64,000 bases of DNA from Candidatus Nomurabacteria bacterium. Its GTDB lineage: Bacteria > Patescibacteriota > Minisyncoccia > Phycocordibacterales > UBA918. Made by a program: the position numbers and the translations under genes. The notes under the pieces were generated by a model. It saw nothing but the letters and a program-made list of their open reading frames with translations. It ran no database searches and was not told where the DNA came from. The stretch lies in contig CP060227.1 in assembly GCA_023898525.1 (NCBI GenBank), positions 11,244-75,243 on the forward strand, given 5' to 3'. This document shows, in pieces, positions 1 to 64,000 of this stretch (position 1 is its first letter; every line of letters begins with the position of its first letter).

Positions 1-3000
1 CTGGTGCTACCGGTAACGCTACTGTGGGTATGAGTGTTAGTGATGGTGCGTCTGGTTTTCAATTTGCTTTGACGCCGGCGTCTATAACTTCAGGAACGAT
101 TATGTCATCAGAAGTTGATTTTGATTGGGTGTCTAATGAAGACGATTGGGGAGATATTAGTTGGAATGTCACTGAGCCGGCAGGAACCGACACATTTTTA
201 AGTGTATATTATTCAAACGCTACTACTTGTGATACTTTGGTTTCTGATGTGGATTTACCTGGTAACAGCGTTGGATTTGATGCGACTTCAACCGGGATGG
301 TTATATCCTCACTCTCCACCTCAACCTATAATCGTATTTGTTTAGAGATGACGCTTGATTTGGGTACGGGTACAACTTCACCAACTTTAAATGATTGGAG
401 TATTAACTGGGATTTGCCAAATCAGGTGCCAAATATACCAGAGTATGATGTTCCACCAGCTTTTGATAACCTTCTGGCTACTTCAACACCTATTTTAGGA
501 GGTTTTGTATCTACTGATTTTGAAAGCGACAACATGGAATACGAGTTCATCTTAGACAATGACTTTGATTTTGGCTCGCCGCTCTTAACTAAACAATCTT
601 CAAATTATCCAACTGACGCCGGTTGGAGCGCTGCCACTTTCGCTTCAGGTGCCACTACCACCTACACCATTCAACCGGCTGACGCTCTAACTGATGGTGT
701 GACGTATTGGTGGAAGGTACGAGCTCGTGATCCGAGTGGGTCTAATGAATGGTCTGATTATTCTGAAGCTAGAAGCGTGACTATCGATATTTCAGTTCTA
801 GAATTAGCTTGGCACCAAACATTGGGATATCAATTTGAAGACGGAGTATTTGATAATGCAGCAACGACAACGGGAGGTGTTTGGCTGGCTTCTACCAGCT
901 CTGCAAGTAGTGTCCCCACCATAGAAAGCTTTACCTCAAACACCGCTCTCACTACTGGAGCTTCTATTACCCTTACCAAACCATCAGGAGTAGAAGTGGG
1001 AGACTTGTTATTAATCATGGTAGGAAATGACGATAATACCGCTACTGCTCAGTGGGATAATGCGACTCTTAAGCCATCTGGTTTTACATTGATAAACGAA
1101 GCTGGAAACGCTACGGCTGATGCACATACAGCTGCTTTCTACAGAATTGCTGACGGTACCGAAGGAGCAACAATCAATGTACCTTCACAAGCTAACGCTG
1201 ATTACTGGGGATACTACGTTCGCGTTTCTGGAGTTGATCAAGTGACTCCAATAAACGTAACCGGAGCAGATTATATGTCTGGTAATAACACCAATCATTC
1301 AGTCACCAGTGTTACTACTGTGACTGACAATTCATTGGCATTTTATCTTTTGGCTGGAGACGGTGGTGATACTTTTCCATTTACAGTTTCCGGTACTGGC
1401 TGGAGTGAAAGTTCAGAAATACAAGCTGGTACCGGCTTTGGTAATGCTGCTGGTGCTTGGGGAACTCGTGATATGACAACTGCTGGTGCTACCGGTAACG
1501 CTACTGTGGGTATGAGTGTTAGTGATGGTGCGTCTGGTTTTCAATTTGCTTTGACGCCGGCGTCTGGTGTAGTGGGGTCTGTGATTTCACCGGAAGTTGA
1601 TTTTGACTGGGTATCTGGACAGACTAATTGGGGTTTAATCGAATGGAATATCACAGAACCAGTTGGGAGTGATACATTGTTACAGGTTTATTATTCCAGC
1701 AGTACTGTTTGTGACACTTTAATACCTGACGGTGATCTTTCTGGAAATGCTGTCGGCTTTGGTATTGATCAAAATAATTTGTTTATTAATTCACTCTCCA
1801 CCTCAACCTATAATCGTATTTGTTTGAGTGTGTCATTTGACCTCGGAGTGGCCGCTAGTTCACCAATTCTTGACGATTGGACTATAAGATGGGTAATACC
1901 AAATCAGGCTCCAAATACACCAACTTTATCGGAGACACCAGCTTTTGATAATTATCGCGCCACTACTACGTTACCAAGTTTAGGAGGTTTTGTATCTACT
2001 GATTTTGAAAGCGACAACATGGAATACGAGTTCATCTTAGACAATGACTTTGATTTTGGCTCGCCGCTCTTAACTAAACAATCTTCAAATTATCCAACTG
2101 ACGCCGGTTGGAGCGCTGCCACTTTCGCTTCAGGTGCCACTACCACCTACACCATTCAACCGGCTGACGCTCTAACTGATGGTGTGACGTATTGGTGGAA
2201 GGTACGAGCTCGTGATCCGAGTGGGTCTAATGAATGGTCTGATTATTCTGAAGCTAGAAGCGTGACTATTAGTACTGCTATTACTATACCAGAGTGGTTT
2301 CAGACCACTGACGATCAATTTGCTTCAAACTTTGCATTAATAAACGCCACTACCAGTGATGGACTTTCTATTGATGCAAGTCCGGTATTGGTAGCAGAGT
2401 TGGATGGTTGGTCGACTGGTAACACAAAAACTATTAGTGATGGTAGTGATAGAGCTTTAATAGTAACTATCATTTCTGAAGATTCTGGAACAAACACAAA
2501 TGTCGATACTGTCACATATGGTGGGCAAACTCTAACTGAGATTGATGATCAGCAAATTGGTACCGGTTTCAGTAATGGAGCTTGGGTTGGTTATTTAGAC
2601 GAAGCTGGTATTCAAGCTGCAGTTGGCACCACTATTACTCCAAGTTGGATTGGTGGTGCACCTGGTAATGGTTTGCAGTACATGTCTGCTGTTTACGAAA
2701 ATGTTAATCAAGATAATCCTGTTCGAGATTATAGTGGTAATGCTTTGACTTCAGGTACTACAATTACTCCAACTGCTTCAATTGATGTTTTTTCCGGTGA
2801 CATGATGATTTATGTAACTGAGACAGAGGATAGTTTAACCCACACTGCCGCCACAGGTTACACTGAAGGAGTAGAGCAGGATACTGGTGGTAATGGGTTT
2901 GTAAACGCCAGTGCTTACAAAGCTATAACTAGTGATGGTAGCGAATACCCTGAAGCCAATTGGTCTGCCTCAGGTAACAGATTATTGATGATAGCTTTTG

Positions 3001-6000
3001 CTTTACAACCAAGTCCAGAAACTGGTTCTGTAATGTCCTCTGAAGTTGATTTTGATTGGGTGCCAAATCAAACTGATTGGGGTGAGGTTATTTGGCATGT
3101 GAATGAGCCGACGGGCACCGAGGTGTTGTTGCGTGTTTACTATTCTAATTCTGCTACTTGTGACACATTGGTACCAGACGGTATTTTAGCAGGTAATTCA
3201 GAGGGAATTGTTTCTGGGGGAAGTCCGCTTGATATTTCAAATCTGTCAACTTCAACCTATAATCGTATTTGTCTAAATGCTACCCTTAGTAAAGGAATAG
3301 CGAGTGTTTCACCAGTCCTTGAGGATTGGGCGGTAAGTTGGGAGAAAAGCCCGATTTATGAGCAAAATGGTTTCTGGTGGTATAATAATACTAATGCTGT
3401 TACGCCAACTGATACTTGGCCACCAGGAGCCACGACCGGGGAGTTGTTACAAAATGAGGTAATTAATAGTACTTATCCAACTAAAACTGGTGATGTGCTA
3501 CGTTTACGTATGGGGGTCGGAGTGACATCAGTGAATTCTTCTGGATCTTCATTTAAATTGCAATATGCTGCTGGAGATATTTGTTCAGAATCATTGGAAT
3601 GGAGTGACGTAGCTCCAATAGGTAGTAGTACAGCATTGTGGAGGGGATACAATAATGTTTCGGTTAGTGACGGAGATACTTTACCAAGTGCTAGCTTGTC
3701 CGCAACAGACAAGTTTGAAACTTATGAAGAAGAAAATGATACATCAGCAATACCTAATGCTATTAATACAGGAGAATACGGAGAATGGGATTGGGTTATA
3801 GAAAACCAAGCTGATTCTGGTACCTCGTATTGTTTCCGTATGGTAACACCTGATGGTAACCGTTTTAAAACCTATACGAATTATCCAAGATTGGTAACCA
3901 ACCAATCTCCGACTGTGGTGTCATACCCTGTACCATTTGATAATGAAAAAATGGCTAGCACTTCGCCCTGGTTTGAATTTACTGGAGTTGATCCGGAAGG
4001 AGAGAATATAGACTATCAGATTCAAATTGATGATGATGTTGACTTTAGCTCACCTGTTGCCGACCACAATTCTGTATCTAATTCAATTTACTTTGAAAAC
4101 CAAGATACGATTTCTGATAAATCACCGTTTAACGATAGTGAGGAAATACGTTACGTAATACCGTCAACTCTTTCAAATGATGTAACTTATTGGTGGAGAG
4201 TCAGAGCTATTGATAGTGAAGCTTCGGCTAATTATGGAGATTGGACAACAGCTAAGAGTTTCACTATTGATACAGGAGTTACAATATCTACTTGGTTTCA
4301 AACCACTGAAGAACAATTTGATACTGACACGTTGGAACAAACAGATGCTACCATATCTGACGATGTTCAGTTAGCGAGTGGACAAAGTTTTGGTACTACA
4401 ACTAGTAGTATGATTGATTTTGATTGGGTAACAATCGGAAATGCTTGGGGTGAATTTTCATTTACTGAGACAGGATCTGCTAATGATATTCTTTATCATA
4501 TAGAATATAATAACGGATCTTCTTGGCAATTAATTCCAGACGCTGATTTAGCGGGGAATGCTTCTGGCTATGATACTTCACCAGTTGATCTGATTGATCT
4601 AGATACTGAGACATATAATCAAATCAGGATTCGTGCTAATTTTGAAAACGGCAGTCCGTCAATTCAGGATTGGACTGTTAATTGGGGGCTTCGAGTTTCG
4701 GTACCAACACATCAACTTTTATTTGATAATGAAAAAACTGGTACTACGTCTCCAACATTTACTTTCTATACCACTGACCCAGAAGGTGATGACTTGGAGT
4801 ATGAATTTTCATGGTCGACTGATGTTACTTTCGCATCTGGTTCTACTACTGTAAATTCCTCTTCTTCACCAGGTTTCGTTAATATCGACAACGGTGCTGA
4901 CACGTCACCTTATTTTACTGGAAATACTATCAGTTACACTATGCAAAGTTCACTAACAGATGGTGTAACTTATTGGTGGCGTACTCGTGCTAAAGATCCG
5001 ACTGGAGGTAATAGCTATTCGTTCTGGTCTGAGCCTTGGAGCTTTACAGTTGATACCACTGCTACCACTTCAACATGGTTTCAGACCACTAAAGAGCAAT
5101 TTGAGACAGACACATTGGCTAGTACTATTGCTTCTACTACTGATTCAATAAGCACTATTCCATCTTCTGTGGTAACTTACAATTTTAATGGAGTTACAAG
5201 TCCGAGCGCTACACATGTCGGGCGGGATTTTGAGGTAGATGTGCTTGATCCAACTGATCCACCAACCGTTGACGCAATAGATACTCTTACTGTGCTTGGT
5301 ACTTCTGCTAGTACTCCAAACTTACGTTCTGGAATCGCTGGTTATGCAAGCGATGCAGAAGCCACAAATGGTCAATATACTTCACTTTCCTCTAGTGATG
5401 ATAATAGATGGACTATTACTGACCCAAACGCTGGTGACAACGCTGTTTTTTGGGCGGAATTTGATATTGCAGAAGATCCAACTAATATAGATCAAATAGA
5501 TATTACACTTGAAGGATTTCAAGGAGCTGCAACCGATGTGGCTTGGCTTGGTATTTGGAGACCAGGAACAACTACTCCGTATTGGCAGGAATTAGATCGT
5601 TTTCAGCAGACCGTTACTGACGGTACTTATACAGGTACTATAACAACTAATATCTCAGAATACTTTGATGGTAACAATAAAATTCATGTAATTTTCTTCA
5701 ATGAAGATGATAATGACTCGCTGTTTGTTGATTATGTGGAAGTGATAATTACTAGTAATAGTGCCAGCTCTGGTTCGGTTATAGGTACACCACTTGACTT
5801 TGATAATGGAAGTGGACCAGCTTGGGGCAGTATGTTTTGGAGTGATAGCGAGCCAGGTAGTAGTTCCTTATATTATCAAGTTGAATATTTGAATGGTATT
5901 GGTGAATGGGAATTGATACCAGATTTAGATTTGTCTGGTAACTCTGCTGGATTTACTACTTCACCAATAGATTTAAAATTACTTAACACTACTACATACA

Positions 6001-9000
6001 ACGAGATTAGACCGGTAGCAAACTTTACCTGTGTAGCTGCTGATTGCCCAACCTTAAACGACTGGACTATAGAATGGTCTCGTGGGTTCACTGTTTCTGG
6101 TACAGCTTATGAGTATGATGGTGTGACTGCCTTAACAACAGGTACTGTAGCGGTAGCAGTAAATGGTGTGTTGCAAACAGGTAAAACTGCAAGTATCTCT
6201 GCAGGTAGTTGGACTATTGATAACGTTACATATTTTGAAGATGATATCGTTACTGTTTTTATAAATGGAGCGACTGATGCTGAAGAAGCGGTTGCGGTAA
6301 CAGCATATGATGGTGTTCCTGATATAACCGGCATGAGATTACAGCAACGACATCTTACAATTGGTTCTGATGATAATGTAGCTATTACTAATGCAAATTT
6401 ACATACTTATGACTTTACTAATGACGAGGATCTTTTCTTTGATGTGGATGGCAGTAATGTGTTGAGTATGTGCGCTGATGTTAGTTGTGAAGATGCAGGT
6501 ATTGTAGTGTTACCAAACAACACCTATAACCCAGGCGCAAATTTAACAACACATGATTTTACCAATGCCGGGACACTAGTGTCAGGAGTGAATACCTTAA
6601 GAGTGTCTGGCTCTTGGGTAAACTCAGCTACCTCCACTATGACTGGCTCAACTGTCATTTTCACCGCTACTTCTACTACTGAAACTATAGATTCAACTGG
6701 TGCGGTCAGTCCAGCGTTTAATAATGTGACATTTGGAGAAACTGCTGGTACTGCTACTTGGACTCTCGGTAGTCTGTTTGATGTTAACGGTGTTTTGACT
6801 ATTGATTATGGTACTTTAAATCGTGGAATAGAAGAAATTTCGGTGGCCGGAAACATTATTACAAATACTAATGGTTATTGGAGCGGTATTGGTACAACTA
6901 CCATTGATGGTACAAATCCAACGACTTGGACAGATAACAATGCTGTTAACCAAAATATAGGGTATGTAGTAGTTGATGGGGTAAGCAAGGTTCTGTTGGC
7001 TGGTAGTAATATAACTATGCAATCTCTAACCATTGAAGCTAATGATATATTTGATTTAAATAACCAAACAGCAACGATAAATGAAGGATGGAATAATCTA
7101 AATACTTTCACTCCGCGGTTGGGAACGATAATATTTGCCGCTACCACAACTAACCATTCAATTACTGTTGGCGGTGATTCATTTTATAACCTTACTTTCA
7201 ATGGTTCGGGTGGTAGTTGGGCGTTTACAGAGCCTGCACTTGTAGTTTCAAATGACTTTACTATCGCAACAGGAACTGTGACTATGCCTACAGCTACAAC
7301 TACAATTTCCGGTTCTTTTGATTCCACAGGCGGAACTTTCGCTCATAATAACGGTGTGATGTATTTTAATTCTGGTTCGGCTGAGACAATTACTTTTGAT
7401 GGTGGTTCGTTCACTAATGCTTCTTACGATTTAACTTTTAATGGAGCTGGAAATTGGACTGTTAATGACGTAAATGCTACCAGCTCAAATGATGTAACAA
7501 TTACTGCTGGAACACTTAATTTTCCTACTGGTGTGTTTTCAATTGGAGGGACGTTAGTTGATACTGGAGGAGTTTATAACGGAGGTAGTGGTACAGTTTT
7601 GTTTTATAGTAGCGCCAGTGAAATTCTGACTGCCGGTGGTTCTGCTTTTAGTAATCTTGAGTTTGATGGAATTGGAAATTGGTCGTTTAGTGACACAAAT
7701 GTTACAGTGTTTGGTGACTTAGTCGTTACTCAAGGAGCTTTAACTTTACCGAACGGTACTTTTAATCTTGGTGGATCGTACACTAATAATAGTACTGTAA
7801 ATCCTGGAACAGGAACTTTGAAATTTAATTCAAACGATATTGGTGAGATATTGAATTTTGGTAGTTCATCACTTTATGATGTTGTTTTTGACAATGTGAC
7901 AGGAGGTTGGACTATTTCCACTCCAGCCACAACCACGAACGATTTTACTTTAACAGATGCTAGTGACTGGACTTTGGCCAGTGGTCAAGTTTTATCGGTT
8001 GGTGGAGTATTTACTAATAATGTCGGTGGTGCCTCGACTACTTGGACAGGTACGACTTTATCGCTTGAAAATGGAAATTATAGTATAAATACTAAATCAG
8101 ACTTAGGGGATAATTATGAAACATTAAGTATTGCTACGAGTACCCATGTTAGAATGTGGAATTCATTGGCTAACTCTCATGTTGTTGACTCCGGTGGTTC
8201 ACTTTATTCACAAGATCACAATTCTGTGGATGGAGATTTGTATATATTTGGAAATTATATAAATACAAATGGCGTGGATTATTGGAGTTATGCCACTGAC
8301 TTTGACGGTGCAGACTTAAGTGGAAGTGAACGTCAGTCAAACGTACGTTTTGCAAATGGTGCAAAAGCAACTTTTGTAAATAGTATAGTAGATATTATTG
8401 GAACAACTTCAGCTTCAACAACGATAGCTAATCAAGGTGCGGGTACATATACGGTTGATTTTAGCGGCGGAACTACTACAGTTCAATATTATGACTTTAC
8501 AGATCTGGGTAGCACTGGTGTTTCATTTTTGGATTCAGTAATCGTTCCTGTTTTAAGAAATGGATCTTATACTGTATCAACACCAGGTGGTTCGGCCATA
8601 ACTCTGTCTTCAACTACAATTGATATCAATCCGGCTAAGCAGGTTTATAATGTTACTTTCGCCACCACGACTCCTATGAGTGGGTATAATATCAGTCAAA
8701 CTGACGGTACTCCTACTTCGTATTGGTGGTTTAGAGAGGGATCAGGTAATCTTAATGGTGAAGCGAATGATAATGATACTGGTGATCCTGGTTCAGTTCG
8801 TTTTGATGATAGTTCACTTACTATTACTGTTGCTGGCGCAGTGTATCAAGATGATGGAATCAGTCCGATTATTGGTGGTACATGTGATGGAGTTACAAAT
8901 AGTGTTCGATTGGTGGTTAATGGAAGTACTACATATGATGGCTCTTGCAGTAATATAGATGGTACATATAGTATTTCTGGTGTGGTGATAGTAGGTGATC

Positions 9001-12000
9001 CAACTTTGACTATTTATCTAAATGATGCATCAGGCGGAGAGAAGGGGTCAGTGATAACCCGAACACCAACATCTGATATTCTGGATCTAGATATATATGC
9101 CAACCGAGTTATTGTTCGTAACGAAGACGTTGATGCTGTAACGATAGCCAATATGGCTACGTACGATTCAGACGATGATATTGATCTAAGTTTCACTGCT
9201 TCCACAGGAACCACTCCTGTGCTTGTAACTAATCAAAATACAGAACTTTATGTTTGGCAAAACAAAACCTTTGTTCCTGGTGGAGCAATTACTCTTAGTG
9301 CAAACAGTCAAGCAAATAGCTATGATGGTTCTTTGGTGTTAGCAACATCATCTACGTTTGTTGCTAACGGTACCAGCACTTATATTATTGGTGGGCGGTT
9401 GGTGCAGGGTAGTGGAGCTTCTTTCGTACCGGCTTCTTCTACTGTCATTATGAATGCAACTACTAGTGGTAAGAGTATTACTGCTAATGAATTGGTCAAT
9501 TTCTACGACCTAACCTTTAGTGGAATAGGTGGTGGTTGGAACATTGGAGCAAATATAGAGGTGGATAATAATATGCTTATTTCCACCGGAACAGTTACTG
9601 GTACTGGAGATATAACTATCTTAAATGGATCGTTGACTGGTGACGGAACTTTGTCATTAGGAGGTGGAACCACCACTATGTCTGTCAGTAACAATTTGGG
9701 TGGTAATACCGCTTGGACTTTCTACAATTTAACTCTCGGTAACGGTCTAGTAGTCGGAACTACTACTCCATTGTTTACAGCTACTACCACAGTGTCAGGT
9801 ACTTTAACAATCGCTAATGCACACTTCTTGGATGCAGGCAGTACGATTTGGGATTTGGCAGGAACAGGTACTGTCTTTACTGGATCTGGAACTTTTATTT
9901 ATGATACTAGTACTGTGCGTTACAGTGGAGCAGGAGCTGATGTAACGTCACTTAATTACTACAATCTTGATATAAATGCTGGATCTGGTTCGCAGACTTA
10001 TACATCTACTGGTCTTGGGATCTCTGTTAATAACAGCTTAACCATCGGTGGAGAAGCTAGTACTACTTTTGACCTAAACACCAATGATGTTGCTGTTGCT
10101 GTTTCTGGTGACGTGGTTATTCAGAACAATGGTTCTTTTATAGCTAGTGATAGTGCATTACTGTCTGTGGCTGGTGATTGGTTAAACTATGGTAGTTTTA
10201 CCCATAACTCAGGTACAGTAACCTTTGATACACCTACTGCTACAAATATAAATGCTGGTTTATCAGCTTTCGGTTCTGTTGATATCAATGGGGTTGGTTC
10301 ATTTACTGTGTTGTCGCACGCTACAGCTACTAATGCTTGGTCACTTTCTAATCATTCTTCATTTACGCTTTCAGGTGGTCAGACTTTAGCAGTGGGTGGA
10401 ATTTTCTCAAATAACCTGGCTGGTGGCGCTACTACTTGGAGTAGTTCTACTTTAGCTTTGTATGGTGGTGGTAATTATGAGATAAATGCTTCGACCACAA
10501 ATGACACATATGGTACATTGGAAGTTAGAGATACAACACAGATTCGAATGTGGAATTCCGATGCTTCTAGTTACGACGTTAATTCAACTGCTTCTTTATA
10601 TTCACAGGATCATGGTAATGTTGATGGAACGTTAAATATTTATGGAACATACTCCAATTCTATACTCGTCGATGAATGGAGTTATACCATTGATTTTGAT
10701 GGTACCGATTTAACTGGCGGAAATGAGCGGCCAGTTACTGTACAATTTGCTTCTGGTTCAGGTGTTGTTTTGTCAGCTGGCGGAACATTAAATGTTATTG
10801 GTAATCCAATTGCTTCAACTACTATCACAAATCAAGGGTCAGGTACGTATGGTATCTCTGTAACTGGCGGTAGTACAAATTGGTCTTACTACGAGTTGCG
10901 TAACTTAAATGCCACAGGTCTTTCGTTTTCAGGAACTCCAACAGTAACCACATTATCTAATGGAGATATTGAATTAGCTGTAACTGGTGGTACAGGAATT
11001 TCTGTAACTGATTCTGTTATAGATAATAATCCAGCTAAGACCTTTACTGGAAATAGATTTGCTCTTGGCGCTGCAGCTACAGGTTTTAATGTGACTGCGA
11101 CTGGTACTTCAGTAAGCTCTTGGCGCTTTACTAATCACTTTGGTGGCTATGATGGTGAATCTTTTGATAATGATCCTGACGGTGATCCGGGGTATATAGT
11201 CTGGGATGATTCAGCTGCCTTAATCACAATATCTGGAAAGGTTTATAGTGATGAAGGTTCTACCATATCCACTATTTGTGATGGAAGTACTACCAATATT
11301 TCTCTGGAAGTGGCTGGTTTAACAAATTACCTTGCAAGTTGCGATTCCGGTACTGGTTCTTATAGTATTACTAACGTAGCTTACAGTCCTGGAGATTCAT
11401 TTGTAGTTTATATTGATGGAGAATCTGCTAAAGCTGCTACTGTAAGTTCCGCTCCAATTTCTAGTATTGGCAACTTTAATCTCTATGAAAATAGAGTAAT
11501 TGTGCGACACGAGGGTGTTGATCCTTTGACCATTGATGATATGTCAGTATGGGATTCTTCTGATGATCCTGATATACCATTTACAGCGATCAGTAGTAGT
11601 CCAGACACTCTTGATTTGCCAGCTAACTATAAATTGATAGTTTGGACAGGAAAGACTTTTACTCCCGAAGGTGATGTGACCATTGCTGGGGGTGGAGCTG
11701 GTCAACCTTATGATGGAACTTTGGAATTATATGCTAATTCAGTCTTTGATTCAGGAACCGGCAATACACACACTATCGGAGGTAGTTTTGTTGCTAGTTC
11801 AACAGCGACCTTTAATGCCGGTACTTCCAATATAATTTTGACTACTACTGGTAGTAATCGTTCTGTGTTAGTTAATGAAAACCCTTTCTTTAATTTAACC
11901 TTCAACGGAAGTGGTAGTTGGTATATTATTGACCCTAATATTTATGTCAATAACGATGTAACTATTACTAGTGGTGTAGTTACTATGCCGATTGCCACCA

Positions 12001-15000
12001 GTACTTTTGCAGGTTCGTTTGAAAATAATGGTGGAAGCTTTGTCGCGAGTGCAGTCTCCTTGTTCACAAGTACTTCATCAGGTAAAAATATTAGATTTGG
12101 CGGTTCTAGTTTTACTAAAATGCAGTTTACTGGTTTTGGTGATTGGACCATTATCGATACAGATGCTACATCAACTGGTTCAATAATTAAAACTGATGGC
12201 GCGCTTACTTTGCCGTCAGGTCAGTTTGCTGTTGGTGCAGATTTTCTAAATGAATCGGGTAGTATTGATCATAATAATGGTGAGCTTGTATTATTCAGTA
12301 CTAGCTCAAATATGCTTCAGGCAACAGGTTCAGACTTATACGCAGTCACGTTTGCCGGTAATGGAAACTATACTATACTTGATACAAACTTAACTTTAAT
12401 AGAATCGTTAACGATTTCAACTGGAACAGTCACTTTCGCTTCAGGAACTTTGTCGATCGGTGGGTCGTTTGATGCTAGCGGTGGTTTATTCAATAATTCA
12501 ACTGGAACTGTGTTGTTGAACAGTACTACAACTGGAAGAATTATTGATCCAGGAACTAGTGCGTTCTATGATCTGCAAATAGGCGCTCCAGCTGGAGGAT
12601 ATACGTTAATAGCTTCTGCAACCACCACGAATAATTTCACTATTGCTTCAGTTGGTAATTTTGTTACCCAAAGTAGTCCTACCATATATGTGGGTGGGGT
12701 GTTCACGAATAGTGTGGGTGGAGGAGCGACTGATTGGGTGGGGAGTACTTTATATCTGGATGGTCAAAGTGCTTATACTATTAACACAAAAGCAGTTGGT
12801 GGTGATAATTATAATGTGTTGAATATTGGTGTTAATAGCGATATAAGAATGTGGAATTCTGCAGCTACTACTACACAAATAGATACAAACGCTTCCTTGT
12901 ATTCACAAGATCATAATGTTGTGGATGGGGATCTGTATATTTATGGTGATTTTACTATTGCTACTACTACTGAGTATTGGAATTACGCGACTGATTTTGA
13001 TGGTACTGATATTTCTGGTTTTGAGCGTCAAGTAAATGTTCATCAAGCTACAAATTCAACCACTACACTACAAAGTGGAACCCTTAATGTTGTTGGAGTG
13101 AATGGTAATAAAACTAATATAACCAATCAGGGAAGTGGTACATATGCCTTTGATTTAACCGGCGGTACATTTAATGCTTTATACTATGCTTTTAGCAATC
13201 TTGATGTTAACGGTTTAAATATTTCAGGTACGCCAACTCTTACTTCTCTCTCGAATGGTGATTTTGAATTAGCTGTAAATGGAGGTACTTTAATTAAAGT
13301 AACCGATCAAGCATTAAATGCTAATGCTTCAAAAGTTGTTACTGGTAATAGTTTTTCTACTACGACCGCGATCGCTGGAGCGAATGTGACTTTAGTTGGG
13401 TCGACAACCAACGTGTGGACATTTGTCAGTCATACCGGAAACTTAGATGGTGAAGATTTTGATGTAGATGATGGTACAGAGTGTGGATCTATACGGTGGA
13501 GTAACAGTTCGTGCCTTTTGACGCAACAAACAAATTTCCGTTGGCGAAGCGATGACGGAGGAGCGCAGGTTCCAGACAATGAATGGTTTGATGTTAATTG
13601 GAATGCTCGCAAACAAGTTCGTATTAAGAATGTTGATCCAGCTACTTACACCGATGCCGCTATACAAATTTTTGTAGCTTATGACACTGATATGCAAGCT
13701 GACTTTGATGACCTTAGATTTACTGATAGTACCGGAATAAGTGAGATACCTTATTGGTTAGGTTCGACTACTAATGCTGTGGCTGCAGAGGTATGGGTAA
13801 AGGTGCCAAGTTTAACCGCCAATGAAACTACATCAGTTTTCATGTATTACAATAATCCAACTGCCACATCTACTAGTTCAAGTACCCAGGTATTTATAGC
13901 CACGGATGACTTTGAAGATAATAATATTTCTGAATACAGCGGTCAAACAAGTCTATTTGGAACCGGAACTAGCTATAATTATGATGGAACATATGGCCTA
14001 GATAATCTAGGGAATGAGTCTGGTCGTGCTAACCTTGGTGGTATTTATAGATTTGATCAAACTGTAAGTCAAGGTGAAACTTTCAGATATTTACAATATA
14101 TTGATACATCAGCTGGTTCTGGAGATGAGGTTTGTACTATGTTTGGTGTTCAGTCACCTGGTTCAACTAACCAAAATTACGCAGTTTGTTTGGAACAATT
14201 TGGTATTGATAGAGTGTCTTTGGTGAAAGATGTGGTTGATAATGATAGTTCAGGTACGATTCTAGCCTCGTCTACTATTACATATTCAACTGGTTGGTAT
14301 GAAGTGGAAATTGATTGGGGAACCGATAATAATATTTTTGTTTCTTTGTATGATTCTGCCAACACTTTAGTAGCTACAACATCAGTAACTGATAGTACTT
14401 ATACGTCTGGTGGTTATGGTTTTACTTATTGGTTCCACAATGGTGGATGGGATAGTATCAGTTCACGTCCAACTTTAACAAACGAGCCAACTATTTATTT
14501 TGGAGTTGAACAAGTTGATGGTGGTGCGACTTGGGAGGCTGCGCAAAATAGTCCTACATCATTTAATGTTAGTGATGTTGCTCGACTTAGAATATCAATT
14601 GATAATACCGGTTTACCTATTACAAACCAACAATTTTTGCTTGAGTACGCACCGCTTGGTGTAGCTCCAAGTTGTGAAGCTGTCGCTTCAATTGGTTACT
14701 CATCTGTTCCATCGCAAGCTAGCTGTGGAACATCCCCAGTCTGTATGCAAAGTTCAACACATATTACAAATGGTGAATCTACAGTTGATTTGCTAACAAA
14801 TGTAAGTGGAATATTTGTTCCAGGAGAAGTGAGAGAAGATCCGACGAATATTACCAGTAATCTAGATGTTGACCAAAATGAATATGTAGAGTTGGAGTAT
14901 GTTATTATACCGACCAATAATGTGGTTGATGAGAACTTATGTTTTAGAGTAACAAATAATGGTGTTGATTTGGATACATATTTAAGTGTTGCAGAACTTC

Positions 15001-15803
15001 AATTAAAATTTGACCCGACTTTTGGAGCGGTGAATTTAAATAGCGGTCTTGATATTAGTTTAACTTCAGGAACTACTACTTTAGTTTATGCAACTGGGAC
15101 AGTGACTGATCTTAATGGTTATAGCGACTTAACTAATGCTACAGCCACTATCTACCGCAGTGGTGCTGGAGCAAGTTGTACAGCTAACAACAATAATTGC
15201 TACATATTAAGTACCGAGAATAATACTTGTAGCTTTACTGACTGTTCCGGTAATAGTTGTACTCTGTCTTGTGTCGCTGATATGCAGTTCCATGCTGATC
15301 CAACCGACGCTGATACCTATGAAGGAGAAGAATGGTTGGCTTATTTGGAGGCAGAAGATTCAGTTGGGGGTTATGATTTTGCCTCTGCGCCAGGAGTTGA
15401 ACTTCTGACCTTGCGGGCCCTGGCGGTAGACTCAAGCATAGACTATGGGTCCCTGACCCCTAACTCTGACACTGGTAGTTTTAACCCGACCACTACTGTG
15501 ACGAATCTTGGTAATGCACCGATTGATGTTGATGTTACAGGCAGCGATATGACTGGCGGATTATCTTCAACCATTCCGGCTGATCAGCAAAAAGTAGCCA
15601 CCTCCACCTTTACTTACAGTGCATGCCCAACTTGCCAGCAGTTGTCGTCGACTACTCCGGTGACACTTGATTTAAATATGTCAAAACCAGCTACCACTAC
15701 ACCACCGGTAGAGTCTGATGTGTACTGGGGAATAAATGTACCGTTCACCACCGGCAACTCAGCTCACTCCGGAGTTAACCTTTTCACGGCTATTGGTATT
15801 TAG
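1..15803 (+). CDS. Giant secreted/surface protein, 5'-partial (more than 5,259 aa in the window). It contains repeated 'SSEVDFDWV...STYNRICL' beta-sandwich modules, FN3-like 'VTYWWKVRARD' modules and three ~790-aa superrepeats of ~40-aa 'NLTFNGSGxW' beta-helix-like units. A DUF2341-like plus LamG-like region follows, and it ends in a '...VYWGINVP...LFTAIGI' tail.
   Basis: An uninterrupted frame runs from window position 3 to the stop at 15803. The frame is open to the window edge, and the first residues (GATGNATVGMSVSDGASGFQ) recur at 1483, so the gene starts upstream. I read the domain motifs directly from the translation. Confidence 0.85.
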   Translation, partial: GATGNATVGMSVSDGASGFQFALTPASITSGTIMSSEVDFDWVSNEDDWGDISWNVTEPAGTDTFLSVYYSNATTCDTLVSDVDLPGNSVGFDATSTGMVISSLSTSTYNRICLEMTLDLGTGTTSPTLNDWSINWDLPNQVPNIPEYDVPPAFDNLLATSTPILGGFVSTDFESDNMEYEFILDNDFDFGSPLLTKQSSNYPTDAGWSAATFASGATTTYTIQPADALTDGVTYWWKVRARDPSGSNEWSDYSEARSVTIDISVLELAWHQTLGYQFEDGVFDNAATTTGGVWLASTSSASSVPTIESFTSNTALTTGASITLTKPSGVEVGDLLLIMVGNDDNTATAQWDNATLKPSGFTLINEAGNATADAHTAAFYRIADGTEGATINVPSQANADYWGYYVRVSGVDQVTPINVTGADYMSGNNTNHSVTSVTTVTDNSLAFYLLAGDGGDTFPFTVSGTGWSESSEIQAGTGFGNAAGAWGTRDMTTAGATGNATVGMSVSDGASGFQFALTPASGVVGSVISPEVDFDWVSGQTNWGLIEWNITEPVGSDTLLQVYYSSSTVCDTLIPDGDLSGNAVGFGIDQNNLFINSLSTSTYNRICLSVSFDLGVAASSPILDDWTIRWVIPNQAPNTPTLSETPAFDNYRATTTLPSLGGFVSTDFESDNMEYEFILDNDFDFGSPLLTKQSSNYPTDAGWSAATFASGATTTYTIQPADALTDGVTYWWKVRARDPSGSNEWSDYSEARSVTISTAITIPEWFQTTDDQFASNFALINATTSDGLSIDASPVLVAELDGWSTGNTKTISDGSDRALIVTIISEDSGTNTNVDTVTYGGQTLTEIDDQQIGTGFSNGAWVGYLDEAGIQAAVGTTITPSWIGGAPGNGLQYMSAVYENVNQDNPVRDYSGNALTSGTTITPTASIDVFSGDMMIYVTETEDSLTHTAATGYTEGVEQDTGGNGFVNASAYKAITSDGSEYPEANWSASGNRLLMIAFALQPSPETGSVMSSEVDFDWVPNQTDWGEVIWHVNEPTGTEVLLRVYYSNSATCDTLVPDGILAGNSEGIVSGGSPLDISNLSTSTYNRICLNATLSKGIASVSPVLEDWAVSWEKSPIYEQNGFWWYNNTNAVTPTDTWPPGATTGELLQNEVINSTYPTKTGDVLRLRMGVGVTSVNSSGSSFKLQYAAGDICSESLEWSDVAPIGSSTALWRGYNNVSVSDGDTLPSASLSATDKFETYEEENDTSAIPNAINTGEYGEWDWVIENQADSGTSYCFRMVTPDGNRFKTYTNYPRLVTNQSPTVVSYPVPFDNEKMASTSPWFEFTGVDPEGENIDYQIQIDDDVDFSSPVADHNSVSNSIYFENQDTISDKSPFNDSEEIRYVIPSTLSNDVTYWWRVRAIDSEASANYGDWTTAKSFTIDTGVTISTWFQTTEEQFDTDTLEQTDATISDDVQLASGQSFGTTTSSMIDFDWVTIGNAWGEFSFTETGSANDILYHIEYNNGSSWQLIPDADLAGNASGYDTSPVDLIDLDTETYNQIRIRANFENGSPSIQDWTVNWGLRVSVPTHQLLFDNEKTGTTSPTFTFYTTDPEGDDLEYEFSWSTDVTFASGSTTVNSSSSPGFVNIDNGADTSPYFTGNTISYTMQSSLTDGVTYWWRTRAKDPTGGNSYSFWSEPWSFTVDTTATTSTWFQTTKEQFETDTLASTIASTTDSISTIPSSVVTYNFNGVTSPSATHVGRDFEVDVLDPTDPPTVDAIDTLTVLGTSASTPNLRSGIAGYASDAEATNGQYTSLSSSDDNRWTITDPNAGDNAVFWAEFDIAEDPTNIDQIDITLEGFQGAATDVAWLGIWRPGTTTPYWQELDRFQQTVTDGTYTGTITTNISEYFDGNNKIHVIFFNEDDNDSLFVDYVEVIITSNSASSGSVIGTPLDFDNGSGPAWGSMFWSDSEPGSSSLYYQVEYLNGIGEWELIPDLDLSGNSAGFTTSPIDLKLLNTTTYNEIRPVANFTCVAADCPTLNDWTIEWSRGFTVSGTAYEYDGVTALTTGTVAVAVNGVLQTGKTASISAGSWTIDNVTYFEDDIVTVFINGATDAEEAVAVTAYDGVPDITGMRLQQRHLTIGSDDNVAITNANLHTYDFTNDEDLFFDVDGSNVLSMCADVSCEDAGIVVLPNNTYNPGANLTTHDFTNAGTLVSGVNTLRVSGSWVNSATSTMTGSTVIFTATSTTETIDSTGAVSPAFNNVTFGETAGTATWTLGSLFDVNGVLTIDYGTLNRGIEEISVAGNIITNTNGYWSGIGTTTIDGTNPTTWTDNNAVNQNIGYVVVDGVSKVLLAGSNITMQSLTIEANDIFDLNNQTATINEGWNNLNTFTPRLGTIIFAATTTNHSITVGGDSFYNLTFNGSGGSWAFTEPALVVSNDFTIATGTVTMPTATTTISGSFDSTGGTFAHNNGVMYFNSGSAETITFDGGSFTNASYDLTFNGAGNWTVNDVNATSSNDVTITAGTLNFPTGVFSIGGTLVDTGGVYNGGSGTVLFYSSASEILTAGGSAFSNLEFDGIGNWSFSDTNVTVFGDLVVTQGALTLPNGTFNLGGSYTNNSTVNPGTGTLKFNSNDIGEILNFGSSSLYDVVFDNVTGGWTISTPATTTNDFTLTDASDWTLASGQVLSVGGVFTNNVGGASTTWTGTTLSLENGNYSINTKSDLGDNYETLSIATSTHVRMWNSLANSHVVDSGGSLYSQDHNSVDGDLYIFGNYINTNGVDYWSYATDFDGADLSGSERQSNVRFANGAKATFVNSIVDIIGTTSASTTIANQGAGTYTVDFSGGTTTVQYYDFTDLGSTGVSFLDSVIVPVLRNGSYTVSTPGGSAITLSSTTIDINPAKQVYNVTFATTTPMSGYNISQTDGTPTSYWWFREGSGNLNGEANDNDTGDPGSVRFDDSSLTITVAGAVYQDDGISPIIGGTCDGVTNSVRLVVNGSTTYDGSCSNIDGTYSISGVVIVGDPTLTIYLNDASGGEKGSVITRTPTSDILDLDIYANRVIVRNEDVDAVTIANMATYDSDDDIDLSFTASTGTTPVLVTNQNTELYVWQNKTFVPGGAITLSANSQANSYDGSLVLATSSTFVANGTSTYIIGGRLVQGSGASFVPASSTVIMNATTSGKSITANELVNFYDLTFSGIGGGWNIGANIEVDNNMLISTGTVTGTGDITILNGSLTGDGTLSLGGGTTTMSVSNNLGGNTAWTFYNLTLGNGLVVGTTTPLFTATTTVSGTLTIANAHFLDAGSTIWDLAGTGTVFTGSGTFIYDTSTVRYSGAGADVTSLNYYNLDINAGSGSQTYTSTGLGISVNNSLTIGGEASTTFDLNTNDVAVAVSGDVVIQNNGSFIASDSALLSVAGDWLNYGSFTHNSGTVTFDTPTATNINAGLSAFGSVDINGVGSFTVLSHATATNAWSLSNHSSFTLSGGQTLAVGGIFSNNLAGGATTWSSSTLALYGGGNYEINASTTNDTYGTLEVRDTTQIRMWNSDASSYDVNSTASLYSQDHGNVDGTLNIYGTYSNSILVDEWSYTIDFDGTDLTGGNERPVTVQFASGSGVVLSAGGTLNVIGNPIASTTITNQGSGTYGISVTGGSTNWSYYELRNLNATGLSFSGTPTVTTLSNGDIELAVTGGTGISVTDSVIDNNPAKTFTGNRFALGAAATGFNVTATGTSVSSWRFTNHFGGYDGESFDNDPDGDPGYIVWDDSAALITISGKVYSDEGSTISTICDGSTTNISLEVAGLTNYLASCDSGTGSYSITNVAYSPGDSFVVYIDGESAKAATVSSAPISSIGNFNLYENRVIVRHEGVDPLTIDDMSVWDSSDDPDIPFTAISSSPDTLDLPANYKLIVWTGKTFTPEGDVTIAGGGAGQPYDGTLELYANSVFDSGTGNTHTIGGSFVASSTATFNAGTSNIILTTTGSNRSVLVNENPFFNLTFNGSGSWYIIDPNIYVNNDVTITSGVVTMPIATSTFAGSFENNGGSFVASAVSLFTSTSSGKNIRFGGSSFTKMQFTGFGDWTIIDTDATSTGSIIKTDGALTLPSGQFAVGADFLNESGSIDHNNGELVLFSTSSNMLQATGSDLYAVTFAGNGNYTILDTNLTLIESLTISTGTVTFASGTLSIGGSFDASGGLFNNSTGTVLLNSTTTGRIIDPGTSAFYDLQIGAPAGGYTLIASATTTNNFTIASVGNFVTQSSPTIYVGGVFTNSVGGGATDWVGSTLYLDGQSAYTINTKAVGGDNYNVLNIGVNSDIRMWNSAATTTQIDTNASLYSQDHNVVDGDLYIYGDFTIATTTEYWNYATDFDGTDISGFERQVNVHQATNSTTTLQSGTLNVVGVNGNKTNITNQGSGTYAFDLTGGTFNALYYAFSNLDVNGLNISGTPTLTSLSNGDFELAVNGGTLIKVTDQALNANASKVVTGNSFSTTTAIAGANVTLVGSTTNVWTFVSHTGNLDGEDFDVDDGTECGSIRWSNSSCLLTQQTNFRWRSDDGGAQVPDNEWFDVNWNARKQVRIKNVDPATYTDAAIQIFVAYDTDMQADFDDLRFTDSTGISEIPYWLGSTTNAVAAEVWVKVPSLTANETTSVFMYYNNPTATSTSSSTQVFIATDDFEDNNISEYSGQTSLFGTGTSYNYDGTYGLDNLGNESGRANLGGIYRFDQTVSQGETFRYLQYIDTSAGSGDEVCTMFGVQSPGSTNQNYAVCLEQFGIDRVSLVKDVVDNDSSGTILASSTITYSTGWYEVEIDWGTDNNIFVSLYDSANTLVATTSVTDSTYTSGGYGFTYWFHNGGWDSISSRPTLTNEPTIYFGVEQVDGGATWEAAQNSPTSFNVSDVARLRISIDNTGLPITNQQFLLEYAPLGVAPSCEAVASIGYSSVPSQASCGTSPVCMQSSTHITNGESTVDLLTNVSGIFVPGEVREDPTNITSNLDVDQNEYVELEYVIIPTNNVVDENLCFRVTNNGVDLDTYLSVAELQLKFDPTFGAVNLNSGLDISLTSGTTTLVYATGTVTDLNGYSDLTNATATIYRSGAGASCTANNNNCYILSTENNTCSFTDCSGNSCTLSCVADMQFHADPTDADTYEGEEWLAYLEAEDSVGGYDFASAPGVELLTLRALAVDSSIDYGSLTPNSDTGSFNPTTTVTNLGNAPIDVDVTGSDMTGGLSSTIPADQQKVATSTFTYSACPTCQQLSSTTPVTLDLNMSKPATTTPPVESDVYWGINVPFTTGNSAHSGVNLFTAIGI

Positions 15804-15822
15804 AGTTAGTCTAAGGAATGAT

Positions 15823-17349
15823 ATGATTAGTTTAATGTACAAATCTAAGGAAAAGTTCTTTGTCACATTCCTGGCTTTAGCTATGGTATTCACTTTTATA
15901 CCTCCTACTTTTCTTTCTTATGCACAGAATAATGATAAAGAACCTCCGCAAATATCGAATGTTGAAGTGGCTGATGTGACTGATAGTGAGATTACTATTA
16001 CCTGGGAAACTGATGAAAACGCTGATTCAGCTGTAAACTTTGGTCTCCAGCCTGATTTGGGTATAGTTCGTATACCGGTGCCTGATCGAACCAAACATTC
16101 AATTACCTTGCAAAACCTAGAGTCTGGTAGAGTTTACTATTTTCGTGTAGTTTCTGCTGATGATAACGGTAACCAAGGGATTTCAGCTGATTATAAGATT
16201 CAGACTAGCGGTAAGCCAGAAATAGGTTCAGCGGAGGGAAGTGGCAAAGCTGATACTGAATTCACTACCAACAATCCTCCAGCTAAGGAAACTAGTACTC
16301 AAGAAATAATTAATCAGATAAATCAAATTACCGACCCACTTCAGCTACAAGAAATTGTAAATGAAGTAGTAAAGGCCATTCAGGGTATCACCGAAGATCT
16401 TACTATTGTTGGTCCGCCAACAGTAATTCCAGAAACAACCAGTGCATTGGTTAGGTGGACTACTGACCGTGAGTCCACCTCTGAGGTATTGTTTTCACCT
16501 AAGAAAGGATTTGATGGCCTAAACTATGCCTATTCTCAAGCATCTACTGATGCGCCCACAACTGAGCATGAGATTAGATTGATTGGTCTAGATCCATTCA
16601 CGGACTATAATTTTAAGGTCAAGTCGGAAGATAGCTACGGAATTATTGGTGAAAGTAGAAATTTTACTTTTAAGACCAAAGCTTCATTGCCAGAAATTAA
16701 GAATCTGCGCGTAGTTAAGGTGGAGGAGAACGCCGCTACTTTAGCCTGGGATACGACTGTACCAGCTAAGGCGTTGGTGGAATACCAAGACCAAACTACC
16801 GGTGAACAAAATTCTGTCGGTAGACCAACTTTGACCACCTCTCACCAGATGCGCTTAGCAGACCTTACTTTGGGTTCGCGGTACGTGGCTTATGTAATCT
16901 CAGAAAACTCCGGTGGCGATCGGGTACGGAGTCAGCCAATTCAGTTTGTGACCATGCGGGACATTGCCGCTCCAATCATTTCAAACGTAACTAATGAGTC
17001 AACTCTTTTTCCGGGTGGAGAATCCAGAATACAGACGATCGTTGAGTGGGTGACTGACGAACCGGCCGACTGTGTTATGACTTACCGTGAAGGGGTAGCC
17101 GGTGGTACCGAACCGACTGTACGAGAAAAAGAACAGGCTGAGTACGAAGTTCAACACGTAGAGGTGGTCGTGGACTTTGCACCGGCTACCGTCTATCAGT
17201 TTTGGCTTAATTGTGCTGATGAGGCAGGTAATGATGTACAATCTGAAAATTTTGTACTCTTCACACCAATTCAAGAGAAAAATATCATTGACTTAATTAT
17301 CGAAAACTTCCAGAGTACCTTCGGTTGGGTTAAGAATATTGGTGGGTAA
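15823..17349 (+). CDS. Signal-anchored protein with four FN3-like (purple-acid-phosphatase-N-like) domains.
   Basis: The start at MISLMYKSKEKFF is followed by a hydrophobic segment. There are four repeats of the pattern 'I..W.T.......V.Y.........Y.F.V.S.D..GN'. I moved the start to the internal ATG at 15823 to avoid overlap with the giant gene. Confidence 0.6.
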   Translation: MISLMYKSKEKFFVTFLALAMVFTFIPPTFLSYAQNNDKEPPQISNVEVADVTDSEITITWETDENADSAVNFGLQPDLGIVRIPVPDRTKHSITLQNLESGRVYYFRVVSADDNGNQGISADYKIQTSGKPEIGSAEGSGKADTEFTTNNPPAKETSTQEIINQINQITDPLQLQEIVNEVVKAIQGITEDLTIVGPPTVIPETTSALVRWTTDRESTSEVLFSPKKGFDGLNYAYSQASTDAPTTEHEIRLIGLDPFTDYNFKVKSEDSYGIIGESRNFTFKTKASLPEIKNLRVVKVEENAATLAWDTTVPAKALVEYQDQTTGEQNSVGRPTLTTSHQMRLADLTLGSRYVAYVISENSGGDRVRSQPIQFVTMRDIAAPIISNVTNESTLFPGGESRIQTIVEWVTDEPADCVMTYREGVAGGTEPTVREKEQAEYEVQHVEVVVDFAPATVYQFWLNCADEAGNDVQSENFVLFTPIQEKNIIDLIIENFQSTFGWVKNIGG

Positions 17350-17479
17350 AATTAGCAAATAAGCGCAGCGACTAGTGCGAATTTTCGCGAGTAATTTTTA
17401 TCGAAAAAAAATACAGGAGAATTTTAAATTGGGGATAGTGTGTGCAGATTATAAATCTCTGTAATGGCATAATTAGGTC

Positions 17480-18802
17480 ATGGCGAAACCGCTGATTGTT
17501 TGTCGTGACCTATCGATTATTTACAACAAAGGAAAGTCAAATGAATTTAAGGCTCTGACCGGGGTAAATACAGATATTTATGAAGGTGAATACATCATCT
17601 TGTTTGGTGCGTCTGGTTCTGGTAAATCTACTCTAATGTATTCCATCCAAGGCTCTTTACCCCCGGGAGAGGGTACGTTATTGATACGCGGAGATGATAT
17701 ATATTCTTATCCACCAGAAGACCGTGTGTATTTTCAGCGTTACGTAATGGGTATTATATTTCAATCCTTCAACTTGATTCCCTCGCTTTCAGTCTTAGAC
17801 AATGTGGCTCTGCCAATGATCTTTTGTGATGCTGACAAAGCCAGTCGCGAGCGGCGAGCTCAATCGTTACTAGATCGCTTTGGGGTTGGACATGTCTCCC
17901 ACAAAGTACCAGCCATGCTTTCTGGTGGTCAGCAGCAGCGTGTGTCAGTGGCACGGTCTATGGTTAATGATCCAAAAATTCTTTTGGCAGATGAGCCGAC
18001 TGGTAACCTAGACTCAGTTTCAACTCAGCAAGTGATGGATAAGATAGACGAAATTAACACATTTGATCGCCGCACGGTAATTATGGTGTCACACAACGCG
18101 GCACACCTAAGCTACGCTCATCGTGTGTACTATTTAAAGGATGGCCATATTGTGCGAGAGGTGGTAAATCCTCAACGTAAGCAAATAAAACCTGTGAAGG
18201 AAGGGGAGACGATAGTGACTGAGCTTGAGCAGTTGGCTAGACTTTTTCCTTATGACTCGGTTGATACCCTTCGAGTAAAAAGTATGGTTAATTTTTTGAC
18301 TCAGTCACTTACGTATGACCAGCTTATCCGATTGGAGCGGGCCATAGTCTTGTTTATTAAAGGTAAGCTTGATAAAAGAGCTTTCATTAAAGGTCTCATT
18401 GAAACAGAGGAAAATGGTGGGGTAGAGGTGTCATTAGCAGAAGCCAAAAGAATGGCTTCAGTAGCTGAAAAACTAATTACTCAGTCGGACGACATTAGAC
18501 GCTTTAGAGCAAAAAAAGATAATGCTGACATTTTCTTCAGTCAACACCAGCTGGCTGAGCGTTTACGAGACCATTTAATCGGCACATTTAAGATTAAGCT
18601 AAACAAGGATCAAAACAACAACCTAGTTGAATTAATTGCTGATCGGGTGACTGGTGTAATAGAAGAAGCAGAATTTAATGAATACCTGAGTAAAAGTATT
18701 CGTAATGATGGGTTGAGTTTAGATTCAAAGGAAGCCGATGAACTGACACGTTATTTTGAAAAACTAATTGCCCAGGGAGTCGATGTGAGTTATAAGAGTT
18801 AG
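17480..18802 (+). CDS. ABC transporter ATP-binding protein of the MacB/LolD/FtsE class, with an unusual ~210-aa helical C-terminal extension.
   Basis: Walker A GASGSGKST, Q-loop, signature LSGGQQQRV, Walker B LLADEPTGNLD and the H-loop are all present. Residues ~230-440 have no ABC homology. Confidence 0.85.
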   Translation: MAKPLIVCRDLSIIYNKGKSNEFKALTGVNTDIYEGEYIILFGASGSGKSTLMYSIQGSLPPGEGTLLIRGDDIYSYPPEDRVYFQRYVMGIIFQSFNLIPSLSVLDNVALPMIFCDADKASRERRAQSLLDRFGVGHVSHKVPAMLSGGQQQRVSVARSMVNDPKILLADEPTGNLDSVSTQQVMDKIDEINTFDRRTVIMVSHNAAHLSYAHRVYYLKDGHIVREVVNPQRKQIKPVKEGETIVTELEQLARLFPYDSVDTLRVKSMVNFLTQSLTYDQLIRLERAIVLFIKGKLDKRAFIKGLIETEENGGVEVSLAEAKRMASVAEKLITQSDDIRRFRAKKDNADIFFSQHQLAERLRDHLIGTFKIKLNKDQNNNLVELIADRVTGVIEEAEFNEYLSKSIRNDGLSLDSKEADELTRYFEKLIAQGVDVSYKS

Positions 18803-19050
18803 TGAGTACAACTTGAGATTTATAACAACTTTTGATGTTACTATAATTATAGTCGCTAGACACTTTGTTTAAATGGTTTGTTCAGGAAAGGTTTGGTTGG
18901 TGTTACGATTTGGAATATTATAATTATAAGTTTGTAGAGATGTTTTAATTTTTTGCGTGCGTTCGACCACAAGCGTCCAGCAATTTTCTCAGGGAAAGAA
19001 AAAATTGGGACGTAAATTCAGAATAGTCGCTACGCTCGTTTCTTCATTTA

Positions 19051-20259
19051 ATGCGAGTTCAAGACCTAGCTCAACTTTCAACCAGAATGTTTAAGACCAA
19101 TCCAATGCGTACTTGGTTGACGATTTTAGGTATGGGTGTTGGTACTGGGGCGGTAGTGGTCCTGGTGGGTCTCGGCTTTGGGTTGCAAAAAATAATTCTT
19201 GAGCAAATTGTATTTGGTGAGACCTTACTTTCTCTGGGCGTGTCCTCTACAGGAAGTCAAAATTTAAAACTAACTAACGATACTTTAGAGGAATTTCAAA
19301 AAAAACCTGAAGTTTTAGATGCTTCTCCTATGGCTAGGTACCCAGCTCTGGTTACGTACAAAGGACTAACTGGTAATGTTTTTATTCAAGGCATTGAACC
19401 ACCATATCTACGTTATGCTGGTATTACAGCCACTGATGGAGAGGTCTTTACAGATGATGATGCGGGCAACACGGACTCGGTTATGCTTTCACCAGCTATC
19501 ATAAAACTATTTGGCGTTGATGATCCAGCTTCGTTTGTAGGTGAAAAAGTATCATTTCGACTCTTGGTACCAACAGAAGATGGCTCAGGAGATATTCAAG
19601 AGGTGTCGATTGATAAAGAGTATACAGTCCGTGGAATTACCAAAGAGGAAGGTGTTTTGAACGTTATCATGATGCTGCCCGAACTAAAAAACTACGTGAC
19701 TGTCGAGGAGTATGAAAGAGTCCAGGTTAGGGTGGATAGTAATGAAAATTTACCAATTGTTGAAAAAGATCTTATCGAAGAAGGGTATAGGGTGACTGCC
19801 TTATCTAAGACAGTGGAGCAAGCTTCTAAAATATTCCAAGGAATTCAGGCCGTTTTAGCAACTTTTGGTGGTATTGCTCTAGTTGTGTCGGCAATTGGTA
19901 TGTTTAATACCATGACTGTGACACTCTTAGAGCGAACCAAGGAAATTGGGATCATGCGAACGATTGGTGCGTCTCCAAAGGATGTAAAGAATTTGTTTAT
20001 TTCGGAGTCAATTGTAGTTGGTTTTTTAGGGGGAATAAGTGGAATTGTGATGGGTGTTGTTATAGGCGTTACCATCAATGTACTGCTTAATATTGTAGCT
20101 GGACAATTTGGTGGGCAGGCAGTGACGCTATTTTCTTTCCCCATCACTTTTCTTCTTTTTATTGCACTTTTCTCCGGAGCAGTTGGGTATCTCACCGGTG
20201 TTTTTCCCGCCCGTCGGGCTGCTACTTTAAACCCACTTGATGCGATACGTTATGAGTAA
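19051..20259 (+). CDS. ABC transporter permease of the FtsX/MacB family (TM1, large extracytoplasmic domain, three C-terminal TMs).
   Basis: The N-terminus 'NPMRTWLTILGMGVGTGAVVVL' is typical of a MacB/FtsX TM1. The C-terminal FtsX-like triple-TM carries 'ERTKEIGIMRTIGASPKDV'. The true start may be the ATG at 19087. Confidence 0.8.
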   Translation: MRVQDLAQLSTRMFKTNPMRTWLTILGMGVGTGAVVVLVGLGFGLQKIILEQIVFGETLLSLGVSSTGSQNLKLTNDTLEEFQKKPEVLDASPMARYPALVTYKGLTGNVFIQGIEPPYLRYAGITATDGEVFTDDDAGNTDSVMLSPAIIKLFGVDDPASFVGEKVSFRLLVPTEDGSGDIQEVSIDKEYTVRGITKEEGVLNVIMMLPELKNYVTVEEYERVQVRVDSNENLPIVEKDLIEEGYRVTALSKTVEQASKIFQGIQAVLATFGGIALVVSAIGMFNTMTVTLLERTKEIGIMRTIGASPKDVKNLFISESIVVGFLGGISGIVMGVVIGVTINVLLNIVAGQFGGQAVTLFSFPITFLLFIALFSGAVGYLTGVFPARRAATLNPLDAIRYE

Positions 20260-20356
20260 AAGAGTATAGATAAAAGTTGTGTGTATAACTAGCAAGCTAT
20301 TTAAATAACAATTAGATACAATTAGCAAGTAAATTAAATTTAAATATATTCAAATC

Positions 20357-22204
20357 ATGTTGTACAACTTACTAGGGAATTCAAATAAATTGCATACAGC
20401 TGGGAAAATCACTATTCTAACTGCGGCTACCGGACTACTTATATTCATGTTTGCTTTTGTTTTTAATGCCGGAAAGACTGAGTTAATGAAAGTCGAGGCC
20501 CAAACAGCCACTACTACACTGACTGTTTTGAACACTCCTCCACAGTGGATTAGTACGACTACTGAAGAAGTTGAATCTTCGACTTCAACACCAACAAACT
20601 CTGGAGACGAAGTTTCCTGGATTGCTGTAGCTGACAACTCTGGCTCAGCTCCTTATTTTTTGCTGATATGTAGCACAAACGCAACCCCTACACCTAATGC
20701 CGCAGCTGATCTTGGGAGTTTAGGTACGGCACCGCCAGACTGTGGAGGAGGGGTACAATGGGGAGTTTCCACAGCAACGGCTGCTTTATCACAAGCTAGA
20801 GTAGCTACTACCACCACTGAGGCTATGTCGGAGAGTAATGACTGGTTTGCTTGGGTGTGTGACGACGATCCGGTAAATCCAAGGTGTAACGATACATATA
20901 CACAAGGTACAAATGCCACAAACTCGTCACCGTTTATAGTAAACCACCGTCCAGTATTTACTACGTTCTATAATAATTCTCCAGCTGATCCTGGCGTTAC
21001 TTTTGACTTTTTCTCTACATCATCGGATCCAGATGTACTTGGAGGTGATGACGCCATTAAGCTTTATGTTTGTAATCTAAACGATTTTGTTGCCACATCA
21101 TCTGATTGTGGTCCGGGGGGAACAATTGCCAGTACCACGATTACCATTAATGACAACGCAACATCCACCTACACATTACCGAGTGTTATACAAGATGATG
21201 TTTATGATGCATGGGGATTCATTATAGATGAACATGGTCATACAGCTTCTGGTGGTGCACAAGCCACGAATGTTGGTTTCACAGTCAATAACGTAGCGCC
21301 AACAACTGTTACTGGTAATGTCAATATAAATGGAGGAGTCGATATGCCACTAACAGTAGATAATGGTGAGACAACCGGATTTACTTTAGACTTTGAACTT
21401 TCAGATGCTAACAGCTGCCAGAATGTCTCAGCTGGTGACGAAATCACAAATTTCACTGTTGCTCTACAGAGATCTACGGCTGCCTGCGATGGTACATCTG
21501 CCTCTTATGATCCAAATAATTGTTATACGAATCAGGTCGCTACAACTACATGGAATTTGTCATGTACAGCGTCAAGTACTAGCTGTACCGGTGCTACAGA
21601 TCCAACCATGCGCTGGGATTGTACCTTCCCACTGTGGTTCGTGGCCGAGCCAACCGATGCTCCGTCTCCGTACGCTGCGAACGACTGGATTGCTGTTATT
21701 GCTGGCGTAGATGATAATAATGCTACAGGTACAGCCGCTACAGGAACTATTCCGGTAGAGCTACTAAGTTTCCCGGCAATTGATCTTCTGACAGCAGAAA
21801 TACCATACGGGGCACTTGAACCAGGAAACAACACTGGAACACTGAATGCAACTACAACCGTTCAAACGGTAGGTAATACTGGCCTTAACGAAAACGTTGA
21901 TGGTGATGCCATGTGTACAACATATACACCAAGTACACCATGTCCAACCTCAGCTACGTCTACTATTCCTGACTTTGAGCAAGAGTTCGGTACCTCGTCA
22001 GTGTCTTATGGATCTGGAACTAGTTTGTCATCTAGTACGCCGCAGCTAGTTCTGCTAAAGGTACCAAAGACCACTTCAACCTCTACTCCTAATTCAGGAA
22101 TTACATACTGGGGTATCAATGTTCCTTCTTCAATTACATTATCAGGTGCTTACACTGGCCTCAACACGTTTGCTGCAGTTGTCTCTTCTTCGACGGATTG
22201 GTAA
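20357..22204 (+). CDS. Thr/Ser-rich secreted protein (615 aa) whose C-terminal tail 'ITYWGINVPSS...GLNTFAAVV' is homologous to that of the giant protein.
   Basis: It has an N-terminal signal anchor. I aligned the C-terminal ~35 aa with the end of the 1..15803 product by eye (YWGINVP, then G...N.F.A). Confidence 0.65.
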   Translation: MLYNLLGNSNKLHTAGKITILTAATGLLIFMFAFVFNAGKTELMKVEAQTATTTLTVLNTPPQWISTTTEEVESSTSTPTNSGDEVSWIAVADNSGSAPYFLLICSTNATPTPNAAADLGSLGTAPPDCGGGVQWGVSTATAALSQARVATTTTEAMSESNDWFAWVCDDDPVNPRCNDTYTQGTNATNSSPFIVNHRPVFTTFYNNSPADPGVTFDFFSTSSDPDVLGGDDAIKLYVCNLNDFVATSSDCGPGGTIASTTITINDNATSTYTLPSVIQDDVYDAWGFIIDEHGHTASGGAQATNVGFTVNNVAPTTVTGNVNINGGVDMPLTVDNGETTGFTLDFELSDANSCQNVSAGDEITNFTVALQRSTAACDGTSASYDPNNCYTNQVATTTWNLSCTASSTSCTGATDPTMRWDCTFPLWFVAEPTDAPSPYAANDWIAVIAGVDDNNATGTAATGTIPVELLSFPAIDLLTAEIPYGALEPGNNTGTLNATTTVQTVGNTGLNENVDGDAMCTTYTPSTPCPTSATSTIPDFEQEFGTSSVSYGSGTSLSSSTPQLVLLKVPKTTSTSTPNSGITYWGINVPSSITLSGAYTGLNTFAAVVSSSTDW

Positions 22205-22231
22205 CTAGGCATTAGTGAATACATATTGTTT

Positions 22232-22275
22232 CAGCCGCTGTTATCCAGACAGCGGCTGTTGCATTTTATTGTTAT
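22232..22275 (+). terminator. Rho-independent terminator: CAGCCGCTGT-tatccag-ACAGCGGCTG followed by a T-rich tract.
   Basis: A perfect 10-bp stem with a 7-nt loop, then ttgcattttattgttattttt, lies immediately after the 20357..22204 stop. Confidence 0.7.
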
Positions 22276-22333
22276 TTTTCGGATAATTATATGTGTGTAT
22301 CAAGCACGAGTAATTTTTAAAATTAAAATATTA

Positions 22334-23239
22334 GTGGCTGCTTGTCTGCTGTTTTTTATGGTGGGCACACAAATTGCTAGTGCTGGTTTTGGTATTACCC
22401 CTCCATATGTTCGCAATACAAGTTTGACAAAAAATTCGACTTACGAACAACAAATACTCCTAGTTCGTGGTGACCCAGATGTTCCGCTAAAGGCTCAAAT
22501 CACGATAGATGCTCCGGAGATTCAGGATTGGATACAAGTTATAGAAGGTACTTCAATTCCGCTACCTCGTGGAGAGCAAAAGGTGCCCATGACAGTCCGT
22601 GTTGTTGTGCCAGATGACGTTGAGTTTAAAAATTATAAGGGCGTTCTAAGAATTAAAACCCTTCCTGATGACACGCAGGTGGCAGCGGGTGCGGTCAATA
22701 TTTCTCTAGGGGCACAGGTTGATATTGATTTAACAGTGATTGATCGAGAAATCAAAGATTTTCGCGTTCGTAAGATATCAATGTCTGACTTGAATGAAGG
22801 ACACAAGCTGGCCTGGCTCTATTTTCCAGGAAAGATAAAGTTTGGAATATTACTTGAGAATACTGGTAATGTTGATATAGCACCGTCAAAAGTTGAGCTA
22901 CGCATCTTTGATTTTTCTGGAAATGTTCTACTAGAGGAGACAGCTCAGAAGGGTAAGATTAAAAAAGTTGCACCATACTTGACTGATGAAGTTATAGCTG
23001 AAATACCAACTAGACTCCCGGCTGGCAATTACGTGGCTAGATACACTATTTATAACGATGATGAAATAAAACAAGAGGGTGAAGTTAGTCTAAGTATTTT
23101 GCCATATGGCACGCTGCAGGAAGCTGGTTTTGGTTTTGGTGGATTATCTCTCGCTCACAAAATATCTGTACTTCTACCAATCTTTATAATAGTAATTTTA
23201 ATTCTTTACTTTATACATAATCGTAGACGGTCGAATTAG
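22334..23239 (+). CDS. CscA-like (DUF916/DUF3324-like) surface protein: signal peptide, two beta-sandwich domains, C-terminal TM anchor and a basic tail (HNRRRSN).
   Basis: It is paralogous to 38526..39560 and 39511..41202. I placed the start at a GTG downstream of the terminator hairpin, because the annotated ATG at 22226 would have to be read through the terminator. There is a C-terminal hydrophobic stretch, ISVLLPIFIIVILILYFI. Confidence 0.5.
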   Translation: MAACLLFFMVGTQIASAGFGITPPYVRNTSLTKNSTYEQQILLVRGDPDVPLKAQITIDAPEIQDWIQVIEGTSIPLPRGEQKVPMTVRVVVPDDVEFKNYKGVLRIKTLPDDTQVAAGAVNISLGAQVDIDLTVIDREIKDFRVRKISMSDLNEGHKLAWLYFPGKIKFGILLENTGNVDIAPSKVELRIFDFSGNVLLEETAQKGKIKKVAPYLTDEVIAEIPTRLPAGNYVARYTIYNDDEIKQEGEVSLSILPYGTLQEAGFGFGGLSLAHKISVLLPIFIIVILILYFIHNRRRSN

Positions 23240-23245
23240 TTAGAT

Positions 23246-24355
23246 ATGAAACTGTATTCTTTCCTGTTTCTTTATCTCTTCTTAATTTTATTTACTGCAC
23301 CAATTACACTAGCAGTTACTGAAGGGACAGCAACCACAACCCTTACTCTAAGTATATGTGGTAATTCATTAGTTGACCCTGGAGAACAATGCGATGCACC
23401 TGGAGAGACTGGTGTATACAGCACAACCATTGTTGGAAGACAGTGTAATGCTTCATGTAATTTTGGCCCTTACTGTGGTGATGGTGTATTACAAACATTC
23501 TACGGCGAAGAATGTGACGACGGTAATAATGATAATTCAGACTTTTGTTCTGCAATCTGCAAAGTTGAACCAGCTGGATCGGGTGGTGGCGGTAGTAGTG
23601 GTGGCGGTGGTGGCGGTGGAGGCAGTAGTCGTGATCTAGGCGATACGCAAATTAGTGTAACTGGTATCGCCTACCCGGGTCGCACGATAAACATATTATT
23701 GGATTCAGAGCCGGTTGGAAGTGTTCGCACTTCAAACTCAGGTACCTTTGATTTTGCGACTGACGCATCACCCGGAACAGCTTCGCTTAGTTTTTGGTCA
23801 ACAGATGTTTCGGGAGTTCGCTCAATCACATTGAATACTACTTTTGATGTAACACAGGGTGCAATCACGAATATATCAGGAATTGTATTGCCGCCCACGA
23901 TTAGTGTAGCAAACCAAAATGTTAATCCCGGTGATATTGTTACTGTAACAGGGCAGTCGGCTCCAAACGCTACAATTGAGCTTCATGTTAATAATAGTGA
24001 GCTAGTTGAAACTGGTACCTCAAGTGCTGATGGTGTTTGGTCAATTAAACTTGATACTGGTAAATTACAGGTTGCAGAACATACCATTAAGGCTCGCTCA
24101 ATATCTAAGTCTGGTCAACTTTCTACTCCAAGTAGCTTTAGTACAGCCTTACAGTTATTTGTGGGCGTAGAAGGAAAGATGACCACTCCATCTGACCTAA
24201 ACCGTGACGGTAAGGTAAATTTAATTGACTTTTCAATCTTGATTTTCTGGTGGGGCTCAGATGGAGGTAACTCAAGTCCGTCGGCTGATATAAATGGAAA
24301 TGGTAAAGTAGGGATTGAGGACTTTTCAATTCTTCTGTTCAATTGGAGTGGTTAG
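23246..24355 (+). CDS. Secreted protein carrying Myxococcus-type cysteine-rich repeats (CGDG...GEECDDGN...C), a poly-Gly/Ser linker, Ig-like domains and a C-terminal dockerin (DLNRDGKVNLID / DINGNGKVGIED).
   Basis: It has a signal peptide. The Cys spacing pattern and two dockerin-type Ca-binding repeats at the C-terminus are visible in the translation. Confidence 0.65.
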   Translation: MKLYSFLFLYLFLILFTAPITLAVTEGTATTTLTLSICGNSLVDPGEQCDAPGETGVYSTTIVGRQCNASCNFGPYCGDGVLQTFYGEECDDGNNDNSDFCSAICKVEPAGSGGGGSSGGGGGGGGSSRDLGDTQISVTGIAYPGRTINILLDSEPVGSVRTSNSGTFDFATDASPGTASLSFWSTDVSGVRSITLNTTFDVTQGAITNISGIVLPPTISVANQNVNPGDIVTVTGQSAPNATIELHVNNSELVETGTSSADGVWSIKLDTGKLQVAEHTIKARSISKSGQLSTPSSFSTALQLFVGVEGKMTTPSDLNRDGKVNLIDFSILIFWWGSDGGNSSPSADINGNGKVGIEDFSILLFNWSG

Positions 24356-24567
24356 GAAGCATTTATGTTTTTACTCGAGGACTGTCTGCGTAATTGTGTA
24401 TAAGTTTATCTAATATTTCTTTCTTCAAGATACAATATAAAAGTACTTGTATTGGAGGTAACCAATTAGTGTTGCTGCGAATAAGGTCGCGATTGTTCGG
24501 ATACTTCAGCCGAGTATTACAGTGCAGGTATGTTTGCAGTGCATTATTTGATGCACAGTGTGGAGAC

Positions 24568-24605
24568 TGTTCATCGTATGAACATTTTGTTCATCTGAAT
24601 GAACA
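24568..24605 (+). promoter_or_regulatory. Tandem palindromic operator-like sites: TGTTCAT-cgt-ATGAACA and TGTTCAT-ctga-ATGAACA.
   Basis: Two perfect 7-bp inverted repeats share the same half-site and sit 3 bp apart, about 60-90 bp upstream of the 24660 start. Confidence 0.45.
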
Positions 24606-24659
24606 TGAAGTCGCGGCATGTCGAGTTCAGACTGCAGACTAAAATACAACGTAGAGCAT

Positions 24660-25808
24660 ATGATAAGAACGCAATCTTCGTTCTCATTGCTCCAAGCTAC
24701 TGCAGTACTAAGCATAATAGCGGTCATTCTTTGGTCGCTAGGTGCCCCTGGTATCCGTTTTGCGGAAGCTGCAAATGTCAATTCATTTACTGACACACTC
24801 TCGGATTCGGCACCATCAACAGTATCGAACCACACGATTACTTTTGTAACGCCGACCGGACTGGCGGCTGGTGAAGCAATCACACTGACTTTCCAGTCAG
24901 GATTTACAGGAATTGCATCACTGGTTGCTCAGGACCTTGACCTTTTTGCGTCAGGAACTGAAAGAACGCTTATTGATGGAGCTGCATCGGGTGCTAGCTG
25001 GAATGTAACCGCATCAGGTCAGGTTATCACTATTACAAGTGGTACCGATACTATCGGAGCTAACGCTACAGTCACCATTGAGGTCGGTACAAACGCAACG
25101 TCTGGTGGAACCGGTACTAATCAAATTAGTAATCCAACCACTGGATCGTACACGATTGATGTTGCGGTCGGTGCTAGTGACACCGGAACAACTATGGTTG
25201 CAATTGTAGATACAGTTACTGTTACAGCCGCTGTTAATACCATTTTCAACTTTACGGTTAATGGTGTATCTAACGGACTAACTGTAAACGGTACTACAAC
25301 AACCGGTACATCAACATCTACGACTGTACCTTTTGGTACTTTGTCAGCTGATACCGCCGCAACCGTAGCTCAAGATCTGGTAGTAAACACTAATGCCGCC
25401 AACGGCTTTATTGTTACTGTCCAGACTGACCAGCAATTAAAATCCGCAAATTTAGCAGATATTGATGGATTTGCGAATGGTGCGTTCACTACCACACCAA
25501 CATTTTGGTCCGGGCCATCTCAGACCATAGGTCAAGAAAATACTTATGGACACTGGGGTATAACGACAGATGATGACACAATCACTGCATCATTGACTGA
25601 CCCGTTTGATGTTGGTGGTTCTGGACAAAAATATGTGTCTGCTTCAACTACTCCAGTTGAGATTTTCAGAAATGATGGTCCAGCGAATGGTACTACTAGT
25701 GGAGTTGGTACAACTCGAGTAGGTTATACAGTTGAAGTAAGTTCACTACAGGAAGCTGCAGATGATTACACAGCTACGCTGACATACGTAGCAACACCAG
25801 TATTCTAA
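24660..25808 (+). CDS. Thr/Gly-rich surface protein (about 380 aa) with an N-terminal signal anchor and the C-terminal motif '...LQEAADDYTATLTYVATPVF'.
   Basis: I chose the start at MIRTQSSFSLLQATAVLSIIAVIL, the hydrophobic N-terminus. The C-terminal 25 aa align with the C-terminus of the 2,050-aa protein (EAGDYQTEIVYLAIPSF). Confidence 0.6.
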   Translation: MIRTQSSFSLLQATAVLSIIAVILWSLGAPGIRFAEAANVNSFTDTLSDSAPSTVSNHTITFVTPTGLAAGEAITLTFQSGFTGIASLVAQDLDLFASGTERTLIDGAASGASWNVTASGQVITITSGTDTIGANATVTIEVGTNATSGGTGTNQISNPTTGSYTIDVAVGASDTGTTMVAIVDTVTVTAAVNTIFNFTVNGVSNGLTVNGTTTTGTSTSTTVPFGTLSADTAATVAQDLVVNTNAANGFIVTVQTDQQLKSANLADIDGFANGAFTTTPTFWSGPSQTIGQENTYGHWGITTDDDTITASLTDPFDVGGSGQKYVSASTTPVEIFRNDGPANGTTSGVGTTRVGYTVEVSSLQEAADDYTATLTYVATPVF

Positions 25809-25932
25809 AATATTGGTACCAAGCTTGGGGTAAAACAAGAAACCTATCTCCCACCACGAGACGGGTTTTTTGTTTATCCTTTGCTGTGTACAGTCCTAAT
25901 AAGCAAGGAGGTAATTTTGTTATAATTTCAAA

Positions 25933-26985
25933 ATGATAAGAACATTAGCAGCTTTGCTTATTTTCATTTTTGCAACTCCGGTCGCTCTTGGGGCTACGTT
26001 ATATATTGACCCAGGAACAGCAACTTTAAACCGCGGTGATGCTGTTACGTTAGCTGTTAGACTGGTACCTGACAAAGATAAAGGGGAGTGTATAAATGTG
26101 GTAGATGCTGAACTCAAGTATTCTAACTCAATTCAACCCGTGGATGTATCAATTGGTCAGTCTATACTGAGTGTCTGGCTTGATGAACCGACGATCAATC
26201 GTGACCAGAATACAATTACCTTTACTGGTGGGATTCCAAATGGGTACTGTGGCCGGGTGAGTGGAGACCCAAGAATGACAAATATTGTTGCGGAAATAAT
26301 TTTTAGGTCACCCGGAATGCAGGTAGGTGTGTCAGCTGCTTCCAGTGAGGCAAAAGTGGAGTTCACACCCAAAACCCAACTTCTTCTAAATGATGGTCAA
26401 GGTACAAAAGCTGAGTTACGCACCTTAGGTGCAACCTTTGCTTTGACTAACTCAGCCAGTTCAACCGTATCGGACGTTTGGAGACAGAACGTTAAAAGTG
26501 ATACCATACCGCCCGAGGAATTTAGTATAGAATTAGTAAAAGATAATGATGGAATTGATTTTAATGGAAGATATTACATAGTTTTTACTACAACTGATAA
26601 ACAAACCGGAATAAGCCACTACGAAGTAATGGAAGAACCCCTCTCTAAGTTAAACTCGTTTACTTGGGGAGGCGCAGATGTACCATGGAAGAAACCAGAT
26701 CATGCAAATGTCTACGTATTAGAGGATCAAAGTCTTAATAGTACAATCCGCGTCAAAGCCGTAGACAAGGCCGGAAATGAATACATAGCTACGCTGGTAC
26801 CAGATGAGTCATTAAGAACTATCACCAACAATCAGATATTTAACTGGGCGATTCTCGTGGGAGTGATAATTATCCTAATTATACTTGGTGTCGTTGCTGT
26901 CATTATTTTACGCAGACGTAGAAACTCAGAGACTAGCGTAGATTCTGCAGACAGCAATGATCCTGATTTAACGTCAAGTAACTAA
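25933..26985 (+). CDS. Cohesin-domain-like surface protein with a C-terminal TM anchor and basic tail (ILRRRRNSE).
   Basis: It has a signal peptide. The N-terminal domain ('LYIDPGTATL..G..V.L.V.L....PINA/INV...L.Y...I..V') is paralogous to the N-termini of 26992 and 29429. The C-terminal hydrophobic stretch is AILVGVIIILIILGVVAVII. Confidence 0.6.
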   Translation: MIRTLAALLIFIFATPVALGATLYIDPGTATLNRGDAVTLAVRLVPDKDKGECINVVDAELKYSNSIQPVDVSIGQSILSVWLDEPTINRDQNTITFTGGIPNGYCGRVSGDPRMTNIVAEIIFRSPGMQVGVSAASSEAKVEFTPKTQLLLNDGQGTKAELRTLGATFALTNSASSTVSDVWRQNVKSDTIPPEEFSIELVKDNDGIDFNGRYYIVFTTTDKQTGISHYEVMEEPLSKLNSFTWGGADVPWKKPDHANVYVLEDQSLNSTIRVKAVDKAGNEYIATLVPDESLRTITNNQIFNWAILVGVIIILIILGVVAVIILRRRRNSETSVDSADSNDPDLTSSN

Positions 26986-26991
26986 TCGTTT

Positions 26992-28740
26992 ATGTGCAAT
27001 TTTTTTTCGCTAAAGCTACCTGAATTAATTATTCTCGCCGTTATCATTTTTTCTCTGCCTAACTTTAGTTTGGCTGCTTCACTTTATGTAAGTCCGGATA
27101 CTGGCGTATATGTGGCTGGTAAGACTTTTACAACCAAGATTGCTATAAACACCAACGGAAAACCTATCAATGCTGCTGAGGGAACACTGAAATTTAACCC
27201 TCAAGAACTGAAAGTATTGTCCATTAATAAAACAGGTTCAATTTTTAATCTCTGGGTCACTGAGCCTACTTTTTCTAATTCGGCTGGTACCATTAACTTC
27301 AGCGGTGGTATGCCGAGTGGTTACACTGGGAGTTCTGGAACTATTTTCAACGTAACCTTTACAACTACAGCAGCGGCTACAGCAAAACTGTCATTTACTA
27401 ATGGGTCAGTTTTAGCCAATGATGGAATGGGTACTAATGTACTCACAGGTATGAAGGGTGGTACTTACACTATACAGCCACAGACTTCACAGCCAGCTGC
27501 TGAAGTTGTTGAATACGTTCCTCCAGCTAATACTCCTGGAACTCCGCAGATAAAATCAACAACACATGTAAACGGGGAGTGGTCAAAGAATACTACAGCA
27601 GATTTATCTTGGACTATACCGGCTGGAGTCACAGCTGTTCGGACCAATTTAGATAATTCTCCCAACACCATTCCAACCAAAGTCTATGAGCCTGGGATCA
27701 GTCAAATAACTTTACCTAGTCTTGATCAGGGTATTTCATATTTTCATTTACAGTTCCGCAATTCTGATGGTTGGGGCAAGGTGGCCCATTTTCAAATAAA
27801 AGTTGATACAGAAAAACCACTTTCAGTTAATTTAAGTTCACCGGCTGATGCTGATTTTACAAATCCGGTTCAGCAAATAAAAGTTGAAGCTAAAGATGAG
27901 ACTTCGTTGGTCTATAGTTATAAAGTTAAGATTGATAATGAGGAGCCTTTTGATTACATAGACGAGAATAGAGAAGGTGTTATTGTTTTGCCACCACTTC
28001 TGCCAGGGTATCACTCTGTGATAATAGAGGCTTTTGATGAAGCTGGTAACGGTCTTGTAGCCACGCACTCTTTTACGATTCTAGCTTTCGACAAGCCTAC
28101 TTTTACTGAATATCCTTCCGAAATAAATGAAGAAGTAATACCGGTAATACGCGGATTGTCGAGACCAAATGCTGAACTGGAAATTTTCCTAAAGAAGTCA
28201 GGCGCAGAGCCGGAAACCTACAGTATTTTAGCCGATAATGGAGGTATATTTACATTCATACCTTCAGGCACATTAAGTGTTGGTGTTTATGAGCTCTCAG
28301 CTCGAGCAACTGATGAATTTGGCGCTCAGTCAGAACTTTCAGATATTGTTAAAATAGCGGTGCAGCAACCAGGGTATGTGAGGATTGGAAATTGGTTAAT
28401 TAGTCTTCTTTCTATTGTTATTCCACTCGTTGCTCTTCTAATATTACTAATATTATCAGTTCTATACCTCATTAATAGAGCTCGTCGCTTCAGAAGTAGA
28501 GTAGCTATAGAGTCTAGCGAAGTTACACAAATTGTAGAAAAAGAGTTAGCTGGTCTACAATCATTACTAGATTTCCATAAACTAAAGTTAGAACAATCAA
28601 GAAAGACAAACAAGCTTACAAAAGCCGAAAGTGGTATGATAGAGGAGTTAAATAAATCATTAACACAAGCCAAGACCAGAATCAGTAAAGAGGTAGCAGA
28701 TGTAGAGCAGGTAGTAAAAAGGAAGAAATCTAATAACTAA
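26992..28740 (+). CDS. Cohesin-domain-like protein with Ig/FN3-like repeats, a C-terminal TM anchor and a cytoplasmic coiled-coil tail.
   Basis: It has a signal peptide. The cohesin-like N-domain includes 'ASLYVSPDTG...PINAAEGTLKFNPQELKVLSI'. The TM is LISLLSIVIPLVALLILLILSVLYLI, followed by RARRFRSR. Confidence 0.6.
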   Translation: MCNFFSLKLPELIILAVIIFSLPNFSLAASLYVSPDTGVYVAGKTFTTKIAINTNGKPINAAEGTLKFNPQELKVLSINKTGSIFNLWVTEPTFSNSAGTINFSGGMPSGYTGSSGTIFNVTFTTTAAATAKLSFTNGSVLANDGMGTNVLTGMKGGTYTIQPQTSQPAAEVVEYVPPANTPGTPQIKSTTHVNGEWSKNTTADLSWTIPAGVTAVRTNLDNSPNTIPTKVYEPGISQITLPSLDQGISYFHLQFRNSDGWGKVAHFQIKVDTEKPLSVNLSSPADADFTNPVQQIKVEAKDETSLVYSYKVKIDNEEPFDYIDENREGVIVLPPLLPGYHSVIIEAFDEAGNGLVATHSFTILAFDKPTFTEYPSEINEEVIPVIRGLSRPNAELEIFLKKSGAEPETYSILADNGGIFTFIPSGTLSVGVYELSARATDEFGAQSELSDIVKIAVQQPGYVRIGNWLISLLSIVIPLVALLILLILSVLYLINRARRFRSRVAIESSEVTQIVEKELAGLQSLLDFHKLKLEQSRKTNKLTKAESGMIEELNKSLTQAKTRISKEVADVEQVVKRKKSNN

Positions 28741-28754
28741 TATAAATAATACCT

Positions 28755-29432
28755 ATGACAAATTTTTTCAGAAAGAACGGAATATATGTAGCAGGGGTTT
28801 TGGTAGGTATATTTGTAGTACTTGTCTCAGCACAAGCAATAACAAATCAAAAACTGAGCAGTCTTAGGTACCATATAGATAATGAAATTACTCTCCAGAC
28901 TGCCAAAGTCGAGAATTTAGCGAAATTAATAGGGAATGGAAAATCTAATGCTAAGGCTGAAGCACTGGTTAAAGCTTGCGCCTCGGCTGATAACGACCTG
29001 TACGAAAACCTTTTATCTAAGTTAGATAACGGTCTTGGACAATCAGACTTAAAGACACTAAACAGCTTATTTGATGAATGTGGTTATGTTTACGCAAACA
29101 GGAGAGCTGATATGGTCTATCAGTTTGAGTACGAGGTTAATAATTTACTTTTCTTAGTCCAAGAAAGGAATTATTTTGATGGAGAAAAGGTTGGCTTACT
29201 AGATAATTCTCTCAAATGGAATGAATTGCTTTTGATAGAAGATAATATCAGAGACAATTTTCTTGAGCTGGTTGTAATTCAAAAGCACATCATAACGACT
29301 CTACTTGCTGGAGAAACCAAGGATTCTTATGCGGTTCAAGCCTTACGTGAAGATGCTGAGGAGGTTCGAACTAACTTGTCAGAATCAACCAAAAAGGCAT
29401 CTACGCTAAGATCAGAACTTATAAAATCATGA
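28755..29432 (+). CDS. Hypothetical N-terminally anchored protein (225 aa).
   Basis: There is an ORF with an N-terminal TM segment (IYVAGVLVGIFVVLV). Its stop overlaps the next start (ATGA), which suggests translational coupling. Confidence 0.5.
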   Translation: MTNFFRKNGIYVAGVLVGIFVVLVSAQAITNQKLSSLRYHIDNEITLQTAKVENLAKLIGNGKSNAKAEALVKACASADNDLYENLLSKLDNGLGQSDLKTLNSLFDECGYVYANRRADMVYQFEYEVNNLLFLVQERNYFDGEKVGLLDNSLKWNELLLIEDNIRDNFLELVVIQKHIITTLLAGETKDSYAVQALREDAEEVRTNLSESTKKASTLRSELIKS

Positions 29433-30184
29433 AATCAGTAATTTCTCTTTGGAAGAATATAAGAGGAAAGACACCAAATACCGCATCAGTCAGGACTATA
29501 AAATACATGTTTCCAATGTTTTTTGGGGCAATTGTAGTTTTGTTCGCCAGCATAATTGGCTCTGATAAGTCGTACGTAAAACTAGTACCATCTCAAACAC
29601 TGGTAATGCAAGGAGAAAATTTTTCTGTGGATGTCTACGTGAATGCTCATATTCCGGTTAACGCCATTGATGTTAGAGTAGCTTTTCCAAAAGATAAGGT
29701 TCAAGTTCTAGGTATAGATAAAGGTGGTTCAGTCTTAACCATTTGGACTGAGGAACCGATAATAGAAAACAATACAGTGAAATTTAGTGGCGGTACATTT
29801 AAACGTGGTTTTCTAGGCGAGCATTTGATTGGGACTATCAATGCTAAAGCTAAATATACCGGTAAAACAGAATTTGCTGTTACAGAAGCTCAGCTTTTGG
29901 CGGGTGATGGGGCAGGAAGTGTTGTGGCCATTGATAACGAAAGTACAGAATCTAAAACCAGCTTTTACATTTATGACCAAAATGAAGATCCAACTAAAAT
30001 ATCAGCCGAAATTGGCGTCAATATAGTCGGTGACCTAGATGGTGATGGTAGTGTTAGTATTAAGGACATCAGTGTCTTCATGGCAAATTGGCGTTCGAAA
30101 AAGATGGTCTATGATTTTAATAGTGATGGCAAAATGAATTTCATTGATTTCTCAATAATTTTAGCTAGATCTTTCTTTAATTAA
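29429..30184 (+). CDS. Cohesin-like domain protein with a C-terminal dockerin (DLDGDGSVSIKD / DFNSDGKMNFID).
   Basis: An N-terminal TM is followed by a cohesin-like domain paralogous to 25933 and 26992. There are two dockerin Ca-binding repeats at the C-terminus. Confidence 0.65.
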   Translation: MKSVISLWKNIRGKTPNTASVRTIKYMFPMFFGAIVVLFASIIGSDKSYVKLVPSQTLVMQGENFSVDVYVNAHIPVNAIDVRVAFPKDKVQVLGIDKGGSVLTIWTEEPIIENNTVKFSGGTFKRGFLGEHLIGTINAKAKYTGKTEFAVTEAQLLAGDGAGSVVAIDNESTESKTSFYIYDQNEDPTKISAEIGVNIVGDLDGDGSVSIKDISVFMANWRSKKMVYDFNSDGKMNFIDFSIILARSFFN

Positions 30185-30315
30185 CAGTAGACCGCCAATA
30201 CGCTTATTTACTATGTGTTCATGTTGATAATAAGCAAATAATTACGGAATATTATTTGGTATTATTATATAAGTGATGGGTGGGCTTACTCTCTGCTACG
30301 CATGGCTGCTATCTG

Positions 30316-32328
30316 ATGAGTAAAAAAATAATTAACAATTCAGTTGTAAGAACTAAGACAAAAGCCAAGTCAATTGGGCGGCGTTTTATTCGTGCTCCGG
30401 TTATTGGCACAGACAAAACTGTAATTCAAACAGTTCCTCTATATCGCTACGTCTACTCAAGCCGATACTCATTATTGGTGGTTTTCTGGTTGCTTGTGTC
30501 ATTGTTTATGCAGGGTATTCAGCTAGCATATGCTAATGAAGATACGTTACAAATAGAAAATGAAGCTGAGGTTCAACAAGAGGAGTCGCCAGTACAAACG
30601 GCAACGGAACCAGTGACTGACTCTGTAGCTGAGGAAGAAGAGTTGGTGGAACCGAAAGAAGAAAATATAGACAGCTCAAATGATCAAGAAAATATATTAG
30701 TTGATGAACCAGAGCCTGCTATCGAAGAAGAATATACACAAAACCCAAACCCCTCAGCTCCTTTGCTACAGCAACAAACTAAACCGGATAAATCAACCGA
30801 AACCACAGAACCTACGAACCTCTTGCTTGATTCTGATGTTTTGGAGGGAGATGATACAATACTAAACCTGGTAACATCTGAGAGTGAACTTACAGCTAGC
30901 GGTACAGTTTTGGATATAAATAAGCAAACTACAACCAACGAAACACCATCTTCTTCTACCTTAGAAAGAGATACGGCTATCAGTACTGAAATTTCTTCAG
31001 CTACCACAAACACAAATTTAGAAACAAGTACACCGTCCAATAATTCTGAGCAGCCTGTAGACTCAACCGATCAAGTCAAAGACCTTGATACTTCAGGAAG
31101 TGGAAACAACGGAGATAGTAGCTCGGATAATTTAGACAAAAAAATAATCAAAGAGCTTAATAACTCAACAACAACTGAATCTGAATTTCTAGCGACGACT
31201 GGCCCGGTTCAAGAAACAAAAGAATCTGTTTCAATAGTACAAAGTGATAGCGACTATGCTTTTAACAAAAGTGAGTGCACCGAAGTGGCTGACGGGTCTT
31301 TTTACTGTCATCAGCCCAAAGCTACTATACTGGACGACGCTCTATTTTCTGCCCCCGACGCTGATGGTGACTTAGAGATTTTTGTTGTTAGAGAGGGGCA
31401 GCAAACTCAAGTTACTCATAACAAAATAGATGATGCATCACCTTATTACGATAGTAAATCAAACACTATCGTTTGGCATAGGCTTATAAATGATCGTTTT
31501 CAAATTATTTCTTACGACCTAGAGACAGGAGAAGAAGAACAAATAACCACAGGCAAGGTTAACAATATGGAACCAACTAGACAAGGTAAATATATTGTCT
31601 GGCAACGATGGATTAATAACAGTTGGAATATTGTGTTGTTCAATGGTGAGGAGGAAATACCGATCACAGCTGATGACAGTCATAACATATCCCCACATAT
31701 ACAAGGTTCCCTAATTATATGGAACAAGCACACTCCTAGTGGTGATAAAAAAATCCAAATGTACAATCTGGATAGTCAATCCTATGTAACTGTTAATGAT
31801 CCCGACGGGCTGACGGTCGATAATCCAAGGATGGTGCTGGTCTATGACTCACTTCATGCCAACGGAGACATCATTACAAAAGGGTTTGATATAATGACAG
31901 GCGAATTCATTGATCTAGATACTCTACCGAGAAAAGTACCGGAAATCCCCGATAGCGAATCAACTCCAGAGACTAGAGCCTTAATACAGGCCAAGCCAGA
32001 GATTGAACATATAAGTAAGGATAAAGCTGGATCAGTTCCTCTTGATCAAGATCCTGACCAGATTGAGAATCTAGAACAGTCTACATCAACAACCGTACCA
32101 ACTCTGGATCTAAGTACCGGAACATCAACAAATAACATTTCCACAACTTCTGATGGTACCATTGAGGATATTAAAGATTTGGAAATTAGTTCTCTAGTGA
32201 CCGATGAGGAGCTAGCTAAGGAAGAAAGAGTAGAGGCTATCCCTGACTTGGAAATCCCACCATTTGAAACTGAAGATACTCAATCAATCAGCCAGGGCAT
32301 AGCTACATCGACTGAACTTGTGCAATAA
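30316..32328 (+). CDS. Membrane-anchored acidic Ser/Thr/Glu-rich protein with C-terminal beta-propeller-like (TolB/PD40-like) repeats.
   Basis: A TM segment (LLVVFWLLVSLFM) is followed by a low-complexity acidic region and then repeated 'I.W.R.....W.I' blade-like units. Confidence 0.5.
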   Translation: MSKKIINNSVVRTKTKAKSIGRRFIRAPVIGTDKTVIQTVPLYRYVYSSRYSLLVVFWLLVSLFMQGIQLAYANEDTLQIENEAEVQQEESPVQTATEPVTDSVAEEEELVEPKEENIDSSNDQENILVDEPEPAIEEEYTQNPNPSAPLLQQQTKPDKSTETTEPTNLLLDSDVLEGDDTILNLVTSESELTASGTVLDINKQTTTNETPSSSTLERDTAISTEISSATTNTNLETSTPSNNSEQPVDSTDQVKDLDTSGSGNNGDSSSDNLDKKIIKELNNSTTTESEFLATTGPVQETKESVSIVQSDSDYAFNKSECTEVADGSFYCHQPKATILDDALFSAPDADGDLEIFVVREGQQTQVTHNKIDDASPYYDSKSNTIVWHRLINDRFQIISYDLETGEEEQITTGKVNNMEPTRQGKYIVWQRWINNSWNIVLFNGEEEIPITADDSHNISPHIQGSLIIWNKHTPSGDKKIQMYNLDSQSYVTVNDPDGLTVDNPRMVLVYDSLHANGDIITKGFDIMTGEFIDLDTLPRKVPEIPDSESTPETRALIQAKPEIEHISKDKAGSVPLDQDPDQIENLEQSTSTTVPTLDLSTGTSTNNISTTSDGTIEDIKDLEISSLVTDEELAKEERVEAIPDLEIPPFETEDTQSISQGIATSTELVQ

Positions 32329-32368
32329 ACACTAAAAGTAAAACAACTTGTAGGTTACAATTAGACAA

Positions 32369-35300
32369 ATGGGTATGAAAGTCCTAGGTGTGTTAAATGC
32401 GTCAAGAAAATCTACAACTACTATCTTGGTGGGTGTCATTTGCTTACAATTACTTGGCGTAACCTTGATACAATCTCTTTTATACCCGCTTGTGGCCGAG
32501 GCAGCTGTAGTGGTAATTGAAGGAGCTCCCAGTAGCACTGGTGACGATCATACGGTAGCCGGCTCTGACACTGTATTTATTGACGATAATGTTGGTTACA
32601 AGTTTTATCGTTCAGGAAGTGGGACTTGTGATTACAAAAAAACCACTGATAAAGGGGCGACTTGGGGAACGGCGGTTACGGTTGATAATCAGACCGACTG
32701 CATAGGAGTAGCTGTTTGGTACGATCGCTGGACACCTGGAGACACTGGTAGCTATATTCATATTGCGACACTTGATACTTCACTGGATGAAATGTTTTAC
32801 AATCGATTAGACACGACAAACGATACGCTTTTAGTAAGTACTTCAATCAGCACAACTCCAGCATCAAGCGCGGTTTACACCGCGTCAACTAACCGTATAA
32901 ATATAAGTAAAGCAACCGACGGTAAGGTGTATATGGTAGTAGATGACGGGCAACAAACAAATCTGGTCTCGTGTACCTCGAGCTGCCAAACATCGGGTAA
33001 CTGGAGTGCTGTTGGTACGGCGCCAGAAGGAAACGCTGATAGTTGGAGTATTTTAATGCCTTTAGCTTCAGGAGACATGATGCTAATCAACCGCAGCACC
33101 AGCGATGTATTAAGATCCAGTAACTGGAACGGCTCGTTTTGGTCATCCATGAACACCATTGACGCGTCAGCTATTCGTAGTACTAGTTATGACGTTGGTA
33201 TGGCAGCTACAGTAGACATAGACTCGGGAGACATATACTTAGCGTATGCCGCAGATAATGACAACTTCAACACGGCCGACCATGACGTTCGTAGTGCAAA
33301 ATATTCAGGTGGTAGCTGGGCTCTTAAGACAGATCTGATTACTAACTACTCGGGCGCAATACTACAAGTGGCTATAAGCCGAGACCAAAATACTAATGAT
33401 ATTTATGTTGCCTATACGGCTAGGTCGGCTATAAAGACTGCTGGTTCAGCTAATTTGTATTATAAAAAATCTACTGACGGCATGACTACTTGGGGAACAC
33501 AGCAGGGTCCGGTCAATAGCACCTCCGGTGATTTTTATGGAGTTGATATGAATATCATGTCCTATGAACGTGTATACGTTACTTGGTTTGATAATATTAC
33601 TGCCGTCCGTGATATTTTTGGAGAAACAATAGCTGACCTTCAGCCGGACACGATACTTTCATCTTTAGGCACACAGAAATCTCAGATACGAGACAATGTG
33701 ACAAATACCTACATTGGTGGCTCATTTGCACTACAAACTAATACATCTAAAACAGTTAGCAATGTGGTACTTACCGAAAGCGGTACAATAGATGCCAGTG
33801 CTAACTTAGCTAATATTAAGCTATATTATGATTTAGACACGTCAACTCCTTATGACTGTAATAGCGAATCTTATAGCGGTACCGAAACCCAGTTTGGTTC
33901 AACTGTCACTGGTGGTTTTTCAGGAGCTAATGGTACGGCTTCATTTACCAATACACCAATATCAATATCAACCACTCAGAGCATATGTTTCTACGCTGTA
34001 ATGGACGTATTAAGCGGAGCCAGTGACGGTGATACTATAGAGATTAGCGTCAGTAACCCAAAAACCGATGTTATCGTTTCAGGTGGTGTATATGTCTATC
34101 CATATGAAGAGGTAGCTATTGCTAGTACCACAACAGTTGTTAGTCCGGATCTGACTCAAAATGCTTATCATTTTAGAAACGATGACGGTACAGAATCAGG
34201 TGCTACCTCAGCGACCGGGGGAACCGAAAACACACCACTGGCAGCTATGCAAGCAAACGACAATATAAGAATTCGCTTCGCTTTAGCCAACCAAGGTTCT
34301 ACCTCGTCCGTCCCAACCACATACCGTCTTGAGTACGGAGCTGCGGCGCCGACATGTGCTGACGCTAGTTGGTCTGTGGTTAATGACACTAGTGCTCTTT
34401 TTCTAATGTATGATTCATCAAACTTAACTGACGGCAACAACACAACAAACATTGCTACGAGTACTGGAGGGGTTTCAAATCTCGGCTCTAATTTTATAAC
34501 GAGTAACGGCGGTATGCGTGATACATCAGTAAACACAGGCACCTTAACTTTGGATGTTAATGACTATATAGAGTTCGAATATTCAATAATTGCGTCATCC
34601 ACTGTAGTGGAAGGTGAGACTTACTGTTTTAGAATTACCGCTAATGGTACAGCCCTTAATAGTTACACAAACTATCCGAGTGTAACTATTGCAGCTGATG
34701 TCACGGTGGATACTTTTGGTACCCAAACTACTAGCTTTGATATACCAACTACCACAGCTTATATTGGAGGTGGTTTTAGTATTAAAGAGAACACAGTGGC
34801 AAGAAATATAACCAGCATCACAGTTCATGAAGCTGGTACAGTAGCAGGTGACACCGGTATCAGTAACCTGCGTCTCTACTATGAACTTGATACCTTTGCT
34901 CCTTATGATTGTGCCAGTGAATCATATAATGGGACAGAAACTCAATTTGGTGCTACAAATGCTGGTGGTTTTTCTGACACAGGAGAGAAAGCTACCTTCA
35001 GTGGCACGATCCCTATCTCACTTATTAGTACCGCCTGTATTTATGTTGTTATGGACGTAACAGGTCAGGCAGCCAACGGCGAAACTATTAACGTGCAGAT
35101 CTCATCACCAAATTCAGATGTTGTGGTTAGCGGAGGTGGTTCAGTTGGTCCGTCAGGTCTAATTGAGATTGCTAGTACAACAACTTTACAAGGAGGTATA
35201 TTAACTCAATCTAACTACCACTTCCGTAACGATAATGGTAACGAAACGGGAGCAACATCAGCTACCGGTGGTAGTGAAAATACTGTTATAACTGATTTTG

Positions 35301-38300
35301 CTCAAAACTCGAGTATTCGTGTTCGTTTTGGTGTAACCAATACCGGTTCCGTTACATCGGTTCCAACGCGGTTTCGCTTGGAATATTCACCAAAAATAAC
35401 TACTTGCAATGTAGCAACAGTGTGGACAGATGTAGATGCGGCTGGTGACGGTTGGGAAATGGAGGACTCGATAAACTTAACCAATGGTGAAACAACAACT
35501 AATATCGCTGTTGCCAATGGTGGTGTGAGTGATGGGGTAGGGACATTTATCGGAACTAACGGTGGTGTCCGTGACACCGAATCACAGTCTGCCACTACTA
35601 CTATTACATCAAATGACTTTTTGGATTTGGAATATAGTATTAAATCAAACACTTTGACCAACTATGACACAACCTATTGCTTTAGAGTGTCCGCTGCCGG
35701 CACACCTATTTCAGCTTATACTAACTACGCAGAGATAACTACATCACCCAAGCGAGATTTCTTTATCCAAAGAGGCTCCACTCAAGTTTCTGGTGCCTCG
35801 GCCACACTTCTACCTGGAACAGATTACACTGCCCCAGCTAGCAACACCCGAGCCTTTGTTCGTATCACCAACTCCAACATAACCGGAGCCGGAAAGGATA
35901 GCGGAGGAGGTGCACAAAACGCTGACGACACCACTGCCTATATATCGTCATCAACAGATTTAGCTGCATCTGGTTTTACAATCTCTCGCCCGGCTGCTGC
36001 CGCCAATAATACGAGGGTTGATTGGGAAATAGTCGAGTTTATCGGGTCACCGGGTACAGATAATGAGATAGAAGTGCGTACGGTAGACACCGTACAACTT
36101 GGTAGTACAGCAACCACAGCTACCGGCACGTCCTTGAGTAACGTTGCCGATGACACAAAAGTGGTCGTATTCATAACCGGTTCCAGCAACGAAAATACTG
36201 CCAGTAATTTTTATGCAGGACAGGTTACAGCCGAGTGGGACACAACCACACAGTCACCGGTATTTAAACGAGGTGACAACGGCTCTAGTATCGTAGACGT
36301 AAGTTATGCAGTGGTTGAATTTGTTGGTGTCAACTGGAATATACAAAGAGTCGAACATAATTACACCGATCCCGGAACCACCGAAACGGAATCAATCACT
36401 TCAGTTAACAGTTTGGCAAGAACCTTTATCCATGTGCAAAAGCGAATGGGTGCGTCAGCTAATGTTTTAGACTTTGGTCACGAGGTCTGGATGTCCAGTA
36501 TTGGTGCCGTGTCATTTTATCTTGAGCCAGGTGCAGCCACCTCTACCGGTCAAACTTCTGTAGCTTGGATAATAGAAAACACACAAACCAGCAGTGGCGC
36601 TATGCAGGTACAACGTTCCAACGGGCTCACAACCGGTGGTACAACCCCATTTGCCCTTTCGGTAGTTCTAACTACACCAGTAAGTGCTACCAACAACTCA
36701 TCCATCACTGCTACCACAAGAGCGGCTGGTGCTAACACCACCTACCCACGACCAATTGCTGGCTTTACTATAACAAGTACCTCGACTTATCAATTATGGA
36801 GAAGTAACACCGGATCAGATATGTCGTATCGAGTAGAAATTGTTGAGTGGCCCGTGGCTTCACTTGCCTTGAGGCAGAATTACTACCGTTTCTATGATGA
36901 TAACGATGCTCTAAAACCAACTGACCCATGGCCTCCCGGAGCAAGTGATTTAGGAGAAAATACTTCAATCACGGACCTTGATGAGCCACTTGGTGTAGGT
37001 GATCAGATTCGTGTTCGTATGACAGTTCAGATATCAAATGCAAATATGCCAGCTGGTTTTCAAGATTTTCGTTTACAATACGGACTTAGATCAACCACCT
37101 GTTCGGCAATTCCGGTTAATGACTGGATCGCGGTTGGTGGAGTTGGCAGTTCAACAGTGTGGCGCGGCTATAGCGGTACCGGCACCACAGACGGGCAATC
37201 GCTATCTACTGATCCTCCAACCGCTGGTGATTTAGTTATTTCAGTTTCTGATAGAGCAGGGACATTGGAGCACGATGGAGTATCAGCTGCAAACCCATTT
37301 TTAATATCTCAAGGTGAAAACGTAGAATATGATTGGTATTTAGAACACAACGGTGCTAATGCCAAGAGTACATACTGTTTCCGTATGATACGAAACGACG
37401 GTACCACTCTGGACTCATACAGTAATTACCCGCAAATTAGAACCGTTGGTTTTTCACCAGCCATCAAAAATTGGCGTTGGTATAGTGACCAAGAAAATGA
37501 AACACCAACCTCAGCACTAGCGGCTGAGTCAGTGGCCCCGACTGGCACTCCAGATAATGATACATTAGCACTCCGAGTAAATGTTAAAGAGAAAAAAAAT
37601 ATCAATGGTGATAATATTAAGTTTAAATTGCAGTATTCAAAAGACATAACTTTTGCCTCAGTCTTCGACGTTGTATCAACCAGTAGCTGTACCGCTGCGT
37701 CAGAGTGGTGTTACCTTGAAGGAGGGGGAGTTGATAACCAAACTATAACAACTGCAGTATTGAGTGACAGCGACACCTGTCTGGTCGGTGTCGGTAACGG
37801 CTGCGGTATCCACAACACGATACCCAATTCAGCCAGTACACACAGTCACCCAGCGAGTACAACAGGGGAGTACAGTTTTACTATTACACAAAACGACGCC
37901 GGTTACGGATCTGTCTACTACTTCCGCCTCTATGACATAACAAATGATTTACCTGTGGAGCCTTTAGCGAGCAGTAGCTACCCGTCACTCGTCACTGAAA
38001 GCACAAATCTGGTATTTACTGTAGCTGGAGTTAATTCAGGTACCACAACAGCTGGTGTAACTACCAACATTTCAACTACTCCAACTAGTATTGGTTTTGG
38101 GGATTTACTCTTTGGCACTGAGCATATTGGAGCTCATAGAATTACCATTAACACAAATGGAAAGCAGGGTTACCAAGTATTAAAATACGCCAGGCAACAA
38201 CTATTAAACTCTTATGGCACCTCAATACCTTCTGTATCCGGAACTAACCCATCTCCATTAGCTTGGTCAAACGGCTGCACCGCGACTTCAACCGGATGTA

Positions 38301-38521
38301 TTGGCTATCACACTACCGACGGAACCCTCAGTAATGCATCAACACGTTTTGCTGCCGACGACACATACGCTGGATTAGATACCAATCCGGCCGAAATTAT
38401 GTACAGCTCAATTCCTATCAACGACACTCATGATATAGTGTACAGAATAAAAGTAAACGAAATGCAGGAAGCGGGAGATTACCAAACAGAAATTGTTTAT
38501 TTAGCTATACCTTCATTTTAG
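32369..38521 (+). CDS. Giant surface protein (2,050 aa) with an N-terminal BNR/sialidase-like region, two tandem ~340-aa superrepeats, 'W..D...YCFR...G..L..Y.NYP' modules shared with the 1..15803 protein, and the C-terminal 'EIVYLAIPSF' motif.
   Basis: It has a signal peptide. The BNR-like motifs are TTDKGATWG and STDGMTTWG. The tandem superrepeats lie at about 33650-34700 and 34700-35750. Confidence 0.8.
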   Translation: MGMKVLGVLNASRKSTTTILVGVICLQLLGVTLIQSLLYPLVAEAAVVVIEGAPSSTGDDHTVAGSDTVFIDDNVGYKFYRSGSGTCDYKKTTDKGATWGTAVTVDNQTDCIGVAVWYDRWTPGDTGSYIHIATLDTSLDEMFYNRLDTTNDTLLVSTSISTTPASSAVYTASTNRINISKATDGKVYMVVDDGQQTNLVSCTSSCQTSGNWSAVGTAPEGNADSWSILMPLASGDMMLINRSTSDVLRSSNWNGSFWSSMNTIDASAIRSTSYDVGMAATVDIDSGDIYLAYAADNDNFNTADHDVRSAKYSGGSWALKTDLITNYSGAILQVAISRDQNTNDIYVAYTARSAIKTAGSANLYYKKSTDGMTTWGTQQGPVNSTSGDFYGVDMNIMSYERVYVTWFDNITAVRDIFGETIADLQPDTILSSLGTQKSQIRDNVTNTYIGGSFALQTNTSKTVSNVVLTESGTIDASANLANIKLYYDLDTSTPYDCNSESYSGTETQFGSTVTGGFSGANGTASFTNTPISISTTQSICFYAVMDVLSGASDGDTIEISVSNPKTDVIVSGGVYVYPYEEVAIASTTTVVSPDLTQNAYHFRNDDGTESGATSATGGTENTPLAAMQANDNIRIRFALANQGSTSSVPTTYRLEYGAAAPTCADASWSVVNDTSALFLMYDSSNLTDGNNTTNIATSTGGVSNLGSNFITSNGGMRDTSVNTGTLTLDVNDYIEFEYSIIASSTVVEGETYCFRITANGTALNSYTNYPSVTIAADVTVDTFGTQTTSFDIPTTTAYIGGGFSIKENTVARNITSITVHEAGTVAGDTGISNLRLYYELDTFAPYDCASESYNGTETQFGATNAGGFSDTGEKATFSGTIPISLISTACIYVVMDVTGQAANGETINVQISSPNSDVVVSGGGSVGPSGLIEIASTTTLQGGILTQSNYHFRNDNGNETGATSATGGSENTVITDFAQNSSIRVRFGVTNTGSVTSVPTRFRLEYSPKITTCNVATVWTDVDAAGDGWEMEDSINLTNGETTTNIAVANGGVSDGVGTFIGTNGGVRDTESQSATTTITSNDFLDLEYSIKSNTLTNYDTTYCFRVSAAGTPISAYTNYAEITTSPKRDFFIQRGSTQVSGASATLLPGTDYTAPASNTRAFVRITNSNITGAGKDSGGGAQNADDTTAYISSSTDLAASGFTISRPAAAANNTRVDWEIVEFIGSPGTDNEIEVRTVDTVQLGSTATTATGTSLSNVADDTKVVVFITGSSNENTASNFYAGQVTAEWDTTTQSPVFKRGDNGSSIVDVSYAVVEFVGVNWNIQRVEHNYTDPGTTETESITSVNSLARTFIHVQKRMGASANVLDFGHEVWMSSIGAVSFYLEPGAATSTGQTSVAWIIENTQTSSGAMQVQRSNGLTTGGTTPFALSVVLTTPVSATNNSSITATTRAAGANTTYPRPIAGFTITSTSTYQLWRSNTGSDMSYRVEIVEWPVASLALRQNYYRFYDDNDALKPTDPWPPGASDLGENTSITDLDEPLGVGDQIRVRMTVQISNANMPAGFQDFRLQYGLRSTTCSAIPVNDWIAVGGVGSSTVWRGYSGTGTTDGQSLSTDPPTAGDLVISVSDRAGTLEHDGVSAANPFLISQGENVEYDWYLEHNGANAKSTYCFRMIRNDGTTLDSYSNYPQIRTVGFSPAIKNWRWYSDQENETPTSALAAESVAPTGTPDNDTLALRVNVKEKKNINGDNIKFKLQYSKDITFASVFDVVSTSSCTAASEWCYLEGGGVDNQTITTAVLSDSDTCLVGVGNGCGIHNTIPNSASTHSHPASTTGEYSFTITQNDAGYGSVYYFRLYDITNDLPVEPLASSSYPSLVTESTNLVFTVAGVNSGTTTAGVTTNISTTPTSIGFGDLLFGTEHIGAHRITINTNGKQGYQVLKYARQQLLNSYGTSIPSVSGTNPSPLAWSNGCTATSTGCIGYHTTDGTLSNASTRFAADDTYAGLDTNPAEIMYSSIPINDTHDIVYRIKVNEMQEAGDYQTEIVYLAIPSF

Positions 38522-38525
38522 TAAT

Positions 38526-39560
38526 ATGACTTTATCCACCTTCAACAGAGCATCACTTGGAATTTTCTGGTTAGCAGCTGTTTTCTTCTTTTTTTCTATA
38601 TCAGAAGCTTACGCAGAAGAAAATATATCAGTATCGCCACTTATTATTGATCATGTAACCGAAGCTCGTGACATCTTGAAGCAAGACATAACTATTAAAA
38701 ACAACGGTGATAGACCGGTTCGTTTATATGCAACTGTTCACGAAATAAAAGTTGGTGACGACAATGAAATACAGTCCTTCGTTCCGCCGTCTATGACTGA
38801 TCGCAAAACCTCCATAACCAGTTGGCTGGAAATCTCAAGAGCACGGATCAGTTTGCAGCCGGGTGAGGAAACTAAAATACCTCTTACTATTAGAATAAAT
38901 CCAAACGCTAAACCTGGTGACTATCACGCTTTTGTCAGTTTTCCAAGTGGTGCAAACGCGGATATCGCTGAGGCCAAAGCGATAGCTGGTGAAGCTGAAG
39001 GTTTAGTGGTAAGAGTGTCCATTGATGAAAAACAGATTGAGCTCCTCAGATTAACTTCATTTGATGCCGATACGTTTGTGCTTGATGACAGCCACAATTT
39101 CACTTTTTCCCTGGAAAACGCCGGCGACATAGATGTCGTTCCCAGTGGTGAAATAATTATTTACAACTCTAAGGGCCAAGAATTAACAGCCATACCAGTA
39201 AATGACAATAATGTAAGTATACCGCCGCAAGCTAAAACAGATTTCTCTATACCAGTACCACAACTAGATGGTTTTGGTAAAAATAAAGCATATTTGTCGT
39301 TAGAATATGGTGAAAAGAATCTCGCTACCGTCTATGACACTATTTACTACTACTCTATACCGTGGCTATTAGCAATAATAATGTTATCATTACTCATAAT
39401 ACTTCCGGTAATCATGACGCTTGTCTTTCATCGTATCGCTAGGCCAACCTATCCGGATTATGAACATATTGACGAGGGTATAGAATTGCCACTTTTTGTC
39501 CGAAAATCACATGACCACAAAATTCACGACCATGATATTGACCTTAAAAAGAAAGACTAA
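38526..39560 (+). CDS. CscA-like (DUF916/DUF3324-like) surface protein with a C-terminal TM anchor.
   Basis: It has a signal peptide. The 'ISVSPLIID....I.IKNNGD.PV.LYATV' domain, a second domain with 'KPGDYHAFVSF', and a C-terminal TM (LLAIIMLSLLIILPVIMTLVF) resemble those of 22334 and 39511. Confidence 0.55.
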   Translation: MTLSTFNRASLGIFWLAAVFFFFSISEAYAEENISVSPLIIDHVTEARDILKQDITIKNNGDRPVRLYATVHEIKVGDDNEIQSFVPPSMTDRKTSITSWLEISRARISLQPGEETKIPLTIRINPNAKPGDYHAFVSFPSGANADIAEAKAIAGEAEGLVVRVSIDEKQIELLRLTSFDADTFVLDDSHNFTFSLENAGDIDVVPSGEIIIYNSKGQELTAIPVNDNNVSIPPQAKTDFSIPVPQLDGFGKNKAYLSLEYGEKNLATVYDTIYYYSIPWLLAIIMLSLLIILPVIMTLVFHRIARPTYPDYEHIDEGIELPLFVRKSHDHKIHDHDIDLKKKD

Positions 39561-41202
39561 AAAATACATATATCTTGCGACTGTACTTTCTTTAGTATTA
39601 CTGTTTAGTATTCCTAACTCTCTAAAAGCTCAAGAGTCTTTGACCCTTAGTGTTTCTCCAACTTTGTTCGATATGTCTGCCGAACCAGGACAACATTGGC
39701 AAAGTGGAATAAAGATCATAAATGTAAATAACTACGATTTAACAGTTTATGCCAATGTAGTTAATTTTGTGCCCCGTGGAGAATATGGTGAGGCCAGCTT
39801 TATACCCACTGATCCAAACGACACCAAAAAAGACAGCTTAGCAAAGTGGATATCTATAACAAATGAAGCCATTATTATTCCAAGAGAGCAAACTGTAGAA
39901 GTACCGTTTTCAGTTGATGTACCTACAGACGCTAGTCCAGGTGGCCACTATGCAGCCATCATGATTGGTACCAAACCTCCGAGGGAAGAGAACAAAGAGA
40001 CAAGAGTACAAACATCACAAATCGTTACAGCCCTTTTATTCACCAAAATTGCTGGGGACATAATTGAACTTGGAGATATTCGCGAGTTCCGTACCACCGA
40101 AACTTTTATGGACAAACCAGAGGCAACGTTTGAAGTTCGTTTTGAAAACAAGGGTAACGTTTATATTCAGCCACAAGGAGAAATAAAAATCACTAACATG
40201 TGGGGAGAGGAGAGAGGAATTATTCCAATAAACCAAAATTCTCAATACGGTAAGATCCCACACAAAACCGATAACACTAGCGGTATAAGAAAATACACTT
40301 TTAACTGGAAAGGTGAGTGGTCATTGGCTGATATCGGACGATATACTGCCACCGTTGCTCTTGGTTACGGGAGTGCTGAGAAGAAATTTGCTAATGCTAA
40401 GACCACCTTTTGGGTTATCCCATTTAAATTACTTCTTAGTTTACTTATTGGCATAGCAATCTTTGTGTACGTCTTTATTTGGCTTGTTCGACTCTATATA
40501 AGAAAAATGCTAACGATGGCTGGTCTTGATGTTCAAGAATACAACAATTTTAAAAGATCTCGATCGACTACGCAGGAGTACCCTCAAACACAGCATGATC
40601 TAAGGATTCACGCCCCGGTCAAACAAGGTATCAAAGACCTAAAAGATCAATTATCTTTAACTTCAAATACCATGGATTACATAAAAACCTTCCTGAAGTT
40701 CTGTTACAAAAACCGTCTATTTATACTAGGTGTTGCTATGGTGATAGCGCTAGTCAGTTCACTTATTTGGTACTTCAAGAGTGCTAATACTGATCACCGA
40801 GCCTACGAAGTAACTTATGTAAACTCTGATGAGAATGTTAATCTAAGTTCAGAGGATATAATTTATAACGAACTTGTTTCTGACGACCCTGCAGATAGTA
40901 TTGTAATTTCTGAAGAAATTAATAAAAAGACACCCATTACCATAATTAATCGGAGTGGTGTACCGGGGATTGGGGCAGAAGCCAAAATTACCGCGGAAAA
41001 GAATAGTTTTGCAGTCAGCGAACTAAAAGCTGATTTTTCTTCATCACAAGCAAAAACTGTCATTCTTTATACCTCAGACAATCAAGAAGAAGCTTTACGT
41101 TTGAGTAAATTATTTAATAACGCACTTATTTCAATCAATGATGAATCAGAACACACTTCTGGCGACTTAATAATATATCTAGGTAGTGATATGGCAGACT
41201 AA
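39511..41202 (+). CDS. CscA-like surface protein fused, after its TM anchor, to a second TM and a C-terminal LytR_C-like domain.
   Basis: The 'LSVSPTLFDMSAEPGQ...IKIINVNNYDLTVYANV' and 'PGGHYAAIMIG' domains are followed by a TM (LLLSLLIGIAIFVYVFIWLV) and a second TM. The C-terminal region 'ITIINRSGVPGIGAE...VILYTSDNQEEALRLSKLF...DLIIYLGSD' matches the LytR_C pattern. Confidence 0.55.
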   Translation: MTTKFTTMILTLKRKTKKYIYLATVLSLVLLFSIPNSLKAQESLTLSVSPTLFDMSAEPGQHWQSGIKIINVNNYDLTVYANVVNFVPRGEYGEASFIPTDPNDTKKDSLAKWISITNEAIIIPREQTVEVPFSVDVPTDASPGGHYAAIMIGTKPPREENKETRVQTSQIVTALLFTKIAGDIIELGDIREFRTTETFMDKPEATFEVRFENKGNVYIQPQGEIKITNMWGEERGIIPINQNSQYGKIPHKTDNTSGIRKYTFNWKGEWSLADIGRYTATVALGYGSAEKKFANAKTTFWVIPFKLLLSLLIGIAIFVYVFIWLVRLYIRKMLTMAGLDVQEYNNFKRSRSTTQEYPQTQHDLRIHAPVKQGIKDLKDQLSLTSNTMDYIKTFLKFCYKNRLFILGVAMVIALVSSLIWYFKSANTDHRAYEVTYVNSDENVNLSSEDIIYNELVSDDPADSIVISEEINKKTPITIINRSGVPGIGAEAKITAEKNSFAVSELKADFSSSQAKTVILYTSDNQEEALRLSKLFNNALISINDESEHTSGDLIIYLGSDMAD

Positions 41203-41244
41203 ACAGTGTATAATTAAACAATTGCACACTTAAGATAAATAATT

Positions 41245-41736
41245 ATGTCTAAACGTTCAATTATACTATCGGTAACAACTTTCATTCTTCTGATTACTGG
41301 TATGTTTGCATTTACTTATATTCAAAAATCTAATCAAGATAAGAATGTGATTGTGACCAACAACACAGCTCCAGCAGCCGAAGACAAGGAGCTACCGTGG
41401 TACTTTGCTGATGGAGTAACAGCGAAACACTTTTACATAGATGGTACACATACCTTGGCTGGAGAAGTAACCCTACCAACACCCTGTGATTTATTAGAAA
41501 CGAAAACAGTAGTACGAGAATCATACCCAGAACAGGTTGAATTACAATTTTCGATTATTAATACAGCCGATAACTGTGCTGATGTCCTCACCACCCAAAG
41601 GTTTAAGGTTAGTGCAGTTGCTTCTAAGGATGCGGTAATATCAGCCACTTACGATGGTCTTCCTGTCAACCTAAACCTTATCCCAGCTGCGCCAGGAGAA
41701 ACACCGGAGGAATTTGAAATTTTTATCAAAGGTTAA
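41245..41736 (+). CDS. Small secreted or anchored hypothetical protein (163 aa, 2 Cys).
   Basis: There is an ORF with an N-terminal hydrophobic segment. Confidence 0.45.
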   Translation: MSKRSIILSVTTFILLITGMFAFTYIQKSNQDKNVIVTNNTAPAAEDKELPWYFADGVTAKHFYIDGTHTLAGEVTLPTPCDLLETKTVVRESYPEQVELQFSIINTADNCADVLTTQRFKVSAVASKDAVISATYDGLPVNLNLIPAAPGETPEEFEIFIKG

Positions 41737-41751
41737 TAATTAAACTAAACG

Positions 41752-42444
41752 ATGACAAACAATTACACTTACATAGCAGTTGCGATTTTTCTTGGTTTTG
41801 CCATGATTGCCGGAGCTATTTTATATAAACTTCCATCACCCTCTACAAATACCCAGCAATTAGCTAATCACAATTCTCCCACCGCTAATTTAGTTAATTT
41901 AACTAAAGACGATATTGTCCGAGCCGAAGATCGTCATTATTACGGTTCACCCGAAGCAAAGATTACAATTGTTGAGTTTTCTGATTTTGAATGTCCTTTT
42001 TGTTCGCGACTTCATCCAACTCTAAAGCGAATTGTAGATGAATCTGCTGGTGATATTGCCTGGGAATACCGACACCTACCACTACCCAATCACCCAAACT
42101 CCTTTGCTGATGCAGTGGCGAGCGAATGTGTTTCTAAACAACTCGGTAATGATGCTTTCTGGTCTTATGCTACAACACTCTTCAATAACCAGTCAGTCCA
42201 TAGTGCGGATTTTAGACTAAAAGAAGCTTTGGCCTTAGGTGTAGACGAAGTAGCTTTCGAACAATGTATTACAGACCAAAGTATATCCGAATTAGTACAG
42301 AGCGACTTAAGTGTTGCCACTAAAGCCGGAGGTTCCGGTACGCCTTACAGTTTAGTCATTGACTCAACCGGTAAAGTTACTCCTGTTTCAGGAGCTGTAC
42401 CATACGAAAGCTGGAAAAAACTACTATCGGCACTAGATAAATAG
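41752..42444 (+). CDS. DsbA-family thiol:disulfide oxidoreductase with active site CPFC.
   Basis: An N-terminal TM is followed by 'ITIVEFSDFECPFCSRLHP', a thioredoxin-fold CxxC. Confidence 0.8.
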   Translation: MTNNYTYIAVAIFLGFAMIAGAILYKLPSPSTNTQQLANHNSPTANLVNLTKDDIVRAEDRHYYGSPEAKITIVEFSDFECPFCSRLHPTLKRIVDESAGDIAWEYRHLPLPNHPNSFADAVASECVSKQLGNDAFWSYATTLFNNQSVHSADFRLKEALALGVDEVAFEQCITDQSISELVQSDLSVATKAGGSGTPYSLVIDSTGKVTPVSGAVPYESWKKLLSALDK

Positions 42445-42446
42445 CA

Positions 42447-42995
42447 ATGACTAGTAAAACCGTCTACCTGACAATAATGAGTACAGTGCTTCTGCTTGTA
42501 GCTGCCGTAACATACTATGTTGTTTACCAAAATAACCATTCAATAAATAAAGTCACGCAGGAGATTTTTGCTGAACCCACTGCACCTGAGGCCGAACCAT
42601 ACACTGACCTTGAAGGGAACAAATCTGATCTGGAACAATATCTCGGCAGAACAATGGTAGTAAACTCTTGGGCGAGCTGGTCACCATTTTCTAAGTCTGA
42701 TTTGGAAACTTTGGCGATGCTGGCAGAGAAGTATCAACAAAAAGATGTTGTTTTTTTGGCAATCAATCGAAAAGAATCAAAACAACAGGCTCAGCGCTTT
42801 TTAAACACCATACTCGGTAACACTAATGTTCAACTTGTATTAGATCCGAGAGATCACTTCTACAAATCCATTGGTGGCTATGCTATGCCCGAGACAGTGA
42901 TTTACGATTCCCGCGGTAACATGGTAACTCATATTCATGGCTCTATAAACCAAAGGGAAGTAGAAGCTGCGCTCGACACTCTCTTGGAGAATTAA
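42447..42995 (+). CDS. TlpA/ResA-like thioredoxin-fold protein with a degenerate active site (WASWSPFS in place of WxxWCxxC).
   Basis: An N-terminal TM is followed by the thioredoxin-like 'MVVNSWASWSPFSKSDL'. Both catalytic cysteines are replaced by Ser. Confidence 0.6.
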   Translation: MTSKTVYLTIMSTVLLLVAAVTYYVVYQNNHSINKVTQEIFAEPTAPEAEPYTDLEGNKSDLEQYLGRTMVVNSWASWSPFSKSDLETLAMLAEKYQQKDVVFLAINRKESKQQAQRFLNTILGNTNVQLVLDPRDHFYKSIGGYAMPETVIYDSRGNMVTHIHGSINQREVEAALDTLLEN

Positions 42996-43045
42996 CAGGC
43001 TCTATGTAGCTGAACTAGTGAAAATCTATTATTATTGCTATAGTT

Positions 43046-44116
43046 ATGACCATGTCAATCGGACGCATTGTTGAATATGTGTATTTTTTTGCACTCCTTG
43101 TCGGTGTCGGCTATTTAGCTTGGCTTGTCTTTTCTCCATTTATCTCAGCTTTAGCTCTCTCTCTTATAACAGTAGCTATTGCTTACCCTTTGCATGAATA
43201 CTTTCAAGCCAAATTTTTTAAAGAAAGAAAGGGATTGGCTGCTCTATTTTCTACCCTAGTAGTAGTAATTGTCGTTATAATACCGCTTTTATTTATCGTT
43301 TCTGTTTTTGTCCGTGAATTTACAAGCTTTTACCAAGCCTTGAGTAATGGCAACGAAGTCTCAATTGAGCACTATCTTCAAACTGTGGAGGATACTGTAC
43401 GTTTAGTTGTTCCAGAATTTGATCTGGATCTTTCCGCCCAAGTAAAAGAAAGTGCTGAATGGTTTGTAAAAAATCTGGGTAGTATTTTTGCGGGTACGAT
43501 AACCACCATCTTTATGGTGTTTATATCATTAGTAGCCTCCTTCTACTTTTTTAAAGACGGTAAAGAACTACTTAAGGTTATCGCTAAAGCCAGCCCGCTA
43601 CCGGACCGCGAAGACGCAATTATATTTTCTCGAATCGCCCAAGCTATGCGCTCGGTAGCAGTTGGAGTCGTCCTAGTTTCCATAATACAAGGTGTCGTGG
43701 CCGCTATCGGTTTTACTATTTTTGGCATAGACAGAGCTATTTTATGGGGGGCGATCGCTGCACTGTTAGCTATGTTACCTGGTATTGGTACCAGTGTGAT
43801 AATGATACCGGCTATTATTTACCTCTTTGTCACTGGATCGCTCTTTAATGCAATTGGACTACTTATATGGTCCATCATTGCAATAATTGTAATTGACAAT
43901 ATAGTCGGGCCGCAGCTTATGAGTCGTGGAAACAACCTCCATCCGCTTCTAATTTTATTGTCAGTTTTAGGTGGAATTTCCATGTTTGGGCCACTTGGAT
44001 TTATAATTGGCCCGGTTATTATAACCCTATTTATGGTATTGCTTGAGATTTATAATCAATATATAGTGGGCAACTCTACAAGCGAAAACCAGAGTCGAAA
44101 AAATCTTAAATCATGA
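43046..44116 (+). CDS. AI-2E family (PerM/UPF0118) transporter.
   Basis: It is a polytopic membrane protein of about 8 TMs, with the length and topology typical of the family. Confidence 0.6.
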   Translation: MTMSIGRIVEYVYFFALLVGVGYLAWLVFSPFISALALSLITVAIAYPLHEYFQAKFFKERKGLAALFSTLVVVIVVIIPLLFIVSVFVREFTSFYQALSNGNEVSIEHYLQTVEDTVRLVVPEFDLDLSAQVKESAEWFVKNLGSIFAGTITTIFMVFISLVASFYFFKDGKELLKVIAKASPLPDREDAIIFSRIAQAMRSVAVGVVLVSIIQGVVAAIGFTIFGIDRAILWGAIAALLAMLPGIGTSVIMIPAIIYLFVTGSLFNAIGLLIWSIIAIIVIDNIVGPQLMSRGNNLHPLLILLSVLGGISMFGPLGFIIGPVIITLFMVLLEIYNQYIVGNSTSENQSRKNLKS

Positions 44117-44535
44117 TACAGCGTAGTCAATTAGAATCAATCCTAAAAATTAATGGGGTTAACCCAAGTTCATCAGATGAAGTTATTCGTTCGGTTTTAG
44201 TTAGTGCTAGATATAACGACGACGAGATTGATACAGCCATGATGGTTCTTCGCGAAAACACTAAAGACAACACCACCAGGGTAGATGGCCTACACAAAAT
44301 TTTTCGGACTGACGATGCCCTAAGACCAAAGGAAATATCAGCCCTCTTAGGAGTTGAAGTTTCAACGGAGGATCCTGGTGAAATCCGTGCGCAACAAAGA
44401 AAACAGTTGTTTTATGTGCAGACTATTCTCGTCATAATTTTCTCTGTTATTTTGGCGGCAATAAGTGTTTTGGTGGCAATGTATATTTACAAGGTCGGAC
44501 TTTTTCACGAGACAGCTTCAGCCTTTCAATACTAA
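44113..44535 (+). CDS. Hypothetical tail-anchored protein (140 aa).
   Basis: The ORF has a C-terminal TM. Its start overlaps the previous stop (ATGA). Confidence 0.45.
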   Translation: MIQRSQLESILKINGVNPSSSDEVIRSVLVSARYNDDEIDTAMMVLRENTKDNTTRVDGLHKIFRTDDALRPKEISALLGVEVSTEDPGEIRAQQRKQLFYVQTILVIIFSVILAAISVLVAMYIYKVGLFHETASAFQY

Positions 44536-44541
44536 ATCATT

Positions 44542-45651
44542 ATGCATAGGACATTGCTATATAAGCTGACTTTTGTCTTAGCGGTCTCACTGATGTTGAC
44601 TGCAATAAATCTGTACTCAGTAATATCAATTAAATCGGGTCTGGATTTCGTACTGGGTAAAATTGATAATATTACTCTGAAAAAATCGGATTCCTCACTG
44701 GAAACCGTATATTGCGACGGGGATATTTATTTTACGGGAGACATAATGTTAGCTCGGCATGTGGAAACTTTGTCCAGCGAACATGGCTCAGACTATATGT
44801 TTGAGGGCCTTGATTTTCTAAAGGAAGCTGACTGTGTAGTTGCTAATTTTGAGGGCAGTATACCAACAGAACATGTACAAACCCCTGATTTCACCTTTAA
44901 TTTTTCGGTAGACAATACTAACATAAGTGCTTTAACTAACGCCGGGTTCACACACTTAAGTTTAGCAAATAACCACAGCTATGATTTTGGGGAGCTTGGC
45001 TACTCTAACACTCTATCTGTACTAAAAGGCGAGGGCTTTACCTCCTTTGGGCATCCAAATACCATAGCCACATCATCGGTAACCTTTATAGATACTAATA
45101 ACTCAAGAGTGGCTCTGATCGCTATAAATACTATAGGTCAGACAATTGATCACGAGGATACCAAAAACACACTTAGTTGGGCAACAACACAAAGTAGTAA
45201 GCAAATCGTTTACATTCACTGGGGTAATGAATATAAGTTAAACCAATCTGAACAACAACAGGACTTGGCTAAGGAATTGATAAGTGACGGAGCTGATCTT
45301 ATTATTGGACACCACCCTCATGTGACTCAAGGAATTGAACAAATTGACGGAGTACCTGTAATTTATTCATTAGGAAATCTTGTTTTTGACCAATACTTTA
45401 GCCAAGATGTACAGCAGGGTCTAATTGTCGCAATTGATTTTCAAAATAATCTTACCGTAAACCTCTATCCGATCACTAGCATGCAAAACATATCGCAACC
45501 ACACCTAATGTCTGAAAAACAGAAAGTGACCTTCTTAGAAAAACTCACAAAACATAGCCCACCCAACCTTAAAGACGCAATTATCTCTGGACAGATAACC
45601 CAGAGGTCAGAGCTTGCAAGTTCACGAGAAACAGTTATTATGACTCCATAA
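44542..45651 (+). CDS. CapA/PgsA-family (poly-gamma-glutamate capsule synthesis, metallophosphatase-like) protein.
   Basis: It has an N-terminal TM. The motifs 'GDIMLARHV' and 'LANNHSYDFGELG' are characteristic of PGA_cap. Confidence 0.7.
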   Translation: MHRTLLYKLTFVLAVSLMLTAINLYSVISIKSGLDFVLGKIDNITLKKSDSSLETVYCDGDIYFTGDIMLARHVETLSSEHGSDYMFEGLDFLKEADCVVANFEGSIPTEHVQTPDFTFNFSVDNTNISALTNAGFTHLSLANNHSYDFGELGYSNTLSVLKGEGFTSFGHPNTIATSSVTFIDTNNSRVALIAINTIGQTIDHEDTKNTLSWATTQSSKQIVYIHWGNEYKLNQSEQQQDLAKELISDGADLIIGHHPHVTQGIEQIDGVPVIYSLGNLVFDQYFSQDVQQGLIVAIDFQNNLTVNLYPITSMQNISQPHLMSEKQKVTFLEKLTKHSPPNLKDAIISGQITQRSELASSRETVIMTP

Positions 45652-45664
45652 TCAATAAAATATT

Positions 45665-46210
45665 ATGTTAAGCAAATTTGAGGTAGTAGGCATTGGCCTC
45701 AGTATTGTATTTATGGCACTAGCACTATATTTAGTGCGTGTAGAAAACGTTTTCTTTAAGACTGTTGGCTCTAACTCACAACCAGCTGGAGTAGCTAATT
45801 CCGGAATTGTGTTTGTAGGCGAAGGTGGCGATCAAAATCAGGAACGTGCCAATGCGCTTATCACAGCAGCTGATAATAGTAGTAATTTAAAAGATATGGT
45901 GATTGATGATATTGTAATTGGTACCGGAGAACCAGTTAAAGAGGGAGACACTGTTTCTGTTCATTATGTAGGAACACTTCAAGACGGTACTGAGTTTGAT
46001 AATTCAAAGAAACGAGGCCAACCTTTTGTTTTTACAGTGGGTGAAGGTAAGGTTATTAAAGGCTGGGAGGATGGCCTGATCGGAATGAAGGAGGGTGGTC
46101 AGAGAATTTTAGTTATTCCACCTAGTTTAGCCTATGGAGACAGACAGATTGGTCCAATTCCAGCCAATTCAACTCTGGTTTTTGCTATAGAATTATTAGA
46201 AATCAAATAA
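45665..46210 (+). CDS. FKBP-type peptidyl-prolyl cis-trans isomerase.
   Basis: The core 'GDTVSVHYVGTLQDGTEFDNS...GQPFVFTVGEGKVIKGWEDGLIGMKEGG...IPPSLAYG' is a classic FKBP domain. Confidence 0.85.
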   Translation: MLSKFEVVGIGLSIVFMALALYLVRVENVFFKTVGSNSQPAGVANSGIVFVGEGGDQNQERANALITAADNSSNLKDMVIDDIVIGTGEPVKEGDTVSVHYVGTLQDGTEFDNSKKRGQPFVFTVGEGKVIKGWEDGLIGMKEGGQRILVIPPSLAYGDRQIGPIPANSTLVFAIELLEIK

Positions 46211-46272
46211 TTCTATAAACTAATAATTATTAAGTTTTTGAAATGTCGGTGTTAACACCGACATTTGCGCTT

Positions 46273-47502
46273 ATGAAACCAATCAGTTTTACAATTGAAA
46301 ATACGAGTAAAAAATCATTAGCGCGAGCTGGTGTCATTAGTACACCCCACGGAGACATCAAAACTCCGGCCTTTGTAGTAGTTGGAACAAAAGCTACTGT
46401 CAAAGGCATTAAACCTGACGATCTCTATCCAATGGTAGGTAACCAGGTCGCTCTCGCTAATACCTACCATCTATTCTTACAACCGGGGCATGAACTAATC
46501 AAAAAGGCCGGCGGATTGCATGAGTTTGCGAATTGGCAATTACCAACCATTACGGACTCTGGTGGCTTTCAAGTTTTTTCACTGGGAGCGGCTTTTGGTA
46601 AAGGAGTTACAAAATTTGCCACCTCTGATCTCAAACCAGAAGAAACCAACGGACTAAACGTCTACAGCCAAGAACTGGCAACCGATCATGGTAAGTTATG
46701 CATTATAGATGAAGAAGGAGTTACTTTTACATCCCATATAGACGGATCAATGCATCGCTTTACAGCAGAACGATCAATTGAAATACAACATGCTATTGGT
46801 GCAGACATCATAATCGCTTTCGATGAATGTACTAGCCCGACCGCCGATTATAACTATCAAAAAGAAGCTATGGATAGAACTCATCGTTGGGCCAAAAGAA
46901 GCATTTTGGCCCATAAAAACAACTACCAAGCACTAAAAAAACAAGGTTTATACGGAGTAATACAAGGTGGCCGACATCTAGACCTGCGGGAAGAGAGTGC
47001 TAGAGTGCTAAGCGACATGGACTTTGATGGTTATGGTATTGGCGGCAGCTTTTCCAAAGCTGATTTAAATGAATCACTACAAGTAGTAAATCAAACCTTA
47101 CCAAGCAACAAGCCAAGACACCTACTAGGCATCGGAGAGCCAGAAGATATCGTTCAGGGCGTATTAAATGGCTGCGACACATTTGATTGTGTTAACCCAA
47201 CTCGAATAGCACGAACCGGTACTATCTATGTTCATACTGGTAATTACAGAACCTCAACTTGCGGAACTTTGACTTATCCAGAAATTGCAAAAATAAATCT
47301 ACGCAATCAAAAATACCAACAGGACTTATCTTTGGTCGATGAACTGAGTACCAGCCCTGTTGGACAAACCTACAGCAAAGCCTATTTATCGCACTTGTTT
47401 AAGGCTAATGAAATGTTAGGTCCACAGTTAGCCTCGATCCATAATTTGCAGGTTATTGTTAATTTTACCGATAATCTCCGAAAACAGATACTAGAGTTAT
47501 AA
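46273..47502 (+). CDS. tgt: Queuine tRNA-ribosyltransferase (tRNA-guanine transglycosylase).
   Basis: It contains 'DSGGFQVFSL' and 'LLGIGEPEDI', plus the zinc site CDTFDCVNPTR. The N-terminus aligns with Tgt from MKPISF. Confidence 0.85.
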   Translation: MKPISFTIENTSKKSLARAGVISTPHGDIKTPAFVVVGTKATVKGIKPDDLYPMVGNQVALANTYHLFLQPGHELIKKAGGLHEFANWQLPTITDSGGFQVFSLGAAFGKGVTKFATSDLKPEETNGLNVYSQELATDHGKLCIIDEEGVTFTSHIDGSMHRFTAERSIEIQHAIGADIIIAFDECTSPTADYNYQKEAMDRTHRWAKRSILAHKNNYQALKKQGLYGVIQGGRHLDLREESARVLSDMDFDGYGIGGSFSKADLNESLQVVNQTLPSNKPRHLLGIGEPEDIVQGVLNGCDTFDCVNPTRIARTGTIYVHTGNYRTSTCGTLTYPEIAKINLRNQKYQQDLSLVDELSTSPVGQTYSKAYLSHLFKANEMLGPQLASIHNLQVIVNFTDNLRKQILEL

Positions 47503-47540
47503 TTTTTGCTGAGAGCTTTTATTCACGCTATACTCAAACT

Positions 47541-49589
47541 ATGAAATTTACTTTAGCGACCGACAAAAAACCGGCAGGTGACCAACCTAAAGCTATAAAA
47601 CAACTTCTCAACGGACTAGAGTCTGGCGCTCTACATCAAACCCTACTTGGAGTTACAGGTTCTGGCAAAACCTTTACCTGCGCTAACGTAATTGCAGAAG
47701 TTCAAAAGCCAACACTGGTTATTGCTCACAACAAAACCCTAGCCGCTCAGTTGGCTCAGGAATATAGAGACTTCTTTCCGAATAACGCAGTACATTACTT
47801 TGTGTCTTATTATGACTACTACCAGCCGGAAGCATATATGCCAACTAGCGATACCTATATTGAAAAAGAGGCACAAATAAATGAGGAGATAGACAGACTA
47901 AGACACGCTTCAACCCAAGCTCTTCTGACCAGACAAGACGTAATCATTGTCGCCTCAGTATCTTGTATTTATGGCCTTGGTTCGCCAAAAGAATACTTAA
48001 AAAAACATTTAAAGTTTAGTCGCGGTTATGAAACTACACGCACTGAAATGCTACGAACTCTGATAGACATGCAATTTTCGCGTACCAACGCTGACCTAAC
48101 GCCAGCTCAGTTTCGCGCTGTTGGTAATGCTGTAGAAATAATGCCTACCAACGAAAGAGTAATATATCGATTAAGTTTTGTTGGCAATACGATTGGCAAT
48201 ATCACTAAAATAGATGCCATAACTCGCTCTATCACAGCTGAGCCGGAAAGCTTTTTCCTGTTTCCGGCTAAGCACTTTGTGACACCGGAAGCAGAACGCA
48301 AGTTAGCAATTGAAGAAATCAACCAAGATCTTAAAGCTCAACTTAAGAAATTTAAAGCGGAAGGTAAATTACTTGAAGCAGAAAGACTGCGACGACGAAC
48401 TGAACATGATTTGGCCCTGATTCGTGAAGTTGGTTATTGTAACGGAATTGAGAACTACTCAAGACATTTTGACCGTCGCAGTGCCGGTGAAGCACCTTAC
48501 ACTTTACTCTCTTATTTTCCACACGACGAAGTAGGCAGGCCAGACTTTCTAACTATCATAGATGAATCCCATGTCACGATCCCGCAAATAAACGGTATGT
48601 ACGCTGGTGATCGTTCAAGAAAACAAACCTTGATTGAACACGGTTTTAGACTACCAAGCGCCCTGGACAATCGACCGCTAAAATTTGCTGAGTTTGAAGA
48701 AAAAGTGGGACAAAGAATCTATACTTCAGCCACACCTGGAAAATATGAATTTGAACAGGCCAAGGTTACGAATATTCCGATGATTGAACAAATCATTAGA
48801 CCTACCGGTCTGGTAGATCCAGAGATAGACATCCGTCCGGTCACAGCCACCGGCAGTTACGAAGGACAGATCAAGGACTTTTTGGAAGAAGCTGAGCAAG
48901 TAATAAAAAAAGGAACCCGCGTCTTAACAACTACTTTAACTAAAAAAATGGCCGAAGACTTGGCGGACTTCCTTGAAGACAGGGGAGTCAAAACAAAATA
49001 CATTCACAGCGATGTAGAAACCATTGAAAGAATCGAGATTTTGACTGATTTTAGACGCGGCAAATTTGACTGCTTAGTTGGAGTGAATCTACTCCGAGAA
49101 GGACTAGACCTACCTGAGGTCGAGTTAGTAGCCATCTTAGATGCCGATAAAGAAGGGTTTCTAAGGAGCGAAACAGCCTTGATCCAAACCATTGGCCGAG
49201 CCGCTAGAAATGTTAACGGGCGAGTACTTCTATATGCTGACCAAATGACAGATTCCCTACAAAAAGCTGTTGACGAAACCAGGCGCCGGCGCAAATTACA
49301 ATTAGATTACAATAAAAAACACGGTATCACACCAACTACTATTACCAAAGAAATAAAATCAATTGCCGATCAATTACGGACTGACCACGACGAAACTGTA
49401 GATACTTTATTAAAAGTTGATCTTGAGCTTTTCAAAAAAAATCCAAAAACGCTTTTGAAAGATAAACGTAGGCAAATGGAAGAAGCTGTTCGGGTATTAG
49501 ATTTTGAAACCGCCGCCATTATCAGAGATGAAATTGCCATTTTAGACAAACAGCTAGAATCAGTCAAAAAAACCCCAAAAGCTAAATAA
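47541..49589 (+). CDS. uvrB: Excinuclease ABC subunit B.
   Basis: The canonical UvrB N-terminus 'GDQPKAI..L..G...HQTLLGVTGSGKTFT' and 'YFVSYYDYYQPEAYMP' are present. The C-terminus carries the UVR motif (AAIIRDEIAIL). Confidence 0.95.
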   Translation: MKFTLATDKKPAGDQPKAIKQLLNGLESGALHQTLLGVTGSGKTFTCANVIAEVQKPTLVIAHNKTLAAQLAQEYRDFFPNNAVHYFVSYYDYYQPEAYMPTSDTYIEKEAQINEEIDRLRHASTQALLTRQDVIIVASVSCIYGLGSPKEYLKKHLKFSRGYETTRTEMLRTLIDMQFSRTNADLTPAQFRAVGNAVEIMPTNERVIYRLSFVGNTIGNITKIDAITRSITAEPESFFLFPAKHFVTPEAERKLAIEEINQDLKAQLKKFKAEGKLLEAERLRRRTEHDLALIREVGYCNGIENYSRHFDRRSAGEAPYTLLSYFPHDEVGRPDFLTIIDESHVTIPQINGMYAGDRSRKQTLIEHGFRLPSALDNRPLKFAEFEEKVGQRIYTSATPGKYEFEQAKVTNIPMIEQIIRPTGLVDPEIDIRPVTATGSYEGQIKDFLEEAEQVIKKGTRVLTTTLTKKMAEDLADFLEDRGVKTKYIHSDVETIERIEILTDFRRGKFDCLVGVNLLREGLDLPEVELVAILDADKEGFLRSETALIQTIGRAARNVNGRVLLYADQMTDSLQKAVDETRRRRKLQLDYNKKHGITPTTITKEIKSIADQLRTDHDETVDTLLKVDLELFKKNPKTLLKDKRRQMEEAVRVLDFETAAIIRDEIAILDKQLESVKKTPKAK

Positions 49590-49661
49590 CTGTCAATTAG
49601 TAACTATATGCCTACTCATTGTATGTAATAATAAGTACTGAACCTTAAAACATAAACACTC

Positions 49662-50504
49662 ATGACAAACAGTACCAAAGCCCTCTTAGGAAAGAAAATT
49701 CTTGTGATTGGTGGAGATTATAATTTCTTAAATACCATTGAGCGTATGTTTATATACGCTGGGGCGGAAGCCATAATAGAAAATTCACTATCCAAAGGCT
49801 TGTCCTCTATGAAGACCTTAAAGCCCGACCTTATTTTACTTGACGCTAGCGTGCCAGACCTTGACCCAAAAAGCGGGGACATCTTAAAAGCTATCTATGA
49901 TAACAATGAGCATAATCTACCGCTTATTCTAATTACCAGCGATTCAGATTCAGCGAATACACCCAAGTATGAAGTTGATTACGTTGTTCAAAAGCTAGGG
50001 ATAGACCTATTAGATTTAATAGAGAAAATTAAGAAGACACTGCTGGTCTCAACAGAAAACAGTGATACCGTAATTGATATATCAGAACACGACCAGACGC
50101 CAGTATTAACAAAAGATGCTAAAGCAGCCAGAGTACTGGTAGTTGAAGACGACCCTCTTTTACGTAGCCTGTTATCTGTGCGGCTAACTAAAAGTAAAAT
50201 ATCTTATCAATTCTGTCACAATGGAAATAATGTTATCGACATAATGAAACATTATCATCCAACTATAATTATTTTAGACTTAATGTTACCGGGAAGAAAT
50301 GGTCTGGACGTATTGCAGGACATTAGAAAAATTGATGGATTTAAAGCTATCCCGGTTGTAATATTTTCAAATAAAGATAGTGATAGCGATCGGGCTTTAG
50401 CCCAAAAACTTGGTGTGAAGCACTTCTTGATTAAAGCCATGACCGATCTTAATTCGCTCCTTAAGATAATAATTGAATCAGCTCCGAAAACCGTTGATAA
50501 ATAA
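49662..50504 (+). CDS. Response regulator with two receiver (REC) domains and no output domain.
   Basis: The second REC is canonical (LVVEDDPLLR...ILDLMLPGRNG...FSN...K). The first is degenerate. Confidence 0.75.
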   Translation: MTNSTKALLGKKILVIGGDYNFLNTIERMFIYAGAEAIIENSLSKGLSSMKTLKPDLILLDASVPDLDPKSGDILKAIYDNNEHNLPLILITSDSDSANTPKYEVDYVVQKLGIDLLDLIEKIKKTLLVSTENSDTVIDISEHDQTPVLTKDAKAARVLVVEDDPLLRSLLSVRLTKSKISYQFCHNGNNVIDIMKHYHPTIIILDLMLPGRNGLDVLQDIRKIDGFKAIPVVIFSNKDSDSDRALAQKLGVKHFLIKAMTDLNSLLKIIIESAPKTVDK

Positions 50505-50539
50505 GTAAACACACTGGTTCAAGCTAGTATAATGACACC

Positions 50540-52954
50540 ATGGCGAGAACGTCTACTAAAAAAAAGGGGGATAAACCAACTAGAACCAAGAAACCAATGA
50601 AGACCGATACTAAAGCACGGCAGTCTACACGTGCGCCTAAATCTGACCCAACTATCAAAATTAAATCGTCTTTAAAGCAACCAACAAAAGCTAAACCAAA
50701 AGTAGCAACGAAGTCAAAGAAGGCAGAGGCTGTTGTTTCTTTACCACCAGAAATTAGCCCAGTCATGCAAGCTAAAGCTGATCGATACAGACACTTGTTT
50801 GATCTAGTGTTACCAAAGGTTATGCTTAGAACTGCCTATATCGGTGGATTCTTATTTGTAAGCCTAGGTTTTGCCCTTAGTTTTTATGCTTTAAATTACT
50901 CAAAAGGTAATTTTAATCTATCGGCAACTATTTGCACCACCACAGACTGTACCTCTACCTCCAGCACCACATCCTCCACAGATACTACAAGTCAATCCAC
51001 CACAGAGAAATCTTCCGTATCATTTGCTTCAAATTTTGACACCAAACCACAAAGCGATTTTACCACCATTATCACAACCAAGTCTGTTCATAGCATAGCT
51101 GCTTTTGTAATAGCAAAAGATACAAATAAAGCAACGGAATTATCAGCCAGAAAAATCAGCGAGACTCAATATGAGCTATTAATACCCGTTAACAGTTTAC
51201 CCGTCGGAGATTACTACATCAAAGTCAAAGCTACCGCTTTAGATACTGTTACCATATATACATTTAGTGGCCCAGGTTTTTCAATTGTCAGAGAAACAAA
51301 TACGGATAATTCCGCTGCCACCGAGACAACCATGACAAACACTGTTGATTCTGATAATGGAAACAGTGATCCAATGCTTATCCAAGACACCACAAATGAA
51401 TCTTCAATGGATTCAGACAGTACTGTCTCCAATACAACAAACGACAATCCAATCACCTTAGAACCAGTTTCTAGCTTATCTGAAGACAGTGAATTCGAAA
51501 CAAGTGACATAATTGAGCCAACTCCACTAACCACATTAAATCGAACAGGTGAGCCAGGACTTTATTACCTCAATATACTGTCACCTGAAGCTAAATTTGT
51601 TGAAGTCTACACAAAACCTGAGCTGTCGAGCACGAGACTATTTCTAGGACTAGCCACACTTCGTGATAAATATTGGGTTTTCCTAGTTGATGGATCAAAA
51701 CTTCCTGTTGGTAAGTACCTGATTATAACTAGTTCGTTTATAAATGGAAACATGATTGAATCAAAGCCTCTGCCTTTTACTGTAACTGCTGATTACTACA
51801 CTGACGAAGATTCCCGTAGAAATAACAACGAGGCTGAAACCGCTATTTTGACAGAAAGAGTTAAGTCTGCGCTAAATGACAACACCGAAGACTTTTTAGA
51901 AGATTCTTCAATTGATACAAATTTATTAGAGCAAAGAACCGACTATTATAATGCACCAGAAGATTCAAGCACCTATTCAAACGTTGACCTAGGACCAAGG
52001 GAAATTAGTGTTGACCTCAATGAGTCAGAGTTAAACAACTTGCTTAAAAAGTACGCCTCAGCGCTACAGAGTCGTGACGGAAACCTAATTAGACTAGCTG
52101 AAGATAGTTTAGACGAATTTGAAAGTGATGTGCTGAAACCAACCGACGACACTGACTTAGATACTAATAACACCGATCTTTCTAACTTTTTTGACGAACT
52201 GAAGGCTAAAGTTGCCCGTTATGAAGATATTATTTCTGTTCGCTCAGAACTCATAAATAAAGATAGCGATCAGGATGGAATTAGTGACTTCGATGAAGCT
52301 ACACTATATAAAACAGATCCGTTCACAGCTGACACAGACATGGATGGCTTCATTGATTCAGTAGAAATCTTGCGTGGCTATGACCCACTGGATCCAAATC
52401 CAGAGGCCGCAACTAACTACAAGTCTCCAAAAGATGTTAATTACATTGACGAAGACAGACTGGTTATTCAGTCTATAGCTCCTGTTATCCAAGTGGCAGA
52501 CGAAACACTGTCAGATACACCAATACAGGCTGAAATAAAAGGAAAGGCTCTACCAAGCAGCTTTGTGACGCTATACGTATATAGCTCACCAACCATAATT
52601 ACAATCAAAACAGATAGTGATGGTAACTTTGCTTACACGTTTGACAAAGAATTAGAGGACGGTCAACATGAAGTTTATTTGGCCATTACTGATAACACAG
52701 GTTCCATTGTGGCTCGTAGTGAACCATACCGTTTCGTCAAAACAGCCGAAGCTTTCACGACAGAATCAAATACTGCGTCAGCTGCCAATACACCAAAGCC
52801 ACTTATTAACGAGAGCTTTGACCTTTCTGCTTATGGAACATCTGCTGCACTAGGTATAGTCTCTTTTGGACTAATCCTACTCATGATTGCGCAGACACTC
52901 AGACTTAGGCCCGAAGAAGACGAACCGCAAGTCCAACATGAGACAAAAACTTAA
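50540..52954 (+). CDS. Membrane protein with a Lys-rich histone-H1-like cytoplasmic N-tail, a TM, a large Thr/Ser/Asp-rich ectodomain with thrombospondin-type-3-like Ca-binding repeats and an Ig-like domain, and a C-terminal TM.
   Basis: The N-terminal 75 aa are about 30% Lys ('KKKGDKPTRTKKPMKTDTKAR...KAKPKVATKSKKAEA'). The TMs are GGFLFVSLGFALSFYAL and AALGIVSFGLILLMIA. The motifs 'DSDQDGISDFDE' and 'DTDMDGFID' mark the Ca-binding repeats. Confidence 0.6.
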   Translation: MARTSTKKKGDKPTRTKKPMKTDTKARQSTRAPKSDPTIKIKSSLKQPTKAKPKVATKSKKAEAVVSLPPEISPVMQAKADRYRHLFDLVLPKVMLRTAYIGGFLFVSLGFALSFYALNYSKGNFNLSATICTTTDCTSTSSTTSSTDTTSQSTTEKSSVSFASNFDTKPQSDFTTIITTKSVHSIAAFVIAKDTNKATELSARKISETQYELLIPVNSLPVGDYYIKVKATALDTVTIYTFSGPGFSIVRETNTDNSAATETTMTNTVDSDNGNSDPMLIQDTTNESSMDSDSTVSNTTNDNPITLEPVSSLSEDSEFETSDIIEPTPLTTLNRTGEPGLYYLNILSPEAKFVEVYTKPELSSTRLFLGLATLRDKYWVFLVDGSKLPVGKYLIITSSFINGNMIESKPLPFTVTADYYTDEDSRRNNNEAETAILTERVKSALNDNTEDFLEDSSIDTNLLEQRTDYYNAPEDSSTYSNVDLGPREISVDLNESELNNLLKKYASALQSRDGNLIRLAEDSLDEFESDVLKPTDDTDLDTNNTDLSNFFDELKAKVARYEDIISVRSELINKDSDQDGISDFDEATLYKTDPFTADTDMDGFIDSVEILRGYDPLDPNPEAATNYKSPKDVNYIDEDRLVIQSIAPVIQVADETLSDTPIQAEIKGKALPSSFVTLYVYSSPTIITIKTDSDGNFAYTFDKELEDGQHEVYLAITDNTGSIVARSEPYRFVKTAEAFTTESNTASAANTPKPLINESFDLSAYGTSAALGIVSFGLILLMIAQTLRLRPEEDEPQVQHETKT

Positions 52955-54260
52955 ATATGCTTTAAGGGTTCTAAAAACGAACACACAGCTCTTGCTGGTT
53001 TCTATACTGCTTGTTATTTTCCCATTTTCTTTTATTTTTACTCTTAACTCAGTAATTGACGCCACCAGAGCCAACACTAACACTGTAATAACCCAAAAGA
53101 TAAATACTGTCCACGACACTATTGAAATCCTCGTTCGCTCTGATGCCAATACTCTAGGGTTCGTAAGACAACTATCTACCGAACAAAATGATCTTATTGA
53201 CTATATTTTAGTGTCTGAAAAGGCCAACAATCTCACGGTCCTGGAACAACTTGGCGAAGACAAAATTGGAACTACAGATATTAATGATTTTCACTATAAG
53301 AGCGCACTAATTGCACTGGGTGAAAGCTTTTTATTCCCTCTAGATGGCCAAACCCTAAGTAAAGTAGTGGCCACCAGAGCTTTACGTCTTACGGATGATT
53401 CGGTTGTATATCTGACTACTGAACACGATTTTTCACCTCTGCTTTACACTTTAGACAAGAGAATATCAGAAACCTATTATGGCTTAACCTTTATATTTAT
53501 CTTCCTCTTGCTCTTGGCTTACTGGATAATCAAGCAAATAAACTACCGCCAGAAATATGAGGATAGTCTAGCTAAGATAAATGAAAAGGACTTATTCATA
53601 GATGGTTTGGCTCATGAATTTCGCACTCCGCTTACAGCCATTCGTGGCTACTCAAGCCTGATATCAGAAACCGACGCCTTGGCCGAAGCCCGAGACTTCT
53701 CATCAAGAATTAATAATGCCACAAACCGCCTTATTACCTTGGTCAACGATTTTCTTGAAGTCGCCCGCATACAATCAGGCAAGGTCAAATTAAGCATAGT
53801 TCCTACAATGGCTGGTGACATAATAGACAATGTTATCACTGAACTAAAACCACTAGCTGACATAAAAAATCTTTCGCTAGAAACAAATTTACCGCCAAAG
53901 CAAGAACCACTGAATACAGACCGTGTACGTTTGCAACAGATACTAACCAATATAGTTAATAATGCTATCAAATACACTGCTTCAGGTTCAGTTATCGTAT
54001 CCCTGGAACAAAACTACACTTATACAACGATAACGGTTGCGGACACAGGTGGAGGAATCAGTGCTGAAGACCAAAAGAAGTTATTCAGACCATTTTCTCG
54101 GGTAGGAGAACATGAAAACGACAACGAAACCGTTGGCTCAGGACTAGGGATGTGGGTGGTAAAACAACTAACAGGACACCTTAATGGCGAAGTGTACGTG
54201 GAATCAATCAAAGGTGTCGGTACTCACGTCATTATAAAGTTTAAGAATCTAGAGACCTAA
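52938..54260 (+). CDS. Sensor histidine kinase (two TMs, HisKA plus HATPase_c).
   Basis: It has the H-box 'LAHEFRTPLTAIRGY', an N-box, and the G-boxes 'DTGGGI' and 'GSGLGM'. Confidence 0.85.
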   Translation: MRQKLKYALRVLKTNTQLLLVSILLVIFPFSFIFTLNSVIDATRANTNTVITQKINTVHDTIEILVRSDANTLGFVRQLSTEQNDLIDYILVSEKANNLTVLEQLGEDKIGTTDINDFHYKSALIALGESFLFPLDGQTLSKVVATRALRLTDDSVVYLTTEHDFSPLLYTLDKRISETYYGLTFIFIFLLLLAYWIIKQINYRQKYEDSLAKINEKDLFIDGLAHEFRTPLTAIRGYSSLISETDALAEARDFSSRINNATNRLITLVNDFLEVARIQSGKVKLSIVPTMAGDIIDNVITELKPLADIKNLSLETNLPPKQEPLNTDRVRLQQILTNIVNNAIKYTASGSVIVSLEQNYTYTTITVADTGGGISAEDQKKLFRPFSRVGEHENDNETVGSGLGMWVVKQLTGHLNGEVYVESIKGVGTHVIIKFKNLET

Positions 54261-54315
54261 ACCCACTTTGCACACATTCATAAAATCGTTATACTGGGAT
54301 ACTTAGCGTATATTT

Positions 54316-56955
54316 ATGGCAAATAAACCAAGCAAAAAAAGCAGAGTGACCTGGCAATCGGATTCTGAACAAAAGATTATTGTTCGTGGTGCCCGAACGC
54401 ATAACTTAAAAAATATTGATGTTTCGATGCCGCGCGGCAAAATGATTGCCATCACCGGCCCATCTGGCTCAGGTAAATCGTCCTTAGCTTTTGATACTAT
54501 CTTTGCAGAAGGACAGCGCCGGTACGTGGAGTCGCTTTCGCCCTATGCTCGCCAATTTCTAAACAAGCTACAAAAACCAGATGTCGATGAAATCAGCGGC
54601 CTATCACCAGCTATCTCTATTGACCAAAAATCTGCATCACGAAACCCACGTTCAACCGTCGCTACCATCACTGAAATATATGATTATCTCCGTATTTTAT
54701 ACGCTCGAATTGGACAACCTTACTGTTTAGATGTAGATGTTCCGATTCAAAAGCTTTCGCAAGACGAGATATTAAATATCATTCTTAACTCGATTGAATC
54801 CAAAGAAGTTAAAGCTGCTACCAAGAAACAATCTAGGCAAGTGTTAGGCATTGAATTATCTAAAGGGCGAGTCGCAATATTTGCACCCGTAGTGGTGGGC
54901 AGGAAAGGGGAATACTACCAACTCCTCTACGATCTTCTAGGCAAAGGCTTTGAAACAGTAAAAATTGATGGCGAGATAAAGCAGCTCAGAGAAAAAATTA
55001 TTCTCACCAAGACAAAACGTCACGACATTGATGTTCTAATTGACGAAATCTATATTAGTGAATTCACCGACGACCCAAAAGGTTCAAGAGAACGACTTTC
55101 GGAAGCAGTCGAATTGGCTCTTCATGAAGCAAATGGAATGGTTAAGATTGAAAGTCCAGATGGATCAGTCCGCACCCTATCAGCAAAATTTATTTGCCCA
55201 ATTGACGGGTCTTCATTTCCCGAAGTAGAACCGAGACTTTTTTCATTTAACTCACCTTATGGTGCCTGTTCTGAATGTAATGGTCTGGGTGTAGTTGGTA
55301 TATTTCAAAGTGACACCTGTCCAACCTGTAAAGGGGCTAGACTTAGGCCGGAAGCCTTACGTGTATATCTTGGTGGAGATGGTAAAAAAGATCTCGGTAT
55401 TAATATCGTCTCTTTCACCCAAATGACTATTAAGCAAGCTACAGATTTCATTAACAGATTAGAGCTTACTAAAAAACAACAAGATATCGCCTGGCCGGCC
55501 CTTCGAGAGATTATACAACGCCTCGACTTCATGAATAATGTTGGTATTGAATATCTTACTCTGGATAGACGAGCCAACACCTTATCTGGTGGAGAAGCGC
55601 AGCGAATCCGCCTAGCTTCGCAGTTAGGGTCTGGTTTAGTTGGAGCTTTGTACGTACTGGACGAACCGACTATTGGACTACATCAACGCGATAATGACCG
55701 ACTGATTAGGACCCTAACCGAACTTAGAGATCTCGGTAATACGATTATTGTGGTTGAACATGATGAAGACACGATTCATGCTTCAGATTATCTGGTCGAT
55801 ATCGGCCCAAAGGCTGGGGTGCATGGTGGGGAAGTGATAGTATCGGACTATCTAGACACACTTCTAAATGCACCAGACAATAAATCCAAATCTGTTACTC
55901 TAGACTACTTGCGCGGTACAAAGAAAATTACAGTACCTGACAGACGTACGAGTGAGAAAGGTGCCATCAAAATCCGTGGTGGAAAGGCATTTAATATAAA
56001 AAATCTTAACGTAGACATACCACTCGGTAAGCTTATCTGTGTAACCGGAGTTTCCGGCTCAGGTAAGTCAACCTTCATGTATGAAATAGTAGACAAAAAT
56101 CTAAAGTCACGTCTAGAAAAGAGGTACCGCACTCCACACACTTACAACTGTAAGACCTTTACCGGCACTGAGTATCTTGGCCGATCATGTCTAATTGACC
56201 AATCGCCAATTGGCAGAACACCACGCAGTAACCCGGCTACCTATACCGGTGCCTTTACTCACATTCGCGATATGTTTGCCGCCACTAGCGAAGCTAGGGC
56301 TAGAGGCTGGAAACCTGGCCGCTTTAGCTTCAACGTTAAGGGTGGGCGTTGTGAAGCCTGTCAAGGCAACGGGCAAGTGGCTGTAGAGATGCACTTTTTA
56401 CCAACTGTTTATGTGACTTGCGATATCTGTGACGGTAAACGCTTCACTAAAGAAACTTTGGAGGTCACTTACAAAGGTCGCAACATTAACGAAGTCTTAC
56501 ACATGACCGTTGAAGATGGTTATCAATTTTTCAACGACGTACCCGCCATCGCTGAACGTCTCAGAACCTTAATTGAAGTTGGTCTTGGCTACTTAGAGTT
56601 AGGTCAAAGTGCCACAACCTTATCAGGTGGAGAAGCGCAGCGAGTCAAAATCGCTTCGGAGCTCTATAAGCCGCACACTCAAAAAACCATTTATCTACTA
56701 GACGAGCCAACTGTGGGGCTCCATTATGAGGATGTCAGAAAGCTAATTGAAATACTCCAACAACTAGTGAATCACGGTAACACCGTTATGGTGATTGAAC
56801 ATAATCTTGATTTAGTTAAATCAGCTGATTACATTATTGACATCGGACCGGAGGGTGGAGAAAACGGAGGTGACTTGGTTGCTAAAGGTACTCCGGAGGA
56901 GATAGCAGAAAACCCCAAGTCACACACTGGCCACTACCTCAAAAAAATACTATAA
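54316..56955 (+). CDS. uvrA: Excinuclease ABC subunit A.
   Basis: There are two ABC modules (GPSGSGKSSLAFDT and GVSGSGKSTF) and zinc fingers (CSECNGLG...CPTCKG and CEACQGNG...CDICDG). Confidence 0.95.
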   Translation: MANKPSKKSRVTWQSDSEQKIIVRGARTHNLKNIDVSMPRGKMIAITGPSGSGKSSLAFDTIFAEGQRRYVESLSPYARQFLNKLQKPDVDEISGLSPAISIDQKSASRNPRSTVATITEIYDYLRILYARIGQPYCLDVDVPIQKLSQDEILNIILNSIESKEVKAATKKQSRQVLGIELSKGRVAIFAPVVVGRKGEYYQLLYDLLGKGFETVKIDGEIKQLREKIILTKTKRHDIDVLIDEIYISEFTDDPKGSRERLSEAVELALHEANGMVKIESPDGSVRTLSAKFICPIDGSSFPEVEPRLFSFNSPYGACSECNGLGVVGIFQSDTCPTCKGARLRPEALRVYLGGDGKKDLGINIVSFTQMTIKQATDFINRLELTKKQQDIAWPALREIIQRLDFMNNVGIEYLTLDRRANTLSGGEAQRIRLASQLGSGLVGALYVLDEPTIGLHQRDNDRLIRTLTELRDLGNTIIVVEHDEDTIHASDYLVDIGPKAGVHGGEVIVSDYLDTLLNAPDNKSKSVTLDYLRGTKKITVPDRRTSEKGAIKIRGGKAFNIKNLNVDIPLGKLICVTGVSGSGKSTFMYEIVDKNLKSRLEKRYRTPHTYNCKTFTGTEYLGRSCLIDQSPIGRTPRSNPATYTGAFTHIRDMFAATSEARARGWKPGRFSFNVKGGRCEACQGNGQVAVEMHFLPTVYVTCDICDGKRFTKETLEVTYKGRNINEVLHMTVEDGYQFFNDVPAIAERLRTLIEVGLGYLELGQSATTLSGGEAQRVKIASELYKPHTQKTIYLLDEPTVGLHYEDVRKLIEILQQLVNHGNTVMVIEHNLDLVKSADYIIDIGPEGGENGGDLVAKGTPEEIAENPKSHTGHYLKKIL

Positions 56956-56957
56956 AC

Positions 56958-58193
56958 ATGACCAAGGCAGATCTTAACCTAAGTAAATTACCGGATAGTC
57001 CTGGTGTGTACTTTTTTATTGGAAGAAAGAAAGAAATACTTTACATTGGAAAAGCTACATCCATCAAACAGCGGGTAAAAAGCTATTTCACGAATGATCT
57101 AACGGAAAAACGGTCAGAACTAATAGCTAAAATGGTAAAAGAGGCACTACAAGTTGAATTTACAGTTACGGATAGTGTCATAGAAGCACTAATACTAGAA
57201 ACCAATCTAATCCGCACTCACAAACCACTCTACAACACTCGCACCAAGGACGACAAAAGCTACAACCACTTAATAATTACCAAAGAAACTTGGCCCAGAG
57301 TTTTGGTTGTGAGAGGTAAAGATCTAAGTGAAAAATATACCGAGGATCAGCTCCAGTATACCTTCGGACCTTTTATTAGCGCCAGCCTCCTTAAAGAGGC
57401 ACTGAAAATTACTAGAAAATTATTCAAGTTCTACGATACAAAAAAATCAGTAGAGCGGTCCAAAAGCAAATTGGCCCGCGGCATTATAGATTTCAATCGA
57501 CAAATTGGACTCTACCCGAAAGAAACTGACATTAAGACGTACAAAAGAAATATACACCAATTAGCTCTTTTTTTCTCGGGTCAGAAAGAGCAAATCATAA
57601 AAGAATTGGAGAAAGAAATGATGCAATTAGCCAAGAAAGAGAAATTCGAAGAAGCGAACTATACCAAAAAGAAGATCTTCGCTTTGAAGCATATTCAGGA
57701 TATTGCTCTTGTAAAAGATGATTACCGAACCTACAAGGACGACACCAAACAGAGAATTGAGGCTTACGATGTTGCACACCACGCCAGTAAAGATATGGTG
57801 GCCGTAATGACTGTCATAGAAAATGGCGAGACAAGGAAAAGTGAATATCGTAAATTCAAAATAAAGACAGTAACTAAAGCCAATGACCCAGAGGCTCTTA
57901 AAGAAACACTAACTCGAAGGCTAAATCATTCAGAATGGCCGCTACCACAAATAATTGTAGTTGACGGTAACATCGTCCAAAAAAGGGTAGCTGAACGAGT
58001 TTTAAAAACTCTTAATTTAACAATACCAGTAGTGGCAGTTGTAAAAAATGATCAACATAAGGTAGACAGGATTATAGCCAGCGACAAGATATTAAAAACA
58101 CACAAATTTGACATTCTTCTTGCTAACGCCGAAGCTCACCGTTTTGCTATTAGCTTTCATCGAAGGAAAGCTCGTTTATCTCTACTTAAATAA
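56958..58193 (+). CDS. uvrC: UvrC-like excinuclease, short form (411 aa): a GIY-YIG domain plus the RNase-H-like endonuclease domain.
   Basis: The GIY-YIG motif 'GVYFFIGRKKEILYIGKATSIKQRVKSYF' is followed by the C-domain 'YDVAHHASKDMVAVMTVIENGETRKSEYRKFKIKT...IIVVDGNIVQ'. The gene begins 3 bp after the uvrA stop. The length is about 200 aa short of a canonical UvrC (~600 aa). Confidence 0.7.
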   Translation: MTKADLNLSKLPDSPGVYFFIGRKKEILYIGKATSIKQRVKSYFTNDLTEKRSELIAKMVKEALQVEFTVTDSVIEALILETNLIRTHKPLYNTRTKDDKSYNHLIITKETWPRVLVVRGKDLSEKYTEDQLQYTFGPFISASLLKEALKITRKLFKFYDTKKSVERSKSKLARGIIDFNRQIGLYPKETDIKTYKRNIHQLALFFSGQKEQIIKELEKEMMQLAKKEKFEEANYTKKKIFALKHIQDIALVKDDYRTYKDDTKQRIEAYDVAHHASKDMVAVMTVIENGETRKSEYRKFKIKTVTKANDPEALKETLTRRLNHSEWPLPQIIVVDGNIVQKRVAERVLKTLNLTIPVVAVVKNDQHKVDRIIASDKILKTHKFDILLANAEAHRFAISFHRRKARLSLLK

Positions 58194-58311
58194 TTTACAC
58201 TTCTTGGTTACCAAATAGTAAGTAATATTCGTACTTATAAACAAGTAGTTAGTCCAACATTGACTTTTACTTGTTATTATATTGATAAGTTATTTTAAAA
58301 CGTATCATTTT

Positions 58312-59070
58312 ATGGAGCCAGAAAAAAAAGAAAACACTATTTTAATGTTTTTGACGTATTCGCTTTTGGGAATTCTAATGCTAGTTGTGAGCGTATTAAT
58401 GTACAAAGAAACCAGAGAACCACACATAGTTCAATACGATGAACCATTTACTATTCCAGAAATTCAACTTTTAACACCAGAAGAAGTTGAAAACGAAAAG
58501 CTTGCGTTAAGACAAGCAAACCCAATACGTATCACACCCACCAACAGCACGAATAATGAGGATATAGAGCTGGAACCGGCCCTGATCCGAAACAATATAA
58601 TTATAGACGAGTCTAGCATCACACAATCTGCCACAATCCAAGTAAAGCCGCAGACGTCAGACGGCTTAGTGGAAGTAAAAAAAGTACAAGAAATCAAGGC
58701 GGATGGAACAGTAATATATACCACTGAAAAAGTCGCGCCGAGTAAATACAGCCTTGCTTACGCCACTTACGATGAGGACACCTTTAAAAAACTCTCCTCA
58801 ACTGGAGAAACGATTGAAATGGCATTTACAGGTGATATAAATGCTATAAACCCCGAAAGTGGACAGCTCACCCTTGTACAGTCTAATGGATCGGGACTGG
58901 CTTCAGTCTGGAATACCTCCAATACCTCTGTCACTATCAACGGCAAACAGATGCCGTTTGCACAGCTCAGAATAGGGGATAAGATAATTGCCACCGGAAC
59001 CGGTTACGCTGGTACATCACATCTAAAAGCTACATCCATTGCATTAGTAGGTACCTTTGAAATTAACTAA
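58312..59070 (+). CDS. Hypothetical membrane-anchored protein.
   Basis: The ORF has an N-terminal TM (ILMFLTYSLLGILMLVVSVLM). The start is uncertain (58282 or 58312). Confidence 0.45.
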   Translation: MEPEKKENTILMFLTYSLLGILMLVVSVLMYKETREPHIVQYDEPFTIPEIQLLTPEEVENEKLALRQANPIRITPTNSTNNEDIELEPALIRNNIIIDESSITQSATIQVKPQTSDGLVEVKKVQEIKADGTVIYTTEKVAPSKYSLAYATYDEDTFKKLSSTGETIEMAFTGDINAINPESGQLTLVQSNGSGLASVWNTSNTSVTINGKQMPFAQLRIGDKIIATGTGYAGTSHLKATSIALVGTFEIN

Positions 59071-59077
59071 ATTTGAT

Positions 59078-61564
59078 ATGACACTAAATATTCTCACACC
59101 ATCAAGAAAAACGATAATTATTTTACTCATACTCATCATCACTTTCTTTATGGGTCACTCCAAAGCACTTGCAGCTGGTGCTTACGGATGGTTTGCCACC
59201 AAGGCTGATTACGCAGATGACAACTTGAGCAACTGTAGCGATCCTGTCAACCAAGTCTCAGTTCAAATAAACTTAGTTAAACCTGGTACAAGAAATACCA
59301 TATCGGCTCCAATAGGCAGTTGGTCAGTAACAGTCAGATACAAAGCAGACGAATCTATCAAGTTTACTAATACATATAGCGGAGAAAAACAATCAGATCG
59401 TATTTGTTATAATCCAGACACTGAAGGTATCCAAGTTGGTGTAGTAGAGAATTCTAACTACTTTGCCTACAAAGGGCCCACTATTTTTGAAACAAGCGCT
59501 CAAAATAGTTCCATAAAAGGCCATAGCTTTATAGGATACGTTGAATTAAGACCAAAGGCACCCAGTCCGTCGGCACCAGACATTGAGTCAGTTCCTGTGT
59601 CACAAGGTTTCTTCGCATCAACCGCTTCACAAGAGCTTTCAATAAACTTAAACACACTTAGTACACTGTTCGGAAACGGTGACGTCCGCAAAGTGAAATT
59701 CTATATAAAGAAACAGGACACTCCAACCTCATTAACTGAAATTGAAAGTTTACTTAGTACCCCTGCTGGGGCAGGTAGTAGTCTTGTCTATCAACTGACT
59801 GGCAGCAACGCGCTTGGTAATGGTCACTACCTCTGGAGTTTCAATGTAGAGCAGAATAATAGTAATACAACTTACAAAAATACCCCACCAGCAATGAACT
59901 GGACCTTTTCCAACATCCCTGCTTCATCAGTTCCGAATGCTGAATATTTTGTGGTAGACACCTTAGCACCCATTTCAAATATAGATGCATTTTCAGTGAC
60001 GTCAATTAATTCATCAGATCCTACTCTAGCAGACCTCCAGTTAAGACTTGAGGTAACCGATACATTGTCTGGCCTAGATTCAGTCACTCTCTTTGTAAAA
60101 GATATGACTGACAACTCGATAATTTCTGTTCCATACCTAGGTCTACCTAATCCTACGCCAAACCTTAACAACGTAGTTAGCCTAAATAACATGGTTATCG
60201 GTCGAGATTATGAATATTACACTGTGGCAGTAGATCGCGCCGGAAATAGTGTTGAAAGCTCACATGTAACCTACACCATTCCAAATAGCTTAACCATTCC
60301 AACTATTGTTTTTGCAAACCCAGCCTACAGTGGAGTAGTGTCAGATTTTGCTAGAATAAATACAAACGTAACAAATAAGTTCAGTAACCCAGTTAGCTTA
60401 ATAAGTGCTTATCCATGTTGGTCAACCGATCAAGCTAAAATTGATACCCTAAACGACTTAACCGCTTACGATACTAACAATAACGGATTACTTAACATCT
60501 ACGATCTTGGTGATGGGGTAATCTGCGAAAATCAAGCAGGTACTGGTATAAGTTGGTTTAATGATCCAAATAACAGTAGCACCAATCTAAGCAGAGAAAT
60601 TACCACTATGCCGTATGATACATACATTTACTACAAAGTCTTTGCTTACAATTATTTTGGTTGGGGTCACACTACCACAGGCGGTTTAAAAACTGCTGCC
60701 TTTGGAGAAGGTGTGGCAACTGCAACTAACTATATTTTTGAGCATAACAAAGTACCGCTTAGTAACAGTGATGATATAAGTCTCGGTCAGGTTTATGTGA
60801 ATGCTGCCGATTACAACGCTGGAGTTTACGCTAAAGCAGGTGTAAATCTAGCTGTAATTGACCAGACATATGATCCAACTACAGGGAACAGGTACACCGG
60901 AAATAAAGTTTATCCAAATTCTAATGTAAGAAGCGTTAACTACATAGCCAAAATTGATTTTGGTGACAATGGTACCTTTGATCAAACAGTCACAGGTTCA
61001 ATCGCTACATTAAAAGATACTACAGCGTCGACTTATGATGGATGGTCACTTAAACGTATAAATTTCACTAATGTACCAGAGGGAACAATCAAAATTGAAG
61101 TTACAGCTAATTACGATGATCAATTTCCTTGTAATTTAGTTGATGATCCAGACTGTGTAGATATCAGAACTGAAACAATAACCGTCAATTTACTTAGCCC
61201 AGGTTCGCTTGAGGACAACGCGACCGGTAATAGCAACTCAACAGGAGAGCTAACTGACATCGACCCCCAAATCTTCCTAGAAGCTGTGCCAAAAATTATT
61301 CGCAAAGAGGGTACCGCAGATATAAACTGGGGTCTGGAAAATATTGATATCAGTTGTGTATTAACCGGGCCAAGTGGCTTTTCGCAAACGATTAACCCAT
61401 CTACAGACGGTACTTTGAATTCAAGCACGAATCGAAAGGAAGGCACAATAACTTCGCCGCCACTGCTTAACACACAAATCTTTACTATGACCTGCTCTAA
61501 CTCAGTCTCTACCTATACTGCCACCACTCGCGTTACTGTCCTTGGCGAACTGCAGGAACTTTAA
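59078..61564 (+). CDS. Large secreted surface protein (about 828 aa) with Ig-like repeats.
   Basis: A signal peptide 'IIILLILIITFFMGHSKALAAGA' leads into beta-rich Asn/Thr-rich sequence. Confidence 0.6.
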   Translation: MTLNILTPSRKTIIILLILIITFFMGHSKALAAGAYGWFATKADYADDNLSNCSDPVNQVSVQINLVKPGTRNTISAPIGSWSVTVRYKADESIKFTNTYSGEKQSDRICYNPDTEGIQVGVVENSNYFAYKGPTIFETSAQNSSIKGHSFIGYVELRPKAPSPSAPDIESVPVSQGFFASTASQELSINLNTLSTLFGNGDVRKVKFYIKKQDTPTSLTEIESLLSTPAGAGSSLVYQLTGSNALGNGHYLWSFNVEQNNSNTTYKNTPPAMNWTFSNIPASSVPNAEYFVVDTLAPISNIDAFSVTSINSSDPTLADLQLRLEVTDTLSGLDSVTLFVKDMTDNSIISVPYLGLPNPTPNLNNVVSLNNMVIGRDYEYYTVAVDRAGNSVESSHVTYTIPNSLTIPTIVFANPAYSGVVSDFARINTNVTNKFSNPVSLISAYPCWSTDQAKIDTLNDLTAYDTNNNGLLNIYDLGDGVICENQAGTGISWFNDPNNSSTNLSREITTMPYDTYIYYKVFAYNYFGWGHTTTGGLKTAAFGEGVATATNYIFEHNKVPLSNSDDISLGQVYVNAADYNAGVYAKAGVNLAVIDQTYDPTTGNRYTGNKVYPNSNVRSVNYIAKIDFGDNGTFDQTVTGSIATLKDTTASTYDGWSLKRINFTNVPEGTIKIEVTANYDDQFPCNLVDDPDCVDIRTETITVNLLSPGSLEDNATGNSNSTGELTDIDPQIFLEAVPKIIRKEGTADINWGLENIDISCVLTGPSGFSQTINPSTDGTLNSSTNRKEGTITSPPLLNTQIFTMTCSNSVSTYTATTRVTVLGELQEL

Positions 61565-61602
61565 TGTTACTAATTTCACATTAATAATATATAATTGTAG
61601 TC

Positions 61603-62577
61603 ATGTTACAACAATTTGTAGCCGTCATTAGAGGTGGACCAAGTTCAGAATATTCTGTGTCGATGAATACCGGCATGGCTGTTTTAGATTCTTTAAGAAG
61701 CCAAGTTTACCGAGTTGTCGATATAGTTATTTCTAGGGACGGAGACTGGCTTCGAGAAGGTAAGACGGTTACTCCAGAAATTGCACTGGAAGGTATTGAT
61801 ACTGTTTTCATTGCTTTGCACGGAACTTATGCCGAAGACGGAGAAGTCCAAAGAATACTAAGACGTCTACGTATACCATACAATGGTAGCGGGCCTTTAG
61901 CATCAGCTATTGCTTTCAATAAACTACTAACGAAAGAAACGCTAATGCGCTATGGTGTTCTAATGCCCAAACACGTAAACCTCAAGAGGACAGACATTCA
62001 AAATATTGATGACATAATTTCTAGCGTAGAAGTTGAATTTGGTCCCGAGTACATTATTAAACCTCTCAGCAATGGATCATCAATTGGTGTTCAGCTTGTC
62101 CATGCCGGTCAACCGTTAAAACAAGCTGTTTTGGATAGCTTATCTACATTCGATAGCATTCTGGTCGAAGAGCTTGTCCGCGGAAAAGAAGCAACCAGTG
62201 CTATACTTGAAAATTATCGCGGAGAGGATATCTATAGTTTTCCAGCCATTGAAATAGCCTTGCAGCCAGACACACAATTCTTTAGCAACGAGGCTAAATA
62301 TTCTAAACCTACCGAAGTAATTTGTCCCGCTAGATTCTCATTTGAAGAACGCGAGCTACTCTCTGAAGTCACCCAGCTTGTTCATAAGACACTCAATCTA
62401 CGTCAATATTCACGAAGTGACTTTATAGTTCGAGACGGCAAGGTTTACTTCCTGGAAGTAAACACGTTGCCCGGACTGACAAAATCTTCACTGTACCCCA
62501 AGGCAGCCGAGGCGGTAGGAATGACATTTGACCAACTGGTAGAACATTTGGTCCAAACTTCTAGTATCTGTGAGTAA
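61603..62577 (+). CDS. ddl: D-alanine--D-alanine ligase.
   Basis: The motifs 'VFIALHGTYAEDGEVQRILRRLRIPYNGSG' and 'SRSDFIVRDGKVYFLEVNTLPGLT' are ATP-grasp Ddl signatures. Confidence 0.85.
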   Translation: MLQQFVAVIRGGPSSEYSVSMNTGMAVLDSLRSQVYRVVDIVISRDGDWLREGKTVTPEIALEGIDTVFIALHGTYAEDGEVQRILRRLRIPYNGSGPLASAIAFNKLLTKETLMRYGVLMPKHVNLKRTDIQNIDDIISSVEVEFGPEYIIKPLSNGSSIGVQLVHAGQPLKQAVLDSLSTFDSILVEELVRGKEATSAILENYRGEDIYSFPAIEIALQPDTQFFSNEAKYSKPTEVICPARFSFEERELLSEVTQLVHKTLNLRQYSRSDFIVRDGKVYFLEVNTLPGLTKSSLYPKAAEAVGMTFDQLVEHLVQTSSICE

Positions 62578-62614
62578 ATTACTATATCTAGCTAGATAAC
62601 TGCTATATAATTAT

Positions 62615-63181
62615 ATGAATATGGAAGGCACCAGAAACGAACGGGTAGCGATTATCGCCACCTCATACGTAATAGGTTTCGTTACCGCTTTTATTCTGTT
62701 TGGTATAAATAACCCAACCGATACTGCCACTACAAATCTAGCTAACGTAGCTGAAGTTAGTGCTGCCGATGTTTACAAAGAACCAAAATTAACCCCAATA
62801 CCTATAGCGATTACTTATGAAAATGGTAGTCTGATAATAAAAAAGGGTGATAAAGATATTATTTTGACGCAAAACCCCATACTAGCAACCACTCTGATAA
62901 AGCCAGAGACCAGATTACACTACAATAACCTTAGTTGGACTCTCTCAGATAACAACTCATACCTTTTCTTCTGCGAGCAACAAAACACTGAAGGCAACTA
63001 CTGTATAGGTGCTATTTATGATATTAGTAACGAGACCGTTCACACACTAACAACTGACGGGGTAAACCTATCTCTTAGCTTACCTGCCTCTACTCTAATT
63101 CGCTGGAAACAAGAGTCCTTGGACATAACAGGTTTTACAAGCAGCGACCCAGCTAAACCTTGGATACTCCAAAGTAATTAG
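62615..63181 (+). CDS. Hypothetical membrane-anchored protein (188 aa).
   Basis: The ORF has an N-terminal TM (VAIIATSYVIGFVTAFILFGI). Confidence 0.45.
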   Translation: MNMEGTRNERVAIIATSYVIGFVTAFILFGINNPTDTATTNLANVAEVSAADVYKEPKLTPIPIAITYENGSLIIKKGDKDIILTQNPILATTLIKPETRLHYNNLSWTLSDNNSYLFFCEQQNTEGNYCIGAIYDISNETVHTLTTDGVNLSLSLPASTLIRWKQESLDITGFTSSDPAKPWILQSN

Positions 63182-63183
63182 AC

Positions 63184-63212
63184 TTGACTTAAGGGACTCA
63201 AATTCGTATTAT
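63184..63212 (+). promoter_or_regulatory. Sigma70-type promoter TTGACT-N17-TATTAT upstream of tRNA-Ala.
   Basis: The -35 and -10 elements match the consensus with optimal 17-bp spacing, about 30 nt upstream of the tRNA 5' end. Confidence 0.5.
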
Positions 63213-63242
63213 AGTGTCACTCTTTTAAGAGAGCAATTTTAT

Positions 63243-63318
63243 GGGCCCGTAGCTCAGTTGGCTAGAGCGCCTCATTTGCACTGAGGAGGCCGGGGGTTCG
63301 AATCCTCTCGGGTCCACC
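63243..63318 (+). tRNA. tRNA-Ala (anticodon UGC).
   Basis: I folded the cloverleaf by hand. The acceptor stem is GGGCCCG/CGGGTCC with the G3:U70 alanine identity pair, the D-arm is GCTC-AGTTGGCTA-GAGC, the anticodon stem CCTCA/TGAGG carries the loop TTTGCAC, and the T-loop is TTCGAAT. The discriminator A is followed by CC, and the terminal A is not encoded. Confidence 0.9.
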
Positions 63319-63326
63319 GCGTAAAG

Positions 63327-63353
63327 AAAAACAGCACCTGCGTGCTGTTTTTT
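63327..63353 (+). terminator. Rho-independent terminator: (A5)ACAGCAC-ctgc-GTGCTGT(T6).
   Basis: The hairpin is flanked by an A-run and a T-run directly after the tRNA. Confidence 0.65.
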
Positions 63354-63624
63354 AGCGGTGGAAGGCGGAGACATGTTTTTCTGTCCTTCCTAGGCAGAAA
63401 AACGGTCGAGCCGGGGTCGCGAGTACTTAGCAGAATAAGAGCGTGCGCGACTTTATTTTCTTATTAGCTGGCGAATTAGAAAATAAGAAGTACCCTTGTG
63501 GTGAATTATTATGCTTAGTAACTTGTGACCACGAAATAAGCTAGAAGGTTTCTATACCCAAACACTGCACAGATTCTGTAAGAATCGAATCCTCTCTACT
63601 ACAGTTTGTTACAATTAGAGATAC

Positions 63625-63942
63625 ATGAAAGAGATAATTATACTACATGGTACCGGTAGCACTCCAGATTCATACTGGCACCCATATTTAAAATCTCAAC
63701 TTGAAAGAGCAGGACACAGAGTTCAAATACCTCAATTACCCAACTCTGAGCTACCTAAACTCGAAGAGCAGCTGTCCTATGTACTAAAAAATTGCCAACT
63801 GAGTACAGAGACTGTTTTAGTTGGACACTCATCAGGGGTACCGCTTATACTAGGAATACTTCAGGAAATAAGCAGTAGAATTGCCACATCTATTATGATT
63901 AGTGGTTTCTTTAAATCAATTGGGGGGGTAACTCAAAGCTGA
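63625..63942 (+). pseudogene. YdeN/RBBP9-family alpha/beta serine hydrolase, apparently frameshifted at a G7 homopolymer (63922-63928). It continues in the +1 frame to the window end.
   Basis: The motifs 'IIILHGTGSTPDSYWHPYL' and the nucleophile elbow 'VLVGHSSGVPL' are present. The frame stops 4 codons after the G7 run. With one extra G the reading continues as '...GGGNSKLMVRNSYDWDIIKNN...', which resembles the family's downstream region. Confidence 0.55.
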
Positions 63943-64000
63943 TGGTTAGAAATTCATACGACTGGGACATTATTAAAAACAATTGTAGTAATTTTATTGT

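Follow-up and report, generated by a model that had tools for sequence, protein, structure and literature searches.

Probable recent gene conversion between diverged tandem units of a giant putative cell-surface protein gene in a Candidatus Nomurabacteria bacterium

How do two neighboring, strongly diverged repeat units of one gene come to share stretches of DNA in which not a single nucleotide differs? The question is raised by a chromosome of Candidatus Nomurabacteria (Patescibacteria/CPR), where the window (the whole stretch of DNA analyzed here, 64 kb) begins within a giant gene. The visible 5′ part of this gene is composed of serial units, each consisting of a module A (β-sandwich), a module B (FN3-like), and a module C (variable). 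Units 1 and 2 are adjacent and span ~495 codons each, and the reading frame of the giant ORF is unbroken throughout. The gene and its modules are located as follows:

3 to 15803, + strand: giant ORF, 5,266 codons or longer, with its 5′ end upstream of the window; putative cell-surface protein gene housing the repeats.
84 to 422, + strand: module A1, β-sandwich with the motifs EVDFDWV ... STYNRICL ... DW.I.W, modeled with a pLDDT of about 70-85.
423 to 788, + strand: module B1, FN3-like (Pfam PF25788); the first strand and the linker, at 423-493, have diverged from those of B2.
789 to 1565, + strand: module C1, variable domain rich in β-structure; other Patescibacteria proteins contain homologues.
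1566 to 1904, + strand: module A2.
1905 to 2270, + strand: module B2, FN3-like.
2271 to 3014, + strand: module C2, another variant of the variable domain (about 40% DNA identity to C1); its orthologue in the TARA protein P0001 is the final C domain.
3015 to 3344, + strand: module A3, a third copy without a long identical tract.

The giant ORF matched the Pfam families Ig_Rha78A_N and DUF2341, and its domain content was of the Ig, FN3, and β-sandwich type. The N-terminus of the ORF itself lies outside the window; that of the homologue on L003, a protein of 6,064 aa, is hydrophobic and resembles a signal or anchor sequence. The gene product is probably a cell-surface protein. The remainder of the gene contains three ~800-aa repeats that are 36-39% identical to each other and carry no identical DNA tracts.

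An exact-match scan of the window for direct repeats of at least 22 nt returned only three tracts, of 83, 35, and 291 nt. Their copies are positioned as follows:

1 to 83, + strand: tract 1, first copy, at the end of C0 (module C of the preceding unit); cut on its left side by the window edge and hence at least 83 nt long.
1483 to 1565, + strand: tract 1, second copy, at the end of module C1 (offset 1482).
309 to 343, + strand: tract 2 (35 nt), first copy, the codons of the invariant motif SLSTSTYNRIC.
1791 to 1825, + strand: tract 2, second copy (offset 1482).
494 to 784, + strand: tract 3 (291 nt), first copy, the core of module B1; probable conversion recipient.
1979 to 2269, + strand: tract 3, second copy, the core of module B2 (offset 1485); probable donor.

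These results bear out an earlier note on this DNA, which had described identical tracts within diverged tandem units and had matched 1-83 with 1483-1565 and about 494-784 with 1979-2269. Its remaining pair, given as about 309-346 and 1791-1828, does match, but over 35 nt rather than 38.

The divergence of the surrounding modules sets the scale against which the tracts are to be read. Between modules A1 and A2, identity was 63% at the DNA level and 57% at the protein level (pS 0.64, dS 1.41), and A3 was equidistant from both (dS about 1.36). After nt 784, C1 and C2 shared only about 36-50% of their DNA and about 20-35% of their protein sequence. The figure of ~60% protein identity between the tracts given in the earlier note is much too high for the C modules. 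Judged by the divergence of A1 from A2 and of C1 from C2, units 1 and 2 are ancient duplicates. The cores of B1 and B2, in contrast, were identical in 96/96 amino acids and 291/291 nt, and zero differences in 291 positions place a 95% upper bound of about 1% on their divergence. A permutation test redistributed the 178 discordant sites over the 827 aligned sites in 20,000 rounds. No round gave an identical run above 61 nt, so that both the 291-nt and the 83-nt tract have P < 5e-5.

The edges of the tracts were abrupt, with identity falling from 100% to near-random levels at 83/84 and 784/785. On the left of the FN3 tract lie a one-codon indel, which shifts the offset from 1482 to 1485 just before nt 494, and a diverged stretch; on the right of tracts 1 and 3 lies a junction with a differently diverged module. 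Tract 1 encodes GATGNATVGMSVSDGASGFQFALTPAS, corresponding in the model to the two β-strands that close the C domain, and its identity stops at the junction between C and A. The tracts end where homology runs out and therefore coincide roughly with protein modules.

Structural modeling was used to place the 291-nt tract within module B. A model of four modules together (A1-B1-C1-A2) reached a pLDDT of 65.7, left B unresolved, and gave generic jelly rolls as Foldseek matches; B was then modeled alone. The AlphaFold model of the single module featured seven strands (pLDDT 74.7, pTM 0.70), and its best Foldseek matches in the PDB were mostly FN3 domains (cytokine receptors, neogenin, myomesin), with probabilities of 0.95-1.0 but E-values of only 2e-3 to 2e-2. 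The match to Pfam PF25788 (Ig_Rha78A_N) scored 30.7 bits against a cut-off of 27.4, and a profile search of the PDB gave weak FN3 matches (E 0.05-0.2). As modeled, module B is an FN3-like seven-stranded β-sandwich, and the 291-nt tract encodes a bona fide FN3-like core. The tract corresponds to residues 25-121 of the B model; of the seven strands it takes in all but the first (2-7), and its end falls at the last strand. It had been described as a 290-bp tract encoding exactly one FN3-like module; this holds for strands 2-7, whereas the first strand and linker (aa 141-164) are diverged and not part of the tract.

The 35-nt tract is a different matter. It encodes SLSTSTYNRIC, the most conserved motif of the family, and shares 28 of its 35 nt with A3 and 24 of 35 with a distant homologue. 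Its probability was about 1e-4 under a plain shuffle; given conserved amino acids, with 50% identical codons elsewhere, the per-position value was about 5e-4, or about 0.03 when corrected. The tract may be a short conversion patch or plainly conserved; conservation alone can explain it, and as a sign of conversion it is not convincing.

Comparison with homologues placed the tracts in time. Searches of proteins and metagenome contigs showed that the closest homologues of the giant protein are 48-64% identical to it. Strain variants of the gene were not found in the protein collection or the metagenome contigs, where the metagenome relatives were only 48-50% identical. In the homologues compared (a TARA protein and a JGI contig), FN3 cores within one protein were 36-64% identical, namely 57-64% (TARA protein) and 36-40% (L003 protein). 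Long exact repeats were absent from these homologues, L003 having none above 31 nt. Since the homologues lack such homogenization, that seen here appears to be recent and specific to this Nomurabacteria lineage.

The ancestry of the B1 core was compared with that of its flanks. The core shared by B1 and B2 was 58-73% identical to the modules of TARA and L003, so that within this genome the two cores are closer to each other than to these modules of relatives. Among them, the shared core came nearest to TARA B_c, at 73%, the others reaching 58-64%; B_c is the module orthologous to unit 2. The C-terminal (downstream) flank of TARA B_c was 65% identical to that of B2 and 38% to that of B1. The flank of B1 was instead closest to L003 B_a (50%) and grouped with L003 B_a and TARA B_a/B_b. 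By these sequence comparisons, the tract and flanks of B1 are discordant in ancestry, with a modest effect size. Positional orthology of the A modules with the TARA protein was also tried as a check on the order of A1 and A2; the phylogeny was star-like (55-61% all round), and this comparison was therefore uninformative.

Taken together, we consider recent intragenic gene conversion between the ancient duplicate units 1 and 2 to be the probable explanation. The earlier note had proposed recent intragenic conversion or recombination, and for the 291-nt and 83-nt tracts this proposal is supported by the age contrast, by runs longer than background divergence predicts, by their sharp boundaries, by the discordant ancestry, and by the homologues, which are not homogenized. 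The earlier note had also offered variation of a surface protein as a possible use of such conversion, and a collapsed-repeat assembly artefact as the alternative. Segments of one unit would recently have been copied onto the homologous stretch of its neighbor by homologous recombination without crossover, presumably a RecA-type conversion. In one event, the B2 core would have overwritten the FN3 core of B1 (291 nt); in another, the final 83 or more nt of C0 would have been made identical to the end of C1. The direction was probably from B2 to B1, a call that turns on 9 residues out of 96. Direct repeats of 291 and at least 83 nt would also be long enough for further in-frame loss or gain of units, or for hybrid units.

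A donor outside the two units is an unlikely source of the tracts. Such a donor could be a paralogous giant gene in the genome or DNA of a related strain; in another form, the tracts would be the edge of an upstream array homogenized by unequal crossing-over. The homologues (P0001-P0006, L003) differ in the order of their modules, in the B-C-A combinations, and in the types of C domain, which indicates that module shuffling has occurred in this protein family. Tract 1 moreover extends past the window edge, so that further near-identical units may lie upstream, and the mosaic might have arisen not in two separate events but as the decaying margin of a larger homogenized array. However, no further copy of A, B, or C was detected elsewhere in the 64-kb window, and an external donor identical to the resident copy is an extra assumption. 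An intragenic event is the most economical because donor and recipient are both present, 1,485 nt apart.

We regard an assembly or polishing artefact as quite improbable. In that case, FN3 cores and C ends that are similar rather than identical, or that stem from other strains or paralogues, would have been collapsed or threaded chimerically through shared k-mers. The source is a metagenome-assembled genome in a single contig of 1,087,875 bp, the giant protein is missing from the protein collection searched although its neighbors are present, and Logan yields only broken-up assemblies of these runs around the giant gene; the contigs recovered there by exact-protein look-up are short or medium in length and stop short of the repeats. 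The 291-nt exact repeat also exceeds short-read k-mers, so that the order of A1 and A2 would be ambiguous in a de Bruijn graph without spanning pairs or long reads. Nevertheless, A1 and A2 are distinct, as are C1 and C2, and all four must lie next to a copy of a shared tract; any path through the graph should therefore contain at least two copies of each tract, and a simple one-copy collapse is unlikely. Nor can collapse create identity out of DNA that is about 60% identical, and the tract edges are sharp and in frame. Bubble-popping would at most raise about 95-99% identity to 100%, and even then the homogenization would be recent. Finally, the independently assembled TARA homologue also has tandem units with different C domains.

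The tracts might also belong to a maintained architecture rather than being the by-product of sporadic conversion, a reading to which we give only a slim chance. Here, the invariant C end and FN3 core would be constant elements set among the diverged A1, C1, A2, and C2, and the identical tracts would serve as in-frame recombination joints. At these joints, the CPR episymbiont would delete, duplicate, and recombine whole units, yielding for example A1-B-C2 hybrids. If this reading were true, populations would vary in how long a giant host-attachment protein is and in which modules it combines.

Identity kept by selection on the sequence itself (codons, nucleic acid, or an embedded RNA or regulatory element), or diverged parts produced by hypermutation of a recent duplication by a diversity-generating retroelement (DGR), is most improbable and largely refuted for the 291-nt and 83-nt tracts, as purifying selection on protein cannot fix about 70 synonymous sites while the adjoining dS is 1.4. 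Selection with chance suffices only for the 35-nt tract, which falls on the motif best conserved in the family. A search of nt 1-3400 on both strands gave no Rfam match at E <= 0.1, and inverted repeats of note were absent; this argues against an embedded RNA or mobile element in the tracts, as does the homology of the in-frame FN3 core to the cores of relatives. DGRs are common in CPR genomes, and the present locus resembles them in having a repeat pair, part identical and part variable, in a CPR surface-protein gene. In contrast to DGRs, the mismatches were not adenine-specific: at the mismatched sites of A1/A2, the bases of copy 1 were A 43, C 25, G 34, and T 38. The mismatches were commonest at third codon positions, as in ordinary divergence. 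A DGR was rejected on the lack of adenine bias and on the absence of a reverse-transcriptase domain among the ORFs scanned against Pfam.

Gene conversion of this kind can be set beside known systems. Cassette antigenic variation by gene conversion operates in Neisseria pilE/pilS, Borrelia vlsE, Mycoplasma genitalium mgpB/MgPar, and Treponema tprK. The segmental, non-reciprocal copying of short tracts into a surface-protein gene and the resulting sharp-edged mosaics are similar. Those systems, however, draw on silent donors outside the expressed gene and generate diversity, whereas here donor and recipient would be neighboring modules of one ORF and diversity is reduced, two modules having been homogenized. 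Silent donor copies were not found in the 64 kb, either by tblastn with A1, B1, and C1 or by the exact-repeat scan, and copies occurred only inside the giant ORF.

Concerted evolution among prokaryotic paralogues is documented (PMC6053082), and in surface-protein repeats of bacteria, high DNA identity and intragenic recombination between repeats have been described, as in the ‘Periscope proteins’, which include SasG, Rib/alpha-C, and Sgo_0707 (PMC8201768). The giant, presumably surface-exposed protein studied here likewise has tandem repeats of globular domains. It also has stretches identical in DNA, synonymous sites included, paralogous repeats closer to each other than to orthologous ones in relatives, and direct repeats long enough for RecA-dependent recombination. 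Periscope proteins, however, form long arrays in which entire repeats are near-identical and strains differ in copy number. In the present gene, identity is confined to two patches (291 nt and 83 nt or more), within units that are otherwise substitution-saturated and carry different C domains. High identity over the whole repeat length was not found in the visible units (module A 57%, module C about 25% in protein).

Gene conversion in repetitive bacterial surface genes is a known and ordinary process, and the present case adds an example to it rather than a new principle. Exact repeats as long as these (291 nt and 83 nt or more) are places where assemblies readily go wrong and where units are readily gained or lost in frame. 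If the conversion is real, the duplication that gave rise to the units would be at least about 100 times as old as this event, and module-sized conversion tracts would offer a cheap marker of ongoing recombination in unculturable lineages. The conversion would also mean that homologous recombination operates within the giant surface-protein genes of CPR bacteria, uncultured organisms with small genomes whose surface biology and recombination capacity are poorly known.

The identical tracts are part of an ORF of at least 5,266 codons (frame 3, already open at the left window edge and closing at nt 15803), the putative cell-surface protein gene referred to here as the giant gene. Module limits were resolved by BLAST of parts of this ORF against itself, and the tracts were located by a repeat scan and an exact-diagonal scan.

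Modules of the giant gene (amino acids of the ORF fragment, self-BLAST) and DNA tracts identical between units 1 and 2 (nucleotides of the window, both scans)
aa 1-27, +, end of C0
aa 28-140, +, A1
aa 141-262, +, B1
aa 263-521, +, C1
aa 522-634, +, A2
aa 635-756, +, B2
aa 757-1004, +, C2
aa 1005-1114, +, A3
downstream of A3, +, B3, A4, B4, and A5, with other inserts between
1-83 and 1483-1565, tract 1, 83 nt, offset 1482
309-343 and 1791-1825, tract 2, 35 nt, offset 1482
494-784 and 1979-2269, tract 3 (the FN3 core), 291 nt, offset 1485

Module A was modelled as a β-sandwich. Module B matched the Pfam family Ig_Rha78A_N above the cut-off, and its model was a seven-stranded sandwich (pLDDT 74.7) whose best PDB matches were mostly FN3 domains (Foldseek probability ~0.99, modest E-values). 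Module C is a β-rich variable domain, and its C1 type was also found in other Patescibacteria proteins (P0002-P0006, 46-57% identity). Over the remainder of the 5,266 aa, Pfam coverage was almost nil; a DUF2341 domain (E 1.5e-18, window 13701-13928) was located near the C-terminal part. Three repeats of ~800 aa (window 6993-13523; aa 2331-3130, 3140-3926, and 3906-4507 of the fragment) were 36-39% identical in protein and, in contrast to units 1 and 2, contained no exact DNA tract of at least 20 nt.

The three perfect tracts between two units proposed in the earlier note were recovered by both scans, the second being 35 nt long rather than ~38 nt. Across all 64 kb of the window, a k-mer scan found no other exact direct repeats of 22 nt or more; the 83 nt of tract 1 is a minimum, its left side being clipped by the window edge. 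In 20,000 random redistributions of the 178 discordant sites over the 827 alignable ones, no identical run exceeded 61 nt (P < 5e-5 for the 291- and 83-nt tracts).

Outside the tracts, codon-aligned A1 and A2 had 63% DNA and 57% protein identity (pS 0.64, dS 1.41), and A1, A2, and A3 were equidistant (dS ~1.36-1.41), which makes the units old duplicates with saturated silent sites. C1 and C2, with DNA identity of only ~36-50%, fell well below the ~60% protein identity previously assigned to the sequence between the tracts and are effectively different domain variants. With 0/291 nucleotide differences (95% upper bound ~1% divergence), the FN3 core is younger than its surroundings by a factor of ~100 or more.

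The tract edges coincided roughly with module limits. Tract 1 corresponds to the final pair of β-strands in the model of the C domain, and its right end is the exact C/A junction (…TPAS/ITSG… versus …TPAS/GVVG…). Tract 3 begins at nt 494, directly after a one-codon indel and a diverged stretch where the offset changes from 1482 to 1485, and ends at nt 784; these positions correspond to the second strand (residue 25) and the last strand (residue 121) of the FN3 model, so that the tract covers strands 2-7. The description of this tract as exactly one FN3 module was thus nearly right, the first strand and the linker lying outside it. Beyond nt 784, identity drops to near random, since C1 and C2 are different variants.

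The 35-nt tract was taken to be indistinguishable from plain conservation. Its product, SLSTSTYNRIC, is the best-conserved module A motif across all homologues, and 28/35 nucleotides were identical in A3 and 24/35 in the JGI contigs L003 and L004 (the latter, Ga0210014_1004850, carries seven stops in the matching frame). Outside this tract, conserved A1/A2 amino acids have the same codon in half of the cases; 11 consecutive identical codons have P ~5e-4 per position, or ~0.03 when corrected for positions.

Intragenic gene conversion, as first suggested from the sequence, is the most likely origin of the 291- and 83-nt tracts, given 0/291 differences against a dS of 1.41, the abrupt edges, and the permutation result. 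Neighbouring units would misalign and undergo RecA-type non-reciprocal recombination, most likely leaving two module-sized conversion tracts; ends lying where homology runs out are what would be expected of conversion limited by heteroduplex extension. Copying from an external donor is unlikely, as is a larger homogenised array upstream of which the window would show only the edge; further copies were absent from the window. It is very unlikely that the assembly rounded ~95-99% identity up to 100% or swapped the order of A1 and A2: collapse cannot make 60% identical DNA identical, the edges are abrupt, and any genome path has to include each shared tract twice, given the differences between A1 and A2 and between C1 and C2. 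Three other readings were rejected: selection on the nucleotide sequence (silent sites beside the tracts are saturated), an embedded RNA (no Rfam match on either strand of 1-3400), and mutagenesis by a diversity-generating retroelement (unbiased mismatch spectrum, richest at third codon positions; no RT domain among the scanned ORFs).

The giant protein was not found in the protein collection searched, though neighbouring proteins were present. The closest protein, P0001 from TARA Oceans (64% identical), has three FN3 modules (B_a, B_b, and B_c) with mutual core identities of 57-64%. L003 (167-18361 of Ga0210019_1000627) encodes a full-length homologue of 6,064 aa whose hydrophobic N-terminus resembles a signal or anchor sequence; this supports, without proving, a cell-surface location of the giant protein. 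The three FN3 cores of the L003 homologue were 36-40% identical, and exact repeats >31 nt were absent from the contig. The unhomogenised cores in P0001 and in this homologue indicate that homogenisation is specific to the present lineage. Its A, B, and C1-type modules match those of the giant protein but are ordered differently in L003, evidence of module shuffling within the family.

Unit 2 was judged orthologous to the last unit of P0001 (A-B_c-C2-like-A) because both have a C2-type domain and the linker …PEWFQTTD.QF…. The shared B core was 73% identical to B_c and 58-64% to other modules. In the flank downstream of the core, B2 resembled B_c (65%), and B1 resembled L003 B_a (50%) and TARA B_a/B_b (42%). 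The core thus belongs to the unit 2 type and was probably copied from B2 to B1, an interpretation of moderate strength. Comparisons of the A modules with P0001 were star-like and uninformative.

Elsewhere the window is typical bacterial chromosome, with genes for an ABC transporter, tgt, uvrA/B/C, ddl, and tRNA-Ala. Across window 1-64000, the + strand carried 33/33 ORFs of at least 150 aa, and cumulative GC skew climbed to ~34 kb and fell thereafter. UvrB matched USN87845.1 from a Candidatus Nomurabacteria bacterium MAG at 100% identity, and the Logan assemblies of SRR12358675/6 contain the same organism. Directly 3' of the giant gene, ORF 15736-17349 encodes several FN3/purple-acid-phosphatase-N-like domains; as listed it overlaps the giant-gene end by 68 nt, and its true start is probably further downstream, because the exact product is not on record. 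A MacB-type ABC transporter pair follows (17480-20259). Window 23246-24355 encodes a 369-aa protein in which DUF4215 is joined by a Big_6 Ig domain and, unexpectedly for a CPR genome, a type I dockerin domain; its Gly/Ser-rich linker is encoded by 3.4 tandem copies of a 15-nt unit (23583-23633). An intergenic 21-nt unit x 1.9 (24568-24606) with the palindrome TGTTCAT..ATGAACA, just 5' of the ORF starting at 24618, is a possible operator. Another very large ORF (32369-38521, 2,050 aa) had no Pfam matches. In the uvrB, uvrA, uvrC cluster (47541-58193), a response regulator, a Big_13/TSP3 surface-type protein, and a histidine kinase lie between the uvr genes.

Gene conversion and concerted evolution are well known in repetitive bacterial surface-protein genes (PMC8201768, PMC6053082), and the tracts described here add a clean case from a giant CPR gene to a kind of system already known. 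The repeats do not belong to diversity-generating retroelement or silent-cassette systems, and in the visible part of the gene the units, not being highly identical overall, fall outside the definition of Periscope proteins. A putative constant/variable architecture maintained for combinatorial unit shuffling seems quite improbable. The direct repeats now present in the gene (291 nt and no less than 83 nt, ~1.48 kb apart) can support further in-frame deletion or duplication of a unit, as well as hybrid units such as A1-B-C2; such loss or gain of units would match the route by which Periscope proteins are proposed to vary in repeat number (PMC8201768).

Follow-up and report, generated by a model that had tools for sequence, protein, structure and literature searches.

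On balance, the genes between positions 23246 and 30184 probably encode a genuine non-cellulosomal cohesin-dockerin module, which would form a fixed sub-assembly of a conserved surface apparatus of Paceibacteria-type CPR bacteria and capture dockerin-tagged proteins. The window, that is, the whole analyzed stretch of 64,000 nt, contained exactly three cohesins and two dockerins, as determined by a family HMM and a loop regex. ORF calls in the window placed all five ORFs of the module on the plus strand and at the same coordinates as in a preliminary description of this DNA.

19051..41202, plus strand: conserved 13-gene operon enclosing the module (domain scans, synteny across loci)
23246..24355, plus strand: secreted dockerin-bearing protein, 369 aa (ORF, Pfam, topology, ortholog positions)
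25933..26985, plus strand: cohesin-TM protein A, 350 aa (ORF, family HMM, topology, hhalign)
26992..28740, plus strand: cohesin-TM protein B, 582 aa (ORF, Pfam, family HMM, topology)
28755..29432, plus strand: 225-aa protein, N-terminal TM, otherwise helical (ORF, topology, ortholog positions)
29429..30184, plus strand: cohesin-dockerin protein, 251 aa (Pfam, orthologs, AlphaFold2)

The 29429 protein was 100% identical to H6779_00080 of a Candidatus Nomurabacteria MAG at NCBI. The operon starts with the genes for a MacB/FtsX permease, a 615-aa protein, a WxLIP-like TM protein, the dockerin cargo and a pilin (genes 1-5), followed by those for cohesin A, cohesin B, the 225-aa protein and the cohesin-dockerin protein (genes 6-9). 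Genes 10-13 encode a 682-aa propeller protein, a 2050-aa giant pilin-like protein, another WxLIP-like TM protein and a WxLIP_PGBD+LytR_C protein. The 13 genes were strictly syntenic in the Paceibacteria-type CPR loci compared. Conservation was scored in 70 species-level loci, and counts for individual parts were restricted to loci with enough flank. The three cohesins and two dockerins were present in unchanged order in about 70 species-level Paceibacteria genomes, which is essentially every locus with enough flank. The module is a conserved unit, and the occurrence in about 70 species excludes a chance association. Of about 48 loci long enough to contain it, 47 had an ortholog of the 23246 protein at the expected offset. 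The fastest-evolving member was the 225-aa protein (ortholog in 65 of about 69 loci, median identity 28%). Its gene has a constant place between the genes for cohesin B and for the cohesin-dockerin protein and overlaps the latter by 4 nt. The three cohesin genes, which had been described as adjacent, are indeed clustered, but 28755-29432 lies between two of them.

The N-terminal domains of the three cohesin proteins were delimited as follows:

25993..26457, plus strand: cohesin domain A, residues 21-175 of the 25933 protein (family HMM, PF00963 in orthologs)
27076..27486, plus strand: cohesin domain B, residues 29-165 of the 26992 protein (family HMM, PF00963 in orthologs)
29570..29974, plus strand: cohesin domain C, residues 48-182 of the 29429 protein (AlphaFold2, Foldseek)

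When applied to the six-frame ORFs of the window, the family HMM retrieved exactly these three N-domains with E values of 1e-60, 5e-39 and 2e-21, the latter two for cohesin B and cohesin A, respectively. They have pairwise identities of 25-30% and share the motifs W..EP, F.GG and DG.G. Cohesin A has an invariant Cys pair (C33 and C86 of the domain) and an insertion, while cohesin B is the most conserved of the three (mean p-distance 0.355). By hhalign, the 25933 and 26992 families aligned with 99.7% probability over 244 columns, and the 29429 family aligned with 98.6% to the 26992 family and with 96.1% to the 25933 family. The Pfam Cohesin model (PF00963) did not match any of the three window domains, even at E<=1, and the profiles of the 25933- and 26992-type domains did not find a cohesin in the PDB by sequence. 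The PF00963 search that had been proposed as a check would, therefore, look negative for the window copies, but it was positive for orthologs: counted at E<=0.01 rather than by gathering score, PF00963 matched 44 of 46 orthologs of the 26992 type (best 1e-12), 14 of 37 of the 29429 type (best 2e-7) and 3 of 45 of the 25933 type (best 2.9e-5). The 26992 ortholog in locus L001 also bears a precomputed PF00963 match.

An AlphaFold2 model of the 29429 protein, built from an 84-sequence alignment, reached a pLDDT of 84.7 overall and >90 in the sandwich. The modeled cohesin has nine strands and neither a helix nor flaps. Nearly all of the top 50 Foldseek matches of this domain in the PDB were cohesins, with non-cellulosomal ones as the best (2vo8, E 6e-9, TM 0.78; 2xdh, TM 0.78; 2jh2 and 2w1n; E up to about 7e-8). 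The single-cohesin anchoring proteins OlpC (4dh2) and OlpA (3ul4) were also among the top 50. By predicted fold, modeled for 29429 and extended to the other two by hhalign, and by orthology, the three N-domains are cohesins. This agrees with the paralogous N-terminal beta-sandwiches of the preliminary description, except that the domains comprise about 135-155 aa and not about 110 aa.

The two dockerins are located at the C-termini of the 23246 and 29429 proteins:

24191..24352, plus strand: dockerin of the 23246 protein, residues 316-369 (PF00404 with 32 bits, conservation, loop regex)
30029..30181, plus strand: dockerin of the 29429 protein, residues 201-251 (PF00404, PDB profile match, AlphaFold2 helices)

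Both exceeded the gathering score of 22.9 bits of Pfam Dockerin_1 (PF00404), with 32.0 bits for 23246 (E 1.5e-7, residues 316-363) and 25.4 bits for 29429 (E 1.6e-5, residues 201-244). Dockerin_1 also matched 36 of 37 orthologs of 29429, and the top PDB sequence match of the 29429 family profile was a dockerin (2y3n_B, E 4.6e-5). The Ca loops are DLNRDGKVNLID at 317-328 and DINGNGKVGIED at 348-359 in 23246, with the ligands D-N-D..D and D-N-N..D, and DLDGDGSVSIKD at 202-213 and DFNSDGKMNFID at 229-240 in 29429, with the ligands D-D-D..D and D-N-D..D. A loop regex over 20 window proteins returned these four loops alone. The Ca-ligand positions 1, 3, 5 and 12 were invariant or nearly so in the dockerin orthologs across 48 and 68 species. 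Each of the two Ca loops of 29429 is followed by a helix in the AlphaFold2 model (211-223 and 238-250). As judged by Pfam scores above threshold and conserved Ca-ligand positions, both dockerins are genuine, and the Ca-ligand spacing is intact. The term "textbook type I", which had been used for them, fits the duplicated Ca repeats but not the recognition positions 10/11, which are hydrophobic or charged (L-I, I-E, I-K, F-I) instead of Ser-Thr, nor the loops of 29429, which are only 27 residues apart, an unusually short spacing. The 23246 dockerin was nearly invariant over 48 species; its p-distance was 0.16 compared to 0.41 for the rest of the protein, corresponding to an about 2.5 times slower evolution. 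The dockerins are under strong purifying selection.

The divergence of the window cohesins from the Pfam model could also mean that the cohesin-fold domains do not bind dockerins and serve as generic modules, as Ig-like stalks, for pilus anchoring or for glycan/host binding, with the dockerins acting as Ca-dependent stabilizers or binding other targets, e.g., the host surface. A non-cohesin beta-sandwich was at rank 17 of the Foldseek matches of the 29429 domain, in line with such a role; it is the CLIPPER domain from 9ifr, a fibrillar adhesin. In work of Carvalho and colleagues from 2003, type I complexes are said to use strands 3, 5, 6 and 8 as the dockerin-binding sheet. The motifs common to the three paralogs lie at or beside predicted strands 3, 5, 6 and 8 of the 29429 model; if the mapping of the type I strands onto this model is correct, the motifs would be at or near the binding sheet, which argues against this explanation. 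Omnitrophota have dockerin-only giant proteins that were proposed as adhesins (PMC10066038), as a role of dockerins apart from cohesins would predict. That about 70 species have co-inherited the three cohesins and two dockerins in one operon, with both modules fused in one protein, is hard to explain without mutual interaction, and we regard the lack of dockerin binding as very unlikely.

The 23246 protein consists of a signal peptide (the one N-terminal hydrophobic segment), a Cys-rich head, two Ig-like domains and the C-terminal dockerin:

23357..23572, plus strand: Cys-rich head of the 23246 protein, residues ~38-109, DUF4215 / myxo_disulf repeat (Pfam, TIGR02232)
23639..24160, plus strand: two Ig-like domains (Big_6 type) of the 23246 protein (Pfam, P0116 similarity)

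The scores were 36.1 bits for DUF4215 and 43.2 bits for Big_6, and the protein also matched the TIGR02232 Cys-rich repeat. With its DUF4215 head, 8 Cys and C-terminal dockerin, it would be the dockerin-tagged Cys-rich cargo that had been postulated. With 39% identity (E 6e-44), the Ig-Ig-dockerin part resembled the C-terminal half of P0116, a mosaic protein that carries a different head, a pilin-like N-domain, and is encoded outside any cohesin operon. By this similarity, Ig-Ig-dockerin is a portable cassette or handle. Since the cassette is present on a protein outside the operon, the module may not be self-contained. In addition, three cohesins face two dockerins, which leaves at least one cohesin without a partner in the operon. 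The description of the locus as a self-contained scaffold is, therefore, doubtful.

Hydropathy pointed to membrane anchors in all three cohesin proteins:

26851..26907, plus strand: C-terminal TM helix of protein A (25933), residues 307-325 (Kyte-Doolittle 3.65), followed by RRRRN
28396..28452, plus strand: TM helix of protein B (26992), residues 469-487 (hydropathy), followed by NRARRFRSR
28453..28737, plus strand: putative cytoplasmic coiled-coil tail of protein B, residues 488-582 (weak ArlX/FlaX-like matches; conserved in orthologs)
29507..29563, plus strand: N-terminal hydrophobic anchor or long signal sequence of 29429, residues 27-45 (hydropathy, ortholog alignment)

The 25933 protein comprises a signal peptide, the divergent cohesin, one further domain and the C-terminal TM before RRRR. 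In the 26992 protein, a signal peptide, the cohesin, a Pro-rich linker and about three Ig-like domains (also matched by Big_13 with 36.3 bits) precede the TM and the coiled-coil tail. The Arg-rich C-terminal TM anchoring of these two proteins, thus, was confirmed. The tail of 26992 (about 95 aa) gave weak ArlX/FlaX-like matches (E 0.013 and 0.0046), and its motif SRKTKKLTKAE is conserved in orthologs. Pfam did not detect an SLH domain, and TM helices would anchor the cohesin proteins.

In 29429, the conserved motif TVRYMFP precedes the hydrophobic segment, and the cohesin starts directly after it. Because of this conserved N-terminal, supposedly cytoplasmic stretch and the hydrophobic segment directly before the cohesin, membrane tethering of the protein is more likely than a role as free bridging adaptor. 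It carries both a cohesin and a dockerin, as expected for the adaptor that had been proposed, but it also has an N-terminal hydrophobic anchor of its own. A closed scaffold would need a soluble 29429 adaptor with a cleaved signal peptide, whose dockerin binds an anchored cohesin and whose cohesin binds the dockerin of the Cys-rich cargo, with no other clients. The sequence ..IIGS/DKS after the hydrophobic segment is a possible signal-peptidase site, and the presence of both modules in 29429 would fit this arrangement, as would the constant composition of the module (three cohesins, two dockerins) across about 70 species. The N-region of 26 residues with TVRYMFP is, however, atypical for a cleaved signal peptide, one cohesin would be left unused, and the same dockerin cassette occurs on proteins encoded outside the operon. 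A residue covariation analysis gave a phylogeny-confounded hint for pairing of the 29429 dockerin with the 26992 cohesin, as the closed scaffold predicts. All in all, we consider such a scaffold unlikely.

A flexible linker of about 18 residues joins the two modules of 29429 (AlphaFold2 pLDDT of about 54), and the architecture and length (about 250 aa) of the protein were extremely constant in 70 species. Both features would suit self-assembly, in which the cohesin binds the dockerin of the next molecule or its own, resulting in head-to-tail chains or a lattice on the membrane or in an auto-inhibited monomer, while the other two cohesins compete for or cap the chains. In a mirror-tree test, no cohesin-dockerin pair stood out (partial r 0.08-0.28), and the value for the cohesin and the dockerin of 29429 itself was low (0.23). 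In the characterized cohesin-dockerin systems known to us, the dockerin of a scaffoldin targets the cohesin of a different protein and not its own. We regard self-assembly as quite unlikely.

The gene that follows the dockerin-cargo gene and precedes the cohesin genes encodes a pilin:

24618..25808, plus strand: distant Pam-type pilin, 396 aa (NCBIfam)

This protein matched NCBIfam NF058581 (CPR_Pam_pilin_C) over the full length with E 0.0034 and 17.5 bits (cut-off 55 bits). Of 38 orthologs, 26 also matched over the full length, with a best E of 3.3e-6, and none of them reached this cut-off. The putative linker is the most conserved stretch of the family; a sequence search of the 24618 protein against the PDB gave no match. 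The 2050-aa giant ends in a pilin linker and C-domain as in 24618 (31% identity, E 3e-13). Neither the giants nor the pilin in the window contained a cohesin or a dockerin by the family HMM. Cohesin-dockerin contacts can, therefore, not directly organize the giants, and synteny is the sole link between the module and the fiber. The proposal that surface proteins are organized by cohesin-dockerin interactions has to be narrowed accordingly. In this non-cellulolytic CPR bacterium, the cohesin-dockerin parts probably tether surface proteins, not enzymes.

The operon also encodes three paralogous two-domain WxLIP-like proteins with a C-terminal TM. Their chaperone-like signals were weak (fimbrial chaperone E 0.095, ASH domain E 0.0011). 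WxLIP_PGBD barely passed in 39496 (27.9 vs. 27.3 bits), and 1 of 50 paralog and ortholog sequences passed. The WxL / Csc cell-surface complex of Firmicutes, in which a membrane-anchored DUF916/WxLIP protein accompanies WxL-domain proteins, was ruled out, since Pfam scans detected no WxL-domain protein in the operon.

The module shares with cellulosomes the dockerins made of duplicated F-hand Ca-binding segments. It differs by the lack of dockerin-tagged CAZymes, CBM, tandem cohesins, SLH or sortase anchoring and an X-module, and also by positions 10/11 and the short inter-segment linker of the 29429 dockerin. A cellulosome was ruled out by the single cohesin per protein, the TM anchoring and the lack of GH, CE, PL or CBM domains in the scanned window proteins; the earlier observation that the locus has no glycoside-hydrolase genes was thus correct. 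In Clostridium thermocellum OlpA and OlpC (type-I, 3ul4/4dh2), a single cohesin on a surface anchor captures a dockerin protein, as predicted here, and adaptor scaffoldins such as ScaA of A. cellulolyticus also combine cohesin and dockerin in one protein. The best structural matches of the 29429 domain were cohesins of non-cellulosomal systems, namely, those of the GH33/GH84C toxin-complex of C. perfringens (2vo8, 2jh2, 2w1n) and that of Archaeoglobus fulgidus (2xdh). Non-cellulosomal pairs, which are the subject of a survey (Peer et al. 2009, FEMS Microbiol Lett 291:1), likewise function outside plant-cell-wall degradation and have single cohesins instead of tandem arrays. Unlike in these pairs, the cohesins here are TM-tethered, with a cytoplasmic tail conserved in one of them, a Cys-rich/Ig protein takes the place of an enzyme as cargo, and the fixed set of three cohesins and two dockerins belongs to an ultra-small CPR bacterium, in which it is part of a pilus-like operon.

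Like the operon described here, the Pam pilus system is CPR-specific, all its components have secretion signals, there is no outer-membrane usher, and C-terminal TM helices anchor accessory proteins. The Pam system is characterized by PapD/FimC-like chaperones with a C-terminal TM helix and by PamR, an FnIII-type membrane anchor. It was reported from Saccharimonadia and Microgenomatia, with cohesin and dockerin unmentioned (Troman et al. 2026, bioRxiv 10.64898/2026.03.03.709456). In comparison, the operon described here additionally encodes cohesin-TM proteins and dockerins as well as a MacB ABC transporter and giant pilin-like proteins, and its pilin matches are below the NCBIfam cut-off. Cohesin and/or dockerin on the envelopes of attached organisms that do not degrade cellulose are also known from other groups: the dockerin protein SEML1_0315 is essential in the Saccharibacterium Southlakia epibionticum (PMC10633639), cohesin/dockerin proteins were proposed as adhesins of ANME archaea and their SRB partners (PMC10553843), and a giant ORF of Omnitrophota has nine dockerins (PMC10066038). 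Those reports annotate domains and speculate on their roles, and none describes a conserved operon of membrane-anchored cohesins and a pilin.

From the sequence, we infer cohesin-dockerin binding, pairing, surface location and the link to the fiber. In the favored reading, a non-cellulosomal capture module, three paralogous single cohesins would be exposed on the outer side of the cytoplasmic membrane, each at a different height. The 29429 cohesin would be displayed directly after its N-terminal hydrophobic anchor and that of 25933 one domain above the C-terminal TM. In 26992, about three Ig-like domains would raise the cohesin above the TM, which leads into the conserved cytoplasmic coiled coil. 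Two Ca-binding dockerins would be available as plugs, one on the secreted 23246 protein and one at the C-terminus of 29429. The anchored cohesins may capture dockerin-tagged extracellular proteins by non-covalent, Ca-dependent binding. In this way, the Cys-rich head protein would be tethered, and the anchors would be cross-linked to form a platform close to the membrane. This platform could be the base of the fiber/adhesin system encoded by the same operon, which would comprise the Pam-like donor-strand pilin, the giant pilin-like adhesin, the chaperone-like WxLIP-like proteins and the MacB-type ABC transporter. Further dockerin-tagged proteins encoded elsewhere may be recruited too.

A more far-reaching reading, which we regard as speculative and unlikely as a whole, is a Paceibacteria-specific hybrid, in which a transmembrane cohesin-dockerin platform serves as the base or the regulator of a Pam-like donor-strand-exchange fiber with giant adhesin subunits and acts as Ca-dependent force-bearing coupling and as open socket. 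The 26992 protein, the longest member of the platform, would enter the cytoplasm via its coiled coil, and a MacB-type "mechanotransmission" transporter is co-inherited. If true, the coupling would join the cell interior to the extracellular attachment organelle of an episymbiont, and the socket would accept dockerin-tagged heads that are interchangeable and encoded at other places in the genome.

The five ORFs of the proposed cohesin-dockerin module (23246-30184) are all co-directional, and a gene for a pilin-like protein lies between the first and the second of them. Genes and proteins are named here after their first coordinate.

Genes of the module and the enclosed pilin-like gene
23246-24355, + strand: dockerin cargo gene, ORF, 369 aa
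24618-25808, + strand: pilin-like gene, between the 23246 and 25933 genes, 396 aa
25933-26985, + strand: cohesin A gene, ORF, 350 aa
26992-28740, + strand: cohesin B gene, ORF, 582 aa
28755-29432, + strand: gene for a 225-aa protein, ORF
29429-30184, + strand: cohesin-dockerin gene, ORF, 251 aa

The NCBI protein H6779_00080 from a Candidatus Nomurabacteria MAG is 100% identical to the 29429 product, which assigns the window to a CPR bacterium of the Paceibacteria type.

The N-terminal domains of 25933, 26992 and 29429 show 25-30% identity and have the motifs W..EP, F.GG and DG.G in common. None of the three window copies matched the Pfam Cohesin family PF00963, even at E ≤ 1, so this check on its own looks negative. 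A profile of the three domains retrieved 96 proteins, many of them with precomputed matches to PF00963 and/or the dockerin family PF00404. Some of these homologs already bear the NCBI name 'cohesin domain-containing protein'. When orthologs were scanned one by one against PF00963 (E ≤ 0.01), matches were obtained for 44 of the 46 of the 26992 type (best E 1e-12), 14 of 37 of the 29429 type (best 2e-7) and 3 of 45 of the 25933 type (best 2.9e-5). The three ortholog families were joined by hhalign with probabilities of 99.7%, 98.6% and 96.1%.

Sequence profiles run against the PDB were of little use, and a comparison of folds was therefore needed: the 29429 family gave a marginal cohesin match (5g5d, E 0.53), and the profiles of the 25933- and 26992-type domains found no PDB cohesin. 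The AlphaFold2 model of the 251-aa protein (84-sequence alignment; pLDDT 84.7 overall and >90 at residues ~48-182) consists of nine strands without an inserted helix, followed by the dockerin helices. A Foldseek search of the PDB with this model returned nearly only cohesins. The best matches were non-cellulosomal, namely 2vo8 (E 6.3e-9, TM 0.78) and 2jh2 of C. perfringens and 2xdh of A. fulgidus (TM 0.78), followed by type I cohesins including the single-cohesin anchors OlpC (4dh2) and OlpA (3ul4). Since homologs, individually scanned orthologs and structure agree, we concluded that the three N-terminal domains are cohesins, as the preliminary description had proposed.

A family HMM search of all six-frame ORFs of the 64-kb window yielded exactly three cohesins (E 1e-60, 5e-39 and 2e-21), and the same ORFs contain two dockerins and no more. 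The cohesin of the 25933 type (25993-26457) is the most divergent. It has an invariant Cys pair (GECINAVD ... GYCGRV) and an insertion, GRVSGDPRMTN, which is absent from the other two. The sequence thus suggests a disulfide-stabilised, functionally diverged socket.

Both predicted dockerins passed the gathering score of Pfam Dockerin_1 (22.9): 23246 with 32.0 bits (E 1.5e-7, residues 316-363) and 29429 with 25.4 bits (E 1.6e-5, residues 201-244). Each dockerin contains two Ca loops of 12 residues with Asp/Asn at positions 1, 3, 5 and 12, followed by a helix.

Ca loops of the two dockerins
23246, loop 1, residues 317-328: DLNRDGKVNLID
23246, loop 2, residues 348-359: DINGNGKVGIED
29429, loop 1, residues 202-213: DLDGDGSVSIKD
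29429, loop 2, residues 229-240: DFNSDGKMNFID

When 20 window proteins were scanned with a regular expression, no Ca loops beyond these four were found. Dockerin_1 was matched by 36 of 37 orthologs of 29429, and the best PDB match of the 29429 family profile was a cellulosomal dockerin (2y3n_B, E 4.6e-5). The Ca-ligand positions of the two dockerins show no or almost no variation (48 and 68 species). The cargo dockerin as a whole is nearly invariant, with a mean pairwise distance of 0.16 vs 0.41 in the remainder of 23246, and the dockerins are under purifying selection. Two features do not fit the earlier term 'textbook': the recognition positions 10 and 11 are L-I, I-E, I-K and F-I instead of the usual Ser-Thr, and the loops of the 29429 dockerin start just 27 residues apart. 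Weak dockerin matches in some 26992 orthologs have gapped alignments and were regarded as spurious.

None of the window proteins scanned contained a glycoside hydrolase, a CBM or any other catalytic domain of a CAZyme, in agreement with the initial statement that the locus lacks glycoside-hydrolase genes. The proposed cellulosome-like composition was not borne out, and a cellulosome was rejected as an explanation, since CAZymes, CBM and tandem cohesins are all absent.

The topology of the module proteins was predicted by a hydrophobicity scan. The signal peptide is the sole hydrophobic segment of 23246, which is therefore predicted to be secreted; it is followed by a Cys-rich head (DUF4215/myxo-disulfide), a pair of Ig-like domains and finally the dockerin. 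In 25933, a signal peptide, the cohesin and one extra domain precede a C-terminal TM helix and RRRR. In the 26992 protein, the cohesin follows the signal peptide and is joined by a Pro-rich linker to about three Ig-like domains (Big_13 and others); a TM helix then leads to a cytoplasmic tail. This tail (28453-28737) is a coiled coil of ~95 aa with the conserved motif SRKTKKLTKAE and weak ArlX/FlaX-like matches. As such a conserved tail is not needed for mere surface anchoring, it hints at inside-outside coupling. The 29429 protein starts with a 26-residue N-region (conserved TVRYMFP) and a hydrophobic segment (27-45), which adjoins the cohesin; a flexible linker of 18 residues connects the latter to the dockerin. 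It does carry both a cohesin and a dockerin, as expected for the adaptor it had been called, but it probably also has its own membrane anchor. The 28755 gene, which shares 4 nt with 29429, encodes an N-anchored helical protein. With this arrangement the heights of the three cohesins over the membrane would be about zero, one and three or four domain lengths.

In a scan of one genome per GTDB species, 70 loci encoded an ortholog of 29429. All are CPR MAGs of the Paceibacteria/Parcubacteria/Nomurabacteria/Kaiserbacteria kind; the labels of a few are evidently wrong. In essentially every locus with enough flank, the genes follow one another on one strand in the same order, with product lengths of ~370-400 aa (dockerin), ~350-400 aa (cohesin), ~580-600 aa (cohesin), ~220 aa and ~250 aa (cohesin+dockerin). 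BLASTP synteny placed 13 genes, from 19051 (MacB/FtsX permease) to 39496 (WxLIP_PGBD+LytR_C protein), at the offsets expected for them in nearly all loci long enough to hold them. Because synteny is kept across the loci, we concluded that the three cohesins and two dockerins have been inherited as a unit under selection rather than brought together by chance.

In a few loci the gene for the 582-aa cohesin protein or for the cohesin-dockerin protein is split or truncated (L020, 7470-7931; L009 and L070, near 10500-10700), as in a 154-aa cohesin-only ORF with the NCBI name 'cohesin domain-containing protein'; such cases are due either to frameshifts in the assembly or to genuine decay. Many public MAG records with the Paceibacteria-type operon (L005, L008, L010, L038, L051 and others) are titled 'uncultured Candidatus Saccharibacteria', and single operon-bearing records are titled 'Acidimicrobiales' or 'Azotimanducaceae'. 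These titles are probably taxonomic mislabels, or the contigs were mis-binned.

The three cohesins and two dockerins are thus kept together, but the set may not be self-contained as first described. An exhaustive HMMER search with the cargo-dockerin profile gave 809 cluster representatives at E ≤ 1e-10, among them ~380-aa cargo orthologs and a prominent class of 550-650 aa with the same C-terminal dockerin and Pfam matches to Big_13, Big_6, Y_Y_Y and Dockerin_1. In one protein of this class (P0116; 10001-11872 of locus L073), the N-terminal part is similar to the pilin-like N-domain of 24618 (29% identity, E 4e-9), and the C-terminal part corresponds to the Ig-Ig-dockerin cassette of 23246 (39% identity, E 6e-44). 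This mosaic design is common to the 550-650-aa class as a whole. Its gene is located among unrelated genes beside FGE-sulfatase-like genes, and no cohesin operon is found there. Since the cassette occurs in both P0116 and 23246, it is a portable handle on different heads. The portable cassette and the excess of cohesins over dockerins suggest that the cohesins may serve clients beyond the two encoded alongside. The giant proteins contained neither domain in the family HMM search of the window and are not clients of the cohesins and dockerins.

Mirror-tree analysis of 33 loci indicated no specific cohesin-dockerin pair; partial correlations were 0.08-0.28 and not above those of unrelated domain pairs. 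Residue covariation in 46 loci was highest for the 29429 dockerin and the 26992 cohesin (0.63; shuffle maximum 0.40, pilin control 0.44). We rejected this value as evidence for pairing, as the covarying pairs look like single clade splits, i.e., co-inheritance at the clade level.

[quoted passage not shown] The match of 24618 to NCBIfam CPR_Pam_pilin_C is full-length, weak and below the 55-bit cut-off. Of 38 orthologs of 24618, 26 matched the same model (best E 3.3e-6), none of them reaching the cut-off, which weakly points to a distant relative of the Pam pilins. Residues ~188-214 are the most conserved stretch of 24618 and would fit a putative donor linker strand. Linker and C-domain recur in the C-terminal part (~37990-38518) of the 2050-aa giant protein (32369-38521), which was found by BLASTP (31% identity, E 3e-13) and missed by a family HMM of the pilin C-domain; the giant and 24618 end in ...DYQTEIVYLAIPSF and ...DDYTATLTYVATPVF, respectively. 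This similarity suggests that the 2050-aa giant is a subunit that could enter a pilus. The second giant (5259 aa) is paralogous to it overall (~33% identity, BLASTP) and has its last ~300 aa in common with the 615-aa protein 20357 (14901-15803 vs 21305-22204; 33% identity, E 4e-28; motif YWGINVP).

The products of 22226-23239 and 38526-39560 and the N-terminal part of that of 39496-41202 are paralogous envelope proteins with two domains followed by a TM helix (hhalign 94.7-99.9%), and one of the three reached Pfam WxLIP_PGBD (DUF916). Pam accessory proteins are likewise anchored by C-terminal TM helices (bioRxiv 10.64898/2026.03.03.709456), and the WxLIP-like paralogs may be counterparts of the membrane-anchored Pam chaperones, as is weakly indicated. 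A PapD-like chaperone identity found no sequence support, the best PDB match being a collagen-adhesin repeat (E 0.0014), and a WxL/Csc system was rejected as WxL proteins are absent. A MacB-type ABC transporter (ATPase and MacB_PCD/FtsX permease, 17480-20259) is encoded directly upstream, and within the syntenic block the gene for its permease shows the highest conservation (median identity 81%). After the operon (41752-42995), a DsbA-like thioredoxin and a redoxin/AhpC-type protein are encoded, each with an N-terminal anchor. They may form the disulfides of the Cys-rich secreted operon proteins (8 Cys in 23246, 14 in 20357, 21-32 in the giants).

A strong hairpin (22232-22258; 11-bp stem, seven G-C pairs, T-rich tail) just 3' of the stop of 20357-22204 overlaps the TTG start that was assigned mechanically to ORF 22226. 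Translation probably begins further downstream, immediately ahead of the signal peptide KIKILVAACLLFFMVGTQIASA, and the hairpin may be a terminator or attenuator. The largest intergenic region of the operon is the 262-nt gap before the pilin-like gene (24356-24617), in which neither an Rfam match nor a convincing promoter was obtained; the major subunit could have its own promoter there. Rfam detected no known RNAs in 15000-45000, and promoter and terminator scans did not exceed the expectation from shuffled sequence.

Cohesin-dockerin pairs are among the strongest known non-covalent protein couplings. We infer that the cohesins would act as membrane-tethered sockets and the dockerins as Ca-dependent plugs. 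Such contacts would hold the secreted Cys-rich/Ig protein 23246 at the surface and also cross-link the anchors into a membrane-proximal platform. This platform would be part of a fibre/adhesin apparatus from the same operon, functionally linked to the Pam-like fibre and the MacB transporter.

That cohesin and dockerin modules also occur outside cellulosomes has been known since Peer et al. 2009, as cited in PMC10066038. Proteins with these domains were proposed as adhesins in Omnitrophota (PMC10066038) and in ANME/SRB consortia (PMC10553843), and the essential proteins of a cultivated Saccharibacterium include one with a dockerin (PMC10633639). The Pam study deals mainly with Saccharimonadia and Microgenomatia (bioRxiv 10.64898/2026.03.03.709456); it mentions neither cohesins nor dockerins. 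In published full text we found no account of this operon, of membrane-anchored CPR cohesins or of cohesin-dockerin proteins together with Pam-type pilins.

The roles of cohesins and dockerins outside cellulosomes are largely speculative and have long been in question; five small recombinant domains make this question directly testable. The module is small and fixed (three cohesins, two dockerins), occurs in at least 70 species beside a Pam-pilin relative and giant surface proteins, and is thus a compact, widely conserved and experimentally tractable case. To our knowledge, its host lineage is a major, uncultivated one without cellulolytic capacity. The matches of the 24618 family, although below the cut-off, would make it likely that Pam-like pilins also occur in Paceibacteria. 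The portable Ig-Ig-dockerin cassette suggests modular display, with different head domains on one set of sockets, and the module offers a way into the surface structures of Paceibacteria, presumably for host attachment.

What the first reader, a model, noticed from the sequence alone, without database searches (positions are those of the whole stretch)
25720..25808. A second conserved C-terminal motif, '[L]QEA.D.Y.....Y.A.P.F', shared by the 396-aa protein and the 2,050-aa protein
The 24660..25808 product ends 'YTVEVSSLQEAADDYTATLTYVATPVF'. The 32369..38521 product ends 'YRIKVNEMQEAGDYQTEIVYLAIPSF' (nt ~38440-38521). These proteins differ greatly in size and composition, and each sits next to a CscA-like or cohesin gene. 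This looks like a second family of terminal tag in the same locus, perhaps a variant of the YWGINVP tail with Y in the W position, or a donor-strand/anchoring element.
Basis: seen in the sequence. Interest (0 to 1): 0.6.

Follow-up and report, generated by a model that had tools for sequence, protein, structure and literature searches.

The report
Pam-like pilin domain in Nomurabacteria
The shared tail is the last beta-hairpin of a roughly 185-residue C-terminal domain, distantly related to the pilin domain of the recently described CPR "Pam" pili. One small pilin-like protein and one giant adhesin-like protein carry it, next to membrane-anchored chaperone-like genes, so it is probably a strand-exchange surface fibre.

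Summary
The two proteins share a whole C-terminal domain of about 195 aa (31% identity, E=6e-11), and the tail is only its end.

- **Family size:** the domain defines a large family restricted, as far as seen, to CPR bacteria: 2,057 clusters at 50% identity. It almost always ends at the last residue of the protein.
- **Carriers:** it sits on two kinds of protein. One kind is about 350-390 aa and pilin-like. The other is giant, 1,000-5,226 aa.
- **Pam link:** 49 of 52 family members scanned hit NCBIfam NF058581 (Pam pilus pilin C-terminal domain). Nearly all matches span the whole profile. All score 17-36 bits, below the 55-bit cutoff.
- **Small protein:** the AlphaFold2 model (pLDDT 90) shows a signal peptide, a beta-sandwich N-terminal domain, a conserved linker with alternating hydrophobic residues that is unstructured in the monomer, and the C-terminal domain. 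This is the PamA/PamB architecture. The giant proteins lack the linker.
- **Neighbour gene:** the product of 38526..39560 models as two beta-sandwiches plus a transmembrane helix. Its best solved-structure match is E. faecium WxLIP bound to a WxL protein, followed by chaperone-usher chaperones.

Most likely this is a Paceibacteria-type Pam-like pilus with a major pilin, a giant tip adhesin and membrane chaperones. No homology to the YWGINVP tail family was detectable.

The parts
24660..25808 (+). Small pilin-like protein, 382 aa. Signal peptide is residues 1-37 (AEA|ANV). The whole gene belongs to the feature.
   Evidence: Translation. 390 homologues of about 360-370 aa from Paceibacterota, Kaiserbacteria and Nomurabacteria. 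AlphaFold2 pLDDT 90.1.
24771..25205 (+). N-terminal beta-sandwich domain (residues 38-182)
   Evidence: DSSP strands E41-47 through E174-182 in the AlphaFold2 model.
25206..25244 (+). Conserved linker (residues 183-195), the proposed donor strand. It lies within a stripe of alternating hydrophobic residues: V180, I182, V186, V188, A190, V192, T194, F196, F198, V200.
   Evidence: Coil with pLDDT about 75-79 in the monomer model. Invariant or near-invariant columns. Fourth most conserved 13-residue window of the protein. All 12 linker positions are aligned in 36 of 50 small-class representatives (two more have 10-11). At most 2 of 12 are aligned in 71 of 80 proteins of 480 aa or more.
25245..25805 (+). 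C-terminal domain (residues 196-382), a Pam-pilin-C-like proposed strand acceptor
   Evidence: BLASTP to the giant protein. NF058581 hit covering profile positions 2-148 of 148, 17.6-19.2 bits. pLDDT above 90.
25743..25805 (+). The tail of the finding (residues 362-382, LQEAADDYTATLTYVATPVF): the turn plus the final beta-strand E374-380, which follows strand E351-360
   Evidence: DSSP. It is the most conserved 13-residue window of the whole protein, 368-380. It is invariant across homologues.
25833..25875 (+). Hairpin followed by a U-run directly after the pilin gene (terminator-like)
   Evidence: RNA fold -21.9 kcal/mol, z=-3.8, 0 of 200 shuffles fold as well. The simple consensus scan missed it.
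32369..38521 (+). Giant protein, 2,050 aa: signal/anchor segment, long repetitive adhesin-like N-terminal region, then the same C-terminal domain. Proposed tip adhesin.
   Evidence: Translation. The domain profile hits it at E=5e-85. Homologous giant proteins of 1,000-5,226 aa end in the same domain.
38006..38518 (+). C-terminal domain of the giant protein (about residues 1880-2050). The tail MQEAGDYQTEIVYLAIPSF is at 38462..38518. There is no pilin-type linker upstream. It has a conserved Cys pair, C1970/C1977.
   Evidence: NF058581 hit at 21.5 bits covering 3-148 of 148.
38526..39560 (+). WxLIP-like / PamC-PamD-like membrane-anchored protein (344 aa): signal peptide, two beta-sandwich domains, TM helix 280-305, cytoplasmic tail. 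Proposed chaperone.
   Evidence: AlphaFold2 pLDDT 88. Foldseek top hit 9i25_C, WxLIP bound to long WxL (E=1.2e-11), then the CfaA, EcpB, Caf1M, FimC and CsuC chaperones and RbmA. Pfam WxLIP_PGBD hit in 29 of 51 homologues, all sub-threshold.
39511..41202 (+). Second WxLIP-like paralogue (563 aa) with a TM helix and an extra C-terminal region
   Evidence: 28% identity over 326 aa to the 344-aa protein, E=3e-18. Faint WxLIP_PGBD hit on record. Its orthologue lies immediately downstream of the pilin gene in 18 other genomes.

Best explanation
The motif is the C-terminal beta-hairpin of a domain of about 185 residues that is a distant relative of the C-terminal domain of Pam pilins. Pam pili are the donor-strand-exchange pili of CPR bacteria described in 2026. 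The locus most likely encodes a Paceibacteria-type version of that fibre.

Proposed mechanism:
- The 382-aa protein is exported by Sec and is the major subunit. Its C-terminal domain is an incomplete Ig-like fold.
- The conserved linker of the next subunit completes that fold. The linker has alternating hydrophobic residues V186, V188, A190 and V192.
- The invariant tail, ending in a free aromatic C-terminus, forms the terminal strand or strands of the acceptor domain.
- The 2,050-aa protein has the acceptor domain but no donor linker. It can therefore only sit at the distal end, as a tip adhesin.
- The membrane-anchored two-domain proteins at 38526..39560 and 39511..41202 hold and deliver subunits as chaperones, or anchor the base.

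Shown: the homology of the two C-terminal domains, the size and architecture of the family, the sub-threshold but consistent match to the Pam pilin model, the fold class of the neighbour, and the gene linkage.

Inferred: strand exchange itself, the groove-lining role of the tail, the tip position of the giant protein, and the chaperone role.
For: - Domain homology: E=6e-11 over 196 columns.
- Pam model: NF058581 CPR_Pam_pilin_C is hit by 31 of 32, 9 of 10 and 9 of 10 family members. Nearly all matches cover the whole profile and end on the last residue. The best E-value is 6.9e-10. In two distant members only the last 46-61 residues match, so the tail region is the part best shared with true Pam pilins. 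Two members also match the PamT model at their N-termini.
- Architecture: the AlphaFold2 model is signal peptide, beta-sandwich N-terminal domain, unstructured linker, C-terminal domain. This matches the published PamA/PamB description.
- Conservation: it peaks at the tail, at C-terminal-domain motifs and at the linker. The Pam paper reports the same for the donated linker and its binding site.
- Linker: it is fully aligned in 36 of 50 small-class representatives and absent in 71 of 80 large ones.
- Neighbour: two beta-sandwiches plus a TM helix. It matches WxLIP and chaperone-usher chaperones. This is the architecture reported for PamC/PamD.
- Linkage: a WxLIP-like gene lies within the flanks in 64 of 80 loci from other species, and in 49 of 52 loci with at least 15 kb of sequence. 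It is immediately downstream of the pilin gene in 18.
- Compact operon: L068 reads giant protein, WxLIP-like, WxLIP-like, pilin, pilin, WxLIP-like.
- Terminator-like hairpin after the pilin gene.
Against: - No member reaches the curated 55-bit cutoff of NF058581. Scores are 17-36 bits.
- No solved Pam structure was available for comparison. The PDB sequence search found nothing. Foldseek with the pilin model gave only generic two-Ig-domain adhesins such as ClfA/ClfB, SdrG and Als.
- No NCBIfam or Pfam chaperone model hits the neighbours above threshold.
- I could not run a multimer prediction or inspect coordinates. The open groove, the donor role of the linker and the position of the tail relative to the groove are therefore untested.
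- Covariation between linker and tail was inconclusive, because the inward-facing residues are invariant.
- In the window itself the two strongest WxLIP-like genes follow the giant gene, about 12.7 kb from the pilin gene.
Confidence: 0.65

Rival explanations
1. WxL-type surface display without polymerisation. The C-terminal domain is a non-covalent anchoring module, like the WxL domains of CscB/CscC in Firmicutes. A strand from the membrane-anchored WxLIP-like protein completes it, and it may also bind the cell wall. The small and giant proteins are then simply displayed on the cell surface as a complex, not as a fibre.
For: The locus logic matches the minimal WxL cluster of small protein, large protein with the same C-terminal domain, and a DUF916-DUF3324-TM protein. 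The 344-aa neighbour's best structural match is WxLIP bound to long WxL, 9i25_C at E=1.2e-11. WxLIP_PGBD is the Pfam family most often hit by its homologues, 29 of 51. [quoted passage not shown] The domain is always C-terminal, as WxL is.
Against: Pfam WxL gives no hit for any of 32 members even at E<=10. The dual W-x-L motif is missing. Only the small class has one W-G-[LI], and the giant class has none. Small WxL proteins are the WxL domain alone. Here the small protein has an extra N-terminal domain and a conserved donor-like linker that the giant proteins lack. That difference is hard to explain without subunit-to-subunit contacts. The sequence signal points to the Pam pilin model.
Confidence: 0.22
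2. The tail is a C-terminal sorting or secretion signal. A dedicated machine, for example the neighbouring ABC/FtsX-type transporter or a sortase-like enzyme, would recognise it and perhaps cleave it.
For: The tail is strictly C-terminal, nearly invariant and ends in an aromatic residue. An ABC ATPase plus FtsX/MacB-like permease pair is conserved in synteny upstream. A sortase gene lies near the pilin in L001.
Against: There is no LPXTG-like motif, no hydrophobic helix and no basic tail, and the protein stops two residues after the Pro. The residues are modelled with high confidence as a beta-hairpin inside a folded domain. They are the end of a 195-aa homology region, not an appended tag. 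Both proteins have ordinary N-terminal Sec signals.
Confidence: 0.05
3. Chance similarity between two beta-strands in threonine-rich, low-complexity surface proteins.
For: Both proteins are rich in T, S, G and A, which inflates short matches.
Against: The composition-adjusted BLASTP E-value is 6e-11 over 196 columns. There are 2,057 family clusters with the same terminal motif. Invariant non-low-complexity positions include FG, TNA..G, P..W, Q.A, Y and P.
Confidence: 0.01

Closest known systems
Pam pili of Candidatus Mycosynbacter amalyticus (PamA/PamB/PamE pilins, PamT tip, PamC/PamD chaperones, PamR anchor; Troman et al., bioRxiv 10.64898/2026.03.03.709456; NCBIfam NF058581, NF058579)
   Same: It occurs in CPR bacteria only, as far as seen. 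The pilin has a Sec signal, a beta-sandwich N-terminal domain, a single conserved linker and a C-terminal domain that ends at the protein C-terminus. The linker and the C-terminal domain are the most conserved parts. Adjacent genes encode two-Ig-domain proteins with a C-terminal TM helix that resemble chaperone-usher chaperones and RbmA. Some loci carry tandem pilin paralogues. The C-terminal domains give consistent full-length hits to the Pam pilin C model.
   Different: All scores are below the curated cutoff (17-36 bits against 55). The host is Nomurabacteria and its Paceibacteria relatives, whereas the paper reports mainly Saccharimonadia and Microgenomatia. The acceptor domain is also fused to giant proteins of 1,000-5,000 aa, where the paper describes a single-domain PamT tip. 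The small pilin has no cysteines, whereas PamA and PamB have 2-3 Cys pairs. The locus is interleaved with cohesin/dockerin-like genes and a second triad. The ATP-synthase neighbourhood reported for the pam operon is not in the ORFs I scanned.
WxL clusters of Firmicutes (CscA/WxLIP = DUF916-DUF3324-TM; CscB small WxL; CscC large WxL)
   Same: The logic of small protein, large multi-domain protein with the same C-terminal domain, and membrane-anchored two-Ig-domain partner. [quoted passage not shown] The partner is predicted to complete the domain's beta-sandwich with a strand. The window's 344-aa protein has solved WxLIP as its best structural match.
   Different: There is no Pfam WxL hit and no dual W-x-L motif. 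The small protein has an additional N-terminal domain and linker. The phylum is different. No LPXTG CscD-like gene was found among the scanned ORFs.
Chaperone-usher pili (Pap/Fim, CFA/I, Csu, Caf1)
   Same: The proposed principle is an incomplete Ig-like subunit completed by a donor strand with alternating hydrophobic residues. The tip adhesin carries an acceptor domain but no donor strand (FimH and PapG logic). The conserved strand ends at the free C-terminus. The two-domain chaperone fold appears among the structural matches to the neighbour.
   Different: The host is a monoderm and no usher was found. The donor would be an internal linker and not an N-terminal extension. The putative chaperone is membrane-anchored. 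There is no sequence-level match to PapD or fimbrial Pfam families.

Membership tests
Pam pilin C-terminal domain (NCBIfam NF058581 CPR_Pam_pilin_C) | Score at or above the curated cutoff of 55 bits | tested here: not met
   The window proteins score 17.6-19.2 and 21.5 bits. Fifty further family members score at most 36 bits. 49 of the 52 proteins scanned hit at E<=0.1, and nearly all matches cover profile positions 2-4 to 148.
Pam pilin (PamA/PamB type, Troman et al. 2026) | Sec signal peptide, beta-sandwich N-terminal domain, single linker strand and C-terminal domain | tested here: met
   AlphaFold2 model: helix 2-26, strands 41-182, coil 183-195, strands 196-380, pLDDT 90. Published description.
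Pam pilin (PamA/PamB type) | The donated linker and the C-terminal-domain binding site are the most conserved regions | tested here: met
   The top-ranked 13-residue windows are the tail 368-380, then 242-254, 293-305 and the linker 178-190.
Pam pilin (PamA/PamB type) | The C-terminal domain is a truncated Ig-like open barrel that accepts the neighbour's linker, and the protein forms filaments | not testable with these tools
Pam operon | Membrane-anchored PapD/FimC-like chaperones encoded nearby | tested here: met
   The 344-aa protein has two beta-sandwiches plus a TM helix. It matches WxLIP and the CfaA, EcpB, Caf1M, FimC and CsuC chaperones. Linkage to the pilin gene holds in other genomes. 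No Pam-chaperone sequence model hit was obtained.
WxL domain (Pfam PF13731; CscB/CscC) | Pfam WxL model hit | tested here: not met
   No hit for the two window proteins at E<=1. No hit for any of 32 members at E<=10.
WxL domain | Two conserved Trp-x-Leu motifs | tested here: not met
   The small class has one W-G-[LI] (YGHWG[LI]T). The position of the second motif reads TY[VI]A. The giant class has G[YF]H and Y[IL]A, with no Trp at either site.
WxL cluster | A small protein and a large protein sharing a C-terminal domain, plus a WxLIP (DUF916-DUF3324-TM) gene | tested here: inconclusive
   The organisation matches. The partner is WxLIP-like by fold. Its Pfam WxLIP_PGBD score is 13.2 bits against a cutoff of 27.3, and 29 of 51 homologues hit only below threshold.
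Chaperone-usher pilins | N-terminal extension as donor strand, usher gene and periplasmic PapD-family chaperone | tested here: not met
   The mature N-terminus is part of the folded N-terminal domain. No usher or PapD Pfam/NCBIfam hit appeared in the scanned neighbours.
Sortase-dependent (LPXTG) pilins or surface proteins | C-terminal LPXTG motif, hydrophobic helix and basic tail | tested here: not met
   Both proteins end ...P-x-F with no hydrophobic segment at the C-terminus.

The most novel reading that the evidence does not exclude
The Paceibacteria family may be a bridge showing that CPR Pam pili and the WxL/WxLIP surface clusters of Firmicutes (Enterococcus, Listeria, Lactobacillus) are branches of one ancient strand-complementation system of monoderm bacteria. 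Its acceptor domain matches the Pam pilin model. Its membrane-anchored partner matches solved WxLIP better than any chaperone-usher chaperone. The small-plus-large-plus-partner gene logic is that of WxL clusters. If so, WxLIP would be a pilus-type chaperone, and WxL proteins might be assembled or anchored by donor-strand exchange. The Pam paper does not mention WxL at all.
Probability: 0.3. Interest if true: 0.75.

Novelty: new variant of a known kind. Interest (0 to 1): 0.55.

Why it matters
CPR (Patescibacteria) cells are thought to live attached to host cells, and how they attach is largely unknown. Pam pili were solved only in 2026, in one cultured Saccharimonadia species, and were reported mainly from two classes. 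This locus suggests three things.

- A related but more divergent fibre system is widespread in Paceibacteria (Parcubacteria). It comprises about 2,000 protein clusters at 50% identity and at least 286 species-level genomes, all below current annotation thresholds.
- The same acceptor domain is a general C-terminal handle by which giant adhesin-like proteins, up to more than 5,000 aa, could be mounted on the fibre.
- The partner proteins tie the system structurally to the WxLIP proteins of Gram-positive pathogens and commensals.

It also yields a simple sequence signature, Q-x-A-G/x-x-Y-x5-Y-x-A/V-x-P-x-[FY]-COOH, for finding such proteins.

Tried and rejected
- **Pfam:** scans of both proteins and of 32 domain members found nothing relevant and no WxL hit.
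- **PDB sequence searches:** profiles of the full pilin, the C-terminal domain and the neighbour found nothing meaningful. PamA and PamB could therefore not be compared directly.
- **Foldseek with the pilin model:** against PDB it gave only generic two-Ig-domain adhesins at TM about 0.2, because the two domains have no fixed orientation. This is uninformative about the C-terminal domain alone.
- **YWGINVP family:** hhalign of its C-terminal region (47 sequences taken from the fetched loci) against the domain alignment gave probability 0.6%. Only a 14-column IP[YF]G.L match appeared. Homology is not supported.
- **Covariation:** MI with APC correction on 179 pilins (Neff about 147), linker against tail, was inconclusive. 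The best linker-tail pair was T187-T371 at z=3.8.
- **The search for related loci:** the mixed alignment A2 had no conserved stretch to search with, so A1 was used.
- **NCBIfam:** scans of the other neighbours found no Pam chaperone, PamR or PamT hit in the window.
- **Sorting-signal reading:** rejected on sequence grounds.

Full report
**Observation**

Both tails are in the sequence as described. The small gene most likely starts at 24660 (382 aa) and not at 24618, judging by the N-termini of its homologues. The tails are the end of a much longer similarity. BLASTP aligns residues 188-382 of the small protein with 1875-2050 of the 2,050-aa protein, at 31% identity and E=6e-11. In the window only these two ORFs carry the domain.

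**Family**

- The C-terminal half of the small protein has 390 homologues in the 5.8-billion-protein collection. Most are unannotated proteins of 360-370 aa from Paceibacterota, Kaiserbacteria and Pacebacteria, and none has a Pfam domain.
- All 120 listed homologues end in LQEA..DY.A.LTY[VI]ATP.F.
- The giant protein's domain has 32 homologues, mostly gene fragments. They end in Q[PE]AG.Y.T.[IV].Y[IL]A[VI]P.[FYH].
- A joint profile (A2) searched with HMMER against 1.84 billion representatives finds 2,057 clusters at E<=1e-3 and 351 at E<=1e-30. In 136 of the best 150 the match ends on the last residue.
- Among those 150, 63 are at least 1,000 aa long (up to 5,226) and 48 are 330-479 aa.
- The window comes from a Candidatus Nomurabacteria MAG. 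The 344-aa neighbour is 100% identical to H6779_00095.
- A scan of one genome per GTDB species found 286 genomes that encode a relative of the small protein.

**What the domain is**

Pfam finds nothing. NCBIfam gives a weak match for both window proteins to NF058581, 'CPR_Pam_pilin_C, Pam pilus system pilin subunit'. The match covers the full profile, at 17.6 and 21.5 bits against a cutoff of 55.

The signal is consistent across the family. 31 of 32 members of A2 hit the model (best E=6.9e-10). So do 9 of 10 divergent small proteins and 9 of 10 mid-size proteins. Nearly all matches run from profile position 2-4 to 148 and end at the protein's last residue. In two distant members only the last 46-61 residues match, so the tail region is the part best shared with true Pam pilins. 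Two members also match the PamT model at their N-termini.

I read this as real but remote homology. The family lies outside the curated family boundary.

The source paper (bioRxiv 10.64898/2026.03.03.709456) describes the following:
- PamA and PamB have a nine-strand beta-sandwich N-terminal domain, a single linker strand and a truncated Ig-like C-terminal domain that accepts the linker of the neighbouring subunit.
- The linker and its binding site are the most conserved parts.
- PamC and PamD resemble PapD/FimC and carry a C-terminal TM helix.
- PamT is a tip subunit without a linker.
- PamR is an RbmA-like anchor.
- The reported distribution is mainly Saccharimonadia and Microgenomatia.

**Anatomy of the small protein**

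The AlphaFold2 model, built with 54 sequences, has pLDDT 90.1. It contains:
- a signal helix at residues 2-26;
- a beta-sandwich at 38-182;
- a coil at 183-195, with lower confidence (about 75-79);
- a beta-rich domain at 196-382.

The tail is the turn LQEAADDY plus the last strand 374-380, which follows strand 351-360.

Conservation over 54 sequences peaks at the tail (368-380, the top window), at 242-254, at 293-305 and at the linker 178-190. Residues V180, I182, V186, V188, A190, V192, T194, F196, F198 and V200 form an unbroken i/i+2 stripe of invariant or near-invariant residues. Part of the stripe lies in the segment that is unstructured in the monomer model. That is what a donor strand lacking its partner should look like (inference).

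Aligned to a pilin profile, all 12 linker positions are present in 36 of 50 small-class representatives, and two more have 10-11. At most 2 of 12 are present in 71 of 80 proteins of 480 aa or more. The giant proteins therefore have the acceptor domain without the donor-like linker. This is the logic of FimH, PapG and PamT tip subunits (inference).

A strong hairpin with a U-run follows the small gene at 25833..25875 (-21.9 kcal/mol, z=-3.8).

**Neighbours**

The product of 38526..39560 models at pLDDT 88 as two beta-sandwiches, a TM helix at 280-305 and a cytoplasmic tail. Its Foldseek matches against the PDB, in order, are:
- 9i25_C, 'WxLIP from Enterococcus faecium locus A bound to long WxL' (E=1.2e-11), and 9i1y;
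- the class 5, archaic and classical chaperones CfaA, EcpB, Caf1M, FimC and CsuC;
- RbmA.

Pfam WxLIP_PGBD is the family most often hit by its homologues, 29 of 51, all below threshold.

The next gene, 39511..41202, is a paralogue (E=3e-18). The gene at 22226..23239 is a more distant one (hhalign E=2.2e-5).

In 80 loci from other species, a WxLIP-like gene lies within the flanks in 64, and in 49 of the 52 loci with at least 15 kb of sequence. It is immediately downstream of the pilin gene in 18. L068 carries a compact set: giant protein, WxLIP-like, WxLIP-like, pilin, pilin, WxLIP-like. L002 is syntenic with the whole window cluster.

**Relation to WxL**

Published work on WxL clusters describes a small WxL protein, a large protein with a C-terminal WxL domain and a DUF916-DUF3324-TM protein (WxLIP). 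[quoted passage not shown]

The window has the same gene logic and a WxLIP-like partner. The domain itself fails the WxL tests, with no Pfam hit and no dual W-x-L motif. The small protein also has an N-terminal domain and a linker that small WxL proteins lack. The Pam paper does not mention WxL. A common origin of the two systems is therefore open, and I give it as the novel case.

**Relation to the YWGINVP tail**

The window holds a second triad: the giant gene at 24..15803, the 615-aa gene at 20357..22204 and the WxLIP-like gene at 22226..23239. In 48 homologues the tail reads T[YF]WGI.VP..I[TS]LAG.Y.G.NTF.A......W. By eye, the stretch AG.Y....T[FY].A resembles the tail studied here. Profile-profile comparison gives probability 0.6%, so I do not claim homology.

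**Verdict**

- It is wrong in treating the tail as a tag and as a YWGINVP variant.
- Best explanation: a Pam-like pilus of Paceibacteria with a major pilin, a giant tip adhesin and membrane-anchored chaperone-like proteins (confidence 0.65).
- Main rival: a WxL-like, non-polymerising display complex (0.22).
- Strand exchange itself remains untested here.

Noticed in passing
window 24..15803, 20357..22204, 22226..23239: A second, parallel triad: a giant protein (at least 5,259 aa, running off the window start), a 615-aa protein that shares about 290 C-terminal residues with it (a close L002 orthologue of the 615-aa protein, 73% identical to it, matches the giant at E=5.5e-21), and a WxLIP-like TM protein. 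The tail T[YF]WGI.VP..I[TS]LAG.Y.G.NTF.A......W is conserved in 48 loci. It is not detectably homologous to the domain studied here (hhalign probability 0.6%).
   Followed up: partly
window 17480..18802 and 19051..20259: An ABC ATPase and an FtsX/MacB-like permease lie directly upstream of the surface-protein cluster. The same order is conserved in L002 (Pfam ABC_tran, MacB_PCD, FtsX). A role in export or assembly of the cluster's proteins is possible but untested.
   Followed up: no
window 23246..24355, 25933..26985, 26992..28740, 29429..30184: Cohesin-like and dockerin-like genes are interleaved with the pilus genes. 23246..24355 has Dockerin_1, Big_6 and DUF4215. The N-termini of 25933, 26992 and 29429 are paralogous, and their homologues in L001 and L002 carry weak Pfam Cohesin hits. 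Two of them have C-terminal TM helices. The arrangement is conserved in L001 and L002.
   Followed up: partly
window 25833..25875: A strong hairpin flanked by an A-run and a U-run lies 25 nt after the pilin stop codon (-21.9 kcal/mol, z=-3.8). It is terminator-like and would fit a highly expressed major subunit gene. The simple terminator scan did not report it.
   Followed up: partly
window 41752..42995; giant protein residues 1970 and 1977: DsbA/thioredoxin-like and AhpC/redoxin-like genes follow the cluster. The giant-type C-terminal domains have a conserved Cys pair (W..GC....GC.GYH), whereas the small pilin has no cysteine.
   Followed up: no
L001 14598..16517 against window 24660..25808: The N-terminus of a 639-aa dockerin protein in another genome matches residues 33-96 of the pilin ORF as read from 24618, i.e. 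residues 19-82 of the 382-aa protein (36% identity, E=6e-8). The conserved mature N-terminal segment AANV..SDTLSDS.PS..S.HTI.F is therefore a module shared beyond pilins.
   Followed up: no
L068 1..10305: A compact operon in another genome: a giant protein ending in the domain, two WxLIP-like genes, two tandem pilin paralogues and a third WxLIP-like gene. It is a good minimal system for modelling or expression.
   Followed up: partly
P0374 and P0383 (431 aa, from the representative search): Mid-size family members whose N-terminal 70-80 residues match the NCBIfam PamT model (E=1.7e-7 and 7.5e-6) and whose C-termini match the Pam pilin C model. They are possible intermediates between this family and the curated Pam families.
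   Followed up: no
window 30280..32328: A 682-aa protein with an acidic, low-complexity N-terminal half and TolB-like beta-propeller repeats lies between the cohesin-like genes and the giant gene. It is conserved in L002.
   Followed up: no
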